From Candidatus Nealsonbacteria bacterium (GTDB taxonomy: Bacteria > Patescibacteriota > Minisyncoccia > Minisyncoccales > CAZKCU01): a stretch of DNA of 64,000 bases. The DNA lies in assembly GCA_047456305.1 (NCBI GenBank), contig CP179888.1, positions 317,307-381,306 on the forward strand, written 5' to 3'. Under the pieces are notes generated by a model, which worked only from the letters and a program-made list of their open reading frames with translations, searched no databases and was not told where the DNA came from. Both the position numbers and the translations under genes were made by a program. Positions 1 to 64,000 of the stretch are shown piece by piece; positions within the stretch are counted from its first letter, which is position 1, and the number at the start of each line of letters is the position of its first letter.

Positions 1-89
1 AAATGTTCAGCTCAGCTGAAGATTTCTTCGCCAAGAGCGAACAAATTTAAGATAAAATTGAAAGAGTAGATAGGCCTATAATAACTTTT

Positions 90-123
90 GGTCGAAGAAC
101 ATTCGTTCTTCTCCAGCTTCGCT
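90..123 (+). repeat. Family A repeat, copy A1 (forward, 3'-truncated)
   Basis: GGTC-GAAGAAC ATTC GTTCTTC-TCCAGCTTCGC, ends 3 nt before ATG at 126; matches hairpin-1 plus linker of copies A3/A4/A7. Confidence 0.6.
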
Positions 124-125
124 AT

Positions 126-335
126 ATGAAGAAAAAATCAGCCATTACAAAGGAAATGACTATTGGTGAGGTTATCAAAAAATACCCAAAGGCAGTTTTT
201 GTTTTTATTGATTATGGACTCCATTGCGTTGGTTGTCCGATGGCAATACCAGAGACAATTGAAGAGGCAACTAAACTTCATCAGATTGACCTAAAAAAGT
301 TTTTGAAAGATTTAAATAAAGCAATTAAAAAATGA
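126..335 (+). CDS. small DUF1858-like redox disulfide domain protein
   Basis: 69 aa ORF with central HCVGCP motif and the overall pattern of hybrid-cluster-associated small proteins. Confidence 0.55.
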   Translation: MKKKSAITKEMTIGEVIKKYPKAVFVFIDYGLHCVGCPMAIPETIEEATKLHQIDLKKFLKDLNKAIKK

Positions 336-361
336 AATTTTCCATTCAGACCAAAAAATTA

Positions 362-383
362 CCCCCACCAAAAATGGTGGGGG
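362..383 (+). terminator. stem-loop terminator after ORF 126..335
   Basis: CCCCCACCA AAAA TGGTGGGGG, a 9-bp perfect stem followed by TT-rich sequence. Confidence 0.5.
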
Positions 384-389
384 TTAAGT

Positions 390-418
390 TTGAGCTAAAA
401 GCAAGTGTTTAGTATAAT
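390..418 (+). promoter_or_regulatory. sigma70-like promoter for yjbQ-like gene
   Basis: TTGAGC, 17-nt spacer, TATAAT; the -10 box ends 8 nt before ATG 427, implying a very short leader or none. Confidence 0.4.
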
Positions 419-426
419 TAATTAAT

Positions 427-831
427 ATGAGATTTTGCATTAGTACAAAAGGTTTTAATGATATTATTGATATTACCTCCCGGGTTTCTCAGATAGTTAA
501 AAATTCCAAAGTAAAAGATGGAGTCTGTTTAATATCTTCTCCTGGTTCAACTTGCGGGATAACTACTATTGAATATGAGCCGAATTTAGTGGCAGACTTT
601 AAAGAATTTTTAGAAAAATTAGCCCCCTCAAATAGAACTTACCGCCACGACCAGACTTGGGGAGAGGCAAACGCGCCTGCTCATATTCGCTCAGCCTTGA
701 TTAAACCTTTTTTAGCAGTATCAATTGAAAATGGGAAATTGGTTTTAGGAACTTGGCAGCAAATCGTATTCTTGGATTTTGACAATCGGCCGAGAGAAAG
801 AGAAATAATGGTGAAAATAATTCATGCTTAA
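427..831 (+). CDS. YjbQ/UPF0047 family protein (secondary thiamine-phosphate synthase-like)
   Basis: 134 aa; typical length and motifs (GITTIEYEP, HIRSAL, GTWQQI) of the UPF0047 family. Confidence 0.75.
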   Translation: MRFCISTKGFNDIIDITSRVSQIVKNSKVKDGVCLISSPGSTCGITTIEYEPNLVADFKEFLEKLAPSNRTYRHDQTWGEANAPAHIRSALIKPFLAVSIENGKLVLGTWQQIVFLDFDNRPREREIMVKIIHA

Positions 832-872
832 GTCTGTCGGTTAAATTATCAAATTGCTATTAATTTTGACTG

Positions 873-1532
873 GTGGCCTTCTTTAAAATGAGAATTTCTT
901 TATTACCCAATCGGGTTATAAAATATTTAATATTAAGCGATTTGGCCTTTTGGACCGGCTGGGGATTAATTACCCCGATTTTTGCCATTTTTATTGTTGA
1001 AAGAATTGAAGGAGGGAATGCCTTTATTGTCGGAATTGCCTCTGCTACTTACTGGATTACAAAGTCCTTATTAAGAGTTCCCATCGGAGTGTTTTTAGAT
1101 GCTTGTCCTTCAGAAAGAGATGATTATTTTAGTTTGGTAGCCGGACTTTTTATTGCAGCTTTAGTTCCTTTTGGACTTATTTTTGTTACAACTCCCCTGT
1201 CTCTCTATATTATGCAAGGATTTCATGGATTAGGTTTAGCACTGAGCCTTGCTGGCTGGACAGCCATTTTTACTCGCCATATTGACAAAGGTAAAGAAGC
1301 TACTGAATGGAGTTTAAATGCTACCTCAATTGGCTTGGGGACAGGGGCTGCTGGAGCAATCGGTGGTTGGGCAGTAACCCGGTTTGGTTTTACTCCAGTC
1401 CTTCTTGTAGTGGGAATTCTTGGTTTAATTGGAGTGGTCTTACTTTTTGGTTTAAGAAATCAAATAAAAGGGGTTTTCGATCACGGCTTCCATTTTTCTT
1501 TTAAAGACGTCTTCCAGCGCGAAGAAAAATGA
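873..1532 (+). CDS. polytopic membrane protein, half-size MFS-like
   Basis: 219 aa with about 6 hydrophobic segments; GTG start; no specific motif recognised. Confidence 0.35.
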   Translation: MAFFKMRISLLPNRVIKYLILSDLAFWTGWGLITPIFAIFIVERIEGGNAFIVGIASATYWITKSLLRVPIGVFLDACPSERDDYFSLVAGLFIAALVPFGLIFVTTPLSLYIMQGFHGLGLALSLAGWTAIFTRHIDKGKEATEWSLNATSIGLGTGAAGAIGGWAVTRFGFTPVLLVVGILGLIGVVLLFGLRNQIKGVFDHGFHFSFKDVFQREEK

Positions 1533-3259
1533 AAAATCAAGAAATAGCTAAAATATTATATGGAATAGCCCAATATCTCGAGATGGAAGGAGTGGCTTTC
1601 AAGCCCTATGCCTATGAGAAGGCAGCCCTGACTTTGGAAACCTTGGAGGAAGATATTGAAGAAATTTATAAAAAAGGGGGGATTAAAGCCCTAAAAGATA
1701 TTCCCGGGATAGGAGAAAGCATTGCCGAGAAAATTGAAGAATATTTAAAAACCGGAAAGATAAGGTATTACCAAGAACTTAAGAGAAAAACTCCGCTGAA
1801 TCTCGGAGAATTAGTAGCTGTGGAGGGAATGGGCCCAAAAAAGGTAAAAGTATTATACCAAAAATTGGGGATTAGAAATTTAAAAGATTTAGAGAAAGCA
1901 GCCAGAGCTCACAAAATTGCTCCTCTCTTCGGTTTTGGGGAAAAAACTGAAAAAAATATCTTGGAGGGGATAGCTTTTTTGAAAAGAAGTAAAGGAAGAT
2001 TTCTTTTAGGAGAGATTTTGCCAGTCGTTAAAGAAGTTTATGAAAAATTAAAAAGTTTAAAAGAAGTTGAAAAAGTTGATTCGGCAGGTTCTATCAGAAG
2101 AATGAAAGAAACAATCGGCGATGTCGATTTTTTGGTAATTTCCAAAAATCCAGAGAAAGTTATGGATTTTTTTGTTCAGCTACCTGGGGTTATTAAAATT
2201 TGGGGCAAGGGCAAAACTAAATCATCGGTTAAAATGAGAGAAGGTTTCGATATGGATATTAGAGTGGTGCCAAGGAAAAGTTATGGTTCGGCTCTCCAAT
2301 ACTTTACTGGTTCAAAAGAACATAATATCGCCACCAGAAAAATTGCCATACAGAAGGGTTTAAAACTGAATGAATATGGAGTTTTCCGGGGGGAGAAACA
2401 GATTGCTGGGAGAAATGAAGAAGAAGTTTATAAAATCTTAGGGATGACTTGGATACCTCCTGAGTTGAGAGAAAACCAGGGCGAAATTGGAGCAGCCCTC
2501 CGACAGGCTCAGGGTAAATCAAATGGGTTACCAAAGTTAGTCGAACTAAAAGATATTAAAGGTGATTTACATTGCCATTCCAAATGGGATGGAGGAACAA
2601 ATACAATTTTTGAGATGGCCGAAGCTGCCAGAAAAATGGGATATGAATATTTAGGAATTACTGATCATACTAAATTTCTACGAATTGAGCATGGCTTGGA
2701 TGAAAAGAAATTAGCTTTACAAAGAAAAGAAATTGATAAATTGAATAGCCGATTAAAGAATTTCAAAATTTTTCAGGGAGCAGAAACAAACATTTTAAAT
2801 GATGGCTCAATTGATATAAAAGATGAGGCATTAAAAAAATTAGATTATGCCATAGCCGGGGTTCATTCTAGTTTTAAAATGGAAAAATCTAAAATGACCG
2901 AAAGAATTATTCAGGCAATGAAAAATCCCTATATTAAAATTATTTCCCATCCAACTGGGAGAATATTGAAGAGAAGAGATGAGTATCAAATTGACTTTGG
3001 CAAGATTTTAAGAGCAGCTAAAGAATTTGGAGTAATTTTGGAAGTTAATTCTTTTCCAGAAAGGTTAGATTTAAATGATAAAAACGTTAGAGCGGCCAAA
3101 GAGATGGGAGTTAAAATAGTCATAAATACAGATTCTCATCGCAGAAGCCAATTAAGGTATATGGAGTTTGGAGTATATCAAGCTAGGAGAGGATGGGCAG
3201 AAAAAAAAGATATAATTAATACCCAACCACTTGAGAAATTGTTGAAATTTTTCAAATAA
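1529..3259 (+). CDS. polX: DNA polymerase X family protein with C-terminal PHP domain
   Basis: 576 aa; N-terminal HhH/pol-beta-like region (GIGESIAEKI, GDVDFLV) and PHP histidinol-phosphatase motifs (GDLHCHS, ITDH). Confidence 0.85.
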   Translation: MKNQEIAKILYGIAQYLEMEGVAFKPYAYEKAALTLETLEEDIEEIYKKGGIKALKDIPGIGESIAEKIEEYLKTGKIRYYQELKRKTPLNLGELVAVEGMGPKKVKVLYQKLGIRNLKDLEKAARAHKIAPLFGFGEKTEKNILEGIAFLKRSKGRFLLGEILPVVKEVYEKLKSLKEVEKVDSAGSIRRMKETIGDVDFLVISKNPEKVMDFFVQLPGVIKIWGKGKTKSSVKMREGFDMDIRVVPRKSYGSALQYFTGSKEHNIATRKIAIQKGLKLNEYGVFRGEKQIAGRNEEEVYKILGMTWIPPELRENQGEIGAALRQAQGKSNGLPKLVELKDIKGDLHCHSKWDGGTNTIFEMAEAARKMGYEYLGITDHTKFLRIEHGLDEKKLALQRKEIDKLNSRLKNFKIFQGAETNILNDGSIDIKDEALKKLDYAIAGVHSSFKMEKSKMTERIIQAMKNPYIKIISHPTGRILKRRDEYQIDFGKILRAAKEFGVILEVNSFPERLDLNDKNVRAAKEMGVKIVINTDSHRRSQLRYMEFGVYQARRGWAEKKDIINTQPLEKLLKFFK

Positions 3260-3261
3260 CT

Positions 3262-3702
3262 ATGCCAGTAGAAAAATCAGCCGGAGCTATAATTTTCCGA
3301 CGAGGGAACAAAAAAATAAAATATTTATTATTACACTATCCTTCTTCAACTAAGGTGGCAGGAGAATATTGGGATTTGCCCAAGGGTCATATCAAAAAAG
3401 GGGAAAAGGAGATTGAAACCGTGAGAAGAGAAGTGGAAGAAGAAACCGGATTGAAAGACATTGAATTCTTAGAAGGCTTTAAAGAGTGGATAAAATATTT
3501 TTTTAAATTTAAAGAAAAAAACATCCTGAAATTTGTTACTTTTTATCTAGCTGAAACGAAAGAAGAAGACATTAAAATTTCTTTTGAACATATTGGATAT
3601 AAATGGTTTCCCTATAAAGAGGCGTTAAAACAATTGACATTTAAAAATGCCAAAGAAATCCTTAAAAAAGCCAATGATTTTATCATAGAACATGAAACAT
3701 AA
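3262..3702 (+). CDS. NUDIX hydrolase
   Basis: Nudix box GHIKKGEKEIETVRREVEEETGL. Confidence 0.75.
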   Translation: MPVEKSAGAIIFRRGNKKIKYLLLHYPSSTKVAGEYWDLPKGHIKKGEKEIETVRREVEEETGLKDIEFLEGFKEWIKYFFKFKEKNILKFVTFYLAETKEEDIKISFEHIGYKWFPYKEALKQLTFKNAKEILKKANDFIIEHET

Positions 3703-4006
3703 AACAAAATTTCAAAAACAAGTTTTCAAAATTGTTAAAAAGATTCCAAGAGGAAAAGTGATGACTTACAGCGAGATAGCTAGGAAAAGTGGTTATCCTA
3801 AAGCTTGGCGGGCAGTAGGGAATATCTTGAATAAAAACAAAGATTCAAAAATTCCCTGCCATAGAGTAATAAGATTTGATGGAGAAATTGGCGGTTATAA
3901 TTTGGGCAAAGAGAAAAAGTTAATTTTATTAAGAAAGGAAGGCATAGAAATAAAAAGGCGCAAGAAATCGCGCTTTTTTTGTTATTTATCCCCAAAAATA
4001 AATTAA
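3692..4006 (+). CDS. ogt: methylated-DNA--protein-cysteine methyltransferase (DNA-binding domain type)
   Basis: IPCHRVI active-site motif; about 100 aa. Confidence 0.8.
   Translation: MKHKTKFQKQVFKIVKKIPRGKVMTYSEIARKSGYPKAWRAVGNILNKNKDSKIPCHRVIRFDGEIGGYNLGKEKKLILLRKEGIEIKRRKKSRFFCYLSPKIN
3952..3981. terminator. bidirectional stem-loop between convergent ogt and rplT
   Basis: AAAAAGGCGC..GCGCTTTTTTT, a short GC stem flanked by an A-run and a T-run; overlaps both gene ends. Confidence 0.35.
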
Positions 4007-4350
4007 TCTTTTGCTTTCTCAACTATTTTTTCAAAAATTTTGGGATGACTTTGAGCTAAAGTAGCTAAGATTTTTCTATCTAACTCAATTTTATTTTTCT
4101 TTAAGCCAACAATGAATCGGCTATAGGAAATTCCTGCCTGGCGGCAGGCAGCATTAATTTGAGTTTGCCAGAGTTTTCGAAAATCTCTTTTTTTAGCTTT
4201 TCTGTCTCGATAGGCATATTTCCAGGCATGCATTAGAGCTTCTTTAGCTGCTCGATATTTTGCCTTTCTTCCCCAGCGAAAACCTTTGGCATATTTTAAT
4301 AAATGCTTTCTTCTTTTGTGAGCAATTTTTCCTCGTTTAACACGAACCAT
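4003..4350 (-). CDS. rplT: 50S ribosomal protein L20
   Basis: MVRVKRG..HKRRK..GFRWGR typical L20 sequence; in the infC-rpmI-rplT operon. Confidence 0.95.
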   Translation of the reverse strand: MVRVKRGKIAHKRRKHLLKYAKGFRWGRKAKYRAAKEALMHAWKYAYRDRKAKKRDFRKLWQTQINAACRQAGISYSRFIVGLKKNKIELDRKILATLAQSHPKIFEKIVEKAKD

Positions 4351-4361
4351 ATTGGGATGTT

Positions 4362-4547
4362 TTAGCCTGTTAATAGTTTCTTTATTTTTTTAGCTTCAGC
4401 TTTTGAAACCAGAACCAATTTTCGGCTTTTTCTAATTCTTTTCCCTGATTTTTTTGCTCGATAATGACTAAGGCCAGTTGGTCTTCTTAAGACCTTGCCG
4501 GTTTTAGTAAATTTAAAACGTTTTAAAATAGATTTTCTTGTCTTCAT
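4362..4547 (-). CDS. rpmI: 50S ribosomal protein L35
   Basis: 61 aa basic protein, MKTRKSILKRFKFTKTGKV, in operon context. Confidence 0.9.
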   Translation of the reverse strand: MKTRKSILKRFKFTKTGKVLRRPTGLSHYRAKKSGKRIRKSRKLVLVSKAEAKKIKKLLTG

Positions 4548-4552
4548 TTTAC

Positions 4553-4600
4553 AAGCTTCCGTAGGAAGCGAAGTTTAAGAAGAGGATTTATCCTCTTTGC
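4553..4600 (-). repeat. Family A repeat, copy A2 (forward relative to rpmI)
   Basis: + strand AAGCTTCCGTAGGAAGC-GAAGTTTAA-GAAGAGGATTTATCCTCTT; lies between the infC 3' end and the rpmI ATG; hairpin 1 overlaps the last infC codons. Confidence 0.65.
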
Positions 4601-5102
4601 TTTTTGAAATTATTGTTGTAAAACCTCTTGACTCTCTTTTTAATTCCCGCTCAATTTTTATTGGTAAAATCCCTTCTAAAATTCTAAGAAATTGGTTCAT
4701 TTTCTCTCTGGCAAAGTCAGGAAGGGCTTTTTGCCGGCCCCTTAAGATTAGTTCCACTCTGACTTTGTGCCCTTTTTTTAAAAATTTTTCTGCCAACTTT
4801 GCCCTAACTTCTAAATCATGTTGGGAAATTCCAAACCCTAATCTTATTCCTTTTAACTCACCCGAACTTTTTGGAGCTAACTTTTCTTTCTTTTTTTCCT
4901 GATAAAGATACTTCCCGTAATCCATTATTTTACAGACTGGCGGTATTACCTTCTCGGTGACTTGAATTAAATCTAAATTACGCTCCCTGGCTATCTGGAG
5001 CGCTTTTTCAATTGGCAAAATTCCCAGCTGTTTTCCGGTTTCATCAATTAACCTAACCTGAGAAGCCCTTATTCGATAGTTGACTAATGGTCTTTTAAAG
5101 AT
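4575..5102 (-). CDS. infC: translation initiation factor IF-3 (non-AUG start, 5' end approximate)
   Basis: The ORF-track M at 5018 is an internal TTG. The frame stays open upstream and encodes ..IFKRPLVNYRIRASQVRLIDETGKQLGI, the conserved IF-3 N-domain. Likely an AUC/AUU-class start near 5102. Confidence 0.8.
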   Translation of the reverse strand: MFKRPLVNYRIRASQVRLIDETGKQLGILPIEKALQIARERNLDLIQVTEKVIPPVCKIMDYGKYLYQEKKKEKLAPKSSGELKGIRLGFGISQHDLEVRAKLAEKFLKKGHKVRVELILRGRQKALPDFAREKMNQFLRILEGILPIKIERELKRESRGFTTIISKSKEDKSSS

Positions 5103-5120
5103 AGTTTTTAAGTTTTTGCG

Positions 5121-5519
5121 GGTGGAAGTGGCGAGTTGTGGTCTCGCATCTAAAAATCATCTTAAAATATTTCTACCAACATAGCCCAATTAGAATTTCT
5201 TAAGCTAAATAAGAATCGGGCAAAAATTTAGCTAAAGACCACCAAGTTTTTATTTTAGCATTATTTCCTTGATGCAAAAATAATACCTATCTCGATGAAT
5301 ATAACACCTAAATAGGTTTATCGAGAATCAACCGATTAGATGTACGCCTGAATTTCTTTAGGCGTAGGCAAGGACAGGAGCGCTGAAAGCCGAAGCCACA
5401 ACACTCTTTACCTTAGAAAGTAAGTTGGCACTTATTTCTGTTATTAGCAGTTTTCCAAGGAGCTAATACCTTGGTTGGCATATTTTAATTAGATTTCTAT
5501 CGAATCTTTTTACACTCCC
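5121..5519 (-). ncRNA. ssrA: tmRNA (SsrA)
   Basis: 5' GGGAGUG pairs with 3' CACUUCC-ACC, giving the G3:U alanine identity pair; 5' AGAUUCGAU matches the conserved GGAUUCGAC box; T-arm GCGAG-ACCACAA-CUCGC; PK1 (CCAAGG/CCUUGG with UAUUAGC/GCUAAUA); candidate tag ORF 5429..5358; adjacent to smpB. Confidence 0.85.
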
Positions 5520-5520
5520 A

Positions 5521-5976
5521 TTAAAATTTTTTAAGAGCTTTTGCTATTTCTCTTTGGATTTCTCTTTTTTTAATTAATTCTCTTTTATCAGCTTTTTTCT
5601 TTCCTTTTGCTATTCCGAACTCTAACTTTATTTTCCCATTTTTAGTATATAACCTAAGGGGTATCAAAGTCAAGCCTTTTTGTTTTGATTTACCAATTAA
5701 ATATTTAATTTCTGATTTTTTAAGAAGAAGTTTTCGTGTTCTTTCTGGATTATAGTCTTTTGGCGCATTTTTGGGTTGATAAGGAGGAATATTAAGCCCA
5801 ATCCAAAAAACTTCCTCATCCTTTAAGACCACATATGAACCAGCCAAACTTACTCCCCTTGTTTTTATTGATTTCACTTCCTGCCCAATCAAAGAAATTC
5901 CTGCCTCAAATTTTTCCAGGATTTCGTAATTAAAATAAGCTTTTCTGTTTTTGGCCAATACCTTCATCTCTTTCAT
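5521..5976 (-). CDS. smpB: SsrA-binding protein SmpB
   Basis: 151 aa, NRKAYFNY..GTEVKS-like motifs; next to tmRNA. Confidence 0.95.
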   Translation of the reverse strand: MKEMKVLAKNRKAYFNYEILEKFEAGISLIGQEVKSIKTRGVSLAGSYVVLKDEEVFWIGLNIPPYQPKNAPKDYNPERTRKLLLKKSEIKYLIGKSKQKGLTLIPLRLYTKNGKIKLEFGIAKGKKKADKRELIKKREIQREIAKALKKF

Positions 5977-6005
5977 TTTAGCAAAAATGTGTTAAATTAG
6001 AAGTA

Positions 6006-7607
6006 ATGATTCGTCAAGAGATAGCAAAATTAATAGAAAAATCAATAAAAGTCCTCCAAAAAGAGAAGGATTTGCCTCAATTTGAAATTCCCGAGATTGA
6101 GATTGAACATCCGGAGGAAAAAATTCACGGCGATCATGCCACAAACATTGCGATGGTAATTGCAAAGAAGGTGAGGAAGAATCCGATGGAAACAGCCAAC
6201 TTGTTAAGTTTAAAGTTTAAGGTTAAAGGTTTAAGGTACCTCGACAAAGTTGAGGTAGTCAAACCAGGATTTATTAATTTTTTTCTTTCAAAAGAATATT
6301 TACAACAGAGAATTGGAGAAATTTTAAAGAAGAGAGAGAAATTTGGTGAATTAAATATTGGTAAAGGAAAGAAGGTTCAGGTAGAATTTATTTCGGCAAA
6401 TCCAACAGGTCCTCTAACTGTCGGTAATGCTCGAGGTGGTCCTTTCGGTGATGTTTTGGGAAATGTTCTGAAAAAAGCAGGATTTAGGATAGAGAAAGCT
6501 TATTATATTAACGATTATGGAATGCAAATTTTAGCTCTTGGTCATTCTATTTTGAAAGATAGCGAAGCGAAATACAAAGGTAAATATATTGATGAACTTA
6601 CCAAAAGAATCAAAGAAAAAGAGCCCTATAAGGCAGGTGAGAGTGCAGCCAAAATTATTATTGAGAATTTTATAAAAAAAACTATAGATAAATTGAAAAT
6701 TAAGTTTGATGAATGGTATTCAGAAAATAAATTACACAGAGATTCTGAAGTTGATAAAACCTTAAAATTTTTAAAGAAGAAAGAATTGCTTTATGAAAAA
6801 GAAGGAGCAATTTGGTTCCAAAGCTCGAAATTTGGTGACAAAAGAGACAGAGTGATGGTAAAGTCCGATGGACCAAAAACCTATTTAGCCGGAGATATTG
6901 CTTATCACCGATATAAATTTGAAAAGAAGAAATTTGATAAGGTAATAGACATTTGGGGAGCAGACCATGCTGGTGATGTTGCTGGACTTCAAGCCGGGGT
7001 AGAGGCTTTAGGTTATAAAGGTAAACTTGATATTTTATTGCTCCAGTTTGTAACTATACTTGAAAAAGGGGAAAAGCTGAAAATTTCAAAAAGGAGAGGA
7101 ACTTTCGTTACTATGGATGAATTACTCCGAGAGGTAGGAGTTGATGTTGCTAGATTCTTTTTTCTCCAAAAATCAGCTAATACCCATTTAAATTTCGACC
7201 TCACTTTAGCCAAAAAACAGTCAGAGAAAAATCCGGTTTATTATATTCAGTATGCTCACGCCAGAATATGTAGTATTTTGCATAAAGCTGTTAATGTTGA
7301 ACGTCAACAAGGTTCTTCCCGGCAAGTCTTCAAACTATTAAATCATCCAAGTGAACTAGAGCTTATTAAACAACTGGTTAGGTTTCCTGAGATTGTTGAG
7401 GATACGACAAAGGATTATCAGGTTCAGAGATTGCCTCAGTATGCATTTGAACTTGCCCATCAATTTCACCAATTTTATAGAGATTGTCAAGTTTTATCAG
7501 ATAACAAAGAATTAACTGAGGCAAGATTGGCTTTAATCTCAGCCACTAAAACTGTCGTAAAAAATGTTTTAGATTTGATGGGCATTTCCGTTCCAGAAAA
7601 GATGTAA
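6006..7607 (+). CDS. argS: arginine--tRNA ligase
   Basis: 533 aa; SANPTGPLTVGNARG (HIGH-region equivalent), class I fold, DALR-type anticodon-binding C-terminus. Confidence 0.95.
   Translation: MIRQEIAKLIEKSIKVLQKEKDLPQFEIPEIEIEHPEEKIHGDHATNIAMVIAKKVRKNPMETANLLSLKFKVKGLRYLDKVEVVKPGFINFFLSKEYLQQRIGEILKKREKFGELNIGKGKKVQVEFISANPTGPLTVGNARGGPFGDVLGNVLKKAGFRIEKAYYINDYGMQILALGHSILKDSEAKYKGKYIDELTKRIKEKEPYKAGESAAKIIIENFIKKTIDKLKIKFDEWYSENKLHRDSEVDKTLKFLKKKELLYEKEGAIWFQSSKFGDKRDRVMVKSDGPKTYLAGDIAYHRYKFEKKKFDKVIDIWGADHAGDVAGLQAGVEALGYKGKLDILLLQFVTILEKGEKLKISKRRGTFVTMDELLREVGVDVARFFFLQKSANTHLNFDLTLAKKQSEKNPVYYIQYAHARICSILHKAVNVERQQGSSRQVFKLLNHPSELELIKQLVRFPEIVEDTTKDYQVQRLPQYAFELAHQFHQFYRDCQVLSDNKELTEARLALISATKTVVKNVLDLMGISVPEKM
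6204..6238. repeat. 7-nt periodic tandem array H1 inside argS
   Basis: TTAAGTT TAAAGTT TAAGGTT AAAGGTT TAAGGTA; translated LSLKFKVKGLRY. Confidence 0.75.
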
Positions 7608-7610
7608 TAA

Positions 7611-7666
7611 GGAACCGTTCGCTTCGCTCACTGTAATCGCTTCACGGTTAAAGCTTCGCGATTAAT
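7611..7666 (+). repeat. Family B repeat, copy B1
   Basis: GGAACCGTTCGCTTCGCTCACTGTAATCGC..GCGATTAAT, ends at ATG 7667. Confidence 0.7.
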
Positions 7667-8230
7667 ATGCAAAATACTTATTTCATTTTGAGACATGGCC
7701 AAACAATTTATCAGACAAAAAAGAAAGATTTTATTTATCCTTGGCCAGAAATTTCCCCTGTTAAATTAACTCAAAAAGGAAAGGTAGAGATTAAAAAAGT
7801 AGCCAAATTGCTTAAAAAAAAGAAGATTGATTTAATTTATTCTTCCGATATTTTTCGAGCTCGTCAGACAGTCAAAATTATAAATAAGGAATTAGGGTTA
7901 AAAATAATTTTTGATTCAAGGTTACGAGACATAAATTTGGGGATTTACCATGACGGCAAAAAAGAGGAATTTTATCAAGATTTTCCGAGAGTTTTTCCAT
8001 TAAGATTTATAAAAAGACCTCCAGGTGGAGAAAGCTGGCAAGACTGCCAAAAAAGGATGGTAAATTTTTTAAAAGAAATTGACAAAAAATACAAAAACAA
8101 AAAAATCTTAATTGTCAGCCATGGCGATCCTTTGTGGCTTTTGGAGGGAGCGGTAAAGGGCTTAGACAATGAACAACTTTTGGAGCAAGAGTATATAGAA
8201 GTTGGCGAACTAAGGAAACTATGTCCATAG
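7667..8230 (+). CDS. histidine phosphatase family protein (phosphoglycerate mutase-like)
   Basis: N-terminal RHGQT catalytic motif and C-terminal SHGD motif. Confidence 0.7.
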   Translation: MQNTYFILRHGQTIYQTKKKDFIYPWPEISPVKLTQKGKVEIKKVAKLLKKKKIDLIYSSDIFRARQTVKIINKELGLKIIFDSRLRDINLGIYHDGKKEEFYQDFPRVFPLRFIKRPPGGESWQDCQKRMVNFLKEIDKKYKNKKILIVSHGDPLWLLEGAVKGLDNEQLLEQEYIEVGELRKLCP

Positions 8231-11109
8231 ATTTTCCTAAAATTGAGAAAAAAATCCTAAAATTCTGGCAAGAAAACAAGATTTTCGAAAAACTTAAAAA
8301 GAAAAACCAAGGGAAAAAGCGCTGGTCGTTTTTGGACGGACCGATTACTGCTAACAATCCTATGGGAGTTCATCATGCCTGGGGAAGAACCTATAAAGAC
8401 CTTTTTCAGAGATACAAGGCAATGCAGGGTTTTGACCAGAGATTTCAAAACGGTTTTGATTGTCAGGGTTTGTGGGTAGAGGTAGAAGTTGAGAAGGAGC
8501 TTGGATTCAAGAATAAAAAAGATATAGAGAAATACGGCATAGAAAAATTTGTCAAAAAATGCAAAGAGAGAGTTGAGAAATATTCGAAAATTCAAACAGA
8601 ACAATCAATCCGGCTGGGTCAATGGATGGATTGGGGGAATTCTTATTACACAATGTCTGATGAGAATAACTATGCTATTTGGTATTTCCTAAAAAAATGC
8701 CACAAAGAGGGATTTTTATATAAAGGCAGAGATGTTGTTCCCTGGTGCCCGAGATGTGGGACAGCCATTTCCCAACACGAAATTTTAACAGAAGAGTATA
8801 AAGAATTGACTCACAAATCAATATTTTTCAAGTTGCCAGTCCAAAACCTAAAGAAAACTTATTTTCTTGTCTGGACAACTACTCCCTGGACATTATCAGG
8901 CAATGTTGCAATAGCTATTCATCCTGATTTTGATTATGTAAAAGTAAAAGATAAAAAAGGCGACATTTTTATCTTACTTAAAGAAAAATCTGATTTAATT
9001 GAAGCTGGAGAAATAATAGAAACATTCAAGGGCAAGAAATTAGAGGGATTTGAATACGAGGGGTTGTTTGACGAATTGCCATCTGTAAAAGAAACCTTAG
9101 GCAGCTACAAGCATTCTGTAATTCTATGGAAAGAAGTAACCAAAGAAGAAGGAACTGGTATTGTTCATGTGGCGCCCGGCTGTGGCCAGGAGGATTTTCA
9201 ATTAGCTAAAGAATTTAAACTGCCTGTTATTGACTTAACTAATGATGAAAGCAGCTACCTAAAGGGTTTTGGAGAGTTGAGTGACAAGTTTGTTGGCGGA
9301 GAAGAAGTAAGAGAATTGATTTTTGAAGATTTAAACCAAAAAGATAGAGTTTTTAAAATTGAAGGCTATAAACACCGCTATCCAATTTGCTGGCGCTGCC
9401 AGTCAGAATTGATTTTCCGCTTGGTTGATGAATGGTATATTTCAATGGCAAAGTTAAGAGAAAAACTGATGAAAATTGCCAAAAAAATAAAATGGATTCC
9501 TCCCTTTGGTCTGGACAGGGAATTGGATTGGTTAAAAAATATGCAAGATTGGTTGATTTCTAAAAAACGTTATTGGGGATTAGCTTTACCGATTTATGAA
9601 TGCCCAGACTGCGGAAACTTTGAGGTAATCGGTTCCAAAAAAGAATTAAAAGAAAAAGCGGTTAAGGATTGGCAAGAGTTTGAAGGTCATTCTCCTCACC
9701 GACCCTGGATAGATAAAGTAAAGATTAAATGTTCCAAATGTGGCAAAATAGTTTCTCGAATTCCTGATGTTGGTAATCCTTGGTTAGATGCCGGGATTGT
9801 GCCCTTCTCTACTCTAAAGTATTTTTCTGACCGGGAATTGTGGCAAAAATGGTTTCCGCCTGAATTTATTTGCGAATCTTTCCCGGGTCAATTCAAAAAT
9901 TGGTTTTATTCCCTTATTGTAATGAGTACTGTATTAGAGGAAGTTACTCCAGTGAAGACAATCTTTGGCTACGCCACAGTAGTCGATGAAAAGGGAGAAG
10001 AAATGCACAAATCCAAAGGAAATGTTATTTGGTTTGATGAGGCAGTTGAAAAAATAGGGGCTGATCTGATGCGTTGGATGTATGTTAGACAAAATCCAGT
10101 CTATAATCTAAGGTTTGGCTACAAGATTGCCAAAGAAACCCAAAGGAAACTTTTGACACTGTGGAATAGCTACACCTTTTTTGAGACGTATGTCTCAAAA
10201 AAGGAAATCCCAAATCCCAAATCCCAAATCCCAAAATCTAAAAATATCTTAGATAAGTGGATTAATTCAAGATTGAATAGGTTGATTACTCAAGTTACCC
10301 AAAGCTTAGATAATTTTGATGCTGCCAGAGCAAGTTCAGCCATTGAAGATTTCTTCATTAATGATTTATCTCTTTGGTATATAAGGAGATCAAGAAAGAG
10401 ATTTCAAAGACCAAGAAAGGAAGAAGAAAAAGATGAAGCAGCCGGTACTCTTTATTTTATTCTTTTGACTCTGGCAAAACTGATTGCTCCGATGATGCCA
10501 TTTCTGGCTGAAGAAATTTATTTGGGCTTGAAAACAAAAAACGAACCCCAGTCTATCCATCTTTGCGACTGGCCAAAATATTATGAAAAAGCAATTGACG
10601 ATAATTTAGAGGAGAAAATGAGAAAAGTTCGGGAGATTATAACTAAGGTTTTAGCTAAAAGAACTGAACTTGGAATTAAAGTGAGGCAGCCCCTACAGGG
10701 ATTAAGAATTACGAATTATAAATTACGAAGGGAGAAAGAATTACTGGAGTTGATTAAGGACGAGGTAAATGTAAAAGAAATTACTTTTGGCAAAACATTA
10801 AAATTGGATACAAAGATTAGCAAAGAGTTAAAAGAGGAGGGTCAGGTTCGAGAATTTATCCGACAAGTTCAGCAATTACGAAAAAACGCCAAACTCACCC
10901 CAAAAGATAAAATTATTATTTATTGCGAATGCCAGGAGAAACTGAAAAAAGTTTTACAAAAAAATAAAAAAGACATTTTAACAGAAACCAAGGCCAAAGA
11001 TTTTATCTTAGGAGGAAAAATTAAAAAGGCATTTAATGCGGAAAAGGAAATGCAAATCGGTCAACAAAAATTATGGTTAGGGATTAAAAAAAATCAAATA
11101 GTATGTTGA
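8221..11109 (+). CDS. ileS: isoleucine--tRNA ligase
   Basis: 962 aa; P..NNPMGVHH (HIGH), KMSKS variant (MHKSKGN), CP1 editing domain, zinc-ribbon cysteines. Confidence 0.95.
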   Translation: MSIDFPKIEKKILKFWQENKIFEKLKKKNQGKKRWSFLDGPITANNPMGVHHAWGRTYKDLFQRYKAMQGFDQRFQNGFDCQGLWVEVEVEKELGFKNKKDIEKYGIEKFVKKCKERVEKYSKIQTEQSIRLGQWMDWGNSYYTMSDENNYAIWYFLKKCHKEGFLYKGRDVVPWCPRCGTAISQHEILTEEYKELTHKSIFFKLPVQNLKKTYFLVWTTTPWTLSGNVAIAIHPDFDYVKVKDKKGDIFILLKEKSDLIEAGEIIETFKGKKLEGFEYEGLFDELPSVKETLGSYKHSVILWKEVTKEEGTGIVHVAPGCGQEDFQLAKEFKLPVIDLTNDESSYLKGFGELSDKFVGGEEVRELIFEDLNQKDRVFKIEGYKHRYPICWRCQSELIFRLVDEWYISMAKLREKLMKIAKKIKWIPPFGLDRELDWLKNMQDWLISKKRYWGLALPIYECPDCGNFEVIGSKKELKEKAVKDWQEFEGHSPHRPWIDKVKIKCSKCGKIVSRIPDVGNPWLDAGIVPFSTLKYFSDRELWQKWFPPEFICESFPGQFKNWFYSLIVMSTVLEEVTPVKTIFGYATVVDEKGEEMHKSKGNVIWFDEAVEKIGADLMRWMYVRQNPVYNLRFGYKIAKETQRKLLTLWNSYTFFETYVSKKEIPNPKSQIPKSKNILDKWINSRLNRLITQVTQSLDNFDAARASSAIEDFFINDLSLWYIRRSRKRFQRPRKEEEKDEAAGTLYFILLTLAKLIAPMMPFLAEEIYLGLKTKNEPQSIHLCDWPKYYEKAIDDNLEEKMRKVREIITKVLAKRTELGIKVRQPLQGLRITNYKLRREKELLELIKDEVNVKEITFGKTLKLDTKISKELKEEGQVREFIRQVQQLRKNAKLTPKDKIIIYCECQEKLKKVLQKNKKDILTETKAKDFILGGKIKKAFNAEKEMQIGQQKLWLGIKKNQIVC
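10206..10240. repeat. 7-nt periodic tandem array H2 inside ileS
   Basis: AATCCCA x4 (perfect) then AAATCTA; translated IPNPKSQIPKSK. Confidence 0.8.
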
Positions 11110-12113
11110 TATTTTGGATTTTAATTTTTATTTTAAGTTTAGCTTTGTTGGTAAAGTCGGCTGATTGGCTTGTTGAGAGTTCAGAGAAAATTGCGATATC
11201 TTTGAAAATTTCGCCTTTTATTATTGGGGTGACCATTGTTGCCGTTGGTACTTCTTTTCCCGAACTGGCTTCGTCTATCATCGCTGTTTTGAAAGGAGCT
11301 GGTGAGATCGTTACTGCAAATGTAATTGGTGCCAATATTACTAATATCCTTCTAGTCGTTGGTTTATCAGCAGTTTTTGCTCGAACCCTTATTGTTAAAA
11401 GAAGTTTGATTGATTTAGATGCTCCTCTTTTAGCTACTACTACTGTTTTATTCATTTTCATTATGTGGGACAGGAAAATCGTTTTTGGAGAAGGAATTTT
11501 ACTTCTGTTGGCTTTTGCGATTTATCTTCTTTACACAATTTTTCAAAGAAGAGAAGAAATTATTACTTCTGAATTAGTGGGAGTTTTACCCCGGGGAGCG
11601 AAAATTCAAATTTTACCCTCTCGAGCTGAAAGACGAAGAAAGGAAATAAAAGAAAGACCATCGAAATTGAATTTTAAAGTTTTCCTTTTCTTAATTTTAG
11701 GAATGGCTGGTTTAGTTGTTGGAGCCAATTACGCTATTGAGTCGATTGTAAATATCTCCAAGCTTTTAAAGATTTCCACTGCCTTGATAGCTATTACCGC
11801 CATGTCTTTGGGTACTACTTTACCTGAACTATTGGTTTCGGTCAGGGCGGCTTTAAAGAAAAAATATGAAATCGCTTTGGGAAATATTTTTGGTTCAAAT
11901 GTTTTTAATCTTTTAGTGGTGGTTGGAATCCCAGCTTTAATTAAACCATTAGCAATTGCTGACCTTACTTTTTCAATTGGCCTTCCGTTTTTAGTTGTTG
12001 CCACTTTGCTTTTTATTATTTCCGGAATTTCTCGAAGAATTCATATTTGGGAAGGAGCAATGTATCTCTTAATTTATATTTTATTTATCATCAAGCTCTG
12101 CGGCATATTTTAA
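11103..12113 (+). CDS. Ca2+/Na+ antiporter (CaCA/YrbG family)
   Basis: 336 aa, about 10 TM segments, two alpha-repeat motifs GTSFPEL and GTTLPEL. Confidence 0.8.
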   Translation: MLIFWILIFILSLALLVKSADWLVESSEKIAISLKISPFIIGVTIVAVGTSFPELASSIIAVLKGAGEIVTANVIGANITNILLVVGLSAVFARTLIVKRSLIDLDAPLLATTTVLFIFIMWDRKIVFGEGILLLLAFAIYLLYTIFQRREEIITSELVGVLPRGAKIQILPSRAERRRKEIKERPSKLNFKVFLFLILGMAGLVVGANYAIESIVNISKLLKISTALIAITAMSLGTTLPELLVSVRAALKKKYEIALGNIFGSNVFNLLVVVGIPALIKPLAIADLTFSIGLPFLVVATLLFIISGISRRIHIWEGAMYLLIYILFIIKLCGIF

Positions 12114-12119
12114 AGGTCG

Positions 12120-12147
12120 AATTTTAATTGTTAAATTATAAATTAAT
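12120..12147. repeat. weak 7-nt periodic AT-rich array H3 (intergenic)
   Basis: AATTTTA ATTGTTA AATTATA AATTAAT just upstream of ATG 12153; low complexity. Confidence 0.35.
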
Positions 12148-12152
12148 TATTT

Positions 12153-12524
12153 ATGGCAACTTTTGATATTAAAAAAATTTTTGGTGGAGAGATGAAAAAA
12201 AGACCAAAAAAAGCCCCAACTCCATCGCCAAAAAAAGAAGAGAAAGATCCTTCAATATTCAGAGGAAAGTCTTCTATGGATCGGGGGAATTTTATGCATC
12301 AATTAGGAAGTTCCGAGCTTTATAGAAAGACCGGCAGTTTGGGAGGAGGAGACAGGACTAGACTAGGGAAAAAGCTTTTCGGCCACGGCAGCCCTGTAAT
12401 GAAAAAAGACGTGGAGAAGGCAGAAAAACAATTAAATTTGGGGAAATGGGGGAAATTTAAAGATTTATCCTATGAAGATAAAGAGAAGGCAGAAAGGTTG
12501 ACAAAGGGAATTCTGGGGAAATAA
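12153..12524 (+). CDS. hypothetical basic/Lys-rich protein
   Basis: 123 aa ORF filling the gap between conserved genes; no motif recognised. Confidence 0.3.
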   Translation: MATFDIKKIFGGEMKKRPKKAPTPSPKKEEKDPSIFRGKSSMDRGNFMHQLGSSELYRKTGSLGGGDRTRLGKKLFGHGSPVMKKDVEKAEKQLNLGKWGKFKDLSYEDKEKAERLTKGILGK

Positions 12525-12530
12525 TTTAAG

Positions 12531-13268
12531 ATGTTCACCCATTACAGAACTCAAGGGATTTTTTTGAAAAAAGAAAATCGGGGAGAGGCCGATCAGCTTT
12601 TTACAATTTATACTAAAGATTTTGGAAAATTAGAGATTTTGGGAAGAGCTATCAGGAAAATCAAATCAAAATTAAGAGCAGGAGCCGAACTTTTTTATTT
12701 TTCAGAGATTGAATTTATTCAGGGGAAAGCCTACAAAACCCTAACCGATGCCATTTTAATTGAGAAATTTGAAAATATCAGAAAAGATTTAGAGAGATTG
12801 GGGATTTGTTATCAGATTTCAGAAGTTTTGGATAATTTAGTCAAAGGCCAAGAAAGAGATGAAAAAATCTGGCAGCTCCTAAACGAGGTTTTTAATAAAT
12901 TAAATAACCGTCAATTCTCAATTATCAATTGTCAATTGTCATATTACTATTTCCTCTGGAACCTTTTTTCTCTTTTAGGGTTTAAACCTGAGCTTTCTAC
13001 TTGCCCAATTTGCAGAGAGAAACTTTTACCCGAAACATTTCATTTTGTACCAAAAGAAGGAGGGGTAGTATGCTGGAGGTGTTTGAAAAAACTCAGCCCA
13101 GAAGAAAAAGAAAGAATAAAAGAAATAAGCGTAGGTACGGTTAAAATTTTAAGAATTTTTCTTTCAAAGAATTGGAAAATATTACCCAGACTTAAAATAA
13201 TAAAAGAAGAGAGAAAAAATCTAAAAGAGATATCAGAACTTTATCTTACTTTTTTAAAAGAAGCTTAA
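12531..13268 (+). CDS. recO: DNA repair protein RecO
   Basis: 245 aa; N-terminal OB-fold pattern and C-terminal zinc motif CPIC..CWRC. Confidence 0.8.
   Translation: MFTHYRTQGIFLKKENRGEADQLFTIYTKDFGKLEILGRAIRKIKSKLRAGAELFYFSEIEFIQGKAYKTLTDAILIEKFENIRKDLERLGICYQISEVLDNLVKGQERDEKIWQLLNEVFNKLNNRQFSIINCQLSYYYFLWNLFSLLGFKPELSTCPICREKLLPETFHFVPKEGGVVCWRCLKKLSPEEKERIKEISVGTVKILRIFLSKNWKILPRLKIIKEERKNLKEISELYLTFLKEA
12911..12945. repeat. 7-nt periodic tandem array H4 inside recO
   Basis: TCAATTC TCAATTA TCAATTG TCAATTG TCATATT; translated QFSIINCQLSY. Confidence 0.75.
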
Positions 13269-13289
13269 AGTATGCTAAAATAGATTAAA

Positions 13290-14978
13290 ATGAAAGGGAA
13301 ATTAATAAAAGTCGTTATCATTTTAACAATTATCTTAGGGATAGCCAGTTTTTGGTATTATCAAAGGAATATTTACTCCAAAGAAAGTTTGAGAGTGGAA
13401 ATTTTGGGGACAGAAGAAGCAGAAATGGCTCAAGAAATTGAATATATAGTGAAATATAAAAATAACGGCAACATCAGGTTGGAAGAACCAAAACTTATTT
13501 TTGAATATCCTAAAAATTCAATAGTTATAGGAGAAGAAATCCGGTCTGAAAATCAGGAAGCCCTGCCTCAAGAAGAAGTATCTCTAAGACAAGAAAAAGA
13601 ACTCGAGGATATCTACCCTGGCCAAGAGCGAACCTTCCATTTTAAAGCCAGATTGTTAGGTAGAGAAAATGAAGCTAAGATTGCCAAGGTTTGGTTAAGT
13701 TATAAACCAAAAAATCTAAAAACTCGCTATGAGTCAGCCACCACTTTCACTACTTTAATTAAAAGTGTTCCTCTTACTTTTGAGTTTGATTTTCCTTCAA
13801 AAGTTGAGCCTGGCAAAAAAACTCTCTTTAGGTTAAATTATTTTTCAAATATAGATTATCCTATTTCTAATTTAAGAATAAAGATTGAATATCCTTCTGG
13901 CTTTGAGTTTTTTGAGAGCCAACCAAAAGCCCTGGGGAAAACAGAGTGGGAGATTCCACTTTTAAATAAGGCTGGGGGAGGAAGAATTGAAGTTTCTGGT
14001 ATTCTGAGAGGCGAGGTTCAAGAGTCAAAAATCTTTCGGGCAAATTTGGGCATCTGGCAGGAAGGAGAATTTGTTTTGTTAAAAGAGACGATTAAGGGAA
14101 TAGAAATTACCAGACCTTCGATTTTTGTCTCCTATCAAATTAATAATTCTCCTCAATATGTTGCTAACCCTGGGGATTACCTGTATTACGAAATCTTCTT
14201 TAAAAATACCGGAGAAGAAGTTTTGGAAAATTTATTTTTGGTAGTTCAATTAGAAGGAGGAGTTTTAGATTTTAATACCCTTCAAGCTGGAGTCGGCCAA
14301 TTTCAAAAAGATTCAAACTCAATTATCTGGGACCATATCGTGTTCCCTCAATTACGCCTTCTCGATAGTATGGAAGAGGGAAAAGTTGGATTTTGGGTAA
14401 AAGTAAAAGATGATTTACCAATCAAGAATCCTCTAATCAGGACTAAAGTTAGTCTGAGTCAGGTTAAAGAAGAATTTATTACTAAAATCAACACAAAGCT
14501 GGCTATTTCTCAGGAAGGTTATTTTAACAAGGGAGCTTTTAAAAATTATGGACTTCTTCCTCCCCGGGTTGGTTCTGCAACAGCTTATACCATCTTTTGG
14601 CAGGCTAAAAATTTTTACAACGATGTTAAAAATCTAAAAGTTAAAGCTAATTTACCTCTTCAGGTGAGATTAACTGGCGAGATTTCTTCAAAAGAAGCTA
14701 AGTTTTCTTTTGATCCTACAAGCCGGGAAATTGTCTGGGAAATTGGGGAGTTAGCAGCAGGGAAAGGAATTTTAGGCCCTGGGCCTGAGATTTCCTTTCA
14801 AGTTGCTTTAACTCCTGATTTAACTCAAAGAGGAGAGATTCCTGAACTTATTTCTCGAGTTAGAATAATCGGAGACGATATCTGGACAAGAGAAGAGGTA
14901 GAGGCTATAGCTGGAGCAGTTAATACTTCTTTGCCAGATGACCCGACTATTACTGAGGAGATGGGTCAGGTCCAATAA
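13290..14978 (+). CDS. membrane-anchored extracellular protein with repeated beta-sandwich (DUF11/CARDB-like) regions
   Basis: 562 aa; N-terminal TM helix; repeated YxxxxKNxGxxxL patterns. Confidence 0.4.
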   Translation: MKGKLIKVVIILTIILGIASFWYYQRNIYSKESLRVEILGTEEAEMAQEIEYIVKYKNNGNIRLEEPKLIFEYPKNSIVIGEEIRSENQEALPQEEVSLRQEKELEDIYPGQERTFHFKARLLGRENEAKIAKVWLSYKPKNLKTRYESATTFTTLIKSVPLTFEFDFPSKVEPGKKTLFRLNYFSNIDYPISNLRIKIEYPSGFEFFESQPKALGKTEWEIPLLNKAGGGRIEVSGILRGEVQESKIFRANLGIWQEGEFVLLKETIKGIEITRPSIFVSYQINNSPQYVANPGDYLYYEIFFKNTGEEVLENLFLVVQLEGGVLDFNTLQAGVGQFQKDSNSIIWDHIVFPQLRLLDSMEEGKVGFWVKVKDDLPIKNPLIRTKVSLSQVKEEFITKINTKLAISQEGYFNKGAFKNYGLLPPRVGSATAYTIFWQAKNFYNDVKNLKVKANLPLQVRLTGEISSKEAKFSFDPTSREIVWEIGELAAGKGILGPGPEISFQVALTPDLTQRGEIPELISRVRIIGDDIWTREEVEAIAGAVNTSLPDDPTITEEMGQVQ

Positions 14979-14984
14979 GAAAAT

Positions 14985-16352
14985 ATGACTGATTTGATGT
15001 CAAAAATTATATCTTTGTGTAAAAGAAGAGGATTTATTTTTCAATCCTCAGAGATTTACGGTGGGGTAGAGGCTCTTTGGGATTATGGGCCGTTAGGTTC
15101 GCTTTTGAAAAATAATATTAAAGAGGAGTGGTTAAAAAGATTTGTCCAAAAAAGAGATAATATAGTTTTGATTGACGGTTCAGTTTTAATGCACCCTAAT
15201 GTCTGGAAAGCTTCTGGGCATCTGGAACATTTTACTGATCCTCTTGTTGAGTGTAAAAATTGTCATTCCCGTTATCGGGCTGATTATATGACAGATGGTC
15301 GTTTTGTAAAACAGGGTAAAGCAAAAACTAAAAATCAGTGTCCTCAATGCGGCGACAAAGATTTCACTCCGCCTCGTCAATTTAATCTGATGTTCAAAAC
15401 ATTTTTGGGGCCGGTAAAAGATAAAGCCCACCAAACTTACTTAAGACCAGAGACCGCTCAATCAATGTTTACTAATTTTAAGCAAATTCAAGAGTCAATG
15501 CGCCTTAAAATTCCCTTTGGGATTGCCCAGATAGGAAGGTCTTTCCGAAACGAAATAACTACCGGCAATTTTACTTTCCGTTCCCGAGAATTTGATATTG
15601 CCGAGATTGAATATTTTGTTAAACCAGGCGCTGATGAAAAATGGTTTGATTTTTGGGTCAATGAATGGGAAAAATTCTTTTTAGATTTAGGGTTAAAAAA
15701 GAAAAATCTTCGCCGATATGAGCATCCAAAAACAGCCCTTTCTCATTATTCAAAAAAGACGATAGATATTGAATACAAATTTCCTTTTGGCTGGTCAGAA
15801 CTTGCCGGCATTGCCAATCGAACTGATTTTGATTTGAAACAACATTCAAAATATTCGGGCCGAGATTTAAGCTATTTCGATGAGGATTCTGGTAAAAGAT
15901 ATATTCCTTATGTAATTGAACCAACTTTAGGCGTTGAAAGACTTTTACTCGCTTTATTAATTGATGCTTATCAAGAAATAAAAGGCGGTCGAACAAAAAC
16001 TACTAAAGCCGCTAAAGAAACTGAAATTTTATTGAAGCTTCACAAAGCTTTAGCTCCAATAAAAGTTGCTGTTTTACCTTTGGTGAGGAATAAACCAGAA
16101 TTGGTGAAAAAAAGCAAAGAAGTTTATCAACTTTTAAAGCCTCATTTTACTTGTCAATATGATGAACTCGGCTCAATTGGTCGTCGCTATCGACGAACGG
16201 ATGAGATTGGATGTCCTCTTGCAATTACGATTGATTTCGAAACTTTAAAGCAAAAAGATGTTACCATCCGTGATCGCGATACAATGAAGCAGGAAAGAGT
16301 AAAGATTTCAGATTTAATAAATGTTTTAAAAGAGAAATTAAATACTCAATGA
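14985..16352 (+). CDS. glyQS: glycine--tRNA ligase (homodimeric type)
   Basis: 455 aa; class II motifs (YLRPETAQ, GRSFRNE, GVERL). Confidence 0.95.
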   Translation: MTDLMSKIISLCKRRGFIFQSSEIYGGVEALWDYGPLGSLLKNNIKEEWLKRFVQKRDNIVLIDGSVLMHPNVWKASGHLEHFTDPLVECKNCHSRYRADYMTDGRFVKQGKAKTKNQCPQCGDKDFTPPRQFNLMFKTFLGPVKDKAHQTYLRPETAQSMFTNFKQIQESMRLKIPFGIAQIGRSFRNEITTGNFTFRSREFDIAEIEYFVKPGADEKWFDFWVNEWEKFFLDLGLKKKNLRRYEHPKTALSHYSKKTIDIEYKFPFGWSELAGIANRTDFDLKQHSKYSGRDLSYFDEDSGKRYIPYVIEPTLGVERLLLALLIDAYQEIKGGRTKTTKAAKETEILLKLHKALAPIKVAVLPLVRNKPELVKKSKEVYQLLKPHFTCQYDELGSIGRRYRRTDEIGCPLAITIDFETLKQKDVTIRDRDTMKQERVKISDLINVLKEKLNTQ

Positions 16353-16397
16353 ATCTTCGATTCATTTCGATCTTCTATAAATTAAAAATTTATCTCG

Positions 16398-17663
16398 ATG
16401 TATAAAAAAACCACTCTTAAAAACGGTTTGAGAATTATTACTGTTCCCTTGCGAAACACCCAGGCAATAACTGTTTTGATATTAGTAGCTACTGGTTCGA
16501 AGTATGAAAAAAAAGAGATAAATGGTATTTCTCATTTCTTAGAACATATGGCTTTTCGGGGAACAAAAAAACGTCCCCAGACCTTAGACATTGCCAAAGA
16601 ATTAGATAGGGTAGGCGGCCTTTATAATGCCTTTACCGGTAAAGAATTTATGGGATTTTGGGTAAAAGTTGATTCAAAGCATTTTGACTTAGCAACCGAT
16701 GTTTTATCTGATATGATTTTTAATTCTCTCTTTAAAGAAAAAGAAATTGGAAAGGAAAAAAAGACGATTATAGAAGAAATTAATATGTATTTAGATACTC
16801 CCCAGAGTTATGTTTTGGAACTTTGGGAAAAACTTTTATACGGAAACCAACCAGCTGGCTGGATGATTGCCGGTCAAAAGGAAACGGTAAAAAGAATTTC
16901 CAGAAAAAATATTTTGGATTATTTTAGAAAACAATTTAGTGCAGAAAATGTAGTCGTTTCCTTAGCTGGAAATTTTAAAACTAAAGAAGCCGTTTCTAAA
17001 ATAAAAATTTTTTTTGAGAAATTCAAAAAGACCAAAACTTTATCCAAAAAACCGGTAATTGAAAGACAAAAATCTCCTCAGATTTTACTTCAGACAAAAG
17101 AAACCGATCAGACCCATTTAACCTTAGGGGTCCGAGCTTATAACATTTTTAAACCCGAAAGATACCCCCTCGCTGTTTTAGCAAACCTCTTGGGAGGAAT
17201 TATGAGTTCCCGTCTTTTTATTGAAATTAGGGAAAAGAGAGGAATGGCTTATTATATTAAGACTATTCCTGAAAATTATAGTGATACAGGATATTTGGTA
17301 ACTCATGCTGGAATTGACAATAAAAGAACGGAGGAGGCAATAAAAATCATTTTGAAAGAATATAAAAATTTAAAAGAGAAAAAAGTTCCGAAAGAAGAAC
17401 TTCAGAAAGTCAAAGACAATATTAAGGGCCATCTTTATTTAGGTTTGGAAACCTCTGATGCCTGGGCTAGTTATCTTGGCGTTCAGGAAATTTTAAAAAG
17501 GAAAATTTCTACTCCCGCTCAAGAATGCAAAATGATTGATAAAGTCAGCCAAGATGATATTCTAAAAGTAGCCAGAGATATTTTTCAACCCAAAAAATTA
17601 AATTTAGCTCTCATCGGCCCATTTAAGGATAAAAATCAGTTCCAAAAATTATTAAAGCTGTAG
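16398..17663 (+). CDS. M16 family zinc peptidase (insulinase-like)
   Basis: HFLEHMAF inverted zinc motif (HxxEH); 421 aa. Confidence 0.8.
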   Translation: MYKKTTLKNGLRIITVPLRNTQAITVLILVATGSKYEKKEINGISHFLEHMAFRGTKKRPQTLDIAKELDRVGGLYNAFTGKEFMGFWVKVDSKHFDLATDVLSDMIFNSLFKEKEIGKEKKTIIEEINMYLDTPQSYVLELWEKLLYGNQPAGWMIAGQKETVKRISRKNILDYFRKQFSAENVVVSLAGNFKTKEAVSKIKIFFEKFKKTKTLSKKPVIERQKSPQILLQTKETDQTHLTLGVRAYNIFKPERYPLAVLANLLGGIMSSRLFIEIREKRGMAYYIKTIPENYSDTGYLVTHAGIDNKRTEEAIKIILKEYKNLKEKKVPKEELQKVKDNIKGHLYLGLETSDAWASYLGVQEILKRKISTPAQECKMIDKVSQDDILKVARDIFQPKKLNLALIGPFKDKNQFQKLLKL

Positions 17664-17668
17664 AATCG

Positions 17669-17727
17669 TAGGCGAAGAGAACTTCGTTCTCTTCTTCACC
17701 TTCGCTTTCGCTGCGCGAAAGCTCGGT
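17669..17727 (+). repeat. Family A repeat, copy A3 (forward, most complete)
   Basis: TAGGC-GAAGAGAAC TTC GTTCTCTTC-TTCACCTTCGC-TTTCGC TGC GCGAAA-GCTCGGT; ends 2 nt before ATG 17730. Confidence 0.8.
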
Positions 17728-17729
17728 TT

Positions 17730-18761
17730 ATGAATAATGGACAACGGATATTAGATATTTCCTGGGGGACAATTTTGAAAATTTCTGTTGCTATTCTTTC
17801 TTTTTACATTCTCTACCAGATTAGAGATATTTTGGTCTGGTTTATTTTCGCCTTAATAATTTCCCTTTTATTTAATCCAGTCATTAATTTTTTAAGGAAA
17901 TTAAAAATCCCCCGGGTCTTGGCAGTTATTTTTGTCTATGTTGGAGTTTTTGGATTCTTGACCCTTTTGATTTATTTGATTGTTCCCATATTTGTTTCTG
18001 AAATTCAACAATTTTCAAAAATTCTCCCCCAATATTTTGAAAAGATTTCCCCTCCTTTAAAAGGAATGGGCATTCAGGCATTTGAAAATATTGAAACTTT
18101 TGTTAATACTCTGGGAGGGGCATTAGATAGAATAGCTGCCAATATTTTTAATGTCTTATTAATAATCTTTGGAGGAATTTTCAAAACAATTTTTATCTTA
18201 TCTATTGCTATTTTCCTCTCTTTAGACGAAAAACTGATTGAAAAGAGTTTAAACCTTCTTTTCCCTAAAAAATATGAGGATTATGTTTTATCTCTCTGGA
18301 GAAGATGTCAAAAAAAAGTTAGCGGTTGGTTTCTGACAAGAATATTAACCTGTCTATTTGTTGGAGCAGCGACTTATGTTGCTTTATTGCTTTTTAATGT
18401 AGGTTATCCTGCCTCCTTGGGATTGCTTGCTGGAGCCCTTAATTTTATTCCTTATCTGGGACCAATTATTACAGCAGTTCTCCTTTTTGTAATTATCTCT
18501 TTAGAAAATGTATATAAAGCAATTTTTGTTTTTATTGTTTTTATCTTAATTCAGCAAATTGAAAATAATATTTTAACGCCAGTTTTGACAAAAAAATTTA
18601 TTGGCCTTTCTCCGGTTTTAGTTTTAATGTCTTTGGCAATTGGGGGAACTCTCTGGGGATTTTTAGGAGCAATTTTAGCTGTTCCTTTAGCTGGAATTCT
18701 ATTTGAATTCTTAAAAGACTTTTTGAAGAAAAAGAAAGAGGAAGAAGCAGTAGTTTTATGA
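17730..18761 (+). CDS. AI-2E family transporter (PerM/UPF0118)
   Basis: 343 aa, 7-8 TM segments, typical PF01594-like architecture. Confidence 0.75.
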   Translation: MNNGQRILDISWGTILKISVAILSFYILYQIRDILVWFIFALIISLLFNPVINFLRKLKIPRVLAVIFVYVGVFGFLTLLIYLIVPIFVSEIQQFSKILPQYFEKISPPLKGMGIQAFENIETFVNTLGGALDRIAANIFNVLLIIFGGIFKTIFILSIAIFLSLDEKLIEKSLNLLFPKKYEDYVLSLWRRCQKKVSGWFLTRILTCLFVGAATYVALLLFNVGYPASLGLLAGALNFIPYLGPIITAVLLFVIISLENVYKAIFVFIVFILIQQIENNILTPVLTKKFIGLSPVLVLMSLAIGGTLWGFLGAILAVPLAGILFEFLKDFLKKKKEEEAVVL

Positions 18762-19459
18762 GCGCTTTCTATATTATAAGTACTCCAATTGGGAACCTCG
18801 AAGATTTATCATTTAGAGCCCTCCAAATTTTAAGGGGGGTTGATTTAATTTTGTGTGAAGACACAAGAGTGACCAAAAAATTATTGAGTCATTATCAAAT
18901 AAAAACTCCAACCCTAAGTTATCATCAACATTCCAAACTAAAAAAAGTTGAATACATTATTCAACTTTTAAAAGAAGGTAAAAATCTGGCTTTGGTTTCT
19001 GATGCCGGCACCCCGGGAATTTCCGACCCCGGGAATTTATTAGTTAATGAAGTGATTAATAGATTAACAGATAGAGTAAAAATAGTACCGATTCCCGGGC
19101 CTTCGGCAGTAACGGCGGCAGCTTCTATTTCTGGCTTTCCAATGGATAAATTTATTTTTATGGGTTTCCCGCCAACAAAAAGAAAAAGGAAGAAATTTTT
19201 TGAGGAGGTGGTAAATTCAAAATATCCCGTGATTTTTTATGAGTCCCCCTACCGAATAATAAGAACCTTAAAGGAGCTAAGCTCCTTCTTCCTGCAAATT
19301 TGTGGTCAAATTCGTGAAAATTCGCGAAAAATAGTTGTTTGTCGCGAATTAACTAAAAAATTTGAAACAATTTATCGGGGGAAAATTGAAGAGGTAATAA
19401 AACAAATTGAAAAAGACGAAATAAAAGGAGAATTTGTAATTATTGTAGAAGGAAAATAG
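18758..19459 (+). CDS. rsmI: 16S rRNA (cytidine1402-2'-O)-methyltransferase
   Basis: ISTPIGNLEDLS, CEDTR, DAGTPGISDPG, CRELTKKFE motifs. Confidence 0.9.
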   Translation: MSAFYIISTPIGNLEDLSFRALQILRGVDLILCEDTRVTKKLLSHYQIKTPTLSYHQHSKLKKVEYIIQLLKEGKNLALVSDAGTPGISDPGNLLVNEVINRLTDRVKIVPIPGPSAVTAAASISGFPMDKFIFMGFPPTKRKRKKFFEEVVNSKYPVIFYESPYRIIRTLKELSSFFLQICGQIRENSRKIVVCRELTKKFETIYRGKIEEVIKQIEKDEIKGEFVIIVEGK

Positions 19460-19895
19460 CTATTAAAACTATCAAAATTTGGCTAAAAATTCTCCAAAAA
19501 ATGGAGATTTTTTTGTTTTCAAAGAAGTGAATTTTTTGATGAAGCTTATAATGCATTTTTAAAATTTTGTTAGGGAAAACGAAATTTAAAAAATTAAGAC
19601 CATCGGTCAAGATAGCTAAAAAAGCCCCAATAAAAATGATTGGTTGATTTTTTGAAAAAATTAAAATAAGAAAAAGAGCTAAAGAAATGTCTAAAATTAC
19701 TTTTAAAAAATCTGGAAAGAATTTTTTCCACTTTTTTTCGTAAATGTTTTCGTAAATATCTTTACTTGTATAGTCAATATGGGGTATAAAATCCAAAAAA
19801 TAATGACTTAAAAAAGCGAGGAGAAATGCCAAAGGTAAAAATTTAATTTTCGAAACTATGACAGCACCTATAAGAAGATGAGGAGTTGCAATCAT
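19440..19895 (-). CDS. membrane-bound metal-dependent hydrolase-like protein (YdjM/DUF457-like)
   Basis: 151 aa, 4 TM segments, N-terminal THLLIGA and HYFLDFIPH motifs. Confidence 0.35.
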   Translation of the reverse strand: MIATPHLLIGAVIVSKIKFLPLAFLLAFLSHYFLDFIPHIDYTSKDIYENIYEKKWKKFFPDFLKVILDISLALFLILIFSKNQPIIFIGAFLAILTDGLNFLNFVFPNKILKMHYKLHQKIHFFENKKISIFWRIFSQILIVLIAIFLLQ

Positions 19896-19967
19896 GCAAT
19901 TTTAATAAAAATATGATAAAATAAATTATTAAGTTAATTTATATTTGATTGTATTAATTATATTCTA

Positions 19968-21392
19968 ATGTCAACAAAAAACAAAAAATCCTTCCTGATT
20001 TCTACTGCCATAGATTACCCATCGGAGAAACCACATTTGGGCCACTGCTTGGAGAAAGTTCAAGCAGATGTATTGGCTCGATATAAACGGCTTCAGAGTT
20101 TTGATGTGCATTTTAGCACCGGGGCAGATGAACACGGTCTTAAAATTCAAAGACGGGCCCAGAAAACAGGAAAAGACCCTCAGGAATTTGTAGATGAAAT
20201 GAGTGGACATTTTAAAGATTTGTGGAAAGCACTCAATATTTCAAATGATGATTTTATTCGGACGACAGAGAATAGACATCTAAAAATTGTCCAAGAGATT
20301 CTTAAAAAAATAAACAAAAAAGGAGACATTTATAAAGGAAAATATAAAGGTTTATATTGTGTAGAATGTGAGAGTTTCTATTTGCCAAAAGATTTAAAAG
20401 ATGAGAAATGCCCTGTTCATCATAAACCAGTGGAGACGATCGAAGAAGAAACATATTTTTTTAGAATGAGTAAATATCAAAAACAGATTTTGGAGCATAT
20501 TAAAGAAAATAAAAATTTCATTATTCCTGAAAGCAGAAGAAATGAGATTTTAAGTAGATTAAAGATGACTTTGCAGGATTTGAGCATTTCAAGGACAACA
20601 GTTAAGTGGGGGATTCCATTTCCTATGAATAAAAAATTCACCATTGCGGTTTGGCCCGAAGCTTTAATTAATTATTTAACCACTGTAAATTATCCAAGTA
20701 GCAAATTTAAAAAATTCTGGCCGGCAATTCATATTATAGGAAAGGATATCATCTGGCATCATGCAGTAATTTTTCCATGTTTGCTTTTTTCGGCTGGTCT
20801 TAAATTTCCAAAAACTATATTTGTTCACGGATTTATTACAGTTAATGGCCAAAAAATGTCAAAGAGTTTAGGCAATGTTATTGACCCCTTTGAATTGGTT
20901 GAAAAATATAGCACTGATGCCGTTCGCTATTTTCTCTTGCGGGAAATTCCTCCAACTGAAGACGGTGATTTTACTTATGAGAAATTTGAAGAGAGATATA
21001 ATGCTGACCTATCTAAAGGGTTGGGGAATTTGGTAGCTAGAGTTTTGACAATGGCAGAAAAAGTATCAAGTATTAACTACCAACCATCAAAGGGGAAAGA
21101 AATAGAGAAAGTTATCAATAATACTCGCAAGAAATATAAAAAAGCCCTTGATGAATTTAAATTTAATGAAGCCTTAATTTCCATTTGGGAATTAATTAGT
21201 TTTTGCGATAGATATATTGAAAAAGAAAGACCTTGGGAAGAAAAAGAAAATCAAAAAATAGTTATTGGTAATTTGTTATTTACTATTAGTAACATCGCTG
21301 AGATGTTAAGGCCATTTTTGCCAGAAACATCGGAAAAAATACTCAAACAATTAGCAACAAAAAAAAGCAAACCATTATTCCCCAGGATTTAA
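19968..21392 (+). CDS. metG: methionine--tRNA ligase
   Basis: 474 aa; KPHLGH (HIGH), KMSKSLGN, zinc knuckle CVECESF..CPVH. Confidence 0.9.
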   Translation: MSTKNKKSFLISTAIDYPSEKPHLGHCLEKVQADVLARYKRLQSFDVHFSTGADEHGLKIQRRAQKTGKDPQEFVDEMSGHFKDLWKALNISNDDFIRTTENRHLKIVQEILKKINKKGDIYKGKYKGLYCVECESFYLPKDLKDEKCPVHHKPVETIEEETYFFRMSKYQKQILEHIKENKNFIIPESRRNEILSRLKMTLQDLSISRTTVKWGIPFPMNKKFTIAVWPEALINYLTTVNYPSSKFKKFWPAIHIIGKDIIWHHAVIFPCLLFSAGLKFPKTIFVHGFITVNGQKMSKSLGNVIDPFELVEKYSTDAVRYFLLREIPPTEDGDFTYEKFEERYNADLSKGLGNLVARVLTMAEKVSSINYQPSKGKEIEKVINNTRKKYKKALDEFKFNEALISIWELISFCDRYIEKERPWEEKENQKIVIGNLLFTISNIAEMLRPFLPETSEKILKQLATKKSKPLFPRI

Positions 21393-21397
21393 ATAAA

Positions 21398-21670
21398 ATG
21401 AAGTCAGAAAAAATAATTCAAAAAAATAGGAAAAAATTAGATGAAATAACTAGAGATATAACTAAGTTAATTGCGAAAAGAAATAGAATTGTTTTAAAAA
21501 TAGGTAAAATTAAAAAACAATTCGGCTTACCGGTAACTGATTTAAAAAGAGATAAAGAAGTTATTAAAAAAGCCAAAACCATTGCAAAAAAGACTGGAGT
21601 TAATATCGATGCCATTGAAAAAATAATAAAAATTTTAATTAAACATGCAAAAGAAATTCAAAAAAAATAA
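21398..21670 (+). CDS. chorismate mutase (AroQ class, monofunctional)
   Basis: 90 aa all-helical; R..LD.I..DI..L...R pattern and DLKRDKEV. Confidence 0.6.
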   Translation: MKSEKIIQKNRKKLDEITRDITKLIAKRNRIVLKIGKIKKQFGLPVTDLKRDKEVIKKAKTIAKKTGVNIDAIEKIIKILIKHAKEIQKK

Positions 21671-21703
21671 AAGAAGTTTTTGGGCGGTTGAAATAATCTT
21701 CAT

Positions 21704-22534
21704 ATGTTAATCGACACTCACGCTCATTTAAATTTTAATGCCTATAAAAAGAATGTGAAGGAGATTATTAAACGTTCTTTAGATAATAATATCTGGATGA
21801 TAAATATTGGTTCTCAATATGAGACAAGTAAAAGGGCAGTGGAAATAGCAGAAAAATACGAAAAAGGCGTATACGCTGCTATTGGACTTCATCCGATTCA
21901 TTTGGCTAAAGGAATTTTCAAGACAAAAATAGACAAAGAAGAAATTGCATTTGAGACAAATGAAGAGAACTTCGATACTTCAAACTATAGAAGTTTGGGC
22001 AGTTCCTCGAAAGTGGTGGCCATTGGTGAAATCGGTCTTGATTATTATTACCGGCCGAAAACCAAAACCAAACTTGGACAATTCAAAAATAAACAAAAAG
22101 AAGTATTTCTGAAACAACTAGATTTGGCTCAGGAATTGAACTTGCCAGTTATTTTTCACTGTCGAGTGGCTCACGGCGAGTTATTAGAAACATTAAAGTT
22201 TAAAGTTTCAAGTTTCAAGTTTCGGGGCGTCATCCACTGTTTTACCGGAAACTGGATGCAGGCTAAACAATATTTAGAAATGGGATTTTACCTTGGATTT
22301 AACGGAATAATTTTCAAATTAAATTTAGACGAGATAATAAAAAAAACTCCCTTGGAAAGAATTTTAATTGAGACTGATTGTCCTTATCTTGCTCCACCAC
22401 CTTTTGAAAACCAAAGAAACGAACCTCTTTATGTAAAATATATCGCTCAGAGAGTCGCTGAAATTAAAAATCTTAGTTTTGAAGAAATATCTAAAATTAC
22501 TACTAAAAATGCTAAAAAATTATTTAAAATTTAA
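21704..22534 (+). CDS. tatD: TatD family metal-dependent DNase/hydrolase
   Basis: IDTHAHL start, GEIGLDYY, FHCR, ETDCPYL motifs. Confidence 0.85.
   Translation: MLIDTHAHLNFNAYKKNVKEIIKRSLDNNIWMINIGSQYETSKRAVEIAEKYEKGVYAAIGLHPIHLAKGIFKTKIDKEEIAFETNEENFDTSNYRSLGSSSKVVAIGEIGLDYYYRPKTKTKLGQFKNKQKEVFLKQLDLAQELNLPVIFHCRVAHGELLETLKFKVSSFKFRGVIHCFTGNWMQAKQYLEMGFYLGFNGIIFKLNLDEIIKKTPLERILIETDCPYLAPPPFENQRNEPLYVKYIAQRVAEIKNLSFEEISKITTKNAKKLFKI
22194..22221. repeat. 7-nt periodic tandem array H5 inside tatD
   Basis: TAAAGTT TAAAGTT TCAAGTT TCAAGTT; translated LKFKVSSFKF. Confidence 0.75.
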
Positions 22535-22536
22535 AT

Positions 22537-25032
22537 ATGGTCAATTATAATCCTCAGAAAATAGAAAAAAAATGGCAGAGAGTTTGGGAGAAAATAGGAA
22601 TTTTTGAAGCGAAAGACTTTTCCAAAAAGGCAAAGAGCTATATTTTGGTTGAGTTTCCTTATCCATCTGGCGAAGGGCTTCATGTTGGGCATTGCCGACC
22701 TTATATTGCTTTGGATATAGTCAGCCGCAAAAGAAGAATGGAGGGTTTTAATGTTTTGTTTCCTATGGGCTGGGATGCTTTTGGATTGCCAACCGAAAAC
22801 TATGCTATTAAAACCGGGATTCATCCCCGAGAAGCTACCAGGAAAAACATCTCTTTTTTTAAGGGCCAGCAAAAAAGTATAGGTCTGTCTTTTGATTGGA
22901 GCCGCGAAATTAACACTACTGATCCGGACTACTATAAATGGACTCAATGGATATTTACACAGCTTTTTAAAAAAGGCTTAGCTTATAAAAGCAAAATGCC
23001 AATTAACTGGTGCCCGGCTTGTAAAATTGGTTTGGCTAATGAGGAAGTGGTTGATGGAAAATGCGAAAGGTGTGAGACAAAAGTTGTGAAAAAAGAAAAA
23101 GAACAGTGGATGCTGAAAATAACCAGGTATGCCGAAAGACTAATTCAGGATTTAGACAAAGTTGATTACCCGGAGAAAGTTAAGATTCTCCAGAAAGATT
23201 GGATAGGGAAATCAGAAGGCTGGGAAATAACTTTCAAGTTCAAAGATTCAAGTTCAAAGATTCAAGTATTCACTACTCGGGCAGATACCCTTTTTGGAGC
23301 TACTTATTTGGTGGTAGCTCCTGAGCATCCAATAATTCAAAATCTGAAATCTAAAATCCTAAATCTTAAATCTGTAGAGAAATATATTGAAGAATCCAAG
23401 AAAAAGATTGAGAGAGAAAGAATTAGTGAAATTAAAGAGAAAACTGGAATAGAAGTTAAAGGAATAAAAGCAGTCAACCCGGTCAATTTGAGACAAATTC
23501 CCATTTTTTTAGCAGATTATGTTTTGATGCACTATGGCACTGGGGCAATTATGGCTGTTCCAGCTCACGACCAAAGAGATTTTGATTTTGCCAGACAATA
23601 TAATTTGCCAATGATTGAGGTGATTAAACCTTTTAAAGAAAAAAAAGAATTACCAAAAGAAGCTGGAATAGTGGTTTCCAACGGTAGATTTAAAAAAGCT
23701 TATGAAGAAGAAGGATATTTAATTAATTCTGGAAGATTTAATGGAATAGGTTCAGAAATTGCCAAAGAAAGAATTGGTGAGTGGTTAGAAAGAAAAGGTT
23801 TAGCAAAAAAAACTGTCCATTATAAATTAAGAGATTGGATTTTTTCTCGGCAGCGTTATTGGGGAGAGCCAATTCCAATGATAAAGTGTGAGAGATGTGG
23901 TTGGTTGCCGGTAGCAGAAAAAGATTTACCGGTTAAACTTCCTCGAGTTAAAAAATATCAGCCGACTGAGACTGGCGAATCCCCATTAGCAGCAGTTGAA
24001 AATTGGGTAAATGTCAAATGCCCTAAATGTGAAGGTCCTGCCAAAAGAGAAACCGATGTTATGCCAAACTGGGCTGGTTCTAATTGGTATTATCTTCGCT
24101 ATTGTGATCCCAAAAACGATAAAAAATTAGCCAATCCAAAATTACTTAAATATTGGATGCTAGTAGACTGGTATAATGGAGGCATGGAACATACTACTTT
24201 GCATCTTTTGTATTCTCGTTTTATTTATAAATTTTTATGGGACATAGATGCCTTTCCAAAGTCTATTGGCCCTGAGCCATATAAGAAACGAACTTCTCAT
24301 GGAATGATTCTTGGCGAAGGAGGAATTAAAATGTCCAAATCTCGGGGCAACGTAATTAACCCTGAACAAATTATAAAGCAATACGGCGCTGATACTTTGA
24401 GAATTTACGAGATGTTTATAGGGCCCTTTGCTGAAACTATCGCTTGGGATACCAAAGGAGTAAAAGGAGCAAAGAGGTTTTTAGATAAAGTCTGGAAATT
24501 AGCTAATCAATTTTCCTATTCTCAGAAATCTAAAAGCTCTTCTGTTTTAAGAAAATTACTTCATCAGACTATTAAAAAAGTTTCAGAAGACATTGAATCT
24601 TTAAAGTTCAATACAGCTATTAGCTCGCTGATGGAGTTTTCTAATAATTGGCAAAAAGAGAAGGGAGGATTAGAAAAAGGAGATTTTAAAAATTTCCTAA
24701 AGATTTTTTCTCCTTTTGCTCCTCATATGGCAGAAGAACTTTGGCGAAAATTAAAAGTTAAAGGAGACCTTAAAGATTATAAGAAAAGAGATTCAATTTT
24801 CTTTCAGCCCTGGCCAAAATATGACCCAAAATTGATTAAAGAGAAAAAAATAACTTTAGTTATTCAGGTCAATGGTAAAATTCGTGATAAAATAGAAGTT
24901 GAAGCAGATATAAAAGAAGAAGAAGCAAAAGAACTTGCTTTGTCTCAAGAAAAAATCAAAAAATGGATAGAAGGAAAAGGGATAAAAAAAGTAATTTTTG
25001 TCCCCGGAAAACTTATAAATATAGTAATATAA
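22537..25032 (+). CDS. leuS: leucine--tRNA ligase
   Basis: 831 aa; FPYPSGEGLHVGH (HIGH), KMSKSRGN, CP1 editing domain. Confidence 0.95.
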   Translation: MVNYNPQKIEKKWQRVWEKIGIFEAKDFSKKAKSYILVEFPYPSGEGLHVGHCRPYIALDIVSRKRRMEGFNVLFPMGWDAFGLPTENYAIKTGIHPREATRKNISFFKGQQKSIGLSFDWSREINTTDPDYYKWTQWIFTQLFKKGLAYKSKMPINWCPACKIGLANEEVVDGKCERCETKVVKKEKEQWMLKITRYAERLIQDLDKVDYPEKVKILQKDWIGKSEGWEITFKFKDSSSKIQVFTTRADTLFGATYLVVAPEHPIIQNLKSKILNLKSVEKYIEESKKKIERERISEIKEKTGIEVKGIKAVNPVNLRQIPIFLADYVLMHYGTGAIMAVPAHDQRDFDFARQYNLPMIEVIKPFKEKKELPKEAGIVVSNGRFKKAYEEEGYLINSGRFNGIGSEIAKERIGEWLERKGLAKKTVHYKLRDWIFSRQRYWGEPIPMIKCERCGWLPVAEKDLPVKLPRVKKYQPTETGESPLAAVENWVNVKCPKCEGPAKRETDVMPNWAGSNWYYLRYCDPKNDKKLANPKLLKYWMLVDWYNGGMEHTTLHLLYSRFIYKFLWDIDAFPKSIGPEPYKKRTSHGMILGEGGIKMSKSRGNVINPEQIIKQYGADTLRIYEMFIGPFAETIAWDTKGVKGAKRFLDKVWKLANQFSYSQKSKSSSVLRKLLHQTIKKVSEDIESLKFNTAISSLMEFSNNWQKEKGGLEKGDFKNFLKIFSPFAPHMAEELWRKLKVKGDLKDYKKRDSIFFQPWPKYDPKLIKEKKITLVIQVNGKIRDKIEVEADIKEEEAKELALSQEKIKKWIEGKGIKKVIFVPGKLINIVI
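23233..23267. repeat. 7/14-nt periodic tandem array H6 inside leuS
   Basis: TTCAAGT TCAAAGA TTCAAGT TCAAAGA TTCAAGT; translated FKFKDSSSKIQV. Confidence 0.8.
23341..23375. repeat. 7-nt periodic tandem array H7 inside leuS
   Basis: AATCTGA AATCTAA AATCCTA AATCTTA AATCTGT; translated NLKSKILNLKSV. Confidence 0.8.
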
Positions 25033-25043
25033 TTAAAAATTGA

Positions 25044-25097
25044 TAGGCGATGAGGACTTCGTCCTCATCTTCACCTTCGCTTCTGCGGAAGCTCGGT
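25044..25097 (+). repeat. Family A repeat, copy A4 (forward)
   Basis: TAGGC-GATGAGGAC TTC GTCCTCATC-TTCACCTTCGC-TTC TGCG GAA-GCTCGGT; 27 nt before ATG 25125. Confidence 0.8.
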
Positions 25098-25124
25098 AAT
25101 TAATTAATATTGTAGTTTAAATAT

Positions 25125-26807
25125 ATGGGAGAAGTTCTCTTAAATAAATCTGGTAAAAAAAATATTTTATTAGGTAACGAAGCCATTTGTCGGGGAGCTT
25201 TGGAATCAGGGGTTCAATTTGTTTCTACTTATCCTGGAACCCCGGCTTCAGAAATTGGAAATACCTTTTTTAAACTTTCTCAAGCAGGAAAATATAAAGG
25301 TTATTTTGAGTTTTCTACCAATGAAAAAGTAGCTTTGGAAGCAGGAATTGGAGCTTCTTTTTCTGGTTTGAAAACTTTGGTGGCAATGAAAAATTTTGGG
25401 ACAAATGTTGCTTTAGATGCTTTAATTCCCTTTGTTTATACGGGAACCAAAGGCCCTACAGTAATAATATCTGCCGATGATCCTTCCTGCCACAGTTCAG
25501 CTCAATCGGAAGAGAATACCAGAGGGATTTCTTATTTAGCTCATATTCCAACTTTGGAACCTTCTGACCCTCAAGAATGCAAGGATTTTACAAAATTAGC
25601 TTTTAAAATTTCTGAAAAATTCAAAATTCCAGTAATGATAAGAACTACAACCAGAGTTGCTCACCAGCGAGCAATAGTAGAGCTCTCAAATATTCAACAC
25701 CCAAGGTTGGTAAAGGGTGGATTTGTTAAAGACCCTAAAAGATTCGTGACCATGCCTCCGAGAGTTTTAGAAATGAAAAAAGAGCTGCTTAAAAAAATCG
25801 AACAAATCAGAAAATTTTCCGAAAAAAACCCTATAAATTCAATCTCCCGAGCGGTAGCGAAAGGAAAAGAAGAAGATTTATCTTCTTCGCCCTATCGATT
25901 TACGAAATCAATAGATGGAGTGGGGGTGATTACTTCAGGGATTGCTTATTTATATGTAATGGAGGCATTAAATGAGCTTAATTTAAAATTGCCAGTTTTG
26001 AAGCTGGGATTTTTTTATCCCCTGCCGGAAAAGAAAATTCAAAATTTCATTAAAAAATTTAAAAAAGTTTTGATTGTTGAAGAATTAGAGCCATATTTAG
26101 AAAAAGAAATAGAAAGATTAGCAAAAGATGTAAACTCCGAATTAGAGGTAATTGGCAAAAAAATACTATCTGAAGTTGGTGAATTAAAACCCGAAAATGT
26201 AATCTTAGCCATCGCTAAAATTACTGGAAAAAACTACCAACTAAGAACTAAAAACTATCAACTAAAGACTAAGCGTTCTCCTCAGCTTTGTCCAGGTTGT
26301 CCTTATTGGTTAGTTTTTGGAGCAGTTAAAAAAGCGGTTGACTCAAAGAAGGTAATTTTTGGTGGAGACATTGGCTGCTATATGTTGGCTGGCCTGCCTC
26401 CTCATTTCCTTCAAGATTATCTTTCTTGTATGGGTTCTTCAATAGGAATTGCTCACGGGATAAAAAAAGTGACTGGTCAAAAATTAATTACTTTTATTGG
26501 TGACTCAACTTTTTTTCACGCCGGTATCCCAGCTTTGATTAATACAGTTTTCAATAAATCCAATCCTTTAATTATCGTAATGGAGAACCAAACCACTGCA
26601 ATGACCGGTCACCAGCCCCATCCGGGGGCGCCAGCCAAACCAGATGGAATTAAAATAGAAGAAATTGTTAAAGCTTGCGGTGTAAAGAATTTAAAAGTAA
26701 TTGACCCTGTCAATCAAAAAGACTTTATCGCTACCATTAAAGAATTTTTGAACAAAAAAGATGTATCAGTAATTATAGCTCGCCATCCATGCGTAAGGAT
26801 AAAATAG
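25125..26807 (+). CDS. iorA: indolepyruvate:ferredoxin oxidoreductase alpha subunit
   Basis: 560 aa; TPP-binding 2-oxoacid:ferredoxin oxidoreductase pattern, CPGCPY and GDIGCY motifs; followed by iorB. Confidence 0.85.
   Translation: MGEVLLNKSGKKNILLGNEAICRGALESGVQFVSTYPGTPASEIGNTFFKLSQAGKYKGYFEFSTNEKVALEAGIGASFSGLKTLVAMKNFGTNVALDALIPFVYTGTKGPTVIISADDPSCHSSAQSEENTRGISYLAHIPTLEPSDPQECKDFTKLAFKISEKFKIPVMIRTTTRVAHQRAIVELSNIQHPRLVKGGFVKDPKRFVTMPPRVLEMKKELLKKIEQIRKFSEKNPINSISRAVAKGKEEDLSSSPYRFTKSIDGVGVITSGIAYLYVMEALNELNLKLPVLKLGFFYPLPEKKIQNFIKKFKKVLIVEELEPYLEKEIERLAKDVNSELEVIGKKILSEVGELKPENVILAIAKITGKNYQLRTKNYQLKTKRSPQLCPGCPYWLVFGAVKKAVDSKKVIFGGDIGCYMLAGLPPHFLQDYLSCMGSSIGIAHGIKKVTGQKLITFIGDSTFFHAGIPALINTVFNKSNPLIIVMENQTTAMTGHQPHPGAPAKPDGIKIEEIVKACGVKNLKVIDPVNQKDFIATIKEFLNKKDVSVIIARHPCVRIK
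25846..25891 (-). repeat. Family A repeat, copy A5 (reverse), in frame inside iorA
   Basis: CCCGAGC-GGTA-GCGAAAGGAAAA-GAAGAAGAT TT ATCTTCTTC-GCC; translated SRAVAKGKEEDLSSS. Confidence 0.7.
25892..25916. repeat. REP-like palindrome, copy R1, in frame inside iorA
   Basis: CTATCGATTTACGAAATCAATAGAT, same sequence as the copies flanking the Y1 transposase at 62530 and 63060; translated PYRFTKSID. Confidence 0.8.
26232..26273. repeat. 7-nt (21-nt) periodic tandem array H8 inside iorA
   Basis: AACTACC AACTAAG AACTAAA AACTATC AACTAAA GACTAAG; translated KNYQLRTKNYQLKTK. Confidence 0.8.
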
Positions 26808-27376
26808 AAAAATTTAATATGTTAATTGTTGGCACTGGCGGTCAAGGGCAAATTACTCTTTTGCAGATTTTAGCCCAAGCTGCTTTATTCGAAGGTAAAG
26901 AGATTAGGACTTCAGAGCTTCATGGTTTGTCTCAAAGAGGGGGTTCGGTTGAAGTTCATATTAGGTTTGGCAAAAAAATCCATTCTCCTTTAATTCTTCT
27001 AGGAGAAGCAGATTTAATTTTAGGATTAGAAATGCAAGAAGCTTTAAAGGCTTACTCCTTTGCCAATTCGGGAACCACTTTTTTACTTAACAAAAAGATT
27101 ATTTCTATTTCTTTAGCAAAATCTTTATCTGAAAAAGAGATTTTAAAGTGCCTAAAAAAGATTAGCAAAAATATTATTTTAGTTCCGGCAGAGGAAATCT
27201 GCCAGGAAAAACTGGGAGCTAAAGTAGTCGCTGGAATTTATCTAATTAGTTTAGCCTCCTTTAAAAATTTAATTCCGATTAAACCAAATTCAATTTTAAA
27301 AGCAATTAATAAAATTATTCCGAAAAAATATCTGGAATTAAATAAAAAAGCTTTTAAGCTCGCTAAAACTTATTAA
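26789..27376 (+). CDS. iorB: indolepyruvate:ferredoxin oxidoreductase beta subunit
   Basis: 195 aa; GTGGQG motif; overlaps the iorA end. Confidence 0.75.
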   Translation: MRKDKIEKFNMLIVGTGGQGQITLLQILAQAALFEGKEIRTSELHGLSQRGGSVEVHIRFGKKIHSPLILLGEADLILGLEMQEALKAYSFANSGTTFLLNKKIISISLAKSLSEKEILKCLKKISKNIILVPAEEICQEKLGAKVVAGIYLISLASFKNLIPIKPNSILKAINKIIPKKYLELNKKAFKLAKTY

Positions 27377-27392
27377 CTAACCCTTCTTTACT

Positions 27393-28601
27393 GTGATAAA
27401 AAACTTACAGGCAATAATTTTAGCCGCCGGAAAAGGCAAGAGATTTCAACCTCTTACCGAAACCCGACCAAAACCTCTTTTAAAAGTTTTAAATAAAACT
27501 ATTTTAGAATATAATTTGGACCAATTAAATAATTTAGTAGGAGAGGTAGTTTTAGTCATTGGTTATCAAGGCGAGAAAATAAGAAACCTTATTGGAGAGC
27601 ATTACAAAAACCTAAAAATAAAATATGTTTTTCAAAAAGAGCAATTAGGAACGGGTAATGCGGCAAAAAAGACTCTTTCTTTAATTAAAGATAAATTTTT
27701 ACTTTTAAACGGCGATGATTTATACGATAGAGAGGATATTAAAAAATGCTTTAAAAAATATCCTTGTATTTTGTTAGCTCGGGTAAAAAATCCTTCTAAT
27801 TTCGGGATTGTTTCTTGTAAGGGAAGATTTGTTAAAGGTATAGTTGAAAAACCAAAAGAGCCAGCAGATAACTTAGTAAATACCGGGCTTTATTTTTTAC
27901 CAAAACTAATTTTTAATTTCAAAATTAAAAAATCGTTGAGAGGTGAGTATGAATTCACTGATTATTTAAGGGAATTTATAAAAAAAGAAAAATTATTTTT
28001 TGTTAAGGCAAAAAAATGGCACTCTCTTTCTTATCCCTGGGATTTATTTGAAGTTAATGAGCTTTTAATAAAGAGAGAAAAAGGAATTAGGGAAGGTAAA
28101 ATTGAGAAAGAAACCCAACTAAAAGGAAAAGTAATAATTAAAAAAGGAACTCTAATTAAGAGCGGGAGCTACCTTGAAGGCCCGATTTATATTGGGAAAA
28201 ACTCTCAGATCGGGCCAAATTGTTATATAAGAGGACCTGTTAGTATTGGTTCAAATTGCCGAATTGGCCGAGCGGTAGAAATAAAAAATTCAATTATAGG
28301 AGCCAATGTTGAAATTTCTCATTTAAGCTATATCGGCGATTCAATAATTGGAGAAGATTGTAACCTTGGGACAGGAACAATTATTGCCAATCTCCGATTT
28401 GACAAAAAAACAATTAGATTAATGACTAATGGGAAATTGGTTGATACCGGGAGAGAGAAATTTGGCTGCGTCTTAGGAGATAATGTTAAAACCGGAATAA
28501 ACGTTTCTATAATGCCAGGACTATTAATTGGTTCTAATTGCTTAATTTATCCTAATTCTTTAGTAAAGAGAAATATTAAAGATAAAGAGATTTTCAAATG
28601 A
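27393..28601 (+). CDS. sugar-1-phosphate nucleotidyltransferase with C-terminal left-handed beta-helix (archaeal GlmU-like)
   Basis: AIILAAGKGKRFQPLT..PKPLL nucleotidyltransferase signature; hexapeptide repeats in the C-terminal half; GTG start. Confidence 0.7.
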   Translation: MIKNLQAIILAAGKGKRFQPLTETRPKPLLKVLNKTILEYNLDQLNNLVGEVVLVIGYQGEKIRNLIGEHYKNLKIKYVFQKEQLGTGNAAKKTLSLIKDKFLLLNGDDLYDREDIKKCFKKYPCILLARVKNPSNFGIVSCKGRFVKGIVEKPKEPADNLVNTGLYFLPKLIFNFKIKKSLRGEYEFTDYLREFIKKEKLFFVKAKKWHSLSYPWDLFEVNELLIKREKGIREGKIEKETQLKGKVIIKKGTLIKSGSYLEGPIYIGKNSQIGPNCYIRGPVSIGSNCRIGRAVEIKNSIIGANVEISHLSYIGDSIIGEDCNLGTGTIIANLRFDKKTIRLMTNGKLVDTGREKFGCVLGDNVKTGINVSIMPGLLIGSNCLIYPNSLVKRNIKDKEIFK

Positions 28602-30151
28602 AAGAAGAGAAGCAATTAAATTATGTAATTGGAGTTGACGGTGGAGGGGTAAAAACAGTGGCTGTCCTATCTGATTTAAAGGGGAAAATTTTAGCTAAGG
28701 CAAAGTCAGGTCCCTCTAGTTTTATTAAAGTAGGGATTAAAGAAACTATATTGAATATCACTAAAGCCATTGAAAAAATTCTAAAAAAGAATAAAAAAGG
28801 TAAAATCCTTTCAACTTTTATTGCTTTAGCCGCCGTAGAAGAAAACAAAGAAATGGGTAGGGAAATAAAAAGGATACTTTCTCGGCAATCGAAACTTTCT
28901 GAAATTTTTAAGGGCAAGGTAGTAGTTGGAAGTGACCAGATTGCAGCATTTAGGTCGGCCACAGATAAAAAAGAAGGAGTGGTTTTAATTTCCGGTGCTG
29001 GATGTTCTGCCCACGGATGGCGAAGGAATAAAGAATTTAAAACCAGCGGCTGGGGCTATCTTAACGATGAGGGTTCGGCTTTTTGGATTGGCCAGGAGGG
29101 CTTTAGAGCAGTTTATAAAGACTTAGATAGACGGGGCCCAAAAACACTGATTACTAAATTAATTTTCCGGAAACTGAAAATAAAGAACATAGAAGACTTA
29201 AAGAAAAAGGTTTATACCCCAGATTTAATTAAAACCATTCTTTCATTTTCAATTTTAGTTGCAAAAGCATCTAAAAGGAATGACAAGGTTGCAAAAAATA
29301 TATTAATCAAAGCTGGAAATGAATTAGCCTTAGCGGCAAATACAGTAATTAAAAAACTTAATTTTCAAAAGGAAAAGTTTTCTTTTATTTTAGTCGGTGG
29401 TATGTTTAAATCAAAGTTTATTTTAGATATTGTTAAAAGAGAGATTAAAAAAGTAGCTCCAAAAGTTCAATTTATTCAACCAAAAATAGAGCCAGTAATT
29501 GGTGCTCTGAAATTAGCCCAAAAAAAGCTTTCCAAAGCTAAGATGAGAGAATTGGGGGTCATTTCGAAAAATTTAGATTCAATAATGAAAATGGCAGAAA
29601 AATCTATTAAGGAAGGAGAGGTCGTGATTTGCCCCACTGATACGGTTTATGGATTGATATCTGATGCGACAAACGAGAAGGCAGTTAAAAAACTTTTTAA
29701 AATAAAAAAGAGATCAGTCCTCAAACCTATCCCTATTTTTGTTAAAGATATGAAAATGGCAAAAAAGTTTGCCCATATCAACAAAAAACAAGAAGAATTT
29801 TTAAAAAAAGTTTGGCCGGGAAAAGTAACTGTAGTTTTAAAAAGGAGAAAGAAAAAAATAAAATTATTTGGAGTTGCTAAAGATACAATTGCTCTCCGAA
29901 TTCCAAAATATAAATTAATTAATGAATTGCTTAAAAAACTAAATTGTCCTTTAACTGGCACCTCAGCTAACATTTCAGGGAAACCTGCTTCAACCAAAAT
30001 AAAAATAGTTACTTTTCAATTTAAAAATCAGAAATTTCTGCCAGATTTAGTTTTAAATAGCGGTAATTTAAGAAAAAGTTCGCCTTCTACAGTTATTGAT
30101 TTAACAAAAAAGAAACCGAAGATATTAAGAAAAGGGGAAATAATACCTTAA
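28598..30151 (+). CDS. fusion protein: BadF/BadG/BcrA/BcrD-type ATPase (GlcNAc-kinase-like) plus YrdC/Sua5 (TsaC) domain
   Basis: N-terminal half has VIGVDGGGVKT, ISGAGCS, GWGYLNDEGSAFWIG; C-terminal about 190 aa has ICPTDTVYGL..KIKKR..KPIPIFV..GTSANISG. Confidence 0.7.
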   Translation: MKEEKQLNYVIGVDGGGVKTVAVLSDLKGKILAKAKSGPSSFIKVGIKETILNITKAIEKILKKNKKGKILSTFIALAAVEENKEMGREIKRILSRQSKLSEIFKGKVVVGSDQIAAFRSATDKKEGVVLISGAGCSAHGWRRNKEFKTSGWGYLNDEGSAFWIGQEGFRAVYKDLDRRGPKTLITKLIFRKLKIKNIEDLKKKVYTPDLIKTILSFSILVAKASKRNDKVAKNILIKAGNELALAANTVIKKLNFQKEKFSFILVGGMFKSKFILDIVKREIKKVAPKVQFIQPKIEPVIGALKLAQKKLSKAKMRELGVISKNLDSIMKMAEKSIKEGEVVICPTDTVYGLISDATNEKAVKKLFKIKKRSVLKPIPIFVKDMKMAKKFAHINKKQEEFLKKVWPGKVTVVLKRRKKKIKLFGVAKDTIALRIPKYKLINELLKKLNCPLTGTSANISGKPASTKIKIVTFQFKNQKFLPDLVLNSGNLRKSSPSTVIDLTKKKPKILRKGEIIP

Positions 30152-30185
30152 TGAATTTTTACTAAACTATTTTTTCTAAAAAATT

Positions 30186-31424
30186 ATGAACATCAAAGAA
30201 ATCAAAAAAGTAGATAGAGAAATTGAAGAACTTATTAAAAAGGAGACAAGAAGGCAACAAGACTCCTTAGATTTAATTGCCTCGGAAAACTATCCCTCAA
30301 AAGCTGTTAGAGAAGCTCTAACTTCAATTTTCATTGCTAAATACGCCGAAGGAAGGTCCCATAAAAGATATTACGGAGGAATGGAAAACATTGATAAATT
30401 GGAAACCTTAGTTGAAGAAAGGGTAAGAAAAGTTTTTGGTTTAGATTCTAAAAATTGGGCAGTTAATGTTCAGCCCTCTTCGGGTGCACCAGCGAACTAC
30501 GAGATTTTACGAGGCCTTTTAAAATTAAATGATAAATTTTTATGCCTATATTTACCTCACGGTGGACATTTAAGTCAAGGAGGCAAAGCATCTTTAACTG
30601 GTCAAGATTTTAGACCTATTTATTATTACCTGGATAAAGATGGTTTTTTAAATTACAAAGAAATTGAAAAATTAGCTATAAAAGAAAAGCCAAAATTGAT
30701 TATTTGTGGTTTTACTGCTTATCCCAGGAAGGCCGACTTTAAAAAATTTGCCAAAATTGCTAAAAAAGTTGGGGCTTATCTTTTAGCCGACACCTCTCAT
30801 ATTACTGGTTTAATTATTGGTGGAGTTCATCCAAGTCCATTTCCTTTTGCTGATGTAGTAATGACTACAACCCATAAAACTTTAAGGGGACCAAGGGGAG
30901 CAATTATTATTTGTAAAAGAAAATTAGAAAACAAAATTTTTCCAAAAGTTTTCCCGGGATTACAAGGAGGTCCTCACCAACATACAATTTGTGCCATTGG
31001 AGTAGCTTTGAAAGAAGCAATGACTCCTGGTTTTAAAAAATATACTAGACAGATTGTTAAAAATACTAAAGCTCTAGCAGCAGGACTTAAAAAATACAAT
31101 TTTAATTTAATTTCTGGTGGCACCGATAACCATTTAGTTTTAGTTGATTTAAGAAACAAAAATATTACTGGTAAACCTGCCCAGGAGTTACTGGAAAAAG
31201 CCGGAATAGTTACCAATAGAAACACTATTCCTTATGATCCTCGCCCTCCCTATAATCCTTCGGGAATCAGGTTAGGCACTCCAGCAATAACTACTCGAGG
31301 GATGAAAGAAAAAGAGATGAAAAAGATTGCCTTTTGGATTAATAAGGTGATTTCAAGCCCAAAATCTTCTCTAAAAATAAAGAAAGAAGTTAAAAAGCTC
31401 TGTCAAAAATTTCCAATTCCATAG
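30186..31424 (+). CDS. glyA: serine hydroxymethyltransferase
   Basis: 412 aa; LIASENY, TTTHKTLRGPRG PLP-lysine motif. Confidence 0.95.
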   Translation: MNIKEIKKVDREIEELIKKETRRQQDSLDLIASENYPSKAVREALTSIFIAKYAEGRSHKRYYGGMENIDKLETLVEERVRKVFGLDSKNWAVNVQPSSGAPANYEILRGLLKLNDKFLCLYLPHGGHLSQGGKASLTGQDFRPIYYYLDKDGFLNYKEIEKLAIKEKPKLIICGFTAYPRKADFKKFAKIAKKVGAYLLADTSHITGLIIGGVHPSPFPFADVVMTTTHKTLRGPRGAIIICKRKLENKIFPKVFPGLQGGPHQHTICAIGVALKEAMTPGFKKYTRQIVKNTKALAAGLKKYNFNLISGGTDNHLVLVDLRNKNITGKPAQELLEKAGIVTNRNTIPYDPRPPYNPSGIRLGTPAITTRGMKEKEMKKIAFWINKVISSPKSSLKIKKEVKKLCQKFPIP

Positions 31425-31439
31425 TTTTTAATTAACATT

Positions 31440-32315
31440 ATGGCGAAAATCCTCGATGGTAAAAAATTATCTGAAGAAATTTTAGAGAATCTTAAAAAAG
31501 ATTACAACCCGTCCACCGCGTCCTCCCACCCGCCGAAGGGCGGGAGGGCCCCTATTAAAAAGAGGAAATTGAAGTTAAGATTGGCAGTAGTCCAAGTTGG
31601 AGAAAACCCAGTTTCTAAAATTTTTATCAATCAGAAAGAAAAAGCCTGTGAAAAAGTTGGCATTGATTTTAAGCTATTTAAATTTTCAACAAAAGCCAAA
31701 ACTCAAAAATTAAAAAAAGAAATTGGGGGAATTATTAAAAATTCAAGCAATTCAGGGGTAGTTATCCAATTACCTTTACCTAAAAAATTTTTGATAGAAG
31801 AATTTTTAAATTTAATTCCAGAAGAAAAAGATATTGATGTTCTATCTGAAAAAAGTTTAGGAAAATTTTATCAAGGGACATTGCCAATTCTCCCGCCAAC
31901 TGTCAGCGGGATTTTCCGTCTTTTAAAAAGTTATCAAATAAAAGTAAAAGGTAAAAACGTTGTTATTGTGGGTGCTGGAAGATTAATTGGTAACCCTTTA
32001 GTCCTCAGGCTTTTACAGCAAGAAGCAACCATTTCAGTTCTTAATGAATTTACAAAAGATACTCCTTCTTTTACAAAAAAAGCCGATATTTTAATTTCTG
32101 GAGTAGGCAAACCTGATTTAATTACCGGGAAGATGGTTAAAAAAGGAGTGGTGGTAATTGATGCCGGAACCTTTATTAAGAAAGGCAGGTTAGTGGGCGA
32201 TGTTAATTTTAAATCAGTTTCCAAAAAAGCAAGCTATATTACCCCGGTCCCTGGCGGTGTAGGACCAATGACCGTAGCCTGCCTAATTGAAAATTTGGTG
32301 AAACTTAATTTATGA
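31440..32315 (+). CDS. folD: bifunctional methylenetetrahydrofolate dehydrogenase/cyclohydrolase
   Basis: ILDGK start, VVQVGENPVS, VVIVGAGRLIGNP, PVPGGVGPMT motifs. Confidence 0.9.
   Translation: MAKILDGKKLSEEILENLKKDYNPSTASSHPPKGGRAPIKKRKLKLRLAVVQVGENPVSKIFINQKEKACEKVGIDFKLFKFSTKAKTQKLKKEIGGIIKNSSNSGVVIQLPLPKKFLIEEFLNLIPEEKDIDVLSEKSLGKFYQGTLPILPPTVSGIFRLLKSYQIKVKGKNVVIVGAGRLIGNPLVLRLLQQEATISVLNEFTKDTPSFTKKADILISGVGKPDLITGKMVKKGVVVIDAGTFIKKGRLVGDVNFKSVSKKASYITPVPGGVGPMTVACLIENLVKLNL
31507..31553 (+). repeat. GC-rich imperfect hairpin carried in frame inside folD
   Basis: CCCGTCCACCGCGTCCTCCCACCCGCC GAAG GGCGGGAGGGCCCC; translated NPSTASSHPPKGGRAP; composition contrasts sharply with the AT-rich flanks. 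Confidence 0.65.
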
Positions 32316-32884
32316 ATTTGGATTTCTTTTTATTTCAACAAATTAATAGTCTTGCTGGAAAATGGTTATGGCTCGATAGTTTGAGTATTTATTTTGCTGA
32401 ACATTTCGAGCATGTTTTATGGTTCATTCTTTTTTTGTTTTTACTGAAAAATTACAAACCGTTCGCTCAGCTCCCTGTAATCCCGCGATTAAAGAAAAAA
32501 TACTGGCCGATGATAATTCAGGCTTTTGGGGCAGCAATTTTAGCAAGATTAGTTGTTGTTAATTTTATTCGCTGGCTTTGGCCAAGACCCAGACCATTTA
32601 TTGAAAACACTGTTAATTTGCTCCTATCTCATAAGGCAGCTTCTTTTCCTTCTGGTCATGCTGCCTTTTATTTTGCTATATCTACGGTTGTTTATTTTTA
32701 CAATAAAAAAGCTGGCATCGGATTTTTTGTTGCCAGTTTTTTAATTTCTATTTCCCGAGTGATTTGTGGAATTCACTGGCCATCTGATATTTTGGTTGGA
32801 GCTTTGATTGGAATTTTTTCTGCTTGGTTGATTATTCTTTTTTTTCAGCGATTTTTCTCAACCTCATCGAAACAATCACTATAA
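32312..32884 (+). CDS. PAP2 family phosphatase (undecaprenyl-diphosphatase-like)
   Basis: 190 aa, about 5 TM segments; PSGH and SRV..G.H..SD PAP2 motifs. Confidence 0.7.
   Translation: MNLDFFLFQQINSLAGKWLWLDSLSIYFAEHFEHVLWFILFLFLLKNYKPFAQLPVIPRLKKKYWPMIIQAFGAAILARLVVVNFIRWLWPRPRPFIENTVNLLLSHKAASFPSGHAAFYFAISTVVYFYNKKAGIGFFVASFLISISRVICGIHWPSDILVGALIGIFSAWLIILFFQRFFSTSSKQSL
32457..32494 (+). repeat. Family B repeat, copy B5, in frame inside PAP2 gene
   Basis: AACCGTTCGCTCAGCTCCCTGTAATCCCGCGATTAAAG aligns with B1 apart from an internal deletion; translated KPFAQLPVIPRLK. Confidence 0.65.
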
Positions 32885-33107
32885 TAATTGTAACTATTAT
32901 TGCATAAAGAAATTTTCCAATTAATTCATTACTTTTCTCAAAAAAAGTCTCAAACAAACTTTTTATTGCCTCGTTCCAGGCCAAAGCTGCCACTAATCCA
33001 AACCCGCCCAAAATTAAAGTAATTGTTTTTTCTTTAAATTCTCTTTTTGTTTCCCCAATCTCCTTCAATGGTTTTATGTTTTTGATTTTATTTATTGGAG
33101 ATTTCAT
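32832..33107 (-). CDS. small two-TM membrane protein
   Basis: 91 aa with two hydrophobic helices; its 3' end overlaps the PAP2 3' end convergently by 53 nt. Confidence 0.4.
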   Translation of the reverse strand: MKSPINKIKNIKPLKEIGETKREFKEKTITLILGGFGLVAALAWNEAIKSLFETFFEKSNELIGKFLYAIIVTIIIVIVSMRLRKIAEKKE

Positions 33108-33264
33108 AATTTAAAATAGTAGTTAAAATTCCACGATTATATTATTATATAAAAAGATCGATTTTTAAGCAAGGGTTCCGGGAAGCCGTCCCGGAGGTGC
33201 TATTTTTAAGTAAAGCCCGCCCAAGTATTATCCGAGCGGGTTATTTTTTATGGTGGCCTTCTGT

Positions 33265-33624
33265 CTATGAGAGTTTAAGGCCCTCAACTTTTGCAGGGTC
33301 GAGAGTGTTCTCATTATTTAGCGGAAACAGAGTTACTTTTTCACTAGTGAAGTGAGGAGTAAGGATAAGCTGGCCGCGGATTATTGATATACGATAAAGT
33401 TTCAAATTTCTTACATATCCGCAAGAGGCAAATATATCCTCCTTTACCCATTTATTTCCTTCTTTTTTTGCCAACCATTCGCACTGGATCAGAAGCGTAT
33501 TATTCCTAATGATGGCATTTTTAATTCTGCCTTGGTATAAATAACTTCTGTCTTTATTCTGGTCTTTATTCTGAATTTTTATATCACCTACAAATTCTGT
33601 AAGTATTTCATTGGTAAGGTTCAT
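33265..33624 (-). CDS. hypothetical protein (119 aa)
   Basis: ORF preceded by a strong SD (GAAGGAGGG, 4 nt before ATG); no recognisable motif; adjacent to tRNA-Leu. Confidence 0.4.
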   Translation of the reverse strand: MNLTNEILTEFVGDIKIQNKDQNKDRSYLYQGRIKNAIIRNNTLLIQCEWLAKKEGNKWVKEDIFASCGYVRNLKLYRISIIRGQLILTPHFTSEKVTLFPLNNENTLDPAKVEGLKLS

Positions 33625-33692
33625 AACTTCCCTCCTTCGTTATGCTATTAAATGTCTTTTATTATATTAGCAAATTGATTTTTTAAAAATTG

Positions 33693-33776
33693 TGCCGGAG
33701 GTGGGACTTGAACCCACAAGCCCTTGCGGACAGTAGATTTTGAATCTACCCTGTTTTCCAATTTCAGCACTCCGGC
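33693..33776 (-). tRNA. tRNA-Leu (anticodon CAA), class II with long variable arm
   Basis: Reverse complement GCCGGAG..CTCCGGCA acceptor stem; anticodon stem-loop GTAGA-TTCAAAA-TCTAC; variable arm GTCCGCAAGGGCTTGT; T-arm GTGGGTTCAAGTCCCAC; CCA not encoded. Confidence 0.9.
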
Positions 33777-33791
33777 AAGTACTTTATTCTT

Positions 33792-35906
33792 TTATTTTGC
33801 CATATTTTTCTCGAAATTGCAATCTTTGTCGGAACACTTAATTTTCCTCCCTTTTTCTACCAAAAGTGAGCCGCATTTTGGGCATTTTTTTCCTGTTGGC
33901 TTATCCCATAAGGCAAAATCACATTTTGGCCATTGATTGCAGCCATAAAAGATTTTTTTCTTTTTAGTTCTTTTTTCAACTATCTCACCCTTTTTACATT
34001 TTGGGCATTTAATTCCCAATTTCTTTTTTTCAAAAGGTTCAGTATATTTACATTTAGGAAAGCGAGAGCAGCCATAGAATTTTCCGAATTTCCCCAGCCG
34101 AATTAAAAGTTGGGCTTTGCATTCTGGACAGATTTTTTCGGTTTTTTCAGTTAAAACCTTTTTTGAAACCTCCTGATATTTTTGTTTTAGGTTTTTTTCG
34201 AAAGGATTGTAAAAATCTCTTATAACCTGAACCCATTTTTCTTTCCCTTGGGCAATTTTATCTAAATCCTCTTCCATTAGGGCGGTAAATTTAATATCAA
34301 CAATTTTTGGGAAGTGTTCTACCAAAATATCGTTCACTACTGTTCCAATTTCAGTTGGTTGAAAGCGCTTCTCTGTATTTTTCTCAATATAATTTCTTTC
34401 TTGAACTGTAGATAAAATGGGGGCATAAGTTGAGGGTCTGCCAATACCATTTTCTTCCAAAGCCTTAATTAGAGTAGCTTCACTGTATCGAGGAGGAGGC
34501 TGAGTAAAGTGCTGGGAAGGAATTAATTTTATAAGTTCTAAAATTTCATTTATCTCTAAAAGTGGCAATTCAGTCTCCTCATATCTTATTGGATATATTT
34601 TTAGAAATCCATCAAACTTCAAGACCTGGCCAGTAGCTTTAAAAGTGTAATTTTTAGCGCCAATATCAATAGTCGTTGAGTCAAGAACAGCTTGACTCAT
34701 CTGACAAGCAATAAATCTTCGCCAGATAAGATCGTAAAGCCGAAACTGCCTCTTGTCTAATTTTGCTTTAATTTTTAAATTTTCAGGAGTTTTCTCAGGA
34801 TAGGTCGGCCTTATTGCCTCATGAGCTTCCTGGGCCCTTTTAATTTTTGTTTTATATCTTCTTAAAAAACCAGCCCAATATTCTTTGCCATAACTCTCAA
34901 TGATAAATTTTCTGGCAGCAAATAAAGATAAATCAGAGAGATTCAGAGAATCGGTTCGATGGTAACTCGTGTATCCCCTTTCATAAAGTTGTTGTGCCAC
35001 TTGCATTGTTAGCCTTGCCGGCCAGTGAAACCTTTTCCAGGTTTCCTGTTGTAAGGTGCTGGTGCTAAATGGCGGTAGGGGATTCCTTTTCACTTCCTTT
35101 CTTTCAATATTGATTACTTTGTATACACAAGCTCGGCGAAGCCGAGCGCAGCGTGAAGATGAAGCGTTAGCTTCATCGACTTCAGCTTTTTCTAAATCTT
35201 TAACAATTTTATCTGCTTCTTTTTTAATTTTAATTCCAAGTTTTGGAATAGTTTCCCCATCTCTTTTAATTAAAATAGCTTCAAGTTGCGGAGAACCGTT
35301 CTCTGTAATTTTCTTAAGTTGGGCGGCAATTGTCCAGTATTCTTGGGGTACAAAATTTTTAATTTCTCTTTCCCTTTCTACAACCAGACGAACTGCTACT
35401 GACTGAACTCTTCCAGCTGACAGGCGTCGAGCCACCTTTTTCCATAAAAAAGGGGATAATTTATAACCAACAATTCTATCTAAAATTCTTCTCGTTTGTT
35501 GAGCATCAACCAAATTTAAATCAATTTTTCTTGGATTCTTTAATGCCTCCTCAATAGCAGATTTTGTAATCTCATGAAAAACAATTCTTTGATAAGGTTT
35601 TTGGCCATTTAGATTTAAAATCTTGGTCAAATGCCAGGCAATACTTTCGCCCTCTCTGTCCGGATCGGTACTTACTATTACTAAATCTGCTTTCTCCACC
35701 TCTTTTTTTAAAACCTGAATTATCTTTCTTGATTTGGGAGGAATAACATATTTAGGTTTAAAGTTATGTTCAACATCAATCCCAAATTCACCCTTAGGCA
35801 AATCTCTGATGTGACCATAGGAAGAAAGAACCCGATATTTAGGGCCTAAAAATCCTTGAAGTGTTTTTGATTTCGTTGGTGACTCAACTACTACGATTAA
35901 TTGCAT
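33792..35906 (-). CDS. topA: DNA topoisomerase I
   Basis: 704 aa; Toprim (VVVESPTKSKT), active-site region YTSYHRTDS, C-terminal C4 zinc-ribbon repeats. Confidence 0.95.
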   Translation of the reverse strand: MQLIVVVESPTKSKTLQGFLGPKYRVLSSYGHIRDLPKGEFGIDVEHNFKPKYVIPPKSRKIIQVLKKEVEKADLVIVSTDPDREGESIAWHLTKILNLNGQKPYQRIVFHEITKSAIEEALKNPRKIDLNLVDAQQTRRILDRIVGYKLSPFLWKKVARRLSAGRVQSVAVRLVVEREREIKNFVPQEYWTIAAQLKKITENGSPQLEAILIKRDGETIPKLGIKIKKEADKIVKDLEKAEVDEANASSSRCARLRRACVYKVINIERKEVKRNPLPPFSTSTLQQETWKRFHWPARLTMQVAQQLYERGYTSYHRTDSLNLSDLSLFAARKFIIESYGKEYWAGFLRRYKTKIKRAQEAHEAIRPTYPEKTPENLKIKAKLDKRQFRLYDLIWRRFIACQMSQAVLDSTTIDIGAKNYTFKATGQVLKFDGFLKIYPIRYEETELPLLEINEILELIKLIPSQHFTQPPPRYSEATLIKALEENGIGRPSTYAPILSTVQERNYIEKNTEKRFQPTEIGTVVNDILVEHFPKIVDIKFTALMEEDLDKIAQGKEKWVQVIRDFYNPFEKNLKQKYQEVSKKVLTEKTEKICPECKAQLLIRLGKFGKFYGCSRFPKCKYTEPFEKKKLGIKCPKCKKGEIVEKRTKKKKIFYGCNQWPKCDFALWDKPTGKKCPKCGSLLVEKGRKIKCSDKDCNFEKNMAK
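35129..35180 (-). repeat. Family A repeat, copy A6, in frame inside topA (forward relative to the mRNA)
   Basis: + strand AAGCTCGG CGAAG CCGAGC-GCA-GCGTGAA-GATGAAGC GTTA GCTTCATC-GAC; translated (minus strand) EVDEANASSSRCARLRRAC. Confidence 0.7.
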
Positions 35907-36753
35907 AAATATTTCTTCCTAAATTCCTTACTTTATCTTTTATTTCCAAAATAGCAAGGGTGCTGGCTACAATAGAAGCCGGAAGTTTTGTTTTTTCAAT
36001 AATTTTATCAATGTCTAAAGCCCCTTCCTTTAAAGTAGCCAAAATTAAATTTTCTTCCTTATTTTCACCTACTACGTTGCCGGGTTTCGTAATTTCGAGA
36101 AGGTTTAGCTCTTTTAGAATGTCGTTGGCATTTTCGACTAATTTCGCACCATTTTTGATTAAATAATGAGGGCCTTTTGAATTTAAAGAATGGATTAGAC
36201 CAGGAACGGCAAAAATTTTTCTTCCTTGTTTCTTAGCCCAGTCTGCCGTAATTAAAGCTCCTGATTTTTGTTTAGCTTCCACAACTAAAACTCCAAAAGA
36301 AAGACCAGAAATTATCCGATTTCTCTGGGGAAAAGTGAATTTTGACCCAGGAGTTCCCGAAGGATATTCGGAAATTAAACACCCTCCGGTTTCTAAAATC
36401 CTTTGAGCTAATTTTAAATTCGACTGGGGATAAATACTTTTTTCATCAAGCCCGGTACCTAAAACAGCAATCGTTCTTTTGTTTCTTTCAACTGTTGCTG
36501 TATGAGCGAAAGTATCAATTCCTGGTGCTAATCCTGAAACAATAATTAATCCTGCTTCAGCTAAATCTCCAGCAATTTCTAAAGCTACCTGTTTCCCGTA
36601 AGGAGAGCACATTCTGGTTCCAACTATGGCAAAACATTGCTCATGGGGATTGAGTTCTCCCCTAACATAAAGAATCTCCGGAGGGTTAATAATTTTTTTG
36701 AGAAGCTCAAAGTATTTTTTATCTTTAATAGTTATGGTTTTAATCTCGTCCAT
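35884..36753 (-). CDS. dprA: DNA processing protein DprA
   Basis: 289 aa; VGTRMCSPYG, SGLAPGIDTFAH, Rossmann-like DprA core. Confidence 0.9.
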   Translation of the reverse strand: MDEIKTITIKDKKYFELLKKIINPPEILYVRGELNPHEQCFAIVGTRMCSPYGKQVALEIAGDLAEAGLIIVSGLAPGIDTFAHTATVERNKRTIAVLGTGLDEKSIYPQSNLKLAQRILETGGCLISEYPSGTPGSKFTFPQRNRIISGLSFGVLVVEAKQKSGALITADWAKKQGRKIFAVPGLIHSLNSKGPHYLIKNGAKLVENANDILKELNLLEITKPGNVVGENKEENLILATLKEGALDIDKIIEKTKLPASIVASTLAILEIKDKVRNLGRNIYAINRSS

Positions 36754-36765
36754 TTTTAGAGTTTA

Positions 36766-38721
36766 TCATTTCGCCTTTAATTTTTCTATACTTTCCGATA
36801 GTATCTGGCAATAAAGATTGAGACCGATTGAGTTTATGTTTCCTGATTGCTCTTTGCCCAAAATATTACCTCCTCCTCTCATTTCTAAATCTTTTAAAGC
36901 AATTCGATAACCTGAACCTAATTCCTCAGCTTCTTTTAAGGCCTGAAGTCTTTCTTCTGCCAGGGGAGAAAGTCTTTGAGGATATAAAAAGTAAGAGAAG
37001 GCCTGAATATGGGAACGGCCGATTCTTCCCCGGATTTGATAAGCTTCTGCCAGACCCAACCTTGTTGAATCAGCAACAATTAAAGTATTCACATTGGGCA
37101 AATCAAGGCCATTTTCAATAATAGTAGTCGCGACTAAAACATCAATTTTTTTATTCTGGAAATCTTCCATTACTTTGACTAATTCCTTTTCTTTTAATCT
37201 TCCATGAGCTATTCCAAATTTTGCTTTTGGAGATAAGTTTTCTAAAAACCTTTTTACCATTTCAATTGTTTCTATTCTATTATGCAAATAATAAATTTGG
37301 CCGCCTCTTTCAATTTCAGTTTCAATTGCTTCTTTAATTATTTTATCCTTGAAAGACAAAATAAAAGTTTTAACTGGCAATCTGCCAACCGGTGGAGTTT
37401 GAATCAGGCTAATATCTTTTAAGGAAGAGAGGGCCATATATAAAGTTCGGGGGATAGGGGTTGCAGAAAGGCTTAAAATATCTAAAGAGGCCCTTATTTT
37501 CTTTAATTTTTCTTTTTGCCTAACTCCAAATCTTTGTTCGTCATCAATAACCAATAGTCCCAAATTTTTAAATTCGACATCAGAAGACAAAATTCGGTGA
37601 GTGCCCACCGCTATATCAACTTTCCCATTTTTTAAATCATTAATTATTTCTCTCTGCTTTTTTTTGGATTGTAACCTGGATAGCATTGCTATTTTAACTG
37701 GTAAATTTTTTAATCGTCCCTTAAAATTTTGAAAATGTTGAGAAGCTAAAATAGTAGTTGGACAAATCATGGCTGCCTGATAGCCAGAATTAACTACCTT
37801 TATCATTGCCCTCAAAGCTACCTCCGTCTTTCCAAATCCAACATCGCCGCAAACAATTCTATCCATTGGTTCTGGCTTCTCTAAATCCTTTTTTATATCT
37901 TCAATTGCCTGGGATTGATCCGGAGTCTCTTCAAATTGGAAAGAAGAATTTATTTGGAGATTTATCTCATCTTCTGATAAATAAGGAGGACGAGTGACAA
38001 TTTCTCTAATAGCCGCAACCTCTAAAAGTTCTCTGGCTAATTTTTCAACTTCTTCCTTGATTTTTCTTTTTGTTCTCTGCCAGAGAGGAGAGCCGAGCCG
38101 GGAAATTTTTGGTTTAATAAAACCAATGTAGCGAGATAATTTTCTTTCTAATCCTACTGGAACATACAATTTATCTCCCTGAGCATATTCGAGTTGGTAA
38201 TATTGTTGATTGTTAATTGCTAATTGTCGATTGTATATTCCTATGCCGTGGTCTAAATGAACTAAATAATCTTTGGGCTTTAATCCCTTTAAATCGGAAA
38301 ATAGTTTTTGGGATTTTAATTTCTTTTTTAAAATCTCTTTTGATTTCTTCTCATCTTCAACCCTTATATCTAAAGATTCAATATTCTCAATTTGATTTCC
38401 AAAAAATTCAAAACGAACAGCTAAATTTAGATTTACTGGAAAAACATCAATAATTCCTCCTCTCTGGGAAAATTCTCCGGGTTCTGAAACTCTCAAAACT
38501 TTTTCATATCCCATCTCGTCCAATTTTCTTAAAAATTGAGAAAAATTGTAAATTTGATTTCTTTCTAAATATAAAGTATTGTCTTCAAAAAAAGATTGAG
38601 TTTTCTTGGCTTCTAAAATTTTTCTTAGATTTTCCTCAAACCAAAAAACAGGCTTTTCTAAAAAATAGGGGGTAAGCCCAACAATTAAGACTTTTTCTAA
38701 TCTTAATCTTGACAAATCCAT
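36766..38721 (-). CDS. mfd: transcription-repair coupling factor, compact form
   Basis: 651 aa; UvrB-like GEFSQRGGIIDVFP, RNAP-interaction region LVHLDHGIGIY, helicase motifs GDVGFGKTEVA, DDEQRFG, GRIGRS. Confidence 0.85.
   Translation of the reverse strand: MDLSRLRLEKVLIVGLTPYFLEKPVFWFEENLRKILEAKKTQSFFEDNTLYLERNQIYNFSQFLRKLDEMGYEKVLRVSEPGEFSQRGGIIDVFPVNLNLAVRFEFFGNQIENIESLDIRVEDEKKSKEILKKKLKSQKLFSDLKGLKPKDYLVHLDHGIGIYNRQLAINNQQYYQLEYAQGDKLYVPVGLERKLSRYIGFIKPKISRLGSPLWQRTKRKIKEEVEKLARELLEVAAIREIVTRPPYLSEDEINLQINSSFQFEETPDQSQAIEDIKKDLEKPEPMDRIVCGDVGFGKTEVALRAMIKVVNSGYQAAMICPTTILASQHFQNFKGRLKNLPVKIAMLSRLQSKKKQREIINDLKNGKVDIAVGTHRILSSDVEFKNLGLLVIDDEQRFGVRQKEKLKKIRASLDILSLSATPIPRTLYMALSSLKDISLIQTPPVGRLPVKTFILSFKDKIIKEAIETEIERGGQIYYLHNRIETIEMVKRFLENLSPKAKFGIAHGRLKEKELVKVMEDFQNKKIDVLVATTIIENGLDLPNVNTLIVADSTRLGLAEAYQIRGRIGRSHIQAFSYFLYPQRLSPLAEERLQALKEAEELGSGYRIALKDLEMRGGGNILGKEQSGNINSIGLNLYCQILSESIEKLKAK
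38200..38234. repeat. 7-nt periodic tandem array H9 inside mfd
   Basis: ATATTGT TGATTGT TAATTGC TAATTGT CGATTGT; translated (minus strand) NRQLAINNQQY. Confidence 0.75.
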
Positions 38722-38737
38722 TTTATTAAATTATAAT
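38709..38737 (+). promoter_or_regulatory. consensus sigma70-type promoter facing the small ORF cassette
   Basis: TTGACA (38709-14), 17-nt spacer, TATAAT (38732-37); overlaps the mfd start codon on the other strand. Confidence 0.5.
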
Positions 38738-38788
38738 ATAATATAATACTTCTTTTACAAGTTTTGGACTAAAGAATTAAACATTTTT

Positions 38789-38944
38789 CCTTCCAGTCTA
38801 CCTGTGAGTGGCTAAACCGAGTACATAAATTTTTTACGTGCTCGGGGATGGATTCTAAGCAATCCCTCCTTAAGCTTAGTAGCCTTAAGTTATGGATTGG
38901 AACTTTTGTTCTTAATTTATAGCGCTCGGAGGTAGACTGGAGGG
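38789..38944 (+). ncRNA. unclassified structured element (5' leader/sRNA, or MITE with 15-bp terminal inverted repeats)
   Basis: CCTTCCAGTCTACCT (38789-803) pairs with AGGTAGACTGGAGGG (38930-44), 14 Watson-Crick pairs plus 1 G:U; internal hairpins include D1 (38817-45) and GGATT-CTAAGC-AATCC. Confidence 0.4.
38817..38845. repeat. Family D hairpin, copy D1
   Basis: CCGAGTACATAAAT..ACGTGCTCGG, related to D2/D3 at 39296-39355. Confidence 0.6.
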
Positions 38945-38971
38945 TAAAAAGAAAATTAAAAAGGAGGCAAA

Positions 38972-39217
38972 ATGAAAATATGTGAAATTTGTGGCAATGA
39001 CGATTTGAGTGAGATCGAAGTTAGGATTGAAGAAAGCAGAGTTACGTTCAAGACATTTAAAGCAAACGACTTGAAAAATCCGATTAAGGTCGATGATGAC
39101 GTTCCAGAACATATAGTTAAGTCGATAGAAGCAGCAAAATGTACTAAGTGTGGAAACGAGTTTGACGGCGATGAGTTGGACAAGCTATCCAAAGAAATAG
39201 GGGTGTCAGTTTTCTGA
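38972..39217 (+). CDS. small zinc-ribbon-like protein (81 aa)
   Basis: CEIC near the N-terminus and CTKC about 55 aa later; strong SD AAAGGAGG 5 nt upstream; followed by a stem-loop; an antisense ORF also exists but lacks these signals. Confidence 0.5.
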   Translation: MKICEICGNDDLSEIEVRIEESRVTFKTFKANDLKNPIKVDDDVPEHIVKSIEAAKCTKCGNEFDGDELDKLSKEIGVSVF

Positions 39218-39221
39218 CGCA

Positions 39222-39280
39222 AAGCCGAGGCGAGGGGTGATTTAAGCTCCCTCTATTCCTTGTCTCGGCTTTTCTATTTA
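39222..39280 (+). terminator. stem-loop after the small ORF
   Basis: AAGCCGAG..(inner hairpin GAGGG/CCCTC)..CTCGGCTT followed by TTCTATTTATT. Confidence 0.4.
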
Positions 39281-39295
39281 TTAAATTTATTCATT

Positions 39296-39355
39296 CCAGA
39301 GCACATAAATATTATTTATGTGCTCGGCCGAGCACATATGTTATATGTGCTCTGG
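39296..39355. repeat. Family D hairpins D2 and D3 (tandem, mutually complementary)
   Basis: CCAGAGCACATAAAT ATT ATTTATGTGCTCGG then CCGAGCACATAT GTT ATATGTGCTCTGG; overlaps the last 13 codons and the stop of pth. Confidence 0.7.
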
Positions 39356-39906
39356 GCTTTTCCTAAACCTGATTTTAAAGAAAGCTCAATCGCCTCAACC
39401 GTTTTTTTAATCACTTCTTTAACTATCTTTTCTTCTTCTTTGTTAAATTTTTGAAGAACAAATTTTTCGGGATTTTTAGGTTTGCCAAACTTAGGTTGAA
39501 TGCCAATTCTAAACCTAACAAAATTTTTAGTTTCAATTTCTTTAATTATTGATTTCACTCCTTTGTGGCCAGCCGAACCACGATTTTTGACAATTCGGAT
39601 TTTACCCAGGGGCAAATCAATGTCGTCGTGAATTACTAAAACATTTGACATTTGACACTTAACACTTAACACTACTTTTTTTACTGCTTGGCCAGAGAGA
39701 TTCATAAAAGTAAGCGGTTTTGCGAGTAAAACTTTTTGGCTGTTAATCTCACCTTTACTAATTTCAGCCTGTAATTTTTTTATATTTTTCCAATCCGAAA
39801 ATTTGTCAATTGTTAATTGTAAATTGTCAATTGTCATAAAGCCAAGATTGTGGCGAGTTTTTTGAAATTTTTCTCCGGGATTACCCAGACCAAGGATAAT
39901 TCTCAT
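39316..39906 (-). CDS. pth: peptidyl-tRNA hydrolase
   Basis: LGLGNPG..TRHNLGF, MNLSG, GSAGHKG motifs. Confidence 0.9.
   Translation of the reverse strand: MRIILGLGNPGEKFQKTRHNLGFMTIDNLQLTIDKFSDWKNIKKLQAEISKGEINSQKVLLAKPLTFMNLSGQAVKKVVLSVKCQMSNVLVIHDDIDLPLGKIRIVKNRGSAGHKGVKSIIKEIETKNFVRFRIGIQPKFGKPKNPEKFVLQKFNKEEEKIVKEVIKKTVEAIELSLKSGLGKAQSTYNICARPST
39642..39676. repeat. 7-nt periodic tandem array H10 inside pth
   Basis: CATTTGA CATTTGA CACTTAA CACTTAA CACTACT; translated (minus strand) VVLSVKCQMSN. Confidence 0.8.
39800..39834. repeat. 7-nt periodic tandem array H11 inside pth
   Basis: AATTTGT CAATTGT TAATTGT AAATTGT CAATTGT; translated (minus strand) TIDNLQLTIDKF. Confidence 0.8.
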
Positions 39907-39936
39907 AGTTATTTAATTATAAGCAAAGCTTGAAGT

Positions 39937-39966
39937 TGGTCGTTCGGGCCCTCACTCCCAATTATA
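39937..39966 (+). repeat. Family B-like repeat, copy B4 (diverged)
   Basis: GGTCGTTCGGGCCCTCACTCCCAATTAT compared with GRACCGTTCGCTNNGCTCACTRTAAT; lies upstream of A7 and lepB. Confidence 0.45.
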
Positions 39967-40009
39967 CATCTTGTTGCAAAAATAAAAAATTTAACTTATA
40001 CTTAAAAAA

Positions 40010-40065
40010 GGCAGAGAGGACTTCGTCCTCTTCTTAACCTTCGCCATTATAAATAAAAGCTCGGT
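40010..40065 (+). repeat. Family A repeat, copy A7 (forward)
   Basis: AAGGC-AGAGAGGAC TTC GTCCTCTTC-TTAACCTTCGC-CATTATAAATAAAA-GCTCGGT; ends 2 nt before ATG 40068; hairpin 2 is replaced by AT-rich sequence. Confidence 0.75.
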
Positions 40066-40067
40066 GT

Positions 40068-40616
40068 ATGAAAAATTTCTTATCTTTCATCTGGGAGATC
40101 ACAAAAATCGTCATCGTTGCCTTAGTAATAGTTATTCCTATTCGTTATTTTTTATTTCAGCCATTTTTTGTTAAAGGCCAGTCAATGGAGCCGAATTTTG
40201 AAAATGGTGATTATTTAATTATTGATGAGATTTCCTATCGCCTTCGAACTCCCAAAAGAGGAGAAGTGATAGTTTTTAAATATCCGGAAAATCCTTCCCA
40301 GCGCTATATTAAAAGAATTGCCGGTCTTCCCGGAGAAACGATAGAAATAAAAGATGGTAAAGTTATAATTTTTGAAAATAATCAAAGACCCCTCGCTGCG
40401 GCTCGGGTATTAGATGAATCTGATTATCTTTCAGGAGATTTAATGTTTATTAATTACCCAGAGATTACTTTAGGCCCAGATGAATACTTTGTTTTGGGAG
40501 ATAATCGAGCAAGTACCTGGCGGGGAGTAGTTCCTCAGGGAAATATTATTGGCCGAGTATTTTTCCGCGCTTGGCCATTCACCGCCTTGGCAAAAATTGA
40601 AGCCCCCTCATATTGA
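40068..40616 (+). CDS. lepB: signal peptidase I
   Basis: N-terminal TM helix, GQSMEPN catalytic Ser box, YIKRIAGLPGE, GDNR. Confidence 0.85.
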   Translation: MKNFLSFIWEITKIVIVALVIVIPIRYFLFQPFFVKGQSMEPNFENGDYLIIDEISYRLRTPKRGEVIVFKYPENPSQRYIKRIAGLPGETIEIKDGKVIIFENNQRPLAAARVLDESDYLSGDLMFINYPEITLGPDEYFVLGDNRASTWRGVVPQGNIIGRVFFRAWPFTALAKIEAPSY

Positions 40617-40695
40617 TTAACGCAAGATTTAGAAGAAGATCGACACTAGATAATCTTACGTAAATCTTGTTTTAATCTCGTGTAAATCATTACAT

Positions 40696-41976
40696 ATGAA
40701 GAGACCTAAATTTCAAAGCCCGACAGGGATGCACGATATTTTGCCCGAGGAGCAGAAATATTTCCAGATAATTTATAATGTTTGTGAGGATATAGCCAAA
40801 TTTTACGGGTTTGGGAAAATAGATACCCCCATTCTTGAGGAAGCTGATCTTTTTTCAAGAGGGATAGGGCTCTCGACTGATATTGTCCAGAAACAAATGT
40901 ATAGTTTTAAAACTAAAGGAGATGATATTTTAGCTCTCAGGCCAGAATGCACAGCTCCAGTTGTCAGAGCCTATATTGAACATGGAATGTTTAATTTGCC
41001 CCAGCCCTTAAAGCTTTGGCATTGGGGCCCCTGTTTTCGATATGAGAGCCCTCAGGCTGGAAGATACCGTCAGTTCTGGCAATTTGGATTCGAGATTTTA
41101 GGAGAAAGAAGTCCGGTAATGGATGTTCAAATTATTCAAATTTTTTATAATATTTTAGAGAAAATTCGTTTAAAAAAATTAATTGTCGAGATAAATAGTA
41201 TCGGAGATAATCAATGCCGGCCTTATTATAAAAAACTTTTGGGAAGTTATTTTAAATCAAGAGCACAGTCTTTGTGTTCTAACTGTAAAAGGAGGCTTAG
41301 AGAAAATCCTTTGAGAATTTTAGACTGCAAAGAAGAAAAATGTCAGAGGATTAAAGCTCAGGCTCCCCAAATGATAGATCATCTTTGCGATGAGTGTCAC
41401 AATCATTTTAAGGAAGTTTTAGAGTTTTTGGATGAAATTGAATTACCTTATCGTCTTAATCCCTATTTGGTTCGGGGGCTGGATTATTATACTAAGACTG
41501 TCTTTGAGATATATTATGATGCTGAAGAAGGTAGAGGGCAGGATGCCCTTGTAGGAGGGGGGAGATATGATTCTTTAGTTAAACTTTTGAGAGGAAAAGA
41601 TACTCCTGCTGTCGGAGCAGCAGCCGGGGTAGAGAGGATTATTCAGGTAATGAAATCCAGAGATATAAAAATTCCAAAAGCGCCCGAAACTAAGGTTTTT
41701 TTGGCTCAATTAGGGGATTTAGCAAAAAGAAAGAGTTTAAAACTTTTTGAAGATTTCAGAAAAGCAAAAATTCCAATTTCTGAATCTTTTGGCCGAGATT
41801 CTTTAAAAGCCCAGCTGAACAGAGCTAATAGGCTTGGAATAAAATATACTTTAATTTTAGGACAAAAAGAGGCTCTGGAAGGAACAATAATAATTAGAGA
41901 CATGGCTACTGGAAAACAAGAAATAGTAAAGATGGATAAAGTGGTAGAGAAGATGAAAAAAAGACTTAAGAAATAA
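40696..41976 (+). CDS. hisS: histidine--tRNA ligase
   Basis: 426 aa; class II motifs (LRPECT, FRYESPQAGRYRQF, GGGRYD). Confidence 0.95.
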   Translation: MKRPKFQSPTGMHDILPEEQKYFQIIYNVCEDIAKFYGFGKIDTPILEEADLFSRGIGLSTDIVQKQMYSFKTKGDDILALRPECTAPVVRAYIEHGMFNLPQPLKLWHWGPCFRYESPQAGRYRQFWQFGFEILGERSPVMDVQIIQIFYNILEKIRLKKLIVEINSIGDNQCRPYYKKLLGSYFKSRAQSLCSNCKRRLRENPLRILDCKEEKCQRIKAQAPQMIDHLCDECHNHFKEVLEFLDEIELPYRLNPYLVRGLDYYTKTVFEIYYDAEEGRGQDALVGGGRYDSLVKLLRGKDTPAVGAAAGVERIIQVMKSRDIKIPKAPETKVFLAQLGDLAKRKSLKLFEDFRKAKIPISESFGRDSLKAQLNRANRLGIKYTLILGQKEALEGTIIIRDMATGKQEIVKMDKVVEKMKKRLKK

Positions 41977-41982
41977 CCAATT

Positions 41983-42309
41983 ATGGATTGTCTTTTTTGC
42001 AAAATCATTAAAAAGGAATTACCATCTGAAATCGTTTACGAAGACGATAAGGTTTTGGCTTTTAAGGATATTAACCCTCGGGCTCCCGTACACTTTTTAA
42101 TTGTTCCTAAAAAGCACATTCCTTCAGTAGACCATGTTGAGTTTCAAGACAAAGAGTTGATGGGAGATTTAATTTTAGCTGCCCAAAAAATCGCTAAAGA
42201 AAAAAAATTGAGAGGTTACAGATTACAGATTAATGTTGGCCGCTCAGCTGGCCAAATAGTTGATCACTTACACTTGCATTTACTTAGCCGAGCCGCAGGC
42301 GAAAGATGA
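41983..42309 (+). CDS. HIT family hydrolase
   Basis: CLFCKI start and histidine triad HLHLHLL. Confidence 0.85.
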   Translation: MDCLFCKIIKKELPSEIVYEDDKVLAFKDINPRAPVHFLIVPKKHIPSVDHVEFQDKELMGDLILAAQKIAKEKKLRGYRLQINVGRSAGQIVDHLHLHLLSRAAGER

Positions 42310-42334
42310 AGAAGAGATTTATCTCTTCGCCTAG
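42288..42334 (-). repeat. Family A repeat, copy A8 (reverse)
   Basis: CCGAGC-CGCAGG-CGAAAGATGAA-GAAGAGAT TT ATCTCTTC-GCCTAG; supplies the last codons (SRAAGER) and the stop of the HIT gene; 13 nt before the rpsU ATG. Confidence 0.7.
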
Positions 42335-42346
42335 TGAAAAACCAAT

Positions 42347-42565
42347 ATGATTTTAGAAGTTAAAAAACAAGAAAGGGAAAGTCCCCAGAGTTTAACTCGC
42401 CGCTTCTACCGCAGGGTTCAACAAAGCGGGATTTTGCATCGGGCAAGAAAAAACAGGTTTAGAAAGAGAAAAAAATCTGAACAGATGAAAAAGAGAGCAG
42501 CTTTAAGAAGAGAAGAGATAAAAAGAGAATATGAAAAATTAAGAAAATTGGGTAAACTAAAATAA
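42347..42565 (+). CDS. rpsU: 30S ribosomal protein S21
   Basis: 72 aa highly basic, L.RRF.R.....G pattern. Confidence 0.8.
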   Translation: MILEVKKQERESPQSLTRRFYRRVQQSGILHRARKNRFRKRKKSEQMKKRAALRREEIKREYEKLRKLGKLK

Positions 42566-42583
42566 GCCAGCGTTTTTCAGCAA

Positions 42584-43099
42584 ATGGAAAAAATAAAAGA
42601 AAAAATCCAAAACGATTTAAACCAAGCAGTGAAGAAAAAAGGAGAATTAGAATCTCTAGTTTTACGGCAGCTTTCAGCAGCTATTTTAAATAAAGAAAAA
42701 GAAAAAAGATATAAATTAAGCAAGGAAAAACCAGAACTGAAAGAAGCAGAATTGGCAAAAGAAAGTCAACTTACTGACCAAGAGATAATAGAAGTTATCT
42801 CTTCAGAAGTTAAAAAAAGAAAGGAAGCCTCTTCAGAATTTGAGAAAGGAAAAAGAATCGACCTGGCAGAGAGAGAAAAAAAAGAGATGGAAATTCTCGA
42901 AAAATATCTACCTGAGCAACTTTCTGAAGAAAAGCTTAAAGGATTAGTTAAAGAGGCGATTGCAAAAACTGGTGCTACAGAACCCAAAGATATGGGAAAA
43001 GTAATGGCAGAGCTAATGCCAAAAGTTAAAGGGAAAGCAGAAGGAGCTGTGGTAAGCAAAATTGTAAAAGAATTATTGACCCCAAAAGAGGAGATTTAA
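42584..43099 (+). CDS. GatB/YqeY domain protein
   Basis: 171 aa; L..A.K..D...L..LR...A; C-terminal MGKVM..L..K.KG.A.G pattern. Confidence 0.8.
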   Translation: MEKIKEKIQNDLNQAVKKKGELESLVLRQLSAAILNKEKEKRYKLSKEKPELKEAELAKESQLTDQEIIEVISSEVKKRKEASSEFEKGKRIDLAEREKKEMEILEKYLPEQLSEEKLKGLVKEAIAKTGATEPKDMGKVMAELMPKVKGKAEGAVVSKIVKELLTPKEEI

Positions 43100-43106
43100 T
43101 TTTAAA

Positions 43107-43949
43107 ATGACTTCCATTTCTAAAATTTGGACTGTAGTTGTTCTTACTATCTTTATTCTGGGAGGAATCTTAGTTTGGGAGTATTGGTTTTTTAAACAGG
43201 AAGAGGCAAAGGTATCTAAAGAAAAAGAAGAGGAAATAAAATTATCGCAAGAACTTACCCCTGAAATGATAGAGAAAAATGTCGGAGAGATAATTAATAA
43301 AGTGCTTCCTTTAAATTTTGATAGAAAAAATGCAGAATATCTTATTGATGATTTAAATAATGATGGATGGTTAGAAATTATTGTTACAGCTTGCCTCCCT
43401 ACTACAAAAGCTCAATATTATAAAAAAGCCTATCTTGGTGTCCTGAAAGTTCTTAACAAAAGAGGAGATTATCAAAAGATTGGAGAGCTTGAATTTGGGG
43501 AACCTGTTACCATATTCAGGGCTATCCCGAAAGTTGCTGAATTAGATGATTTAGAGAGCTTGCAAGATATTGATGGCGATGGTCAAAAAGAAATAATTTT
43601 ATATTTAGGAGCAGGAGGTGCTAGCAATGAAGCCTATGGAATCTTTGGTCTGGATTGGTCTAAACAAGAAATTAATTGGTTAAATATGCGTTACGAGTCG
43701 GGAGCTGTCCAGCCAACATTTCTCCTTAGAGGAGGATCAGTTATGCACCAGGAGACCTTCCAATTAAATGATATTGATGGAGATGGTAGATTGGAAATTA
43801 TCGAGAAAAACGGAGGATTTATAGGAAGCTCATTGGTAGAAGAGAAAGACTGGTTAAAAGAAGAAAATTGGCAATGGCAGAAAAAAGTATATAGGTGGGA
43901 TGGAGGAGTTTTTTCTTACGATAAAGAGCTTACTGAACAACTGGATTGA
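43107..43949 (+). CDS. membrane-anchored protein with FG-GAP/VCBS-like repeats
   Basis: N-terminal TM helix; DLNNDGWLEIIV, DIDGDGQKEIIL, DIDGDGRLEIIE repeats. Confidence 0.4.
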   Translation: MTSISKIWTVVVLTIFILGGILVWEYWFFKQEEAKVSKEKEEEIKLSQELTPEMIEKNVGEIINKVLPLNFDRKNAEYLIDDLNNDGWLEIIVTACLPTTKAQYYKKAYLGVLKVLNKRGDYQKIGELEFGEPVTIFRAIPKVAELDDLESLQDIDGDGQKEIILYLGAGGASNEAYGIFGLDWSKQEINWLNMRYESGAVQPTFLLRGGSVMHQETFQLNDIDGDGRLEIIEKNGGFIGSSLVEEKDWLKEENWQWQKKVYRWDGGVFSYDKELTEQLD

Positions 43950-43960
43950 GAACCATAAAG

Positions 43961-44007
43961 AGAACCGTTCACTTCGCTCACTGTAATTTGCTCCGCAAAT
44001 TAAAACT
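43961..44007 (+). repeat. Family B repeat, copy B2
   Basis: AGAACCGTTCACTTCGCTCACTGTAATTTGC TCC GCAAATTAAAACT, ends at ATG 44008. Confidence 0.7.
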
Positions 44008-44406
44008 ATGGTTGAAATTAATAATTTAACTACCAATCCAATTGATGAGGAATTTTTAAAGAGGGTTGCAAAAAAAGTTTTGGAAGGGGAAAATAAGAAA
44101 AAAGATAATTTATCTATTGTTTTAGTTGGCCAGGGAAGAATGAGAGAATTAAATAAAAAATATCGGAAGAAAAATAAAGTTACAGATGTTTTAACTTTTG
44201 GCGATGGGTTAAATGAAATTGTTATTTGTCTTCGGGAAGTGAAGAAAAATGCTAAGGGGTTTAAATCGAGTTTTGAAAAAGAACTGGCCCGGGTTTTAAT
44301 CCATGGAATTTTGCATCTTTCAGGATATAATCATGAAAGAAGCGAAATGAGAGCTAAAAAAATGGAAGACAAACAAAATTACTATTTATCCCGATTTAAT
44401 TTATAA
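44008..44406 (+). CDS. ybeY: rRNA maturation endoribonuclease YbeY
   Basis: HGILHLSGYNH zinc motif; 132 aa. Confidence 0.85.
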   Translation: MVEINNLTTNPIDEEFLKRVAKKVLEGENKKKDNLSIVLVGQGRMRELNKKYRKKNKVTDVLTFGDGLNEIVICLREVKKNAKGFKSSFEKELARVLIHGILHLSGYNHERSEMRAKKMEDKQNYYLSRFNL

Positions 44407-44410
44407 GAAT

Positions 44411-45628
44411 ATGCCTAGGTCCCATATTATAACTGGTTTAGACATCGGAACAAGCGCTATAAAAGTCCTGGTTATTCAAAAAAAACCTGGGGAATCAGAA
44501 ATAGAAGTTTTGGAAAAGAACCAACAAAAAGCTTCAGGGATTAGAAGAGGAGTGGTTGTTAATATTGAAGAGGTGGCAGGGATTATCTCTTCTTCTATAA
44601 AGAAAGCTGAGGAGAGGTCAGGTAAGAGAATAAATAGTGTCTACGCTAATATTGGTGGAAGCCACATATTTTGTACCTCTTCTCATGGATTAGTCTCAGT
44701 TTCTCGGGCTGACCAAAAAATTTCTTCAGAAGATATTGAAAGAGTAATTCAGGCTGCCAGGACTTTTTCTTTACCCGCAAATAAAGAAATTTTGGAGGTT
44801 TTTCCTAAAGAATTTATTGTCGATGGGGAAAAAGGAATAAAAGAACCTTTAGGAATGCGAGGGGTAAGGTTGGAAGCTGAAGTATTAGTTCTTGGTGGTT
44901 TTTCTCCCTATTTAAAAAATTTGACTCAGGCAATTTTAAATTCCGACCTCCAGATTAATGACTTAATATTGACTTCTCTGGCCAGCTCAAGAGCGGTTCT
45001 TACCCCTAGAGAGAAAGAATTGGGAGTGGCCCTTTTAGATATTGGGGCCGGGACTAGTTCTCTGGCTGTTTTTGAAGAGGAAGATTTAATTCATACGGCC
45101 ATATTTCCAATTGGATCTGCTAATATTACATCAGATATTGCCATTGGTCTTAGAACTGATATTGATACGGCTGAAAGAATTAAATTAGAATTTGGCTCTT
45201 GCTTGTTTCAGAAAACCAGAAAAAAAGAAAAAATCAAAGGGGAGTTTTTGCCAGAACCATTGGTTTTTTCTCAAAAAAACCTGGTAGAAATTATTGAGGC
45301 CAGGGTTTCGGAAATTTTTGACCAGGTTAATAAAGAATTAAAGAAAATTTCTCGCTTAAGTCTTCTCCCAGCCGGAATAGTTTTAACCGGGGGAGGGGCA
45401 AAATTGCCCAAAATTACTGATCTTGCTAAAAAAGAATTAAAACTTCCTTGTCGGATTGGACTCCCTCTGGGATTTTTTCCTCCCCAGGAAGATCCTTCTT
45501 TATCTGCAGTTTGTGGTTTAGCTCTTAGGGGAGTTGATCTCGAAACCGAAAGAGGTGTATCTGGTTTTAATTTCGGAGAAGGAATTGGAGCAAAACTAAA
45601 AAAAATATTTAAAATTTTTATACCATGA
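44411..45628 (+). CDS. ftsA: cell division protein FtsA
   Basis: 405 aa actin-like ATPase (GLDIGTS, LDIGAGTS, LTGGGA) with a C-terminal amphipathic tail. Confidence 0.9.
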   Translation: MPRSHIITGLDIGTSAIKVLVIQKKPGESEIEVLEKNQQKASGIRRGVVVNIEEVAGIISSSIKKAEERSGKRINSVYANIGGSHIFCTSSHGLVSVSRADQKISSEDIERVIQAARTFSLPANKEILEVFPKEFIVDGEKGIKEPLGMRGVRLEAEVLVLGGFSPYLKNLTQAILNSDLQINDLILTSLASSRAVLTPREKELGVALLDIGAGTSSLAVFEEEDLIHTAIFPIGSANITSDIAIGLRTDIDTAERIKLEFGSCLFQKTRKKEKIKGEFLPEPLVFSQKNLVEIIEARVSEIFDQVNKELKKISRLSLLPAGIVLTGGGAKLPKITDLAKKELKLPCRIGLPLGFFPPQEDPSLSAVCGLALRGVDLETERGVSGFNFGEGIGAKLKKIFKIFIP

Positions 45629-46554
45629 AAACTGCTACTAAAATTAAAGTAGTTGGTGTGGGCGGTTCTGGTTCAAATGCTGTATCGAGAATGATGAAAT
45701 GTAAAATTAAGGGGGTAGATTTGATTGCCATAAATACTGATGCCCAGGATTTAAAAAAAACCAGAGCCCATTTGAAACTTCGGATTGGTAGAAATTTAAC
45801 CAAAGGATTGGGGACAGGAATGAATCCGGAAATCGGCAGAAAGGCTGCCGAAGAAAATAAAGAAGAAATTTCAGAAATTTTAAAAGGTTCAGATATGATT
45901 TTTATTACTGGAGGATTTGGTGGAGGGACTTGCAGTGGGGCAGCGCCAATTGTTGCCCAGATAGCAAAAGGAACTGGAGCCTTGACGATTGCTATTGTAA
46001 CCAAACCTTTTTCTTTTGAAGGTGCTTTTCGCCAGAGGATTGCTGAAAATGGCTTAAAAAAGTTAAAAGAAAAAGTTGATACCTTAATTTCTATTCAGAA
46101 TGATAGACTGCTGGAAATTTTAGACCCCCAAACTTCAGTTTTGAATGCTTTTTGGGTTTGTGATGAAATACTGAGGCAGGCTGTCCAGGGAATTTCCGAT
46201 TTAATTGTTCTTCCGGGGATTATTAATGTTGATTTTGCTGATATTAAAGCAATTATGGAAAATTCAGGGTCAGCTTTGTTTGGGATAGGCAAGGCCAAAG
46301 GGGAAAGGAGAGCGACAGCTGCCGCTCTATCTGCTATTAGTTCGCCCTTACTTAATACATCGATAATTGGAGCAAAGGGAGTTTTATTTAATATTAGCGG
46401 AGACCGAAATATCAGTCTTTCCGAAATAAATGAGGCAGCCAAGGTTATTACTGAGAATGTATCTCCGGATGCCAAAGTAATTTTTGGAGCAGTTCAGTCA
46501 GAAATTTTAAGAAAAGGAGAAATAAAAGTGACTGTAATTGCTACTGGGTTTTGA
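45625..46554 (+). CDS. ftsZ: cell division protein FtsZ
   Basis: GVGGSGSNAV, tubulin signature GGFGGGTCSG, NTDAQ. Confidence 0.95.
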   Translation: MKTATKIKVVGVGGSGSNAVSRMMKCKIKGVDLIAINTDAQDLKKTRAHLKLRIGRNLTKGLGTGMNPEIGRKAAEENKEEISEILKGSDMIFITGGFGGGTCSGAAPIVAQIAKGTGALTIAIVTKPFSFEGAFRQRIAENGLKKLKEKVDTLISIQNDRLLEILDPQTSVLNAFWVCDEILRQAVQGISDLIVLPGIINVDFADIKAIMENSGSALFGIGKAKGERRATAAALSAISSPLLNTSIIGAKGVLFNISGDRNISLSEINEAAKVITENVSPDAKVIFGAVQSEILRKGEIKVTVIATGF

Positions 46555-46583
46555 AAGGACTTTTCCACAGGTTTTGGCTTTAA

Positions 46584-46606
46584 TCCCGGATTGACGGGGT
46601 TTTTTT
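46584..46606 (+). terminator. weak intrinsic terminator after ftsZ
   Basis: TCCCG GATTGA CGGGG followed by T7. Confidence 0.4.
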
Positions 46607-46630
46607 GTTGGGTTAGAATAAAATAATTTA

Positions 46631-46674
46631 GCGGACCGTTCGCTCAACTCACTATAATTTACTCCGTAAATTAT
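46631..46674 (+). repeat. Family B repeat, copy B3
   Basis: GCGGACCGTTCGCTCAACTCACTATAATTTAC TCC GTAAATTAT, ends at ATG 46675. Confidence 0.7.
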
Positions 46675-49600
46675 ATGAAAAATAAAATTACAAAAGTTTA
46701 CCCGCCAAAATTTTCCGAAAGAAAACTTAAGCGGGTGAAAAAAAGAGACGGAGAGATTGTTGAATTTGATCAAGCCAGAATTGAAGAAGCGATTTTTAAA
46801 GCCTTAACATCCTCTGGTCAAGGTGATGGAAAGCGGGCGAAAAAAGTTTCCAAAAGAGTAGTCCAAATTTTAAATCGCCGTTTCAAGAAAACAGAAATTC
46901 CTCAGGTTGAGCAAATCCAGGATATTGTAGAAGAAGTTTTAATTTTAGAAGGCCTGGTTGAAGCTGCCAAGGCTTATATTTTATATAGAGAACAGAGAAG
47001 AAGAATAAGGGAAGCAACAATGGTGGCTGAAGAAGCAGTAGATAGAATTGATCAATACTTAGAAAAATTGGATTGGGAAGTTCAGGAGAATGCTAATATG
47101 GCATTTTCTTTACAAGGGCTGAATCATTATGGGGTTTCTTACATTGTTAAAAAATATTGGCTAAATAAAATCTATCCAAAAGAAATCAGGGAAGCGAATG
47201 AAGGCGGAGACTTGCATATTCATAATTTAGATACTTTAGGTCCTTACTGTGTTGGTTGGGACCTTTATGATTTATTACTTAAAGGATTTGGCGGGGTTTC
47301 AGGAAAAATAGAATCAAAACCAGCCAAACATTTTCAAGCAGCTCTGGGCCAGGTAGTGAATTTTATGTATACACTTCAAGGGGAGGCCGCTGGCGCAATC
47401 GCTTTTTCAAATTTTGATACTCTCTTAGCCCCTTTTATAAAATATGATAACTTGAGTTATCCCCAGGTAAAGCAAGCTCTTCAGGAATTCATGTTCAATA
47501 TGGCTATACCCACTCGGGTCGGATTTCAGTGTGTATCAGAGGATACTGAAATATTAACTCCAGAAGGGTGGAAAGGATATGATGATGTTGAAAGGGGAGA
47601 TATTATTAAAACCTTTAATTTAAAAACAAGGGAAATAGAAGACAAAAAAGTAGATTTTATTTTCAAGAGAAGATATCAAGGAATAATGTATCGATTAAGA
47701 AATAGAATTCAAGATCAGTTAATCTCGCCGCATCATAGAGTTTTGAGAAGAAAATTCAACACCCCAAATTATACCTTACAACCAATTGAAGAAGTTCTAA
47801 AATTGAAATCTCCAATTGTTGTTCCTATCGCTGGTAAAAACTCTGATCCTGAGGCAAAAATTTCTGATGAGCAGATAAAATTGATGGCTTGGATAATAAG
47901 CGAAGGGACTGTGGAAAGACCGGGAAAATATAGATGTTGCCATAGAGTAAGCATTTATCAATCAAAAATTAAAAATAGAAAAAATTACGATGAGATAATT
48001 AACCTATTGAAGCAGTTTAAATTAAATTATGCTAACCATCCAGCTACCTCTTTAGGTGAAGAAGTTCAACAGATTAGATTAAATGCCGAAAGTTCAAGAG
48101 AAATTCATCAGTGGTTTAGAACTCGAGAAAATATTCATTTTATCCCTGATTATTTATTAAATTTAAGCGAAAGACAATCGAGATTATTTTTAGAAACTTA
48201 TTTAAAAGGAGATGGAACTAAAGAATGGAAAATAGCCGCTAGCGATTTAGATTTATTAAGTGACCTTCAAACTATTATTGTTAATTCTGGGTATGGATTT
48301 ACAGTTTTGAAAAGAAAACCAACTGATATCGGTAAAAAGAATATTTACATTTTAAGAATAATTCGCCATCCAGAAACTTATATCACAAAAATAAAGAAAG
48401 TAAATTACGAAGGAATAATATGGTGTCCTCATACAGAAAATGGAACAATAATTGCCAGAAGAAAAGGAAAGGTGTTTATTACAGGAAATTGCCCTTTTAC
48501 TAATATTACCATAGATCTTAAACCCTCTCCGGCTTTCGCTAAACAACCAGTAATTATTGGTGGTAAACCCCAAAAAGAAACCTATGGAGAATTTGAAGAA
48601 GAAATGAAAATGTTTAATAAAGCTCTCTATGAAACAATGTTAGAAGGAGATAAATCAGGAAGGCCTTTTTCTTTTCCGATCCCCACTATTAATATTACTA
48701 AAGATTTTCCTTGGGATGAGCCAGCTTTTGACGGAATTTTTGAAGCTTCAGCTAAATACGGAACAAATTATTTTGCCAATTATATAAATTCGGAAATGGA
48801 CCCCTCTGATGTAAGAAGTATGTGTTTTCCAGCTACCACCAAAATAATTTATAAAGAAGGAAAACACAGTCGCTATCAAAGAACAACTATTAGAAATTTA
48901 GTTAACAATTGGAATCCCCAAAAAGAATTTTCGCTTTTAATAAATGGAAAATGGGTAAAAATTACTGATGCCTTTAAACTCAAAAATAGTTCAGGAAAAA
49001 TTGTTAAAGTTACTTTAAAAAATGGAGAAGTTGTGAAGATGACTCTGGATCATCCAGCGATGATTATAGAAGGCGGAAAGTTGAAACAAGTCTCAGCAAA
49101 AAATTTAAAAAAAGGTAATATTATTCCGATAGCTAAGCAGGGCTACGAAGGTAAATTAGGAGATTTTGAGCTGGGCAGATTTTTAGGTTTGTATATTTCT
49201 GAGGGAGGGGTAACAAAAGAAAATACAGTTTACTTCTCTTTTAATGAAAAAGAAAAAGAGTTTCAAAAATTTGTAAAAGAGATTGCAGAAAGAAGATTCG
49301 CCTTCCCGGTTCATATTACGAAAGACCCAAGATGGAAGACTATCCAGGTTTGGGTAAAAAGTAGAGCAGCGGTAGAATGGGTAAAGAAATTTTGTTCAGG
49401 CCAAACCGCTCCAGAGAAACGGCTTCTTTCTTCTTTATATGGAATGTCAAGAGATTTTAGATTAGGAGCATTAATTGGAATTTATCAAGGAGATGGTTAT
49501 GAAAGAGATGTAGAATTTCACACCACTAATAAAAAATTAAGAAATGATACTGCGGATTTAGCTAGAAGTGTGGGAATTAACTATACAAAAAGAATTAATC

Positions 49601-50826
49601 CTAATAATAGAAAAGGGGAAATACAATTTACTTCTTATGTGTTACGACTTTGCAGGGATAGTTTAAAAGAACTAATACCTCATTTTGAAAACATAAGAAC
49701 GTCAGCATCTTCAATCTTTAAAGATTTTGGCGAGTTTTATGGGATCAAAATTAAATCAGTCAAAGTTCAAAATTATCGCGCTCCGGTTTATGATTTTGAA
49801 GTAGATTCAAAAGAGCACCTTTTTCAATTAGCTAACGGAGTAATCACTCACAATTGTTGCCGTTTGCGATTGAATTTGAAAGACCTTTACAATCGGGGCG
49901 GAGGAGGATTATTCGGGAGTGGCTCGTTAACTGGCAGTATCGGCGTGGTAACCATTAACTTGCCTCGAATTGGCTATCTTTCCAAAACTAAAAAAGATTT
50001 TTTTGAGAGATTGGAAAAAATGATGGATATAGCCAAAGATAGTTTGGAAATAAAAAGAAAGACAGTTGAGAATTTTATTGAAAAAGGTTTGTATCCCTAT
50101 TCCAAATTCTATTTATCAGGAATTAAAAAAATGAGAGATAATTATTGGGGCAATCACTTTTCAACTATTGGCCTGGTTGGAATGAATGAAGCTCTTTTAA
50201 ATTTCATTGGAGAGAATACTGGCTCAAAAAGAGGAAGAAAATTCGCCCTGGAAGTTTTAGATTTTATGAGAAAAAAATTAGTGAAATATCAAAAAGCGAC
50301 TGAAAATATTTACAATTTAGAACAAACACCAGCTGAGAGTACTGCTTATCGTTTAGCTTTAAAAGATAAAGAAAAATATCCAGAGATAATCACAGCTGGG
50401 ACAAAGAAAGTTCCTTATTATACAAATAGTACTCAGTTGCCGGTTAACTATACTGATGATATCTTTGAAGCCCTTAAACTCCAGGATGAAATCCAATGTA
50501 AATACACAGGAGGCAGTGTCCTCCATCTCTTTTTAGGCGAAAGAATTTCTGATATCCAAACAGTGAAAAATTTAATTAAGAAAGTTTTTGAAAATTTCAG
50601 ATTACCTTATATTACTTTAACTCCTACCTTTTCAATTTGCCCGGTTCATGGCTATCTATCCGGAGAGCATTTTTATTGTCCAAAATGCACAATTAAACAG
50701 CTCTGTGAAGTTTACACAAGAATAGTGGGATATTTGAGGCCCCTGTCACAGTTCAATACCGGAAAGCAGCAGGAATTCAAAGAGAGAAAAGAATTTGAAA
50801 TTCCTAAAGTTGCAGTTTTAAAATAA
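46675..50826 (+). CDS. nrdD: anaerobic ribonucleoside-triphosphate reductase (class III), interrupted by two inteins
   Basis: N-terminal ATP-cone (VKKRDGEIVEFD), RSM|CCRLRL active-site cysteine motif, C-terminal Zn cysteines (CPVHG..CPKC) and glycyl-radical motif RIVGYLRP; extein about 719 aa. Confidence 0.9.
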   Translation: MKNKITKVYPPKFSERKLKRVKKRDGEIVEFDQARIEEAIFKALTSSGQGDGKRAKKVSKRVVQILNRRFKKTEIPQVEQIQDIVEEVLILEGLVEAAKAYILYREQRRRIREATMVAEEAVDRIDQYLEKLDWEVQENANMAFSLQGLNHYGVSYIVKKYWLNKIYPKEIREANEGGDLHIHNLDTLGPYCVGWDLYDLLLKGFGGVSGKIESKPAKHFQAALGQVVNFMYTLQGEAAGAIAFSNFDTLLAPFIKYDNLSYPQVKQALQEFMFNMAIPTRVGFQCVSEDTEILTPEGWKGYDDVERGDIIKTFNLKTREIEDKKVDFIFKRRYQGIMYRLRNRIQDQLISPHHRVLRRKFNTPNYTLQPIEEVLKLKSPIVVPIAGKNSDPEAKISDEQIKLMAWIISEGTVERPGKYRCCHRVSIYQSKIKNRKNYDEIINLLKQFKLNYANHPATSLGEEVQQIRLNAESSREIHQWFRTRENIHFIPDYLLNLSERQSRLFLETYLKGDGTKEWKIAASDLDLLSDLQTIIVNSGYGFTVLKRKPTDIGKKNIYILRIIRHPETYITKIKKVNYEGIIWCPHTENGTIIARRKGKVFITGNCPFTNITIDLKPSPAFAKQPVIIGGKPQKETYGEFEEEMKMFNKALYETMLEGDKSGRPFSFPIPTINITKDFPWDEPAFDGIFEASAKYGTNYFANYINSEMDPSDVRSMCFPATTKIIYKEGKHSRYQRTTIRNLVNNWNPQKEFSLLINGKWVKITDAFKLKNSSGKIVKVTLKNGEVVKMTLDHPAMIIEGGKLKQVSAKNLKKGNIIPIAKQGYEGKLGDFELGRFLGLYISEGGVTKENTVYFSFNEKEKEFQKFVKEIAERRFAFPVHITKDPRWKTIQVWVKSRAAVEWVKKFCSGQTAPEKRLLSSLYGMSRDFRLGALIGIYQGDGYERDVEFHTTNKKLRNDTADLARSVGINYTKRINPNNRKGEIQFTSYVLRLCRDSLKELIPHFENIRTSASSIFKDFGEFYGIKIKSVKVQNYRAPVYDFEVDSKEHLFQLANGVITHNCCRLRLNLKDLYNRGGGGLFGSGSLTGSIGVVTINLPRIGYLSKTKKDFFERLEKMMDIAKDSLEIKRKTVENFIEKGLYPYSKFYLSGIKKMRDNYWGNHFSTIGLVGMNEALLNFIGENTGSKRGRKFALEVLDFMRKKLVKYQKATENIYNLEQTPAESTAYRLALKDKEKYPEIITAGTKKVPYYTNSTQLPVNYTDDIFEALKLQDEIQCKYTGGSVLHLFLGERISDIQTVKNLIKKVFENFRLPYITLTPTFSICPVHGYLSGEHFYCPKCTIKQLCEVYTRIVGYLRPLSQFNTGKQQEFKERKEFEIPKVAVLK
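47530..48489 (+). mobile_element. intein 1 in nrdD (320 aa, LAGLIDADG homing endonuclease type)
   Basis: Starts CVSEDTEILT (block A), block B SPHHRV, LAGLIDADG-like MAWIISEGT and LETYLKGDGT, ends VFITGN with +1 Cys (CPFTN); penultimate residue is Gly, not His. Confidence 0.8.
48823..49854 (+). mobile_element. intein 2 in nrdD (344 aa, LAGLIDADG homing endonuclease type)
   Basis: Starts CFPATTKIIY, block B TLDHPAMI, LAGLIDADG-like FLGLYISEGG and LIGIYQGDGY, ends GVITHN with +1 Cys; removal restores the RSMCCRL motif. Confidence 0.85.
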
Positions 50827-50892
50827 TTTATCCCGTTAGAAATTTATTCCAAATAGAACTTCTGATGGGGTAAACTTTTTAATGAGATACTT

Positions 50893-51606
50893 ATGAAAAT
50901 TTCTAAGGGGGTGAAAATTGGTGGTTTGCAAAAAGTAACTTTAATAGATTATCCGGGCAAGATAGCTTGCACCGTTTTTTTAATTGGCTGTAATTTTAAA
51001 TGCCCCTGGTGTTATAGCTCAGAATTAGTTTTGCCAGAAAAAATAAAAAAGCAGCCAAAAATTCCAAAAAAAGATTTTTTTGATTTTTTAAAAAAGAGAA
51101 AAGGATTGTTAGAAGGAGTTGTAATTTGCGGAGGTGAGCCGACTATAAATAAAGATTTGCCAGAATTTATAAAAAAGATTAAAAAATTAGGATATTTGGT
51201 AAAACTTGATACCAATGGTTCAAATCCAAAAATGCTAAAAAGGTTAATTGATAAAAAATTGATAGATTATGTAGCAATGGATGTAAAATTATCAAAAAAA
51301 AGATATCCTCAAATTTTTGGTAAAAAAGTAAGACTTAAAGATATTGAACAAAGTATAAAAATTTTAAAAAAAGAAAAAATAGACAGCGAATTTAGAACAA
51401 CAGTAATTCCCACAATTTTAGATAAAAAAGACATTTTGGACATTGTCCAATGGATTGGGCCTGCAAAAAAATATTATTTGCAAAACTTCCGACCAGAGAA
51501 AACCATTGACCCAAAATTTGAAAAAATAAAACCCTATTCTGAAGAATATTTATTAGAAATCCAAAAAGCAATCGCCCCATTTTTTGAAGTCTGTCAGGTA
51601 AAATAA
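50893..51606 (+). CDS. nrdG: anaerobic ribonucleotide reductase activating protein (radical SAM)
   Basis: CNFKCPWC radical-SAM cluster motif, GGEPT; immediately downstream of nrdD. Confidence 0.85.
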   Translation: MKISKGVKIGGLQKVTLIDYPGKIACTVFLIGCNFKCPWCYSSELVLPEKIKKQPKIPKKDFFDFLKKRKGLLEGVVICGGEPTINKDLPEFIKKIKKLGYLVKLDTNGSNPKMLKRLIDKKLIDYVAMDVKLSKKRYPQIFGKKVRLKDIEQSIKILKKEKIDSEFRTTVIPTILDKKDILDIVQWIGPAKKYYLQNFRPEKTIDPKFEKIKPYSEEYLLEIQKAIAPFFEVCQVK

Positions 51607-51615
51607 CATTAAATA

Positions 51616-53178
51616 ATGACTGCCTCAAAAATCCTTCTTTATTTTTGTCTTTCCTTCATTGGAGGAATTTTTTTAAATTCATTTTTCACTCCGTCCATAA
51701 TTTTTCTATGGCTGGGGTTAACTTCAGGACTAATTTTAATATCAATTTTTTGGCAATATAAAAAAGCGGTTATTATTGGTTTTTGTCTTTTGTTTTTGGT
51801 TTTTGGAATTTGGCGCTACCAAATTAAAGAATTGCAGATTGCAAATAGCAAATTGCAAATTTACAATAATGGGGAAGAGATTACTACTTTAATTGGGACA
51901 GTTTCTGCTGAGCCAGATATTCGAGAAACAAATACTAAACTTATAGTTAAAACAAATAAAATTTTAACAGAGAACGGTTCTCTGTTAATTAGAGAGAAGA
52001 TTTTGGTTACCACTTGGAGATATCCGGAATATCAGTATGGCGATAAATTAAAAATTACTGGAAAGTTAGAAGCTCCAAAGATTTTTGAAGATTTTAACTA
52101 CAAAGATTACCTATTTAAAGAAGGAATTTATTCAGTAATAAATTTTCCCAAAATTGAATTAATTGAGAAAAATCAGGGAAACTTTATCTATACTAAGATT
52201 CTTAATTTCAAAAATAAATTAAGAAAAAGTATTTATCAAAATCTTTCTCCGCCCCAGAGTTCGATTTTAGGGGCGATGATTTTGGGCGATAAAAGAAAGA
52301 TTTCCGAGAATTTAAAACAAAAATTAAATATTGCTGGAGTGAGGCACATTACGGCGATTTCCGGTATGCATATTATGATTCTTTCTGGGGTTTTAATGTA
52401 TTTAGGCATTTTTTTGGGATTATATAGAGGCCAGGCTTTTTATTTTGCTATAACTTTGCTTTCGCTTTTTATTATTATGGTTGGGGCGCCAGCTTCAGCA
52501 ATTAGAGCCGGAATAATGGGTGGGCTTTTTCTTTTGGGCCAAAAATTGGGAAGGTTGTCCTCAAGTTCTCGAGCCATAGTTATGGCAGCAACAGTAATGT
52601 TAGCTGCAAATCCTTTGCTTTTAAAATCAGATGTTGGATTTCAACTCTCATTTTTGGCCGTAATGGGAATAATTTATTTGATGCCTATTTTCAGAAATTG
52701 GATTTCATCTCCACCGCCAAAAAATGTTAAAAAATTTGTCTATCATCTTTATAATTTTCGTTATTATTTTTTCTCAATTATTTTATTAAAAAATCCTGCG
52801 TTCCAAAACATAGCAGCCATGACTTTATCCGCTCAAGTTTTTACTTTGCCAATTCTGATATATAATTTCGGGAGAATTTCTTTAATAGCTCCAATTACTA
52901 ATATTTTAATTGTTCCTTTACTGCCGGCTATTATGGTTTCAGGATTTATTTTTGGCCTATCTGGAATAATTTTTCAACCTTTGGGTTTTGTTCTTTCTTG
53001 GCCGACCTGGTTATTATTAACTTATCTGGCAAAAATAGTAGATTGGTTCTCGAGCATTCCTTTTGCTTCTTTAACTTTAGAAATTTCTTGGATTTGGCTG
53101 ATAATTTTTTATTTAATCTTGGGCTACTTTGTTTGGCGATTACAAGAGAAACAAAAATTAAAATTTTTAAACTATTAA
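51616..53178 (+). CDS. comEC: DNA internalization competence protein ComEC/Rec2 (membrane domain only)
   Basis: 520 aa polytopic; OB/DUF4131-like N-terminus and competence domain (GVRHITAISGMHI). Confidence 0.8.
   Translation: MTASKILLYFCLSFIGGIFLNSFFTPSIIFLWLGLTSGLILISIFWQYKKAVIIGFCLLFLVFGIWRYQIKELQIANSKLQIYNNGEEITTLIGTVSAEPDIRETNTKLIVKTNKILTENGSLLIREKILVTTWRYPEYQYGDKLKITGKLEAPKIFEDFNYKDYLFKEGIYSVINFPKIELIEKNQGNFIYTKILNFKNKLRKSIYQNLSPPQSSILGAMILGDKRKISENLKQKLNIAGVRHITAISGMHIMILSGVLMYLGIFLGLYRGQAFYFAITLLSLFIIMVGAPASAIRAGIMGGLFLLGQKLGRLSSSSRAIVMAATVMLAANPLLLKSDVGFQLSFLAVMGIIYLMPIFRNWISSPPPKNVKKFVYHLYNFRYYFFSIILLKNPAFQNIAAMTLSAQVFTLPILIYNFGRISLIAPITNILIVPLLPAIMVSGFIFGLSGIIFQPLGFVLSWPTWLLLTYLAKIVDWFSSIPFASLTLEISWIWLIIFYLILGYFVWRLQEKQKLKFLNY
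51830..51864. repeat. 7-nt periodic tandem array H12 inside comEC
   Basis: AATTGCA GATTGCA AATAGCA AATTGCA AATTTAC; translated ELQIANSKLQIY. Confidence 0.75.
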
Positions 53179-53200
53179 AAAATAAGATAAAATAAAAGAT

Positions 53201-54514
53201 ATGACTAAAAAGGTTTGGTTAATTTCAGTTAATATGGGTTATGGGCACCAGAGGACGGCTTATCCTCTTAAAAATTTGGCTTATGAGGAGAAAATTATTA
53301 ATGCTAATGACTATCAGAGAATTCCCAAAAAAGACAGGGTAATTTGGGAAACTACCAGAAAATTTTATGAATTTATCTCTAATTTTAAAAGAACTCCCCT
53401 CCTTGGAAATCTGGTTTTTGCTATTTTCGATACTTTTCAAAAAATTTTAAGTTTCTATCCAAAAAGAGACTTATCAAAACCTAATTTTCAGTTAAAACAA
53501 AACTATTCTTTAATAAAAAAAGGATGGGGAAGGGATTTTGTTGAGAAATTAAAAATTAAAAATAAAAAATTAAAAAGGAATTTACCCCTCATTTCTACTT
53601 TTTTTACTCCAGCTTTTATGGCCGAATTTTTTAATTATCCAGACGAGATTTTTTGCGTTGTCTGTGATGCTGATATTTCCCGGAGCTGGGTCCCTTTAAG
53701 ACCAAAGAAAAGCAAGATTAAATATTTTGCTCCGACTGAAAGAGTAGTTGAAAGATTAAAACTCTATGGTGTAAAAAAAGAGAATATTTTTTTGACAGGA
53801 TATCCCTTACCCCTGGAAAATATTGGGGGAGAAAATACGGAAATTTTAAAAGAGGATTTGAGAAATCGGCTTTTAAATTTAGATCCTCAGAGAAAATATT
53901 TTAAAAAGTATCAGGTCTTAATTGAAGAAAATTTGAGAAAACTACCCGAAAAATCTGACCATCCCTTAACATTAATGTTTTCTGTTGGTGGAGCCGGTGT
54001 TCAAAAAGAAATCGGAATTAAAATTGTGAATGGTTTAGCTAAAAAAATCGAAGATGACGAATTGAAAATAATTTTAACAGCTGGTATTAGAGAAAAAGTT
54101 AAAGAATATTTTAAAAAGAGTATTGAAAAATTAGGCTTAGAAGGTTATTTAGGACAAAACATTGAGATAATCTTTGAAAGAGATATTGAAAGCTATTTTC
54201 AAAAATTTAATCTGGCCTTAAGAAAAACTGATATTTTATGGACAAAACCATCGGAACTCTCTTTTTACTCTGCTTTAGGTCTACCTATCATTATTGCACC
54301 GCCCGTTGGCTCGCAAGAGGAATTTAATATGAGGTGGCTTTTAAAATCCGGTTTTGGAATCTTACAAGAAAATCCAAATTATATAAGAGAATGGCTTTTT
54401 GATTGGCTGGAAAAAGGCTATTTGGCCGAAGCCGCCATGCAAGGATTTATCGAAGGCGAAAAATTAGCAACTTTTAATATAAAAAATATAATTAAAAAAT
54501 GTCCTGGATTTTAA
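53201..54514 (+). CDS. GT28/MGDG-synthase-like glycosyltransferase
   Basis: N-terminal GYGHQR; C-terminal TKPSELSFYSALGLPIII..GSQEEFN resembles the YpfP/MurG-type donor-binding motif. Confidence 0.5.
   Translation: MTKKVWLISVNMGYGHQRTAYPLKNLAYEEKIINANDYQRIPKKDRVIWETTRKFYEFISNFKRTPLLGNLVFAIFDTFQKILSFYPKRDLSKPNFQLKQNYSLIKKGWGRDFVEKLKIKNKKLKRNLPLISTFFTPAFMAEFFNYPDEIFCVVCDADISRSWVPLRPKKSKIKYFAPTERVVERLKLYGVKKENIFLTGYPLPLENIGGENTEILKEDLRNRLLNLDPQRKYFKKYQVLIEENLRKLPEKSDHPLTLMFSVGGAGVQKEIGIKIVNGLAKKIEDDELKIILTAGIREKVKEYFKKSIEKLGLEGYLGQNIEIIFERDIESYFQKFNLALRKTDILWTKPSELSFYSALGLPIIIAPPVGSQEEFNMRWLLKSGFGILQENPNYIREWLFDWLEKGYLAEAAMQGFIEGEKLATFNIKNIIKKCPGF
53544..53578. repeat. A-rich 7-nt periodic array H13 inside the glycosyltransferase gene
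   Basis: AGAAATT AAAAATT AAAAATA AAAAATT AAAAAGG; low complexity, so weaker than the other arrays. Confidence 0.45.
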
Positions 54515-55407
54515 TTGCAATTTCAGCTTATTTCATTTTGGCAATTGTTTTTTTGGTGGACAAATATCTTTTGGTTGGCCCTATTCCTAACCCTAAAGTT
54601 TATACTTTTTATATAGGTACTCTGGGAATTTTTGTTCTAATTTTAGTTCCTTTTGTCGGTTTTTATATTCCGGAGCTTCCCCAAATTATTTTAAGCCTTT
54701 CGGCTGGAGCTATTTTTATCTATGGCCTTTTTTGGTTTTATAAAGCCTTGCGAGATTTTGAGGCTTCTCGAGTGGTGCCGGCAATTGGCGGAATTTTACC
54801 TCTCTTTACTTTGGGATTAGTTTATATTTTCTCAGCCGGAAAAGAAACTCTTGGCTATTTTGAATTTTTTGCTTTTATTTTACTTATTCTGGGAAGTATT
54901 TTAATTACCTATGAAAGAAGCAAAAAAATTTCTTTTCAAAGCCTCCGAATTTCTGCTATTGCTGCTTTTTTTCTGGCTCTATCTTTTGTTTTAACCAAAT
55001 ACGTTTATTTAGCCCAGCCATTTTGGTCAGGTTTTATTTGGATAAGAATTGGCGGATTCCTGATGGCCATTTTTTCCTTTCTTTTATTCAAAGAAATTAG
55101 GGAAGAAATTTTCAAGAAAAAAGTTAGTTTTAAAAAGAGAACCATTGGAATTTTCCTTTCAAACCAAGCTATGGGAGCTGGAGCCGGTATCTTGCAAAAC
55201 TGGGCAATCTTTTTAGCCCCCTTGGTTTATGTGGCAATAATTAATGCTCTTCAAGGAATACAATACGCTTTTTTACTGGTTTTTATCATTTTCCTTTCTT
55301 TAAAATTCCCTAAAATCTTAAAAGAGGAAATTTCAAGAAAACTCCTTCTCCAAAAAATTATCGCAATTTTACTAATTGGAGGGGGGTTGGTATTATTAAC
55401 AATATGA
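54499..55407 (+). CDS. polytopic membrane protein, DMT/EamA-like
   Basis: 302 aa, about 10 TM segments arranged as two similar halves. Confidence 0.4.
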   Translation: MSWILIAISAYFILAIVFLVDKYLLVGPIPNPKVYTFYIGTLGIFVLILVPFVGFYIPELPQIILSLSAGAIFIYGLFWFYKALRDFEASRVVPAIGGILPLFTLGLVYIFSAGKETLGYFEFFAFILLILGSILITYERSKKISFQSLRISAIAAFFLALSFVLTKYVYLAQPFWSGFIWIRIGGFLMAIFSFLLFKEIREEIFKKKVSFKKRTIGIFLSNQAMGAGAGILQNWAIFLAPLVYVAIINALQGIQYAFLLVFIIFLSLKFPKILKEEISRKLLLQKIIAILLIGGGLVLLTI

Positions 55408-56399
55408 TTAAAAAGATTATGTTTTATATTATATTTTTTATTTTAATCACTATTTTTATTCTTTTTCTTTTCTTTTTTGTAGGTTCGTCGCCCGAGGCAG
55501 AAGAAATTATTTGGGGAGTCGATTTTTCCCAAAAACATGCCGAAAATTTAGGACTTGACTGGAAAGAAACTTATTCCTCTTTGCTTGATGATTTAGGGGT
55601 AAAAAACTTGAAAATAGCTGTTCCTTGGGATATATTTGAACCAGAACCAAAAAAATATAATTTTGAGTCTTTGGATTGGCAAATCAAAAAAGCTGAAGAA
55701 AAAGGGGCAAGTCTCCTTTTAGTAATTGGGATGAAAACCCCCCGTTGGCCAGAGTGTCACGTTCCGGAATGGGCGAAAAATTTGGAAAAATCTCAACAGC
55801 AGGAAAGAATTTTAGAGATGCTTGAAGAAATCGTTTTAAGATATAAAGATTTAGCGGCAATAAAATATTGGCAAGTTGAAAATGAGCCTCTTCTTGCTTT
55901 TGGAGATTGTCCCTGGAGAGATAGAGAATTTTTAGAAAAGGAAGTAAATTTAGTAAAAACATTAGATAACCAAAAAAGACCAGTTATTGTTTCTGCTCCG
56001 GGAGAGCTGTCTTTTTGGATCAGGACAGCTAAAATAGGGGATATAGTAGGAACTACTCTCTATAAAAAAGTCTGGTTTCGGCAAGGAGGTTTTTATCTTA
56101 CCTATCCTCTTCCTTCAGTTTTCTATTGGAGAAAAAGCCAAATTATAAAAAAACTATTTAATAAAGAAGTGATTTGCATTGAACTTCAGGCTGAACCTTG
56201 GGGACCAAACCTGCTTTATGATTCACCGATTGAAGAGCAGAAAAAGACAATGGATTTAGAACAATTTAAAAAAAATGTCGAATGGGCTAAAAGAACCGGA
56301 CTAAAAGAATTCTATCTATGGGGAGCTGAATGGTGGTATTGGCTAAAGGTAAAACAAAATGACTCCCGAATTTGGGAAGAAGCAAGAAAATTATTTTAA
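55404..56399 (+). CDS. membrane-anchored clan GH-A glycoside hydrolase-like protein
   Basis: N-terminal TM helix; WQVENEP acid/base motif typical of TIM-barrel GH-A families. Confidence 0.5.
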   Translation: MIKKIMFYIIFFILITIFILFLFFFVGSSPEAEEIIWGVDFSQKHAENLGLDWKETYSSLLDDLGVKNLKIAVPWDIFEPEPKKYNFESLDWQIKKAEEKGASLLLVIGMKTPRWPECHVPEWAKNLEKSQQQERILEMLEEIVLRYKDLAAIKYWQVENEPLLAFGDCPWRDREFLEKEVNLVKTLDNQKRPVIVSAPGELSFWIRTAKIGDIVGTTLYKKVWFRQGGFYLTYPLPSVFYWRKSQIIKKLFNKEVICIELQAEPWGPNLLYDSPIEEQKKTMDLEQFKKNVEWAKRTGLKEFYLWGAEWWYWLKVKQNDSRIWEEARKLF

Positions 56400-57134
56400 A
56401 TGAATTTAAGCATCATTATTCCAACCTTAAACGAAGAAGATTATTTACCTTTATTATTGGAATCAATTAAGAAGCAAAATTTTAACGGAGATTATGAAAT
56501 AATTGTAGCTGATGCCAACTCAAAAGATAGAACAATAGAAATTGCCAAAAAATACGGCTGTAAAATAACAAAAGGTGGACTTCCAGCTAAAGGAAAAAAT
56601 GAAGGAGCAAAAATAGCTAAAGGTGATTTACTTTTATTCTTAGATGCTGATACAATTTCTCTGCCGCCTAAATTCTTAGATACGATTTTAGAGAAATTTA
56701 GAGCAAGAGATTTAGGTATAGTTTCTTTTTCACTTTCCCCCAAGGAAAATAAATTTGATAAATTTGCTTATGGTCTTTATAATTTTTGGGCAAGATTTAC
56801 CCAGGGTTTTTTGCCCCATGCTGCTCAAGCTATTTTGATTAAAAAAAAGGTTCATCAAGTTGTAGGAGGATTTGATGAAGAAATAAAAATTGCCGAGGAT
56901 CATTTTTATGCCAGGAAAGCTGCAAAATTTGCTAAATTTCGCTTTATTAATCTTCCAGTTTTAATTTCTTCTCGGAGATTTGAGAGAGACGGAAGATTCA
57001 AAACTTATCTGAAATATCTTTTAGTCGGGCTTCATTTGTTTTTTTTGGGACCAATTAAATCAGATATTTTTAGATATAGGTTCGGGTACCATTCAAAAAA
57101 TCAAAAACCGAGCTTCCGAAGGAAGCGAAGGTGA
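56400..57134 (+). CDS. family 2 glycosyltransferase
   Basis: LSIIIPTLNEE, DADT (DxD) and EDH motifs. Confidence 0.75.
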   Translation: MNLSIIIPTLNEEDYLPLLLESIKKQNFNGDYEIIVADANSKDRTIEIAKKYGCKITKGGLPAKGKNEGAKIAKGDLLLFLDADTISLPPKFLDTILEKFRARDLGIVSFSLSPKENKFDKFAYGLYNFWARFTQGFLPHAAQAILIKKKVHQVVGGFDEEIKIAEDHFYARKAAKFAKFRFINLPVLISSRRFERDGRFKTYLKYLLVGLHLFFLGPIKSDIFRYRFGYHSKNQKPSFRRKRR

Positions 57135-57159
57135 AGAAGAGAACAAAGTTCTCTTCGAC
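57107..57159 (-). repeat. Family A repeat, copy A9 (reverse)
   Basis: ACCGAGC-TTCC GAA GGAA-GCGAAGGTGAA-GAAGAGAAC AAA GTTCTCTTC-GAC; encodes the tail PSFRRKRR and the stop of the GT2 gene; 24 nt before the htrA ATG. Confidence 0.8.
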
Positions 57160-57182
57160 TGTCTAAAATAATTTATATATCA

Positions 57183-58523
57183 ATGCAAAAATTACCAAAA
57201 CCTAAGATGCTAAAAGTTCTCTCTAATTTAAAAGTTTATGGGCAGAGAAAAATTTCCTGGCCAAAATTCCTGAAAAACCGAATTTTCTGGATTATAATTT
57301 TAACTATTTTTTTCTCCTCTTCTTTTGGATTCTTAGCTGGTAGTCTTTCTAGCAGTTATTTTTATTCTGAAATAAGAGATTATCTTAAAAAACTAAAAAT
57401 TGAGTTTCCCCAACTTGGATTACCAGAGGTTGAAAAGCAAAATAATTCTGGTCAGGAATTAATTGGAGAATATTTACCGCAAACCTCTCAAGAGGAGGCC
57501 GTAATTTCAGTGGTTAATGAAGTTTCTCCGTCCGTAGTCTCAATCATTATTAGTAAAGATCTTCCCGTAATTGAAGAATACTTTGAAGAGTTTTTTGGGC
57601 CAGGCCCTTTTGAATTTAAAATTCCTCAATATCGCCAAAAAGGAGTTGAAAAAAGAGAGATTGGAGGAGGGACTGGCTTTATTATTTCTTCTGAGGGAAT
57701 GATTTTGACCAATCGCCATCTTGTTTTAGATAAAGAAGCTGATTATACCGTCTTAACTAATGATGGCAGAAAATTTCCAGCTAAAGTTTTGGCAAGGGAC
57801 CCGGTTCAGGATTTGGCGATAATTAAAATTGAAAAAACTGACGAGTCCTTTAAAGTAGTAAAACTCGGTGATTCTTCAAAATTGCAAATTGGCCAGACAG
57901 TTATTACCATTGGTAATGCCTTGGGAGAGTTTCGAAATACTGTTTCAGTAGGAGTAATTTCCGGGCTTGGCCGGACAGTCACAGCTGTAGGCGGCGGAAT
58001 AGTGGAGACAATCGAAGATGTTATTCAGACTGATGCCGCAATTAACAAAGGAAATTCCGGGGGACCCCTTTTAAATTTAAGAGGGGAGATAATTGGAATT
58101 AATACAGCTATGGCTTTAGAGGCTGAAAATATTGGTTTTGCTATTCCAATTAATAAAGCCAAAAGGGCAATTGAGCAGGTCAAGGCTTTTGGGAAAATTG
58201 TCTATCCATTTTTAGGAATCAGATATGTTTTAATTACTGAGAAAATTCAGCTTGAAAATAATTTACCAGTAAATTATGGAGCCTGGATTATTCGAGGCGA
58301 TAGACCTGATGAGCCAGCAATTTATTCAGGGTCAGCGGCTGAAAAAGCTGGATTAAAAGAAAATGATATTTTGCTTGAATTTAATGGCGAAAAAATAACT
58401 CCCGAGAATTCTTTGGCAAAAATCATAATGCTTTATAATCCAGGCAATATCGTTACTTTGAAGATTTTAAGAGCCAATAAGGAAAAAACTATTGAGGTAA
58501 CTCTTGGTGAGAGAAGTGATTGA
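57183..58523 (+). CDS. htrA: HtrA/DegP family serine protease with PDZ domain
   Basis: TNRHLV, DLAIIKI, GNSGGPL catalytic triad context; C-terminal PDZ. Confidence 0.9.
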   Translation: MQKLPKPKMLKVLSNLKVYGQRKISWPKFLKNRIFWIIILTIFFSSSFGFLAGSLSSSYFYSEIRDYLKKLKIEFPQLGLPEVEKQNNSGQELIGEYLPQTSQEEAVISVVNEVSPSVVSIIISKDLPVIEEYFEEFFGPGPFEFKIPQYRQKGVEKREIGGGTGFIISSEGMILTNRHLVLDKEADYTVLTNDGRKFPAKVLARDPVQDLAIIKIEKTDESFKVVKLGDSSKLQIGQTVITIGNALGEFRNTVSVGVISGLGRTVTAVGGGIVETIEDVIQTDAAINKGNSGGPLLNLRGEIIGINTAMALEAENIGFAIPINKAKRAIEQVKAFGKIVYPFLGIRYVLITEKIQLENNLPVNYGAWIIRGDRPDEPAIYSGSAAEKAGLKENDILLEFNGEKITPENSLAKIIMLYNPGNIVTLKILRANKEKTIEVTLGERSD

Positions 58524-58555
58524 CTTTTTCACTTTTCTTGATAAAATAAATAGGT

Positions 58556-61252
58556 ATGAACGGTATTAACTTTACTCACAAAGCCCAAGAAACTATACTT
58601 TCTTCTCAAAATATTGCCCAGGAAAAAGGTCAGCAGCAGATAGATGCCTTACATCTTTTATATGCCTTGCTTTCCCAGGAAGGAAGTGTGGTTTTAAATT
58701 TGCTTCAGAGATTAGGGGTTGATATTGAGGGGTTAAAAAGAAAAACAAAATCAGCCTTGGATAAAATTTCGGTAGTTGTTACCCCCAAAACCTTTGGACA
58801 ATTTTATTTAACTCAGGATATGGCTAAAGTCCTTGACCGAGCCAGACAAGAATCAATGAAAATGGGCGATGAATTTATTTCAGTTGAGCATCTATTTTTA
58901 GCCTTACTTATTACCGAGACAAAAGCCAAAGAGATTTTGCAAAAAGCCAGCTTTTTGCAGTCAGGGGGAGCTGCAACCTTAGAGCTTGGTAAATTAGATT
59001 ATGAAACTGTTTTGAAAATTTTAGCTGAGATTCGAGGGGGTCAAAGAATTACTGACCCTGAGCCGGAATCAAAATATCAGGTTGTTGAAAAATATGCCCG
59101 AGATTTAACTTCCCTTGCCCGTCAGGGGAAACTTGACCCGGTGATTGGTAGGGCCACAGAAATTCGTAGACTTATGCAGGTTCTTTCCCGGAGAACAAAA
59201 AATAATCCAGTTTTGATTGGAGAAGCCGGAGTTGGGAAAACAGCTATTGTTGAAGGACTGGCTCAGGGAATTGTCAAAGGGGATGTCCCGGAAAGCATCA
59301 AGGAAAAAGAGATTATTGCTCTGGATTTAGGGGCAATAGTAGCTGGAACAAAATATCGTGGAGAATTTGAGAATAGAGTAAAAGCTCTACTTAGAGAAAT
59401 CAATCGGGCCTCGGGTAGATATATTTTATTTATTGATGAACTTCATACATTAGTAGGGGCTGGGGCGGCTGAAGGAGCAATTGACGCCTCAAATCTTTTA
59501 AAACCAGCTCTATCCCGAGGCGAACTAAGAGCTATTGGAGCTACTACCTTGAAAGAATATCAAAAATATATTGAAAGAGATCCAGCCTTAGAAAGAAGGT
59601 TTCAGCCAATTTATGTTACTGAACCTTCAATTGAGGATACAATTTTGATTTTAAGAGGAATTAAAGAAAAATATGAATTACATCACGGAGTAAAGATAAC
59701 AGATTCAGCCTTGGAGGACTGCGCCCAATTAGCTGCCAGATATATTACTGACAGATTTCTGCCAGATAAAGCCGTAGATTTAATGGATGAGGCAATGAGC
59801 TCTTTAAGGTTAGAAATTGAGTCAGAGCCAGCTGAATTAGATAATTTAAAGAAGGAAATTCAAAAATTGGAAATTGAAAGGGAAGCAATAAAAAATGAGA
59901 AAGAAACTCGAAGAAAAAAGGTGATTCCTCGCCAGTTAGCCGATTTAAAAGAAAAGGCAAAAGAAATTGAGGCAAAGTGGAAATCAGAGAGAGAAACCAT
60001 TACCAAAATTAAAAATCTGAAAAAAGAGATAGAAGAGGCTCGCTTCGAGCTTGAAAGAGAACAGGCAGCAACTAATCTTCAAAAAATGGCTGAAATAAAA
60101 TATGGGAAAATCCCAGATTTAATAAAAGAGTTGAAGGCAGCTGAAAGAAAATTAGCTCGTCTTCAAAAAAATCGGCCACTTTTGAAAGAAGAGGTATCAA
60201 AAGAGAATGTTGCTCAGGCTGTTTCTCGCTGGACAGGAATACCAGTAACTAGACTTTTGGAAGCAGAAGCCAAAAAACTGGAAAGGATGGAAAAAATTAT
60301 TTCTCGGCGGGTGGTTGGTCAAAAAGAGGCAATTGTGGCAATTTCTAATGCTATTCGGCGCTCCCGAGCGGGAATTTCTGAGGAAAAGCGACCTTTAGGT
60401 TCATTTATGTTTTTGGGACCAACCGGAGTAGGGAAGACCGAGACCGCCCGGGCTTTGGCTGAATTCTTATTTAATGATGAAAATGCCCTAGTCAGATTGG
60501 ATATGTCAGAATATATGGAGAAACACACTGTTTCAAGAATGATAGGTTCTCCTCCCGGCTATGTTGGGTATGAGGAAGGAGGCCAGCTGACTGAAAAAAT
60601 TCGAAGAAGGCCTTATAGCGTAATTTTGCTTGATGAAATTGAAAAAGCTCATCCTGAAGTTTTCAATATTTTACTTCAGATTTTTGAAGATGGGAGATTG
60701 ACCGATGCCAAAGGCAGGGTGGCTTCCTTTAAAAATGCAATTTTAATTATGACCTCAAATGTCGGTTCAGAATATATTGCCAAGATGGGAACTCTGGGAT
60801 TTTTGGGGAAAAAAGAGGATTCCTCCCAAAAAGAATCCCTGAAAGAAAAAATCCAGGAGGCTCTAAAAGAAAATTTTCGGCCGGAATTTTTAAATAGAAT
60901 TGATGAGATTATTATTTTTAACTATCTTGGAAAACCGGAAATTAAAAAAATTGTTGAACTTGAACTTTCAAAGGTTGAGGAACGTCTGAAAAATAAAAAA
61001 CTTGAAATTAAGATTACAGATTCTGCCAAAGAACTTTTAGCAGAGAAAGGTTTTGACCAAAGTTTGGGAGCAAGGCCTTTAAAAAGAGTAATCCAGAGAT
61101 TAATTCTCGACCCTTTATCCTTAAAAATAGTTTCTGGCCAAGTCAAAGAAGGAGAAAGAGTGGTGATTGATATTGAGGAGGATAAAATTAAATTTCTGAC
61201 TCCAAAAGACTTAATTAAAACTAAATCCCAAAGAGAAAAAATTACTGTCTAA
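58556..61252 (+). CDS. clpB: ATP-dependent chaperone ClpB
   Basis: 898 aa; Clp N-domain, two AAA+ modules ([16 protein letters not shown]), long coiled-coil M-domain. Confidence 0.95.
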
Positions 61253-61260
61253 GATTTGAA

Positions 61261-61980
61261 ATGTTTAAAAATATTTTTAAAATTATTACCATCTTTATTA
61301 TTGGAATGGTCGGGGGGATTTTCGCCGATCAAATTTTCTGGCCTTATTTCGTGGAAAGGCCTCTTTTTTATCAATACCGGCTTGAGCAGGCCCCAATTTA
61401 TGTTACCGAAAGAAAAGAAATTATAGTTGAAGAAAATGTTGCTCTAAGAAACGCTATTGAAAAAGTAGAGAAGGCGGTGGTCGGAGTAAAGACAAAAACA
61501 AAAACAGGGAAAATTTTGGAAGGTTCAGGGTTAATTGTTTCTTCAGATGGTCTGGTAGTGACCCTGGCTAATTTAGTTCCTTCAGGTTCCGATATCACTT
61601 TTTTTTGGGAGGGGAAAACGCTCTCATTTCAAATTTTGAAGAGAGATTTGAAAGAAAATTTAGCTTTGATAAAAATCGAGGAAACTAATTTGCCTACTAC
61701 TGGATTTGTTGATTTAGAAAGAATAAAGTTAGGGGAGAGAGTTTTTCTAATGGGTGTAATTTTTGAAAAAGGAAAAGTTCCTAAAAAAGAAGTAAATGAG
61801 GGAATTGTCAAAACTTTTGATGAAAATTCTATTCAAACCAACATCTTTGAAAAAAGTACTTTTTCGGGAAGCCCCTTATTTAATATCGAAGGCAATGCCT
61901 TGGGGTTAAATATAGTTGATAAAGAAGGAAAAGTCACAGCCATTCCCATTTCTAAAATCAAAGACTTCATCGGATTCTAA
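61261..61980 (+). CDS. membrane-anchored trypsin-like (S1C-like) protease without PDZ domain
   Basis: N-terminal TM helix; GSGLIVSSDGLVVT, NLALIKIE, degenerate Ser box FSGSPLF. Confidence 0.5.
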   Translation: MFKNIFKIITIFIIGMVGGIFADQIFWPYFVERPLFYQYRLEQAPIYVTERKEIIVEENVALRNAIEKVEKAVVGVKTKTKTGKILEGSGLIVSSDGLVVTLANLVPSGSDITFFWEGKTLSFQILKRDLKENLALIKIEETNLPTTGFVDLERIKLGERVFLMGVIFEKGKVPKKEVNEGIVKTFDENSIQTNIFEKSTFSGSPLFNIEGNALGLNIVDKEGKVTAIPISKIKDFIGF

Positions 61981-62014
61981 TCTCAAACACTTTAATATAA
62001 CAAACTTCTAATGT

Positions 62015-62051
62015 AAAAAAGGTCGAGAACTCTAAACTCGACCTTTTTTTT
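62015..62051. terminator. bidirectional intrinsic terminator
   Basis: AAAAAAGGTCGAG AACTCTAAA CTCGACCTTTTTTTT between convergent genes. Confidence 0.65.
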
Positions 62052-62059
62052 AGATAATT

Positions 62060-62362
62060 TTAGACAATGGAGGCACTAAATCCCTGGTATGAACCTGGAA
62101 CGCCTTCAAGGGCCTTATGCGCCATTTCATTTCCGATCCTAAACTTTATCTCATAATTGTCTATCCTATCTCTTATTTTTTCGCTTTTGCCTTTCTTTAA
62201 AAAGAGCTTGTTTATTGCTTTGATATCCTTTCTCCAGCTCTTCACCTGCCTTCTTTTAAGGATAATTTCCTCTCCTTTATGTAAACTCTCTTTTTCAATA
62301 TATAAGAACAGATTTTCAATTCTTAAGAGCGGGTCATTAACTTCTAAGGCATATTTTTCCAT
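62060..62362 (-). CDS. hypothetical protein (100 aa)
   Basis: ORF preceded by a strong SD (AAGGAAGGAGGAAG); no motif recognised. Confidence 0.35.
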   Translation of the reverse strand: MEKYALEVNDPLLRIENLFLYIEKESLHKGEEIILKRRQVKSWRKDIKAINKLFLKKGKSEKIRDRIDNYEIKFRIGNEMAHKALEGVPGSYQGFSASIV

Positions 62363-62529
62363 TTTCTTCCTCCTTCCTTAATTTTTGACAAATTAAAATT
62401 TATTTATAATCACTCCCAATATTAAATTTTTAATTTACGGATTTATTTGAAAAAGTTACATCGCTCTTGATTTAAAGATACCACAATAAATAAAAAAGTC
62501 AATTTTATAGGTGTGGATTCAATTTATCT

Positions 62530-62556
62530 CTATCGATTTACGAAATCAATAGATTG
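62530..62556. repeat. REP-like palindrome, copy R2 (3' flank of Y1 transposase gene)
   Basis: CTATCGATTT ACG AAATCAATAG ATTG; ends 2 nt from the transposase stop codon. Confidence 0.8.
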
Positions 62557-62558
62557 TA

Positions 62559-63128
62559 TTACTCTAAGATTATTTTTTTTATTTTCTCTAGCTCCATTTC
62601 TTTTAACCAATTTTTAACGTTATCTTTATAATTTTCTGCTCCACCAAAAATTTTCAAAAGAAATTCTCTTTGGGTAACTGATGGAAAATTCTTTTTGCCG
62701 ATATAATCTAAATGGCTAGACCAACGAAAAGAATTTAAAATTTCTACGGCTTTTTGGTAGTTTTGGATTTCCCCTTTTCTCCATTCTGGCATCGTTAAAT
62801 CAAGAGGATTGAAATGGATGTAATAAGGTAAGTGTACAAAATGAAGTTCTGAATTTACTAAAACCAATTTATATCGTCCTTGGAATAAAGTTCCTGATCT
62901 TTTATATTTTTGATTAAAATAATTAGCATAACCCACTCCTATTTTTCTCATAAATTTTGTTAAACCACCTTCTTCTCTTTGTCTTAAAAGTAAATGAAAG
63001 TGATTTGGCATTAAACAAAAGGCTAAAATTTCAACAATCAGTTTTCTTGGTTTTTTAATATATTGATTTACGAAATCAATAGATTGGATTATAGTAAAAT
63101 AAAAGGTTACAATATAAAAAATAACCAA
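62559..63128 (-). pseudogene. RAYT / IS200-like Y1 (HUH) transposase, apparently 5'-truncated
   Basis: CLMPNHFHLLL (HUH motif), GTLFQGRYK, YYIHFNP (catalytic Tyr region). The usual N-terminal YHV.NRG strand is absent, and the annotated N-terminus (..IQSIDFVNQYI..) is encoded by REP copy R3. Confidence 0.65.
63060..63087. repeat. REP-like palindrome, copy R3 (inside the 5' end of the transposase ORF)
   Basis: ATATTGATTT ACG AAATCAATAG ATTGG; perfect 9-bp stem. Confidence 0.8.
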
Positions 63129-63135
63129 TAAATCT

Positions 63136-64000
63136 ATGATTAAACTTAATATTAAAAACTTAACAAGAACTGTGTTTTTAGGAATGTTTTTGTTTGGAGT
63201 AATAACTGGTGCAAACGCCCAACAAACATTACCAAAAGGTGGAGATAGTTATGAGACTGCGGTTAAGCTGGAGCTAGGAAATTATCAAAGAGAGGCAATG
63301 GAAGAGAAAGAATACTTTTATGTAGATGTAAAGGCGGGTCAGGAAATCAATATCAAGTATACCTTCGGTGTTGGGACTGGCAGGGACGGATGGGGCATCC
63401 TGTTTTTATATGATGAAGATAGGACAAATTTAGTTGATAAGTGGGATGCGGTTAGCGAGAATGATTTGAAATCGATTACAATTTCTTGGCTGTCAAATTC
63501 AGAGAAAGATTCTTATAAATACTACATCAAGGCAGGATATGACTATGGTTATGATGTGAGTTCAGTCTCATTTGATATATCATTGACGGACCGCTACGAT
63601 ACCGGAAGTCAAACAGATGCCGGAAACACATTTGAAAAAGCAATGAGTATTACTGCAGGAAACTACACGGCTTACCTTTCTGGAAAAGAGGGCACAGACA
63701 CCAAAGACTTTTATAAAGTAGGAATTAAAAAAGAAGAGAAGTTGACTATTAAAATAACTCCGCCAACTGAGGCAAAGCCCAGTTTGAAAATATATAATAG
63801 CGATAGAGTGGTAATTAAAGAAGAATATGCGCCAAATCCCGGAGCAATTATTCAAGCTTCTTTGACTACAAAAAAAAGTGAAGATCTGTTCGTTAAAGTT
63901 TCCTGTGATAGCTGGTGCAGTAAAAATTTAGTTAAATATGCTTTAAATATCGGAATACAGCCACCACCAGAAGTCGAAACACCGGTTGAGGAAGAAATAG
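63136..64000 (+). CDS. secreted protein with two PPC (bacterial pre-peptidase C-terminal)-like domains, 3'-partial
   Basis: Not in the ORF track because it runs off the window. ATG 63136; signal peptide ..FLFGVITGANA/QQ; two modules GDSYETAVKLELGNY..EYFYVDV and DAGNTFEKAMSITAGNY..KDFYKVGI; open to the window end. Confidence 0.6.
   Translation, partial: MIKLNIKNLTRTVFLGMFLFGVITGANAQQTLPKGGDSYETAVKLELGNYQREAMEEKEYFYVDVKAGQEINIKYTFGVGTGRDGWGILFLYDEDRTNLVDKWDAVSENDLKSITISWLSNSEKDSYKYYIKAGYDYGYDVSSVSFDISLTDRYDTGSQTDAGNTFEKAMSITAGNYTAYLSGKEGTDTKDFYKVGIKKEEKLTIKITPPTEAKPSLKIYNSDRVVIKEEYAPNPGAIIQASLTTKKSEDLFVKVSCDSWCSKNLVKYALNIGIQPPPEVETPVEEEI

Follow-up and report, generated by a model that had tools for sequence, protein, structure and literature searches.

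Apparent nesting of two unrelated palindromic repeats in frame in the iorA gene of a Candidatus Nealsonbacteria bacterium

The iorA gene of a Candidatus Nealsonbacteria bacterium contains a 75-base segment that consists of two mobile hairpin repeats, family A and REP1, which are unrelated to each other and lie one within the other. An earlier reading based on the letters alone (the sequence-only reading) described the segment as a composite, in which a family A copy is followed by a REP palindrome, and proposed that the junction links family A to a REP/RAYT system. The question is whether the two repeats form such a unit or reached the gene independently. We consider it highly probable that the whole segment is explained by two unrelated, small, non-autonomous palindromic elements, nested and in frame in the interdomain linker of IorA.

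The iorA segment and its alleles

The window, which is the whole 64-kb stretch of DNA analysed, carries iorA at 25125–26807 (+), followed by iorB (26789–27376). The intact host ORF encodes the alpha subunit of indolepyruvate:ferredoxin oxidoreductase (560 aa). This protein contains the Pfam domains POR_N, PFOR_II, and TPP_enzyme_C, is 100% identical to a Candidatus Nealsonbacteria protein, and scores 599.9 bits with the NCBIfam model IOR_alpha, which is below the cut-off of 650.9. As the sequence-only reading stated, the reading frame stays open across both repeats (...NSISRAVAKGKEEDLSSSPYRFTKSIDGVGVITSG), and the insert is located directly N-terminal of the conserved GVITSG strand.

The 7-mer TCAATCT (25839–25845, +) conforms to the motif seen at the left flank (target) of family A. 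Its last four bases, ATCT (25842–25845), belong to the 5' arm of REP1 as its outer end and are severed from the remainder by the family A insert. The family A element extends from 25846 to 25893 (+; 48 nt, 16 codons) in frame and belongs to the subtype with a short hairpin 1; a CT dinucleotide leaves its register ambiguous, and a leftward shift of up to 2 nt is possible. In the codon-aligned register (25845–25892), it encodes SRAVAKGKEEDLSSSP, and its hairpin 2 is GAAGAAGAT-TT-ATCTTCTTC. The rest of REP1 (25894–25916, +) comprises the 5' arm remainder ATCGATTT and the 3' arm AAATCAATAGAT, joined by the loop ACG, and encodes YRFTKSID together with its flanking bases. Translation of the segment would yield peptides such as AVAKGKEEDLSSSPYR. 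Both components of the proposed composite are present; however, the 48-nt family A copy does not precede the palindrome but splits it, and REP1 in iorA is at least 27 nt in length (12+3+12 nt, 9 codons). Taken as a whole, the 101-nt region was no more stable in folding than shuffled sequences (z −1.3 as RNA and −1.4 as DNA), although two local hairpins were predicted within it.

The alignment of IorA orthologues revealed that the 24 inserted residues are common to just 2 of the 38 other homologues and, thus, represent an insertion rather than a conserved part of the enzyme. The linker varied in length and sequence across the 39 homologues. In the AF2 model (mean pLDDT 65.8), residues 231–262 had pLDDT values below 50 and were positioned just before the strand at 266–271; PDB relatives of IorA were too distant for the insert to be placed on a solved structure.

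REP1 was present by itself at the same iorA site in three related loci (L001, L005, and L150). In L001 and L005, the empty-site allele reads AAT TCA ATC|TAT CGA TTT xCG AAA TCR ATA GAT, and the palindrome is intact with 12-bp arms. Exactly 48 nt are added at the bar in the window, L004, and L002. Family A begins directly after TCAATCT, 4 nt into the 5' arm of REP1, and the one clean filled/empty pair exhibited no target duplication beyond the 2-nt CT ambiguity. A second in-frame family A site was found in IorA of L150, and the orthologous sites were empty. A comparison of these alleles indicates that the iorA segment is a nested insertion, with family A inside an arm of REP1, and not a fused composite. 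An ancestral A+REP1 state followed by the precise excision of A may have produced the same pattern, from which the order of events cannot be proven.

The 5' part of the window iorA was 97–100% identical to those of L003 and L001, yet the three carry different linker alleles. L004 and L147 were 94–99% identical over most of iorA and 73–88% identical around the linker, where L004 matched L001, the window, and L002 at 91–97%. One NCBI MAG and two JGI metagenomes, assembled independently, all contained the A+REP1 junction. Since the three A+REP1 alleles have idiosyncratic features in common, they appear to derive from one event that was spread by recombination. The identity patterns along the gene show linker alleles that evidently pass between Nealsonbacteria lineages through homologous recombination.

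REP1, its transposase, and family A

REP1 has the form ATCTATCGATTT-NNN-AAATCRATAGAT. Its consensus, CAATCTATTGATTT-NNN-AAATCAATAGATTG, has ATAG/CTAT, and the GTAG or CGTC tag of the Di Nocera superfamilies is absent from it. The 25-nt palindrome CTATCGATTTACGAAATCAATAGAT occurred exactly at 25892–25916 and 62530–62554 and with 2 mismatches at 63060–63084; these three copies in the 64-kb window compare with a shuffle expectation of 0.00 matches. The palindrome is not private to the window. Seventeen stretches in GTDB species-representative genomes matched REP1 (the source genome is not among these representatives, and its REP1 copies were counted within the 64-kb window). These included 10 exact-pattern copies from 7 contigs of the MAG CSMAG_2049, and six other MAGs also carried copies. 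REP1 was also found in frame within TopA (L026) and a 369-aa ORF (L012). As a short imperfect palindrome with many dispersed copies per genome, REP1 is a REP-type repeat.

The sequence-only reading regarded the palindrome as bracketing a Y1 transposase gene. The copies are present, but they bracket the gene only loosely. One (62530–62554, +) follows the stop codon of a Y1 transposase relic at a distance of 5 nt, an arrangement also found in L007, L008, and L009. The other (63060–63084, +) lies in frame inside the ancestral transposase ORF (QSIDFVNQYI) and is the breakpoint of the 5' gene part lost in this genome; homology between the window and L007 begins there. The relic (62562–63059, −) still contains HFH as its HUH motif and GRYK as the region of the catalytic Tyr, while approximately 56 N-terminal residues are gone. 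A full-length homologue, P0122 (231 aa; no PDB relative found by sequence), contains ...LQSIDFVNRYI..., and residues 49–231 were covered in a tblastn search against the window. The relic scored 37.9 with Pfam Y1_Tnp (threshold 23), over positions 38–119 of 121 only. With NCBIfam REP_Tyr_transpos (NF047646), the relic and P0122 scored 43 and 41.9 bits, respectively, against a cut-off of 80. Therefore, the transposase is RAYT-like and not an equivalog. The possibility that the 62530 copy bears a 2-nt footprint of excision (CT) was rejected; the arm simply ends there.

Y1/HUH genes flanked by REP1, which is the arrangement of a REPtron, were found in L007, L008, L009, L013, L019, and the window. 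In L007, L013, and L019, REP1 was present on both sides of the Y1 genes as well as within them, and L013 and L019 contained REPs inserted into REPs. Other Y1 homologues were bracketed by their own palindrome types, namely, type 4 in L123 and another type in L030, in which it was also intragenic. Because REP1 copies bracket the RAYT-like Y1/HUH gene and lie inside it, REP1 is most likely mobilised by this cognate transposase acting on single-stranded hairpin DNA. Present-day mobility of REP1 in this genome is doubtful because the window gene is a truncated relic.

Family A is a two-hairpin element of approximately 54 nt (about 48–58 nt) that is far commoner than REP1. Its profile runs in the order of CCGAGC, hairpin 1, GCGAAGGTGAAGA, hairpin 2, and TCGCC. 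The model CM R1, whose training set comprised 57 metagenome copies from outside the window, matched the iorA copy at 25847–25893 (+) over its full length (model positions 1–55; 32.5 bits, E 7.9e-6), which places this copy in family A by both sequence and structure. Together with the exact repeats of the palindrome, this match bears out the earlier view that both parts of the segment are dispersed repeats. In the 57 copies, 93.6% of cells were paired versus 80% in shuffles, and double changes were observed in 141 cells versus 47.6, a level reached in 0 of 500 shuffles. Mismatch searches using the iorA sequence did not detect another copy; such simple searches fail because family A varies by indels and compensatory changes, and a CM is needed. 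No Rfam family matched the repeats (the only match in the window was a tRNA), and the viral contigs searched contained neither family A nor REP1. The antisense strand of family A was also considered as a UUCG tetraloop, a reading rejected in view of its variable loops of 3 nt.

The left flanks of 114 family A copies gave the motif TCRNNNA, with T in 108, C/T in 83/29, A/G in 87/20, and the final A in 110. This motif resembles the 3' end of the element itself, TCGCCTA. Tandem arrays have the junction TCGCCTA|CCGAGC, and those in L037 and L069 have periods of 44 and 54 nt. The left 7-mer (6–7/7) was repeated on the right, 2 nt after TCGCC, in 11 of 100 copies versus 4 expected. This signal is weak and confined to a subset of copies, approximately 10%, which could reflect a 7-bp target duplication instead of a duplication-free insertion.

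Within the window, iorA is the only place at which the two repeat types join, as the sequence-only reading noted. The A+REP1 segment might therefore be a true composite, or family A might be a component of the REP1/RAYT system that is mobilised by the same Y1 transposase. Family A was inserted in the REP1 arm exactly after the CT dinucleotide at the foot of the hairpin, and the E. coli RAYT has been reported to cleave at CT beside REP hairpins. Both elements are hairpin-based and lack an obvious long target duplication, and the A+REP1 patch occurs in three lineages. However, the three alleles represent one event spread by recombination, REP1 stands alone at the same site in three orthologues, and A is a discrete 48-nt addition, all of which speak against a composite unit. 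None of the other 103 family A copies examined adjoined REP1, and only two 9-nt half-site chance matches were found. REP1 occurred once outside the window in approximately 0.8 Mb of A-bearing metagenome loci, against three copies in the window, and family A is much more widespread (at least 120 matching metagenome stretches versus 17 REP1 stretches in genomes). Y1 genes had REP-type palindromes at their flanks and never A hairpins (0 of 10 Y1 genes in approximately 1.1 Mb of loci, a limited sample), and no transposase tied to family A was found among the loci examined. We consider a composite or a shared RAYT system unlikely. Since family A practically never adjoins REP1 at other loci, the case for a link between family A and the REP/RAYT system from this junction is weak. 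The co-location is attributable to the fit of TCAATCT at the foot of REP1 to the target motif of family A and to the tolerance of the linker.

Persistence of palindromes at the linker

A palindrome was found at the IorA interdomain linker in all 11 orthologues examined at the DNA level. This pattern would be accounted for if the iorA mRNA or DNA contained a cis-acting structure under selection, for example, for interdomain translational pausing, mRNA processing, or stability; the repeats would then have been recruited or retained and would not be neutral passengers. The sequences at this common position are unrelated, and the stems are perfect in genes that are otherwise approximately 80% identical in protein. 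Furthermore, L002 retained hairpin 2 via a compensatory G-C to A-T change at the price of two amino-acid replacements. However, the 11 linker palindromes fall into five unrelated types, each of which was also found at other loci, some of them bracketing Y1 transposases. Therefore, they are dispersed repeats and not an iorA-specific motif. Hairpin covariation is a property of family A at all of its sites, the region as a whole folds no better than shuffles, and persistence is explained by a tolerant linker together with a landing-pad effect, such as that seen for the REPs within REPs of L013 and L019. A selected structure at this position is very improbable.

An assembly or binning artefact, in which repeat-induced mis-joining placed the repeats in iorA, is extremely unlikely: short dispersed repeats can confuse metagenome assemblers and the source is a MAG, but the same in-frame junctions occur in three independent assemblies with lineage-specific substitutions, iorA is collinear on both flanks, and either element, at 48 or 27 nt, fits within a single read.

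According to the preferred reading of two independent elements, REP1 (27 nt, 9 codons) would have entered the variable linker before the first strand of domain II, as in the orthologues that carry it alone. Family A (48 nt, 16 codons, two hairpins) would then have inserted 4 nt inside the 5' arm of REP1, after TCAATCT. Homologous recombination passed the whole patch between Nealsonbacteria lineages, placing the A+REP1 allele on different iorA backbones. Both elements are presumably transcribed and translated as a tolerated, hydrophilic surface loop of 24–25 residues, to judge from the integrity of the ORF, orientation bias, and conservation. Selection may have acted as a filter, with survivors being in frame, stop-free, and in the hydrophilic orientation. 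Family A probably inserts independently and site-specifically 3' of T-C-R-N-N-N-A, following the "peel and paste" logic of the IS200/IS605 type. Its landing in REP1 may reflect a REP1 foot that served as a target within a tolerant linker, rather than one shared system.

Relationship to known repeats and occurrence of family A

The Rickettsia palindromic elements (RPEs) and the protein-coding palindromic repeats of Wolbachia were described by Ogata et al. (as cited in PMC3733652). Similar to the iorA elements, RPEs are short palindromic selfish repeats that a reduced-genome bacterium carries, in frame, within many of its housekeeping ORFs; they are translated as extra loops that are compatible with protein function and absent from orthologues. 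In-frame insertions in conserved ORFs, with orthologues lacking the insert, were found in the present study in IorA, LeuS, TopA, GyrA, several tRNA synthetases, and PBP2. RPE-1 is approximately 100–150 nt. The lineage examined here differs (CPR/Patescibacteria), its units are shorter (27 nt and about 48–58 nt), and the likeness is one of description. Further differences from RPEs are the nesting of two families, the cognate Y1 transposase of one of them, and, in family A, a strict left-flank motif and copies exactly 3 nt upstream of start codons. The putatively translated, nested repeats in the core gene iorA resemble the protein-coding repeats of Rickettsia; the literature that we searched on Patescibacteria and Nealsonbacteria contained no relevant description of REPs, RAYTs, or repeats in frame for this group.

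REPtrons (REP + RAYT), including intragenic REPs, were described by Di Nocera et al. (2013; PMC3733652). Similar to their REPs, REP1 is a dispersed, imperfect palindrome of 25–33 nt with G-T/C-A wobble positions, clusters around a Y1/HUH gene, and occasionally occurs in ORFs at flexible linkers. However, REP1 lacks the GTAG/CGTC tag and is AT-rich, with 12–14-bp arms and a 3-nt loop; the transposase, at 42–43 bits, remains under the NCBIfam RAYT cut-off of 80; the transposase gene has its cognate REP within its own reading frame; and the flanking copies in the window are in direct orientation.

Family A shares with IS200/IS605 elements and PATEs hairpins near both ends without terminal inverted repeats, insertion 3' of a short flank motif resembling its own 3' end, the lack of a duplication at the one available empty site, and precise presence/absence alleles. 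In contrast to PATEs, it is far smaller (approximately 54 nt), no autonomous partner with matching ends was found, the motif is gapped (TCR-NNN-A) and not a contiguous 4–5-mer, and a minority of copies look like 7-bp duplications. BIMEs and REPINs also have two adjacent hairpins with a conserved linker between them and form tandem arrays. However, the hairpins of family A are not inverted copies of one REP, and, thus, do not form the long hairpin of a REPIN, and no RAYT is associated with them. Neither repeat is a classical MITE: the ends of family A (CCGAGC.../...TCGCCTA) are not inverted repeats and have no consistent TSD, and REP1 is a single palindrome.

The filled, half-filled, and differently filled iorA alleles on nearly identical backbones offer a clean, dated example of small selfish hairpin repeats lengthening an essential enzyme in a reduced-genome CPR bacterium. 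A single protein linker can serve repeatedly as the landing site of palindromes from at least five families, and repeat patches spread via homologous recombination. Such insertions enlarge the "core" proteins of CPR MAGs, add to their diversity, and may lead alignments, phylogenies, and annotation astray. They are also ready-made substrates for testing RAYT-type target choice. A broader possibility, which we regard as doubtful, is that family A is an undescribed, ultra-small (approximately 54 nt), site-specific single-strand-DNA element of CPR, which recognises a TCR-NNN-A site similar to its own 3' end in the manner of a minimal IS200/IS605-type substrate, forming translated loops in dozens of essential genes and fixed 3 nt upstream of start codons. 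It would coexist with RAYT-like transposases that carry an in-frame cognate REP, and the iorA linker would be a persistent landing pad at which successive elements insert into or replace each other.

In these organisms, this very small two-hairpin element with its strict flank motif is common in aminoacyl-tRNA synthetases, gyrase, topoisomerase, and enzymes of the cell wall. In ORFs of at least 200 aa, 21 family A copies were in the sense and 2 in the antisense orientation. LeuS of L005 contains two in-frame copies, whereas the window site is empty; other in-frame hosts on related contigs included GyrA, PheT, PBP2, ArgS, and ValS-, LysS-, and ProS-type synthetases. Twenty copies lay exactly 3 nt from an ATG, and "CAT" was frequent in the left flank. 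The interpretation of family A as a 5'-UTR/start-codon element was rejected: the conserved bases of the flank are T-C-R and A, not the T of CAT, and, thus, the association with start codons is secondary.

Seven further copies were found in the window. The copy at 25044–25096 (−; CM 69.9 bits) occupies the leuS-iorA spacer in the orientation opposite to that in iorA, and this spacer is missing in L001, L002, L005, L006, and L148. Another (17669–17726, −; 75.9 bits) fills the spacer between two genes and ends 3 nt before the ATG at 17730, and that at 40008–40064 (−; 54.1 bits) ends 3 nt before the ATG at 40068. The copy at 57108–57161 (+; 70.9 bits) overlaps the stop codon of the gene at 56400–57134, while one of the short subtype seen in iorA (42288–42333, +; 38 bits) overlaps the end of the ORF at 41983–42309. 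A degenerate copy (4551–4603, +; 39.3 bits) is intergenic. The claim that a further core enzyme carries these elements in frame holds for topA (33792–35906, −), in addition to the enzymes on related contigs. TopA of L026 lacks family A, whereas a divergent copy in the window topA (35130–35182, +; 26.1 bits, E 3.4e-4) is antisense and in frame, and encodes VDEANASSSRCARLRRAC.

Family A and REP1 in iorA

The iorA gene (25125-26807; ORF of 560 aa, followed by iorB) encodes a protein with the Pfam domains POR_N, PFOR_II, and TPP_enzyme_C. It matches an NCBI Candidatus Nealsonbacteria MAG protein at 100% identity and scored 599.9 bits against the NCBIfam model IOR_alpha, slightly below the model's cut-off. 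The sequence-only reading had described a family A copy running directly into the REP-type palindrome REP1, and the sequence was exactly as described. The 25-nt palindrome recurs at 62530 (exact) and 63060 (two mismatches), while none was expected by chance. Among 39 aligned IorA homologues, only P0002 and P0006 had the 24 inserted residues in common with the window. Four proteins (P0004, P0005, P0018, and P0094) carry the palindrome-encoded (Y/N)RF(T/P)KSI alone, and the remaining homologues have other linkers.

However, the two repeats had been read as a fused composite, which the DNA of other assemblies did not bear out. L001 and L005 carry the palindrome alone, as AAT TCA ATC TAT CGA TTT xCG AAA TCR ATA GAT, intact with 12-bp arms that are perfect in L005. 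In the window, L004, and L002, exactly 48 nt (TCC CGA GCG ... TCG CCC) separate ATC from TAT; we place this discrete insert at 25846-25893, and the sole ambiguity in its register is CT. Based on this comparison, family A sits 4 nt into the 5' arm of a REP that was probably there first, although family A may instead have been precisely excised from the REP in the lineages that now lack it. The three filled alleles go back to one single event, since all of them have a two-base-pair hairpin 1, an extra C, and GCCC as common idiosyncrasies. Hairpin 2 of L002 is preserved through a compensatory G-C to A-T change, at the cost of D to N and S to F.

The insert is located between POR_N and PFOR_II, directly N-terminal of the strand 266-271; pLDDT is below 50 at residues 231-262 in a mediocre AF2 model (mean pLDDT 65.8), and the relatives in the PDB are too remote to place it more precisely. 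The ORF is intact with the insert, and the A+REP1 allele is maintained in three lineages. We infer that the insert is translated as a tolerated loop. The 101-nt region overall folded no better than shuffles (z about -1.3), and hairpin 2 of family A and the REP hairpin were predicted within it.

The IorA linker is a hotspot for palindromes. A palindrome was present at this position in all 11 orthologues examined at the DNA level, and five unrelated types were represented: REP1, GTCTGTCGGTAT-CTG-ATACCGACAGAC, ACAGAGAC-CAG-GTCTCTAT, GCAGAGG-ACGGG-CCTCTGT, and TTGGTCAAGAA-CAG-TTCTTGACTAA. Every one of the five recurs at unrelated loci, and a Y1 gene lies between copies of the GCAGAGG type. The distribution of A+REP1 disagrees with the IorA protein tree. 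In a sliding-window comparison, L004 and L147 were 94-99% identical over most of iorA and 73-88% around the linker, where L004 instead matched L001, the window, and L002. The 5' part of iorA in the window is 97-100% identical to those of L003 and L001, yet each of the three has a different linker allele. This mosaic explains the distribution off the protein tree, the linker patch being exchanged through homologous recombination. The difference between alleles with and without family A comes close to a polymorphism at the population level.

Both intragenic REPs and, in Rickettsia and Wolbachia, in-frame RPEs are known systems (PMC3733652), and we found nothing comparable reported in the literature on Patescibacteria; therefore, we regard the present case as a variant of a known phenomenon. 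The new features are the nesting of two repeat families, one linker as a recurrent landing pad, a very small element, strict in its flank motif and widespread across essential genes, and a RAYT-like gene family with its cognate REP in frame.

Family A as a separate element

In the orientation of the iorA copy, family A comprises CCGAGC, hairpin 1, GCGAAGGTGAAGA(A/T)GAG..., hairpin 2, and ...TCGCCTA. Further copies in the window are located at 4551, 17669, 25044, 35130, 40008, 42288, and 57108, and scanning metagenomes for the long-hairpin subtype yielded at least 120 stretches. Covariation is strong in both hairpins: across 57 aligned copies, 93.6% of cells were paired (80% in shuffles) and 141 cells carried double changes (47.6 in shuffles), which none of 500 shuffles equaled, while pairing in slid controls was at most 51%. 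A covariance model built without any window sequence detected the iorA copy (32.5 bits, E 7.9e-6). No Rfam family matched these elements.

Among the matches listed, 114 non-redundant copies gave the left flank T(108) C/T(83/29) A/G(87/20) N N N A(110), abutting CCGAGC, and the right end TCGCC; the next base is T in 76 of 110 copies. Head-to-tail arrays without spacers (periods of 54 and 44 nt) were noted in L069 (2697-2860), L037 (minus strand, about 2112-2237), and L121. The junction in tandem arrays is TCGCCTA|CCGAGC, which makes the flank motif similar to family A's own 3' end. Since the empty iorA allele already has TCAATCT, the flank of the filled copy (TCAATCT|), we read the motif as a probable target preference. 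Testing whether the target is duplicated gave a weak signal in a subset only (11 copies with 6-7/7 matches; 4 expected).

Outside iorA, family A and REP1 are practically never adjacent. Of the 103 other copies examined, none adjoined REP1, with two 9-nt half-site matches attributable to chance; 860 kb of A-bearing sequence contained four REP1 copies, three of them in the window, and no A-type flanks were present at the Y1 genes found. The physical link between family A and the RAYT system, as previously proposed, comes down to co-location.

REP1 and the Y1 transposase genes

The Y1 transposase ORF of the window (62559-63128, minus strand) covers positions 38-119 only of Pfam Y1_Tnp, and its match to the NCBIfam RAYT model was under the cut-off. 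P0122, a 231-aa homologue in three other assemblies, is identical across the common part. The gene in those assemblies has REP1 15 nt 5' of the ATG and 5 nt past the stop codon, and a third REP1 in frame, encoding QSIDFVNRYI. Since the homology of the window copy ends exactly at the internal REP, this copy is a 5'-truncated relic. More distant Y1 homologues are flanked on both sides by palindromes of other types, each homologue having its own; L030 likewise carries the cognate palindrome within the gene, at the equivalent position. RAYT-like Y1 genes with an internal copy of their flanking palindrome were observed at 62559-63128 and in L007 (4957-5727), L013, L019, and L030 (5604-6597). The internal copy is in frame, with the N-terminal part on one side and the HUH strand on the other, and tracks the flanking type (REP1 in L007, L013, and L019; CTCCACAGGG-type in L030).

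A scan of GTDB species-representative genomes, which did not include the source genome, detected REP1 in 17 stretches, confirming its recurrence beyond the window; 10 copies were on seven contigs of one MAG. Among these stretches were REPs nested within REPs, as well as copies lying in frame in TopA and in one other ORF. REP1 within the loop of another REP1, or followed by duplicated 3' arms, was noted in L013 (870-970), L019 (6230-6290), L022 (4426-4470), and L025 (255-300), which indicates that the hairpin may target itself. In the REP1 copy 3' of the Y1 gene, near-identical strains have the 3-nt loop inverted (gene-sense), CGT in the window (62541-62543) and ACG in L007 (5716-5718), with unchanged arms, as if the hairpin loop had flipped. 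In contrast to the REPs of PMC3733652, REP1 lacks a GTAG or CGTC tag.

Host genes of family A and other repeats

Among the matches listed, 21 family A copies in ORFs of at least 200 aa were in the purine-rich sense orientation and two were antisense, while 20 of the 114 metagenome copies ended exactly 3 nt ahead of an opposite-strand start codon. At 17669-17726 and 40008-40064, antisense copies span the entire spacer and end exactly 3 nt 5' of the next ATG, so that a conventional Shine-Dalgarno sequence would not fit outside the hairpin. The proteins in which family A lies include GyrA, a ValS-type synthetase, PheT (two copies), PBP2, ArgS, and LysS-type and ProS-type synthetases, and the encoded peptides have the form NRASEGSEGEDEN.VLIA or TELP..EAKVKKRT.SSSP.

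LeuS of L005 contains two copies, whereas window LeuS has none at that place. L150 carries a GC-rich copy in frame at a second IorA site (10867-10923; SRAPRQRGEARDESKALSD) besides a degenerate REP1 in the linker of this more distant relative (P0094). In window topA (33792-35906, minus strand), a divergent antisense copy (35130-35182) encodes VDEANASSSRCARLRRAC in frame, whereas TopA of L026 lacks family A and has an in-frame REP1 (LSISEINR) at a different site. These presence/absence differences in LeuS, IorA, and TopA are independent polymorphisms.

The empty LeuS loop is built from short tandem units containing TCA, TTCAAG/TTCAAAGA in the window (23230-23274) and (ATCAAAA)x4 in L002; the same loop in L005 (1-160) holds the two family A copies. 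These units could be target-motif arrays or element footprints. At the leuS end and leuS-iorA spacer (25009-25124), TAATTAATTAATATTGTAGTTTAAATAT (25097-25124) directly follows the spacer copy and resembles the leuS 3' end and spacer of L001, of which the window's own leuS end (25009-25032) is a synonymous variant. This arrangement suggests that the leuS end around the element is recombinant or duplicated. In L004 and L003, leuS extends into the element by three codons.

A second repeat family (AACCGTTCGCTTCGCTCACTGTAAT) is present chiefly at gene ends (7606-7638, 32450-32482, 43956-43988, and 46627-46659), with one copy inside the ORF 32312-32884. AT-rich short tandem motifs (TTGTTAATTGCTAATTGTCGATTGT-like) occur at 38188-38234 and 39788-39834, 1.6 kb apart.

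What the first reader, a model, noticed from the sequence alone, without database searches (positions are those of the whole stretch)
35129..35180. Family A element carried in frame inside the essential topA gene
The + strand segment AAGCTCGGCGAAGCCGAGC-GCA-GCGTGAA-GATGAAGCGTTAGCTTCATC-GAC has both hairpins and both linker boxes of family A. It lies inside the topA ORF (minus strand), which stays open across it. It is read as ..LEKA-EVDEANASSSRCARLRRAC-VYKVINIERKEVKRNPLPPFSTSTLQQE. The flanks look like ordinary type IA topoisomerase sequence, while the roughly 17-aa segment is GC-richer and compositionally foreign. This implies a repeat insertion tolerated or exapted as a protein loop. It would also put a stable two-hairpin structure in the middle of an essential mRNA.
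Basis: partly seen in the sequence, partly recalled or inferred. Interest (0 to 1): 0.7.

Follow-up and report, generated by a model that had tools for sequence, protein, structure and literature searches.

The report
Hairpin repeat translated inside topA gene
A 57-base hairpin-forming repeat that is scattered through these tiny CPR (Patescibacteria) genomes sits in frame inside the essential topoisomerase I gene and adds 19 amino acids that the closest relatives lack, which makes it a CPR counterpart of the Rickettsia palindromic elements.

Summary
Window 35124-35180 is a 57-nt, GC-rich (55% against about 34%) insertion in topA (33792..35906, minus strand) of a Candidatus Nealsonbacteria MAG. 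It is in frame and has no stop codon. It encodes 19 aa (VDEANASSSRCARLRRACV), not about 17.

- **Family membership:** a covariance model built only from five other copies in the window finds the topA copy (26.6 bits, E about 7e-6).
- **Absence elsewhere:** the nearest orthologue (92% nt identity), distant TopA representatives and solved TopA structures lack it.
- **Family A:** it is real and abundant, with 100 hits in 353 kb of CPR DNA. It has three helices (a newly found outer helix P0, then hp1 and hp2), all supported by compensatory changes. About 30% of distinct copies lie inside long ORFs, including lepA and ftsK. Others supply C-termini and stop codons.
- **The topA site:** 41 of 119 orthologues are occupied, in three variants plus decayed remnants, and the distribution on the tree is very patchy. 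The main variant is 98.6% identical between genes whose flanks are about 75% identical. Mismatch clusters next to the site in near-identical allele pairs point to exchange by homologous recombination.

Best reading: a tolerated selfish repeat that behaves like a Rickettsia palindromic element. The mobilising function is unknown, and exaptation is not shown.

The parts
33792..35906 (-). topA (type IA DNA topoisomerase I), 704 aa, host gene of the insert
   Evidence: ORF. Identical to P0001 'type I DNA topoisomerase [Candidatus Nealsonbacteria bacterium]' with Pfam Toprim, Topoisom_bac and Zn_ribbon_Top1. E = 1.6e-146 to solved TopA 6ozw_A.
35124..35180 (+). The 57-nt family A element (variant T1), antisense to topA. 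It is read as VDEANASSSRCARLRRACV (TopA residues 243-261).
   Evidence: Boundaries come from the empty site in L001. Covariance-model hit 35125-35182, 26.6 bits. ssDNA fold -16.7 kcal/mol, z = -4.6.
35125..35128 (+). P0 5' arm (ACAC). It is followed by the unpaired AA at 35129-35130.
   Evidence: P0 covariation across 82 copies: 62 have all three pairs Watson-Crick, against a mean of 18.8 with shuffled partners. In the 'His' T1 alleles P0 is a perfect ACAC/GTGT. In the window allele it is ACAC/GCGT, with one mismatch.
35131..35147 (+). hp1: GCTCGGC-GAA-GCCGAGC (7 bp, GAA triloop closed by C-G)
   Evidence: Helix 1 has compensatory changes in 6 of 6 pairs across the family.
35148..35157 (+). 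Linker GCA-GCGT-GAA. GCGT (35151-35154) is the P0 3' arm. GCA and GAA are the conserved unpaired purine boxes.
35158..35177 (+). hp2: GATGAAGC-GTTA-GCTTCATC (8 bp), followed by the terminal GAC at 35178-35180
   Evidence: The same 24-nt module occurs at non-topA sites in other CPR contigs. Helix 2 has compensatory changes in 6 of 9 pairs.
25837..25893 (+). Second intragenic family A copy in the window. It lies in the sense frame inside the 2-oxoacid:ferredoxin oxidoreductase-like gene 25125..26807 (..SRAVAKGKEEDLSSSP..).
   Evidence: Covariance-model hit, 30.4 bits. Translation. The L001 orthologue has a different, shorter linker at this position.
42286..42333 (+). Family A copy overlapping the 3' end of the HIT-family gene 41983..42309. 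It supplies the last residues and the stop codon. It is absent from the orthologous site in L001 (47-nt indel).
57106..57161 (+). Family A copy. It supplies the C-terminus (PSFRRKRR*) and the stop codon of the glycosyltransferase-like gene 56400..57134.
4549..4603 (+). Family A copy. It supplies the C-terminus (EDKSSS*) of the IF3-like ORF 4575..5018 (-).
17669..17728 (-). Intergenic family A copy
25044..25098 (-). Intergenic family A copy
40008..40066 (-). Intergenic family A copy with a degraded hp1. L001 has three tandem copies at the same spot.

Best explanation
**What it is.** Window 35124-35180 is one copy of a short (about 46-60 nt), non-coding, structure-defined interspersed repeat ('family A') of Nealsonbacteria-like CPR genomes. 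It lies inside topA, at the codon boundary between Glu242 and the Tyr that precedes the conserved YKVINIEKKEVKRNPLPPF strand.

**Anatomy.** The element strand reads: outer helix P0 (3-4 bp), unpaired GA/AA, hairpin hp1 (mostly GNA or GNNA loops), unpaired GAA/GCA, the P0 return arm, unpaired GAA, hairpin hp2, then CG(A/C)CT.

**Why it survives in topA.** The copy is a multiple of three in length and lies in one of the three stop-free frames. It is translated as a 19-residue coil between a helix and a strand of domain II. TopA tolerates it. The peptide is a passenger, because what is conserved is the nucleotide architecture.

**History at this site (inferred).** The insertion happened once in an ancestor of this TopA group. 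All topA variants share the site, the orientation and the AA...GCA linker signature. It then:
- diversified in its hairpins with compensation (T1 57 nt, T2 54 nt, T3 48 nt);
- decayed in some lines (a stem mismatch in L159, a 33-nt slippage deletion in L160);
- was passed between, or erased from, related lineages by homologous recombination through the highly conserved flanks. This gives the patchy distribution and the near-identity of T1 in diverged genes.

**How the family spreads (inferred, not shown).** A trans-acting function probably recognises the folded single strand. The element has no terminal inverted repeats and no target duplication, it inserts and is lost precisely, and it forms tandem arrays.
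For: **Family membership and structure**
- Covariance-model hit on the topA copy.
- 100 hits, 85 distinct, in 353 kb of CPR DNA.
- 97.6% of cells are paired against 77.1% in shuffles. 239 cells are compensated on both sides against 72.8. The slide controls fall to 35-64% paired.
- P0 was not in the model yet covaries: 62 of 82 copies against a shuffled mean of 18.8.

**It is an insertion**
- 57-nt precise indel against L001.
- Absent in 78 of 119 orthologues, in the distant representatives inspected and in PDB TopA.

**It is translated, not skipped**
- The four insert lengths known from empty-site comparisons are 57, 54, 48 (topA) and 48 (lepA). All are multiples of 3 and free of stop codons.
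- The copy at the 3' end of the HIT gene is 47 nt.

**The peptide is a passenger**
- T1 VDEANASSSRCARLRRACV, T2 VDETSSHLHAALPSEACV and T3 VDETSISSSRYADACV share only the ends encoded by the conserved element termini.
- Both hairpins and P0 are kept in T2. T3 keeps P0 and hp2, and its hp1 is reduced to a 2-bp GC-GTCA-GC stem of the short type.

**General behaviour of the family**
- 26 of 85 distinct copies are internal to ORFs of at least 150 aa.
- There is a precise 48-nt insert in lepA in one lineage only. It is absent in a relative at 97% identity.
- Copies supply C-termini and stop codons.
- The window and L001 differ in copy content at 4 sites within about 22 kb.

**Recombination**
- L030 (T1) and L039 (empty) are 98.5% identical, with 9 of 30 mismatches in the 60 nt right of the site.
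- L005 (T1) and L040 (empty) are 97.8% identical, with 7 mismatches in the 33 nt left of the site.
- The T1 insert is 98.6% identical where the right flank is about 75% identical.

**Decay**
-.
Against: - No mobilising enzyme was identified. Only 64 kb of a 640-kb contig and short flanks elsewhere were seen.
- A single ancient insertion followed by recombination needs many exchange events.
- In the window allele no co-converted flank is visible. Its flanks match its empty sister L001, not the T1-bearing L006, down to 6-7 nt from the insert. A precise insertion or excision mechanism is therefore not excluded.
- The extreme conservation of T1 could instead reflect nucleotide-level function.
- Tolerance by the protein is inferred from conservation of intact alleles in many lineages. 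It is not supported by a confident 3D model or by expression data.
Confidence: 0.75

Rival explanations
1. Site-specific, repeatedly acting mobility (homing-like, or 'peel-and-paste' as in the IS200/IS605 family). Family A copies insert again and again at exactly this topA position and excise precisely. The patchy distribution and the variants T1, T2 and T3 would then reflect independent gains and losses rather than recombination of an old polymorphism.
For: - Gains or losses are needed in many places on the tree, including between alleles 98% identical.
- The indels are exact, with no target duplication.
- The window allele shows no co-converted flank.
- T2 carries the hp1 that is commonest elsewhere (GCTTCC-GAA-GGAAGC), and T1 carries an hp2 module found at six or more other loci.
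- The family is recently mobile elsewhere: lepA, the HIT 3' end, and tandem copy-number differences.
- It has subterminal hairpins without terminal inverted repeats or target duplications, as in IS200/IS605-derived elements (own knowledge of that family).
Against: - All topA variants share features that are minor in the family (AA instead of GA, GCA instead of GAA). This argues for one origin.
- No common target motif is seen among topA, lepA and HIT sites.
- Mismatch clusters adjacent to the site in two allele pairs indicate recombination tracts.
- A whole clade shares a decaying T1, and partial remnants exist, which shows vertical descent.
- No transposase or nuclease was found.
Confidence: 0.15
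2. The topA copy is kept by selection. It could act as a useful protein loop. It could also act as a DNA or RNA structure inside topA, for example a supercoiling-sensitive cruciform or a pause or stability element that tunes topoisomerase I expression.
For: - The site is occupied in 41 of 119 orthologues across a deep group, whereas the lepA site is occupied in one lineage only.
- T1 is 98.6% identical between diverged genes.
- The variation that does occur in T1 follows the family's structural rules: CGC to CAC restores P0 pairing, and GAC to GCC matches the family consensus.
- Hairpins are maintained by compensation in T2.
Against: - The closest relatives and 78 of 119 orthologues do without it.
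- The peptide is not conserved between variants.
- Copies decay: an A.A mismatch in hp2 in a 14-member clade, hp2 deleted in P0024 and P0028, hp1 degraded in T3.
- The same element sits in unrelated genes and in intergenic DNA in both orientations.
- Nothing links it to supercoiling.
Confidence: 0.07
3. It is not an insertion at all. It is a lineage-specific TopA loop that happens to be palindromic, or an assembly artefact, or an untranslated element (mini-intron, intein, or translational bypass as in T4 gene 60).
For: - TopA orthologues in this group show other short variable segments.
- One orthologue (P0013) carries an intein.
Against: - The same allele occurs in many independent assemblies, and L016 is almost identical to the window.
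- The independent covariance model hits it, and it shares boxes with the intergenic copies.
- The indel against relatives is exact.
- 57 nt is far too short for an intron or an intein.
- All variants are multiples of three in length and free of stop codons, as expected only if they are translated.
Confidence: 0.03

Closest known systems
Rickettsia palindromic elements (RPE)
   Same: - Short palindromic interspersed repeats in a reduced genome.
- A large fraction of copies is inserted in frame in unrelated protein-coding genes, including housekeeping genes.
- Each copy adds a family-typical peptide without destroying the gene. The review PMC10969869 states this for RPEs: nearly half of 44 copies in R. 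conorii lie in ORFs.
- Here 26 of 85 distinct copies are internal to long ORFs, in topA, lepA, ftsK and others.
   Different: - Size is about 46-60 nt against about 100-150 bp.
- The host is CPR/Patescibacteria, not Rickettsia.
- The architecture is defined here as three helices with conserved purine linkers and exchangeable hairpin modules.
- Tandem arrays occur.
- Sequence relatedness to RPEs was not tested and is not expected.
REP / BIME elements of Proteobacteria (with RAYT transposases)
   Same: - GC-rich stem-loops of 20-40 nt with conserved linkers.
- Mosaic combinations of palindromic units.
- Clusters and tandem arrays.
- High copy number, mostly at gene ends.
- Stems are kept by compensatory change.

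(Own knowledge of REP/BIME; for family A.)
   Different: - REPs are by definition extragenic, whereas about 30% of family A copies are intragenic and translated.
- There is no conserved 5' GTAG.
- No RAYT gene was seen or could be searched for.
- The unit here is a fixed pair of hairpins enclosed by P0, not inverted pairs of one palindromic unit.
IS200/IS605-derived palindrome-associated elements and MITEs in general
   Same: - Non-autonomous and very short.
- Hairpins lie near both ends.
- There is no target-site duplication.
- Indels are precise, which fits single-strand 'peel-and-paste' transposition (own knowledge).
   Different: - The terminal inverted repeats and target duplications that define classical MITEs are absent.
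- The conserved target tetra- or pentanucleotide and the TnpA partner that define IS200/IS605 mobility were not found (no target motif seen) or not testable (TnpA).
- The hairpins lie only 3-6 nt from the ends.
Intragenic enterobacterial small mobile sequences (ERIC, RU-1/2/3) and similar
   Same: Small repeats that carry open frames and are occasionally found inside genes (abstracts of PMC2759123 and PMC2229807).
   Different: - Those are 100-170 bp elements with terminal inverted repeats.
- They are rarely intragenic.
- They have no three-helix module.

Membership tests
Window 'family A' repeat | Scores with a covariance model built from other copies only | tested here: met
   Model R1 was built from 5 non-topA copies. 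The topA copy scores 26.6 bits, E about 7.5e-6, over the full model length.
Window 'family A' repeat | Both hairpins, the conserved linker boxes, and P0 pairing | tested here: met
   hp1 and hp2 fold as predicted. The boxes AA / GCA / GAA / GAC are minority but recurrent variants of GA / GAA / GAA / GCC. P0 is ACAC/GCGT with 3 of 4 pairs, and is perfect in the His alleles.
Rickettsia palindromic elements (RPE) | Palindromic repeat inserted in frame in many unrelated ORFs, adding a conserved peptide | tested here: met
   The feature is as described in PMC10969869.
Rickettsia palindromic elements (RPE) | Size about 100-150 bp and sequence homology to one of the RPE families; host Rickettsia | tested here: not met
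   The elements are 46-60 nt and the host is a Candidatus Nealsonbacteria MAG. Homology to RPE sequences was not tested, because no RPE library is among the tools. This is a functional analogue, not a member.
REP/BIME | Extragenic location | tested here: not met
   26 of 85 distinct copies are internal to ORFs of at least 150 aa.
REP/BIME | Conserved GTAG 5' of the palindrome, and an associated RAYT gene | tested here: inconclusive
   No GTAG is present; the 5' end is (T)ACC(C)GA. The presence of RAYT is not testable on the 64 kb and short flanks held.
Classical MITE | Terminal inverted repeats and a target-site duplication | tested here: not met
   The ends ACC(C)GAGC... and ...TCG(A/C)CT share at most CGA/TCG. 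Empty-site comparisons give 0-1 nt (topA, lepA) or a 3-nt ambiguity (HIT).
IS200/IS605-type palindrome-associated element | Subterminal hairpins, no terminal inverted repeats, no target duplication, precise indels | tested here: met
IS200/IS605-type palindrome-associated element | Insertion 3' of a fixed 4-5 nt target, and a Y1 (HUH) TnpA in the genome | tested here: inconclusive
   The three sites with known boundaries have left flanks TTTGTA, TTCAAT and ACTTAG, with no common motif. TnpA was not searched for, because the whole genome is not available here.
Rfam RNA families | Reaches the gathering score of any curated family | tested here: not met
   The whole window gives only a tRNA. E-value scans of two copies give nothing near threshold: best 22.5 bits against a gathering score of 100.

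The most novel reading that the evidence does not exclude
Family A is not passive junk. It would be the substrate of an undescribed single-strand, structure-recognising mobility or recombination system of CPR bacteria.

- **Recognition features:** the P0-hp1-hp2 module with conserved unpaired purines and GNA loops.
- **Consequence at topA:** the site would be re-targeted or actively maintained by a homing-like drive, or act as a supercoiling-responsive structure inside the gene for the enzyme that removes negative supercoils.
- **What it would explain:** why one 57-nt sequence is almost invariant across topA genes that are about 25% diverged, and why three variants occupy exactly one site.
Probability: 0.12. 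Interest if true: 0.8.

Novelty: new member of a known kind. Interest (0 to 1): 0.55.

Why it matters
- **Streamlined genomes that carry selfish DNA.** CPR/Patescibacteria genomes (about 0.6 Mb here) are regarded as streamlined. This lineage nevertheless carries roughly one copy of a 50-nt structured repeat per 3.5 kb, and tolerates copies translated inside essential genes (topA, lepA, ftsK). Until now this pattern was mainly associated with Rickettsia.
- **Annotation and alignment.** It explains many short 'foreign' inserts and odd C-termini in CPR proteins. These otherwise confuse annotation, alignment and structure prediction.
- **Strain markers.** The elements provide natural presence/absence markers for strain tracking and for measuring recombination between CPR populations.
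- **Permissive sites.** The pattern marks sites in TopA and other proteins that accept insertions.
- **Mechanism.** The conserved three-helix architecture, backed by covariation, gives a concrete handle for finding the still unknown function that moves or maintains such elements.
- **Prior description.** I found no description of this in the papers searched. That search covers only open-access literature.

Tried and rejected
1. **Exact and near-exact searches of the window with the topA element.** They found only itself. The family is defined by architecture, not by sequence identity. Copies were found through the repeat finder families D1 and D16.
2. **Genome-contig scan with a degenerate 19-base pattern.** Only about 13 of 118 loci, all low-GC CPR MAGs, carried real two-hairpin copies. 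No taxonomic census is possible from it. The label 'Candidatus Saccharibacteria' on several TPA MAGs is probably generic: L124 is the contig that encodes TopA P0005.
3. **AlphaFold2, twice (20 and 80 sequences).** pLDDT was 45 and 51 and pTM 0.26-0.27. The models are unusable for 3D placement, so no fold search was made. Only the secondary structure around the insert is cited.
4. **Rfam, at gathering and E-value thresholds.** No family matched.
5. **Kink-turn and hammerhead readings of the GA/GAA internal loop.** I considered them by eye and rejected them. The loop is 2x3 rather than 2x5, and there is no CUGAUGA...GAAA core.
6. **Intein, intron or translational bypass.** Rejected on size, frame and absence of stop codons.
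7. **Ancestral TopA loop.** Rejected.
8. **Compensatory change within T1 in the VDESNVSSS clade.** The DNA shows G-C changed to A.A. That is decay, not compensation.
9. **Target-site motif.** None is apparent from the three sites with known boundaries.
10. **Literature searches for CPR palindromic or in-frame repeats.** They found nothing relevant.
Full report
**1. The observation**

The quoted sequence is at window 35129-35180. It lies inside a 704-aa minus-strand ORF, 33792..35906, that stays open across it.

The ORF is identical to a protein named type I DNA topoisomerase from a Candidatus Nealsonbacteria MAG (contig 639,534 bp). It has the Toprim, Topoisom_bac and zinc-ribbon Pfam domains. 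It matches solved TopA structures at E = 1e-146.

The window is AT-rich (GC 0.30-0.37). The element has GC 0.55.

- As single-stranded DNA the 57-mer folds into exactly the two hairpins described: -16.7 kcal/mol, z = -4.6, no shuffle as good.
- In the mRNA sense strand both hairpins also form. In a 111-nt context the signal is weaker (z = -2.4).

**2. Is 'family A' real, and is the topA copy a member?**

Exact or 3-mismatch searches find only the topA copy itself. Repeat families D1 and D16 led to five copies with the same plan: (A)CCGA - hp1 - GAAGGTGAA - hp2 - CG(C/A)CT. Their stem sequences differ.

I built a covariance model from those five copies only (A3, R1). Searching the whole window with filters off gave:

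- the five training copies (66-80 bits);
- two new copies, 42286-42333 and 25837-25893;
- the topA copy as the eighth hit, over the full model length, at 26.6 bits, E about 7.5e-6.

That is about one per 3.5 kb.

On that alignment 97.6% of cells are standard pairs, against 77.1% after shuffling. 239 cells carry changes on both sides, against 72.8. Sliding the partner by 1-3 columns drops pairing to 35-64%.

**3. A third helix**

Folding showed that 3-4 nt at the 5' end pair with the middle of the linker. Across copies this pairing covaries: ACC/GGT, ACCC/GGGT, ATC/GAT, ACGC/GCGT, ACAC/GTGT, ACTC/GAGT, AAAC/GTTT, TCCC/GGGA.

62 of 82 distinct copies have all three inner pairs Watson-Crick. With shuffled partners the mean is 18.8 and the maximum 32 in 2000 trials. 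This helix was not part of model R1, so the test is independent.

The module is therefore: P0 - GA/AA - hp1 - GAA/GCA - P0' - GAA - hp2 - CG(A/C)CT.

Loops are mostly GNA triloops closed by C-G (CGAAG, CGCAG, CGTAG) or tetraloops (GTTA, TTTA, GCAA). From my own knowledge, d(GCGAAGC)-type GNA loops are the classic very stable DNA mini-hairpins.

The conserved unpaired purines are strand-specific. Copies nevertheless occur in both orientations relative to genes. This fits recognition at the DNA level better than an RNA function. No Rfam family matches.

**4. It is an insertion**

In an alignment of 20 orthologues the segment is a 19-aa block between ...KDLEKAE and YKVINIE.... The seven closest relatives (83-90% identity) lack it.

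At nucleotide level the empty site in L001 (92% nt identity over topA) reads GAAGCTGAA|TACAAAGTA. The window has 57 extra bases at that point, with no duplication beyond a 1-nt ambiguity.

- The more distant TopA representatives inspected, from the library clustered at 50% identity, have no extra residues there.
- Solved TopA 6ozw_A aligns with a gap.
- The site lies between a helix (228-239) and the strand that leads to the conserved PFxTSTLQQ segment.
- AlphaFold gave only low-confidence models (pLDDT 45 and 51). In them residues 240-261 are coil. 'Surface loop' is thus plausible but not shown.

**5. The topA site across relatives**

Of 119 orthologues (at least 73% identity), the counts are:

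| State | Count | Peptide |
|---|---|---|
| Empty | 78 | none |
| T1 | 23 | VDEANASSS[R/H]CARLRRACV |
| T2 | 13 | VDETSSHLHAALPSEACV |
| T3 | 3 | VDETSISSSRYADACV |
| Remnant | 2 | ALPSEACV |

At DNA level:

- T2 (54 nt) has different but compensated stems. Its hp1, GCTTCC-GAA-GGAAGC, is identical to intergenic copies in the window. Its hp2 is GATGAGA-GGAAG-TCTCATC, and P0 is a perfect ACGC/GCGT.
- T3 (48 nt) has the short type of hp1.
- All three share the site, the orientation, the frame at both ends, and the minority linker signature AA...GCA. I take this as evidence for one original insertion.
- The peptides differ in the middle because hairpin length changes shift the frame locally. The conserved object is the nucleic-acid structure, not the protein.

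On a neighbour-joining tree built without the insert columns the states are very patchy. Examples:

- P0018 (T1), P0088 (empty), P0106 (empty) and P0030 (T3) form one tight clade.
- P0016 (T1) is next to P0080 (empty).
- P0001, the window allele (T1), is next to P0002 and P0003 (empty).

**6. How the patchiness arises**

Two near-identical pairs were compared at DNA level.

- **L030 (T1) against L039 (empty).** 98.5% identity and an exact 57-nt indel. 9 of the 30 mismatches fall in the 60 nt immediately to the right (YKVINIEK against YRVEKIEK). The latter sequence is also found in the more distant empty allele P0114.
- **L005 (T1) against L040 (empty).** 97.8% identity. 7 mismatches fall in the 33 nt immediately to the left.

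Such clusters are what conversion tracts look like. Insert-bearing and empty alleles appear to be exchanged by homologous recombination between related lineages.

In line with horizontal spread, T1 is on average 98.6% identical between genes whose adjacent 150 nt on the right are about 75% identical.

Vertical descent with decay is also seen:

- A 14-member clade shares a T1 in which one hp2 pair became A.A (L159).
- P0024 lost hp2 plus one host codon through a 33-nt deletion between GCNGCG repeats (L160).

One caveat remains. The window allele shows no co-converted flank. A precise insertion or excision mechanism therefore cannot be excluded. I give that rival 0.15.

**7. The family elsewhere**

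A metagenome scan for the 24-nt hp2 module of T1 returned 30 loci. About half are the topA site. The others combine the same hp2 with at least six different hp1/P0 modules. Their contexts:

- in frame inside lepA, in L018 (KARK[VDEANASSSPFANARV]IETKY);
- in ftsK, which carries two or three such inserts;
- in an FAD-dependent oxidoreductase;
- in a sigma-like protein;
- upstream of pilM;
- in intergenic DNA;
- in a tandem array with a 53-nt period.

The lepA insert (48 nt) occurs in one lineage only and is absent from a relative at 97% identity. That makes it a recent and exact insertion.

Of the 85 distinct copies, 26 are internal to ORFs of at least 150 aa. 18 are antisense, read as (V/G)DE..SSS... 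8 are sense, read as ..AKGE(D/E)E..LSS... Three of the six frames of the T1 sequence are free of stop codons (read directly from the sequence).

In the window itself:

- One further copy is translated inside the 2-oxoacid:ferredoxin oxidoreductase-like gene (25837-25893).
- Three copies supply the C-terminus and stop codon of genes: the HIT-family gene, a glycosyltransferase-like gene and an IF3-like gene.

Between the window and its 92%-identical relative L001, four sites in about 22 kb differ in family A content. They are topA, the HIT 3' end, one copy against three tandem copies between pth and the signal peptidase gene, and the spacer between the signal peptidase gene and hisS. Turnover is therefore fast.

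The genome-collection scan was largely wasted on chance hits. Every genuine two-hairpin match came from low-GC CPR MAGs.

**8. What it is and how it compares**

The behaviour is that of the Rickettsia palindromic elements: short palindromic selfish repeats, with a large share inserted in frame in unrelated genes (PMC10969869).

It is not a member of that family, because size, host and architecture differ. It resembles REP/BIME in its modular hairpins, linkers and arrays, but it is not extragenic and lacks the GTAG box. It lacks the terminal inverted repeats and target duplications of classical MITEs. The lack of duplications, the precise indels and the near-terminal hairpins recall IS200/IS605-type single-strand transposition. 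Neither a target motif nor a transposase could be shown.

I therefore file it as a new member of a known kind: in-frame palindromic repeat elements, here in CPR bacteria. I found no paper describing this for CPR, within the limits of an open-access library.

**9. Verdict**

- The interpretation 'repeat insertion tolerated in an essential gene' is supported. 'Exapted' is not supported.
- **Shown:** family membership, insertion status, structure with covariation, in-frame occupancy of many genes, polymorphism, and recombination signatures.
- **Inferred:** translation of the insert, its surface location, a single origin at the topA site, and the single-strand mode of mobility.
- **Unknown:** what moves it, and why T1 is so invariant.

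Noticed in passing
window 7606-7638, 32450-32482, 43956-43988, 46627-46659: A second repeat family, AACCGTTCGCTTCGCTCACTGTAAT(C), has four copies, mostly in short spacers between genes (family D4). It may be a promoter- or terminator-like box, or another mobile repeat.
   Followed up: no
window 25893-25932, 62531-62570, 63061-63100: A third repeat, the imperfect palindrome TATCGATTTACGAAATCAATAGAT (family D7). The first copy directly follows the family A copy inside the oxidoreductase gene, so that linker holds two different repeats in frame. The L001 orthologue has yet another perfect 13-bp palindrome at the same linker.
   Followed up: partly
window 25837-25893 within gene 25125..26807: A second translated family A copy in the window, this one in the sense orientation (..SRAVAKGKEEDLSSSP..).
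   Followed up: partly
window 42286-42333, 57106-57161, 4549-4603: Family A copies overlap gene 3' ends and provide the last residues and the stop codon of a HIT-family gene, a glycosyltransferase-like gene and an IF3-like gene. The HIT copy is absent in L001, where the protein ends differently.
   Followed up: partly
TopA orthologues P0011, P0111, P0023, P0062, P0035, P0058, P0004/P0005 (alignment A2): Other short, patchy, compositionally odd inserts lie at other TopA positions: PAPYRTEGSGAG, EEEDKSSSSPFTGTRE, FAPASAKATADKKAQAY, LSPSTDGLGPALLKKGGG and a 34-aa block. This suggests that further repeat families are translated in this protein.
   Followed up: no
L015 5314-5370 and 5752-5809: One TopA orthologue (756-aa ORF) carries two family A copies: T1 at the standard site, and a second copy in the sense orientation about 145 codons away.
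   Followed up: no
P0013 (TopA orthologue, 1207 aa): It has Pfam hits to intein-splicing and LAGLIDADG homing-endonuclease domains. An intein therefore sits in topA of a close relative.
   Followed up: no
L026 3600-3760; L001 5779-5943; L123 503-669: Family A copies abut head to tail in tandem arrays (period 53-54 nt). The number of units differs between close relatives.
   Followed up: partly
L006 13787-15368: A reverse transcriptase (RVT_1) lies next to a bAvd-like gene. This looks like a diversity-generating retroelement, about 2-3 kb from topA in a relative.
   Followed up: no
window 31495-31568: The most GC-rich 40-nt stretch of the window (0.82) contains the hairpin CCCGCC-GAAG-GGCGGG, at the end of gene 30186..31424 and the start of 31440..32315.
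   Followed up: no
window about 39930-39975: A 45-nt segment (TGGGAGTGAGGGCCCGAACGACCAACTTCAAGCTTTGCTTATAAT) is present in the window but absent from the orthologous spacer of L001. It may be another small insertion.
   Followed up: no
window 35056-35406 (+): The 116-aa plus-strand ORF listed here is an artefact. It is the open sense frame of the element joined to antisense topA sequence.
   Followed up: yes

Follow-up and report, generated by a model that had tools for sequence, protein, structure and literature searches.

A candidate gene for a structured small RNA, with an adjoining cargo slot, between mfd and pth of Patescibacteria

The interval between mfd and pth

In the window, by which we mean the whole stretch of Candidatus Nealsonbacteria DNA that was analyzed (64 kb), mfd and the peptidyl-tRNA hydrolase gene pth flank a spacer with a GC content of 0.38-0.42, against 0.26-0.33 in the flanks (Table 1). 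Profile matches to both genes, and this difference in composition, confirm what an earlier note, made by reading the sequence, had said of the region. That note also described a perfect promoter overlapping the mfd start, a strong Shine-Dalgarno (SD) sequence ahead of a CxxC...CxxC open reading frame, and a stem-loop terminator, all of which we find at the positions listed.

The + strand promoter, of near-consensus sigma-70 type, shares bases of its -35 box with mfd codons 2-4 (the mfd ATG is 38721-38719 on the - strand), and about 45 of 54 distinct homologous loci have a TTGAC[AT]-N16-18-TAnAAT promoter at a distance of 13-79 nt on the 5' side of the element. On the - strand, TATAAT ends 8 nt before the mfd ATG, so that the mfd mRNA would be leaderless; all 32 distinct loci examined have TAnAAT 7-12 nt before an SD-less mfd start. 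Across loci the genes neighboring the element are pth, mfd, dprA, topA and lepB. Wherever a contig extends that far, pth lies downstream on the opposite strand, and since dprA or topA stands in the place of mfd in at least five homologous loci (L043, L044, L060, L061 and L097), the element is independent of mfd.

Table 1. Positions of the features of the mfd-pth interval, numbered from the first letter of the window
Feature	Position	Strand	Remarks
mfd, short 651-aa form	36766..38721	-	divergent from the RNA gene; TIGR00580, 796 bits
RNA-gene promoter	38709..38737	+	TTGACA (38709-14), 17-nt spacer, TATAAT (38732-37); 12/12 consensus match
Palindrome ATTATAAT	38730..38737	.	can double as -10 box of both divergent promoters
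Structured RNA with outer U4/A4 extension of P1	38784..38950	+	fold z = -7.7 and -9.4
P1, 5' strand	38789..38809	+	pairs with 38924-38944, 21 bp
P2, 5' strand GGCU	38810..38813	+	pairs with 38881-38884 AGCC; compensatory changes in 4/4 pairs
P2a, optional variable hairpin CCGAGUACAU...ACGUGCUCGG	38817..38845	+	10/10 pairs covary
Linker GGGAUGGAU(U), SD-like	38846..38854	+	complementary to P2b loop
P2b hairpin	38855..38879	+	6-bp stem, 38855-60 with 38874-79; 6/6 stem pairs covary
P2b loop AAUCCCUCCUUAA, 13 nt	38861..38873	+	
P3 hairpin	38889..38923	+	9 bp, internal loop, 4 bp, U-rich tetraloop (38904-07); compensatory changes in 13/13 pairs
SD AAGGAGG of the 81-aa ORF	38961..38967	+	4 nt before ATG; complementary to RNA loop (CCUCCUU)
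Cargo ORF, 81 aa, CxxC...CxxC	38972..39217	+	putative zinc ribbon
Intrinsic terminator of RNA-cargo transcript	39221..39278	+	long hairpin (39221-39272), then U-rich UUUUCUAUUU
Nested palindromic insertion, 60 nt	39296..39355	.	two tandem hairpins within an outer 12-bp inverted repeat; fold z = -8.5
pth	39316..39906	-	convergent with the RNA gene; PF01195, 7e-60; TIGR00447

A conserved, strand-specific fold

The segment 38789-38944 folds to -73.7 kcal/mol, compared with -38.9 +/- 3.7 for dinucleotide shuffles (z = -9.4), and none of 200 shuffles folded as well. The structured 156-nt element of the earlier note therefore stands; its closing stem extends beyond the 15 bp described, to 21 bp plus UUUU/AAAA. 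Our analysis shows a three-way junction closed by a helix, P1, of about 26 bp, with an overall RNA length of about 120-165 nt among loci. In P1, 95.2% of the cells are paired and compensatory changes occur in 11 of 21 pairs, with the inner part also kept in sequence (yCUAyCUGCGAGU / GCUCGCAGGUAGrcc); the outer UUUUR/YAAAA extension, of at least 4 bp, is present in 37 of 66 distinct loci. The P2a hairpin is missing from 13 of 49 distinct sequences, and its one A-C mismatch in the window is mended in relatives (C38837 to U). Because the linker that follows P2a is complementary to the P2b loop, an alternative fold is predicted that can mask the loop. The calculated energy of the linker-loop duplex is -10.4 kcal/mol in the window and lies between -8 and -11.6 kcal/mol over 20 of the 49 sequences, and single-sequence minimum free energy folding hides the loop in the window's subclade (20 of the 49).

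A covariance model gave 59 + 20 matches to the sense strand at E < 1e-9, or 79 Patescibacteria loci from genomes and metagenomes in all, whose carriers include metagenome-assembled genomes labelled Nealsonbacteria, Portnoybacteria and Paceibacteria. The RNA was not found at the pth loci examined in more distant Patescibacteria, and our survey shows the RNA gene to be specific to one clade of this group. The covariation proposed as a check is present in all six helices, with compensatory changes in 44 of 54 pairs and 93.7% of cells paired, against 74.8% after shuffling and 34-50% with the partners slid; P1 and P3 were also recovered by RNAalifold on a plain, unfitted MAFFT alignment. G-U cells outnumber A-C cells by 351 to 68, which identifies the + strand of the window as the RNA strand. 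The model scores agree, both for the element in the window (158.7 bits on the + strand vs 29.7 bits on the - strand) and over the homologues (55-161 bits sense, 22-38 bits antisense).

These data decide between two of the three earlier suggestions for the element. If the element were a MITE or another piece of mobile DNA that had entered the pth-mfd interval, bounded by terminal inverted repeats of 15-21 bp, this would account for the long terminal inverted repeat, for a GC content above that of the flanks and for the related small palindromes close by. It nevertheless occurs once in the 64 kb of the window and once on each contig of the 79 loci, always at the same site and without a target-site duplication; none occurs in viral contigs, its promoter is conserved, and it shows compensatory substitutions and strand-asymmetric G-U pairs. 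We consider the MITE reading refuted and give it hardly any weight. A small RNA, conserved, covarying, strand-specific and served by its own conserved promoter, is the only one of the three suggestions that is supported.

The strand asymmetry also bears on whether the locus acts in cis as an antisense RNA or by promoter interference, such that a strong convergent and divergent promoter and perfect complementarity to pth-to-mfd read-through transcripts uncouple or tune pth, mfd or dprA, with the fold serving mainly for stability or kissing-loop initiation. The geometry is as previously described, in that the RNA gene always converges on pth, and several loci have it adjoining or overlapping the pth stop codon (-5 to +15 nt) with no U-tract terminator for pth in between; at the other end, the mfd start codon falls within the promoter, and ATTATAAT could be used by the promoters of both directions. 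Against this, the RNA is unchanged where mfd is lost, where cargo and its terminator lie in between (as in the window) the transcript would stop short of pth, and selection has acted on the + strand fold and on an invariant loop, neither of which is needed for pure antisense or occlusion. We therefore regard this reading as improbable.

As the earlier reader had noted for several RNA classes, the element finds no counterpart among known RNAs: Rfam 15 returned no family at E <= 10 for the window or at E <= 1 for 11 homologous loci, and our literature searches found no description of this RNA. This includes the models for 5S rRNA, 6S, SRP, RNase P and tmRNA, and makes a highly divergent housekeeping RNA, for example one that is 5S-rRNA-like or 6S-like, very improbable. 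The minimal forms of about 120 nt do have the topology of 5S rRNA, in which helix I is followed by a helix II-III bearing a 13-nt loop C and a helix V-IV bearing loop D; the length of P1 is reminiscent of a pre-5S processing stem, the consensus promoter and strong sequence conservation would suit such a gene, and the window's tRNA-Leu gene, another stable-RNA gene, likewise precedes an SD-led accessory ORF. However, no conserved 5S or 6S motif is visible by eye, and absence from the pth loci examined in more distant Patescibacteria also speaks against it. On sequence evidence, 38784-38950 together with its promoter is thus a previously uncatalogued, single-copy gene whose product is a structured small RNA. 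Transcript ends, a processing step and abundance are what we infer for this RNA; in two loci (L010 and L056) a T-run follows immediately after P1.

A recombination-prone slot 3' of the RNA

Comparison of the window with locus L006 showed 155 of 156 positions of the RNA to be identical, against 95.5% identity in the adjacent mfd and unrelated sequence 3' of 38950, placing a recombination breakpoint 6 nt past the RNA. This comparison suggests that the RNA is under purifying selection. Our analysis of the homologous loci shows a recombination-prone slot directly 3' of P1, which is empty in some genomes and contains one or two unrelated accessory ORFs in others. For example, the cargo includes zinc ribbons, an LPxGF family, small membrane peptides, a pentapeptide-repeat protein and, in seven loci, GGDEF-domain proteins (PF00990; 6e-23 and 9e-23 for the two scanned). 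At least one SD-led ORF lies 20-45 nt downstream of the RNA, with no terminator between, in about three-quarters of the loci; about a dozen are ORF-free, and in these the RNA directly abuts pth. An SD-led accessory ORF also follows the tRNA-Leu gene in the window.

In the window the slot contains the 81-aa ORF, its terminator and a palindromic mini-insertion running into pth. The four Cys of the 81-aa protein are invariant among homologues of 56-98% identity; these form two clusters among 5.8 billion proteins and four representatives among 1.84 billion. Its NCBIfam matches are weak, to zinc-binding families and below cut-off, and its AF2 model (pLDDT 72.5) had no fold match in the PDB. The terminator hairpin has an energy of -27.8 kcal/mol (z = -4.5), and relatives carry equivalent GC hairpins with T-runs.

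The two tandem palindromes, described earlier as intergenic, are indeed related to the hairpin at 38817-38845, which their arms match, but they overlap pth as a single nested insertion that covers its last 13 codons and takes the place of the native C-terminal tail. The 10-mer family to which they belong occurs six times in the window, always in this region, against 0.76 expected. Three loci (L001, L002 and L004) lack the 60 nt and have the uninterrupted site TTCATTGCTTTT, one (L114) has the same insertion at the same site, and another (L074) has a solitary copy after mfd. Only 39296-39355 behaves like a mini-insertion, separate from the 156-nt element. The view of the whole unit as a small acquired module therefore applies to the ORF, the terminator and the palindromes, which are strain-variable cargo, with the ORF absent in relatives; the promoter and the RNA, which relatives retain, are the vertically conserved part of the region.

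The position of the RNA ahead of these ORFs is what would be expected of a cis-regulatory leader or riboswitch, also suggested earlier, that senses a ligand or protein and controls the following ORF, possibly in response to a cyclic-dinucleotide-related signal given the GGDEF cargo; the predicted loop-masked and loop-exposed conformations of the window's subclade would suit such a switch. This suggestion is weakened by downstream genes that are non-homologous and functionally unrelated between loci, by the ORF-free loci and by L010 and L056, which terminate right after P1. In addition, the 26-bp closing helix far exceeds the switchable P1 of known riboswitches, no Rfam riboswitch matched, and the best-conserved single-stranded residues look more like a seed for pairing than like a binding pocket. 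We consider a riboswitch quite unlikely.

The loop and Shine-Dalgarno sequences

The loop is CU-rich and 11-13 nt long, and AUCCCUCCU was identical in all ten species-level genome loci that we retrieved via the Pth protein, i.e., independently of the loop. Its invariance in the metagenome matches is partly forced, since the search pattern contained the loop, and independent support therefore comes from about ten genomes. As the loop is equally invariant in loci without cargo, cis control of cargo cannot be its sole role. The window has as many loop-complementary sites as chance predicts (28 found vs 27.9 expected), with no specific trans target among them.

SD sequences precede 0-1 of 42 long ORFs in the window, and pth starts lack one in 55 of 56 distinct sequences, with one weak match. 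Together with the mfd starts above, this shows that the own genes of these organisms start SD-less, probably on leaderless mRNAs. The cargo ORFs, lying behind the RNA, cannot be leaderless, and they carry canonical SD sites: naive start calling found a strong SD at 23 of 43, the remainder being mostly mis-called starts within a AAGGAGGUG tract. The cargo SDs are often GGAGGUG, which fits the canonical 16S tail (CACCUCC) better than the loop (CCCUCC), so that they have the appearance of ordinary SDs and not of sites shaped by pairing with the RNA.

The RNA gene and its cargo slot are, in our judgment, best explained by a stable small RNA whose loop pairs with SD sequences (probability roughly 0.55). 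The primary transcript would probably be cleaved within the long P1 by a double-strand-specific RNase, which would free a stable RNA and, in loci with cargo, leave the cargo on an mRNA of its own. With its loop exposed, the RNA could then base-pair with AAGGAGG-type SD sequences, both in cis, 20-45 nt further along on its own cargo mRNA, and in trans, on the small number of mRNAs that are SD-led; there it would compete with the ribosome and lower translation. In the window's subclade, the inserted module of P2a and the SD-like linker GGGGAUGGAUU might mask the loop and act as an on/off conformational switch. SD pairing does not account for the strict synteny with pth.

The same loop could instead serve as a protein-binding decoy or RNP, mimicking the single-stranded 16S 3' tail GAUCACCUCCUUA while the long P1 mimics a pre-rRNA processing stem, so that the RNA binds or titrates a factor which recognizes the end of the 16S rRNA on its 3' side, such as Era, an RNase or toxin that trims this end or cleaves the anti-SD, bS21, or a hibernation factor. 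The likeness to the textbook tail takes in flanking AUC and UUA, unneeded for minimal SD pairing; sequence conservation in the inner half of P1, and at several G-U wobbles, goes beyond what pairing demands, which is typical of protein recognition; and the loop is invariant in cargo-free loci, with no trans mRNA target detectable in the window. We think this unlikely, since none of the genes linked to the locus (pth, mfd, dprA, topA, lepB) is a candidate partner and since the sequence in the RNA sits closed in a hairpin loop, unlike the 16S tail with its free 3' end.

At 11 of 12 positions the loop agrees with the textbook 3' tail of E. coli 16S rRNA, AUCACCUCCUUA, and by this comparison with the E. 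coli reference it is a near copy of the anti-Shine-Dalgarno tail of 16S rRNA.

A structured RNA between mfd and pth

Comparative analysis gives strong support to the view that the element between mfd and pth represents a genuine RNA family, one that is missing from Rfam 15 and from the literature that we searched. The 156-nt closed structure described in the earlier note is present, with a closing helix longer than was reported there. Using a covariance model (CM) built on 11 sequences, and run on metagenome stretches fetched by a loop-plus-stem pattern, we identified 59 + 20 sense-strand matches at E < 1e-9, i.e., 79 loci with a single match per contig. In an alignment of the 49 distinct RNA sequences, standard pairs make up 93.7% of pair cells, compared with 74.8% in shuffled controls (none of 500 as high as the real alignment) and 34-50% in controls with partners slid by 1-3 columns. 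Both-sided changes occur in 44 of 54 pairs and six of six helices covary, among them the stem and inner hairpins for which the earlier note had asked whether they covary. P1 and P3 were also predicted by RNAalifold on an unfitted MAFFT alignment, where 20 of 36 predicted pairs are compensatory. Family comparison shows that the inner half of P1 is conserved in sequence, and that UUUUR/YAAAA flanks, which are a helix extension and not direct repeats, usually lengthen its 21 bp to approximately 26 bp. As judged from the sequences, the transcribed RNA strand is the + strand of the window: CM scores are 55-161 bits for sense vs 22-38 bits for antisense, and G-U/U-G cells number 351 vs 68 A-C/C-A cells, in an alignment that had been fitted to the + strand model. 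A mutual-information scan for extra or pseudoknot pairs returned none that were convincing (top non-helix pair, columns 30-78, MI 0.73), and a conserved pseudoknot between the loop on P2b and the GGAGGG 3′ strand of P1 was rejected because this strand varies among loci (e.g., AAAGGA in locus L016).

Features of the mfd-pth locus and of the other SD-led small ORFs, in window positions
Feature	Position	Strand	Details
tRNA-Leu(CAA)	33692-33776	-	
ORF, 119 aa	33265-33624	-	SD-led; perfect SD AAGGAGGGAAGTTATG, 68 nt after tRNA-Leu(CAA)
mfd	36766-38721	-	TIGR00580, 796 bits
Promoter	38709-38737	+	TTGACA-17-TATAAT, 12/12 match
156-nt element	38789-38944	+	fold -73.7 kcal/mol vs shuffles -38.9 +/- 3.7, z = -9.4
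P1 closing helix	out to 38784-38950	+	21 bp + U4/A4 extension
P2		+	4 bp
P2a		+	optional variable hairpin, absent in 13/49 sequences
P2b		+	6 bp, displays loop AAUCCCUCCUUAA
P3		+	bipartite hairpin with U-rich loop
SD	38961-38967	+	AAGGAGG
ORF, 81 aa	38972-39217	+	two CxxC pairs
Terminator	39221-39278		long hairpin + U-rich tail
Nested palindrome	39296-39355		60 nt
pth	39316-39906	-	PF01195
ORF, 100 aa	approx. 62060-62362	-	SD-led; AAGGAGGAAGAAAATG, isolated

The Rfam search suggested in the earlier note showed that no Rfam 15 family fits the window or 11 homologous loci. Positions 38600-39450 gave only chance-level matches at E ≤ 10 (the best being frnS, with 20.5 bits vs a gathering score of 60), the whole window at gathering threshold returned tRNA-Leu alone, and the 11 homologous loci at E ≤ 1 gave no match on the element. 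A weak match to DUF2815-RNA (E = 1.9) covered the Shine-Dalgarno (SD) region only and was rejected. Models for 5S rRNA, 6S, SRP, RNase P, and tmRNA produced no match at permissive thresholds, ARAGORN found no tmRNA, and the tRNA/tmRNA scan of the window had tRNA-Leu, away from the element, as its sole product; literature searches did not find a description of the RNA. A divergent 5S- or 6S-like housekeeping RNA, for which the 5S-like topology would speak, is very improbable given that no CM matches.

The earlier note had also considered a MITE. The stem sequence occurs in the 64 kb only as its two arms, the site is invariably just 3′ of pth, and there is neither a target-site duplication nor an empty site in close relatives. 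On copy number, fixed locus, and covariation we rejected this explanation for the 156-nt element; as an account of the locus it is extremely unlikely, and it is applicable only to the 60-nt palindrome block at the pth 3′ end.

The conserved locus and its cargo slot

The consensus promoter noticed in the earlier note is present, and TTGAC[AT]-N16-18-TAnAAT is located 13-79 nt upstream of the element in most distinct loci. All close relatives (contigs with homologues of the 81-aa protein) carry the element, which is identical save for one C-to-U, restoring a mismatched pair of hairpin P2a; the ORF and the spacers around the element differ in these relatives, and the palindromes are absent. A search with Pth (one genome per species) led to Patescibacteria MAGs labelled Nealsonbacteria, Portnoybacteria, Paceibacteria, and “Saccharibacteria”. 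In ten of these genomes the pth-to-mfd spacer measures 180-1010 bp, and its opposite strand bears the same promoter and an element homologue with different stem sequences, followed on its 3′ side by a single ORF of 64 or 37 aa, a membrane peptide of 57 aa, a pair of ORFs, or nothing. We observe that pth lies just downstream and convergent at every locus whose contig reaches that far. Upstream, mfd is usually present and divergent, with dprA-topA in its place elsewhere; since the RNA and promoter are still there where mfd is missing, the RNA is independent of mfd. That it acts on pth-mfd by antisense or promoter interference is quite improbable. The RNA is flanked by mfd, dprA, and topA in one direction and by pth, lepB, and hisS in the other; no reverse transcriptase, TnpB/IscB, or IS110 is found next to it, i.e., neither a retron msr-msd nor a guide-RNA arrangement is seen. 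At ten pth loci from further afield (Kuenen-, Falkow-, Gracilibacteria and others) the CM found no RNA homologue, including with its filters off, and the RNA is absent from the viral contigs, where four pattern matches were each rejected by the CM.

Examination of the mfd side provided further observations. Mfd of the window has 651 aa and keeps the UvrB-interaction, RID, and helicase modules, covering positions 288-821 of the 907 in the TIGR00580 profile; in at least five of the retrieved loci mfd is missing at this location. The -10 box of the RNA promoter lies inside a perfect palindrome, ATTATAAT (38730-38737, within the region 38719-38760), and the TATAAT on the other strand of this palindrome stops 8 nt short of the mfd ATG, which has no SD; the divergent RNA and mfd promoters may share a single -10 element, with mutual exclusion. 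The genes mfd, dprA, and topA are consecutive and without SD sites, and the end of dprA shares 23 nt (35884-35906) with the start of topA, an arrangement that is consistent with translational coupling in operons.

Comparison of the window with locus L006 (CAYSLI010000001.1) over 36713-39921 revealed a mosaic. From mfd up to 38950 the two are 95.5% identical in nucleotide sequence, and the RNA is identical at 155 of 156 positions, i.e., it is more conserved than the adjoining coding sequence. Past 38950 (6 nt past P1), similarity is lost until pth, which is 67% identical (58% amino-acid identity for Pth), and the cargo is unrelated. This mosaic points to a recombination breakpoint at the 3′ edge of the RNA, 6 nt beyond it, and cargo seems to be swapped through recombination that takes place between the two conserved flanks, the RNA and pth.

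The RNA and the pth stop are -5 to about 1066 nt apart, too close in roughly a dozen loci to accommodate an ORF. The cargo families, of which there are at least eight, are unrelated: the window's own zinc-ribbon family (54-98% identity, in five loci), an LPxGF family, a VKPGD family, peptides of 45-60 aa that combine a hydrophobic helix with a charged tail, two further Cys-rich mini-proteins, a pentapeptide-repeat protein, and, in seven loci, proteins with a GGDEF domain (PF00990 in both of those scanned). The GGDEF proteins, of approximately 160 aa and in some cases with transmembrane helices at the N terminus, are encoded immediately 3′ of the RNA; genomes this reduced are not usually equipped for signalling in this way. 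In the window, the SD, the 81-aa ORF, and the terminator are all found as the earlier note had described them. That note saw the whole unit as an acquired module. Because cargo differs between relatives while the core is conserved, this holds for the ORF, terminator, and palindromes; it does not hold for the promoter and RNA, which are conserved across relatives. Absence of the ORF from relatives, which the same note had named as counting against its proposal, is in part what we find, in that cargo is unrelated or missing in many loci with the RNA retained. A cis-leader or riboswitch controlling the downstream gene, for which the GGDEF cargo is suggestive, is improbable in view of cargo so heterogeneous, and so often absent, that no coherent downstream gene set emerges. 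Some ORF-less loci (five) have a terminator or T-run directly 3′ of P1, and five others have no terminator before pth. A subset of loci contains the conserved motif UUUUGCUCUUAC 8-12 nt 3′ of P1, which is able to pair with the P1 3′ strand and its CAAAA flank (GAGGGCAAAA); it could serve as an alternative hairpin or as a further regulatory element.

The 81-aa protein is rare, with only two homologous clusters among 5.8 billion proteins, whose contigs all have the same mfd-pth site, and a family of 4 representatives among 1.84 billion proteins. Residues C4, C7, C57, and C60 are invariant in four homologues and form two putative CxxC knuckles, as expected of a zinc ribbon. NCBIfam matches to the ECs_2282 and YgiT zinc-finger models fall below cut-off, Pfam and PADLOC gave none, PHROGs gave weak matches only, to families of unknown function, and a PDB sequence search returned spurious repeat proteins only. 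The AF2 model is of moderate confidence (pLDDT 72.5), and Foldseek found no significant neighbor for it in the PDB. The zinc-finger gene for Fin (YabK) of B. subtilis lies between pth and mfd on the same strand as both, unlike the 81-aa ORF; we rejected the analogy, as Pfam finds no similarity. The furthest zinc-ribbon homologue (P0004, 78 aa) is encoded at 3001-3237 of contig Ga0315268_10021472, in a phage-like run of 15 small genes that share one orientation (NUMOD3, DUF2958, DUF6011) and where the RNA is not present.

The tandem palindromes listed in the earlier note are present, with the correction that they fall within the final 13 codons of the pth frame. They constitute a single 60-nt nested palindrome inserted in the pth 3′ end, where the uninterrupted site in relatives is TTCATTGCTTTT, and the insertion gives Pth a new C-terminal tail. 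The same insertion, tandem as in the window, is present at the same site in pth of locus L114 (1241-1295), and locus L074 has a solitary hairpin after mfd (1963-1986). The palindrome arms GAGCACAUAA..UUAUGUGCUC are those of helix P2a in the window's subclade, where P2a-like hairpins form, by this comparison, a small dispersed palindrome family that would be either a REP-like mobile element or a protein-binding module.

The invariant loop and Shine-Dalgarno usage

The most informative feature for mechanism is the invariant loop AAUCCCUCCUUAA, which is unpaired in the consensus structure. It matches the textbook E. coli 16S rRNA 3′ tail, AUCACCUCCUUA, at 11 of 12 positions, is complementary to AAGGAGG, is identical (AUCCCUCCU) in the ten genomes reached through the Pth search, a retrieval that did not use the loop as the metagenome pattern did, and is equally conserved in cargo-less loci. 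Single-sequence minimum free energy folds leave the loop fully open in 20 of the 49 members and mask it in a different 20. In the window's subclade, where these folds mask it, a linker (GGGGAUGGAUU) brought with the P2a module can pair with the loop at -8 to -11.6 kcal/mol; in members without P2a the loop is open. This difference suggests a switch. Complementarity of 7-8 nt between the loop and cargo SDs is visible, and cargo SDs fit the canonical anti-SD (aSD) better than they fit the loop. Loop-complement sites, i.e., possible trans targets, are at chance level in the window and not enriched, and no 16S 3′ end was present in the retrieved loci.

The host itself appears to translate most of its genes without SD sequences. 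An SD precedes the first ATG in at most 1 of 42 long ORFs of the window, and none was found at 55 of 56 distinct pth starts (with one weak match) or at 32 of 32 mfd starts, which have a TAnAAT box 7-12 nt upstream instead. Many window genes have TAnAAT 7-16 nt before the ATG, e.g., those starting at 38721(-), 39906(-), 40068(+), 46675(+), and 53201(+). The proximity of this box to SD-less starts suggests mRNAs that are mostly leaderless or very short-leader. Nearly all cargo ORFs behind the RNA, by contrast with these host genes, have a canonical AAGGAGG(UG). This contrast is most simply read as co-transcription of cargo with the RNA, as an ORF in this position cannot be leaderless and therefore needs an SD. 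Only two other clear SD-led small ORFs are present in the window (the 119-aa and 100-aa ORFs), and both fit co-transcription. The first follows tRNA-Leu, the same layout of a stable-RNA gene and then an SD-led accessory ORF as at the RNA locus; the second may be a further accessory or foreign gene.

From these features we infer a mechanism in which the transcript would be processed within the 26-bp P1 helix and the released, stable RNA would pair with SD sites via its loop. Its first target would be the cargo that lies 20-45 nt downstream of it, and the small number of other SD-led mRNAs might be targets too. This mechanism leaves the pth synteny without explanation. That the loop instead makes the RNA a protein decoy or a 16S-tail mimic is possible, if doubtful. 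A wider form of SD pairing, to which we give roughly one chance in eight, would make the RNA an anti-SD decoy that sequesters SD-led mRNAs and leaves host translation untouched. An abundant RNA with a copy of the aSD tail, in a lineage with leaderless, SD-less genes, would in this case act on incoming phage or mobile genes as well as on the accessory cargo behind it, and loop masking by the P2a/linker module might make silencing switchable. The decoy is partially supported by host genes being SD-less and cargo SD-led, and by SDs at 13 of 14 gene starts on Ga0315268_10021472, the sole phage-like contig examined, of unassigned host. For the earlier note as a whole, the observation stands and its interpretation is supported in part.

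A large part of bacterial diversity belongs to the Patescibacteria (CPR), whose lineage-specific regulatory RNAs are barely described. The present class is supported by covariation and is easy to test, with the 16S-tail-like loop as a handle. It combines an odd genomic habit, a fixed place beside pth with a swappable, SD-led cargo slot, with a lineage that has unusual translation-initiation signals. If the loop competes for SD sites, it bears on how SD-independent organisms handle SD-led foreign genes, and on the acquisition and silencing of tiny accessory genes in minimal genomes; the decoy, if true, would be a sequence-generic, RNA-based layer of xenogeneic silencing or innate immunity. Whatever its function, the family gives annotators a new model, so that 150-nt spacers are not miscalled as empty, mobile, or protein-coding.

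Comparison with known systems

The closest functional parallels are RNAs that use C/U-rich loops as anti-SD seeds, i.e., RNAIII and RsaE/RoxS of S. aureus (“UCCC” loops), the actinobacterial 6C RNA (RF01066), and the cyanobacterial Yfr1. Like these, the RNA is predicted to display a conserved, GGAGG-complementary, CU-rich hairpin loop on a stable, independently transcribed molecule, with ribosome-binding-site occlusion as the expected action. It differs from them in having no sequence or structure homology and no Rfam match, and in its three-way junction under an approximately 26-bp helix, its pth synteny, and its cargo slot; and because the host's own genes are without SDs, its target space would be unusually small.

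Ribosomal RNAs offer a second set of likenesses. The loop resembles the 16S tail, and a body enclosed by a long, perfect 5′/3′-flank helix recalls the precursors of 16S, 23S, and 5S rRNA, which are RNase III or RNase M5 substrates. However, the aSD-like sequence is confined to a closed loop, in contrast to the free 3′ end of 16S rRNA, the similarity to rRNA goes no further, and the RNA lies outside any rRNA operon, with no rRNA within the 64-kb window. Minimal forms without P2a share with 5S rRNA (RF00001) the helix order, about the same size, and the arms, one with an internal loop and 13-nt terminal loop and the other with an internal loop and tetraloop. They differ in giving no CM match at E ≤ 10 and in a closing helix of 21-26 bp vs about 10 bp, and by eye we saw none of the loop motifs that we take to be conserved in 5S rRNA.

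The cargo slot invites comparison with type I toxin-antitoxin systems and leader-controlled small ORFs, as several cargo peptides of 45-60 aa with a hydrophobic helix lie behind an anti-SD-like structured RNA. Unlike in the toxin-antitoxin systems, the RNA is conserved independently of the ORF, there is no antisense partner gene, and most cargo (zinc ribbons, GGDEF proteins) is not toxin-like. The palindrome block at 39296-39355, and this block only, is similar to REP/MITE-like mini-elements in being a short nested palindrome with related copies at gene 3′ ends, although only three hairpin copies are present in 64 kb and one of these is P2a itself. In its overall layout the locus resembles tRNA and tmRNA hot spots, with no integrase or attachment-site repeats and with cargo of one or two tiny ORFs, yet likewise with what would be a strongly transcribed stable-RNA gene at whose 3′ side variable, partly phage-like genes gather.
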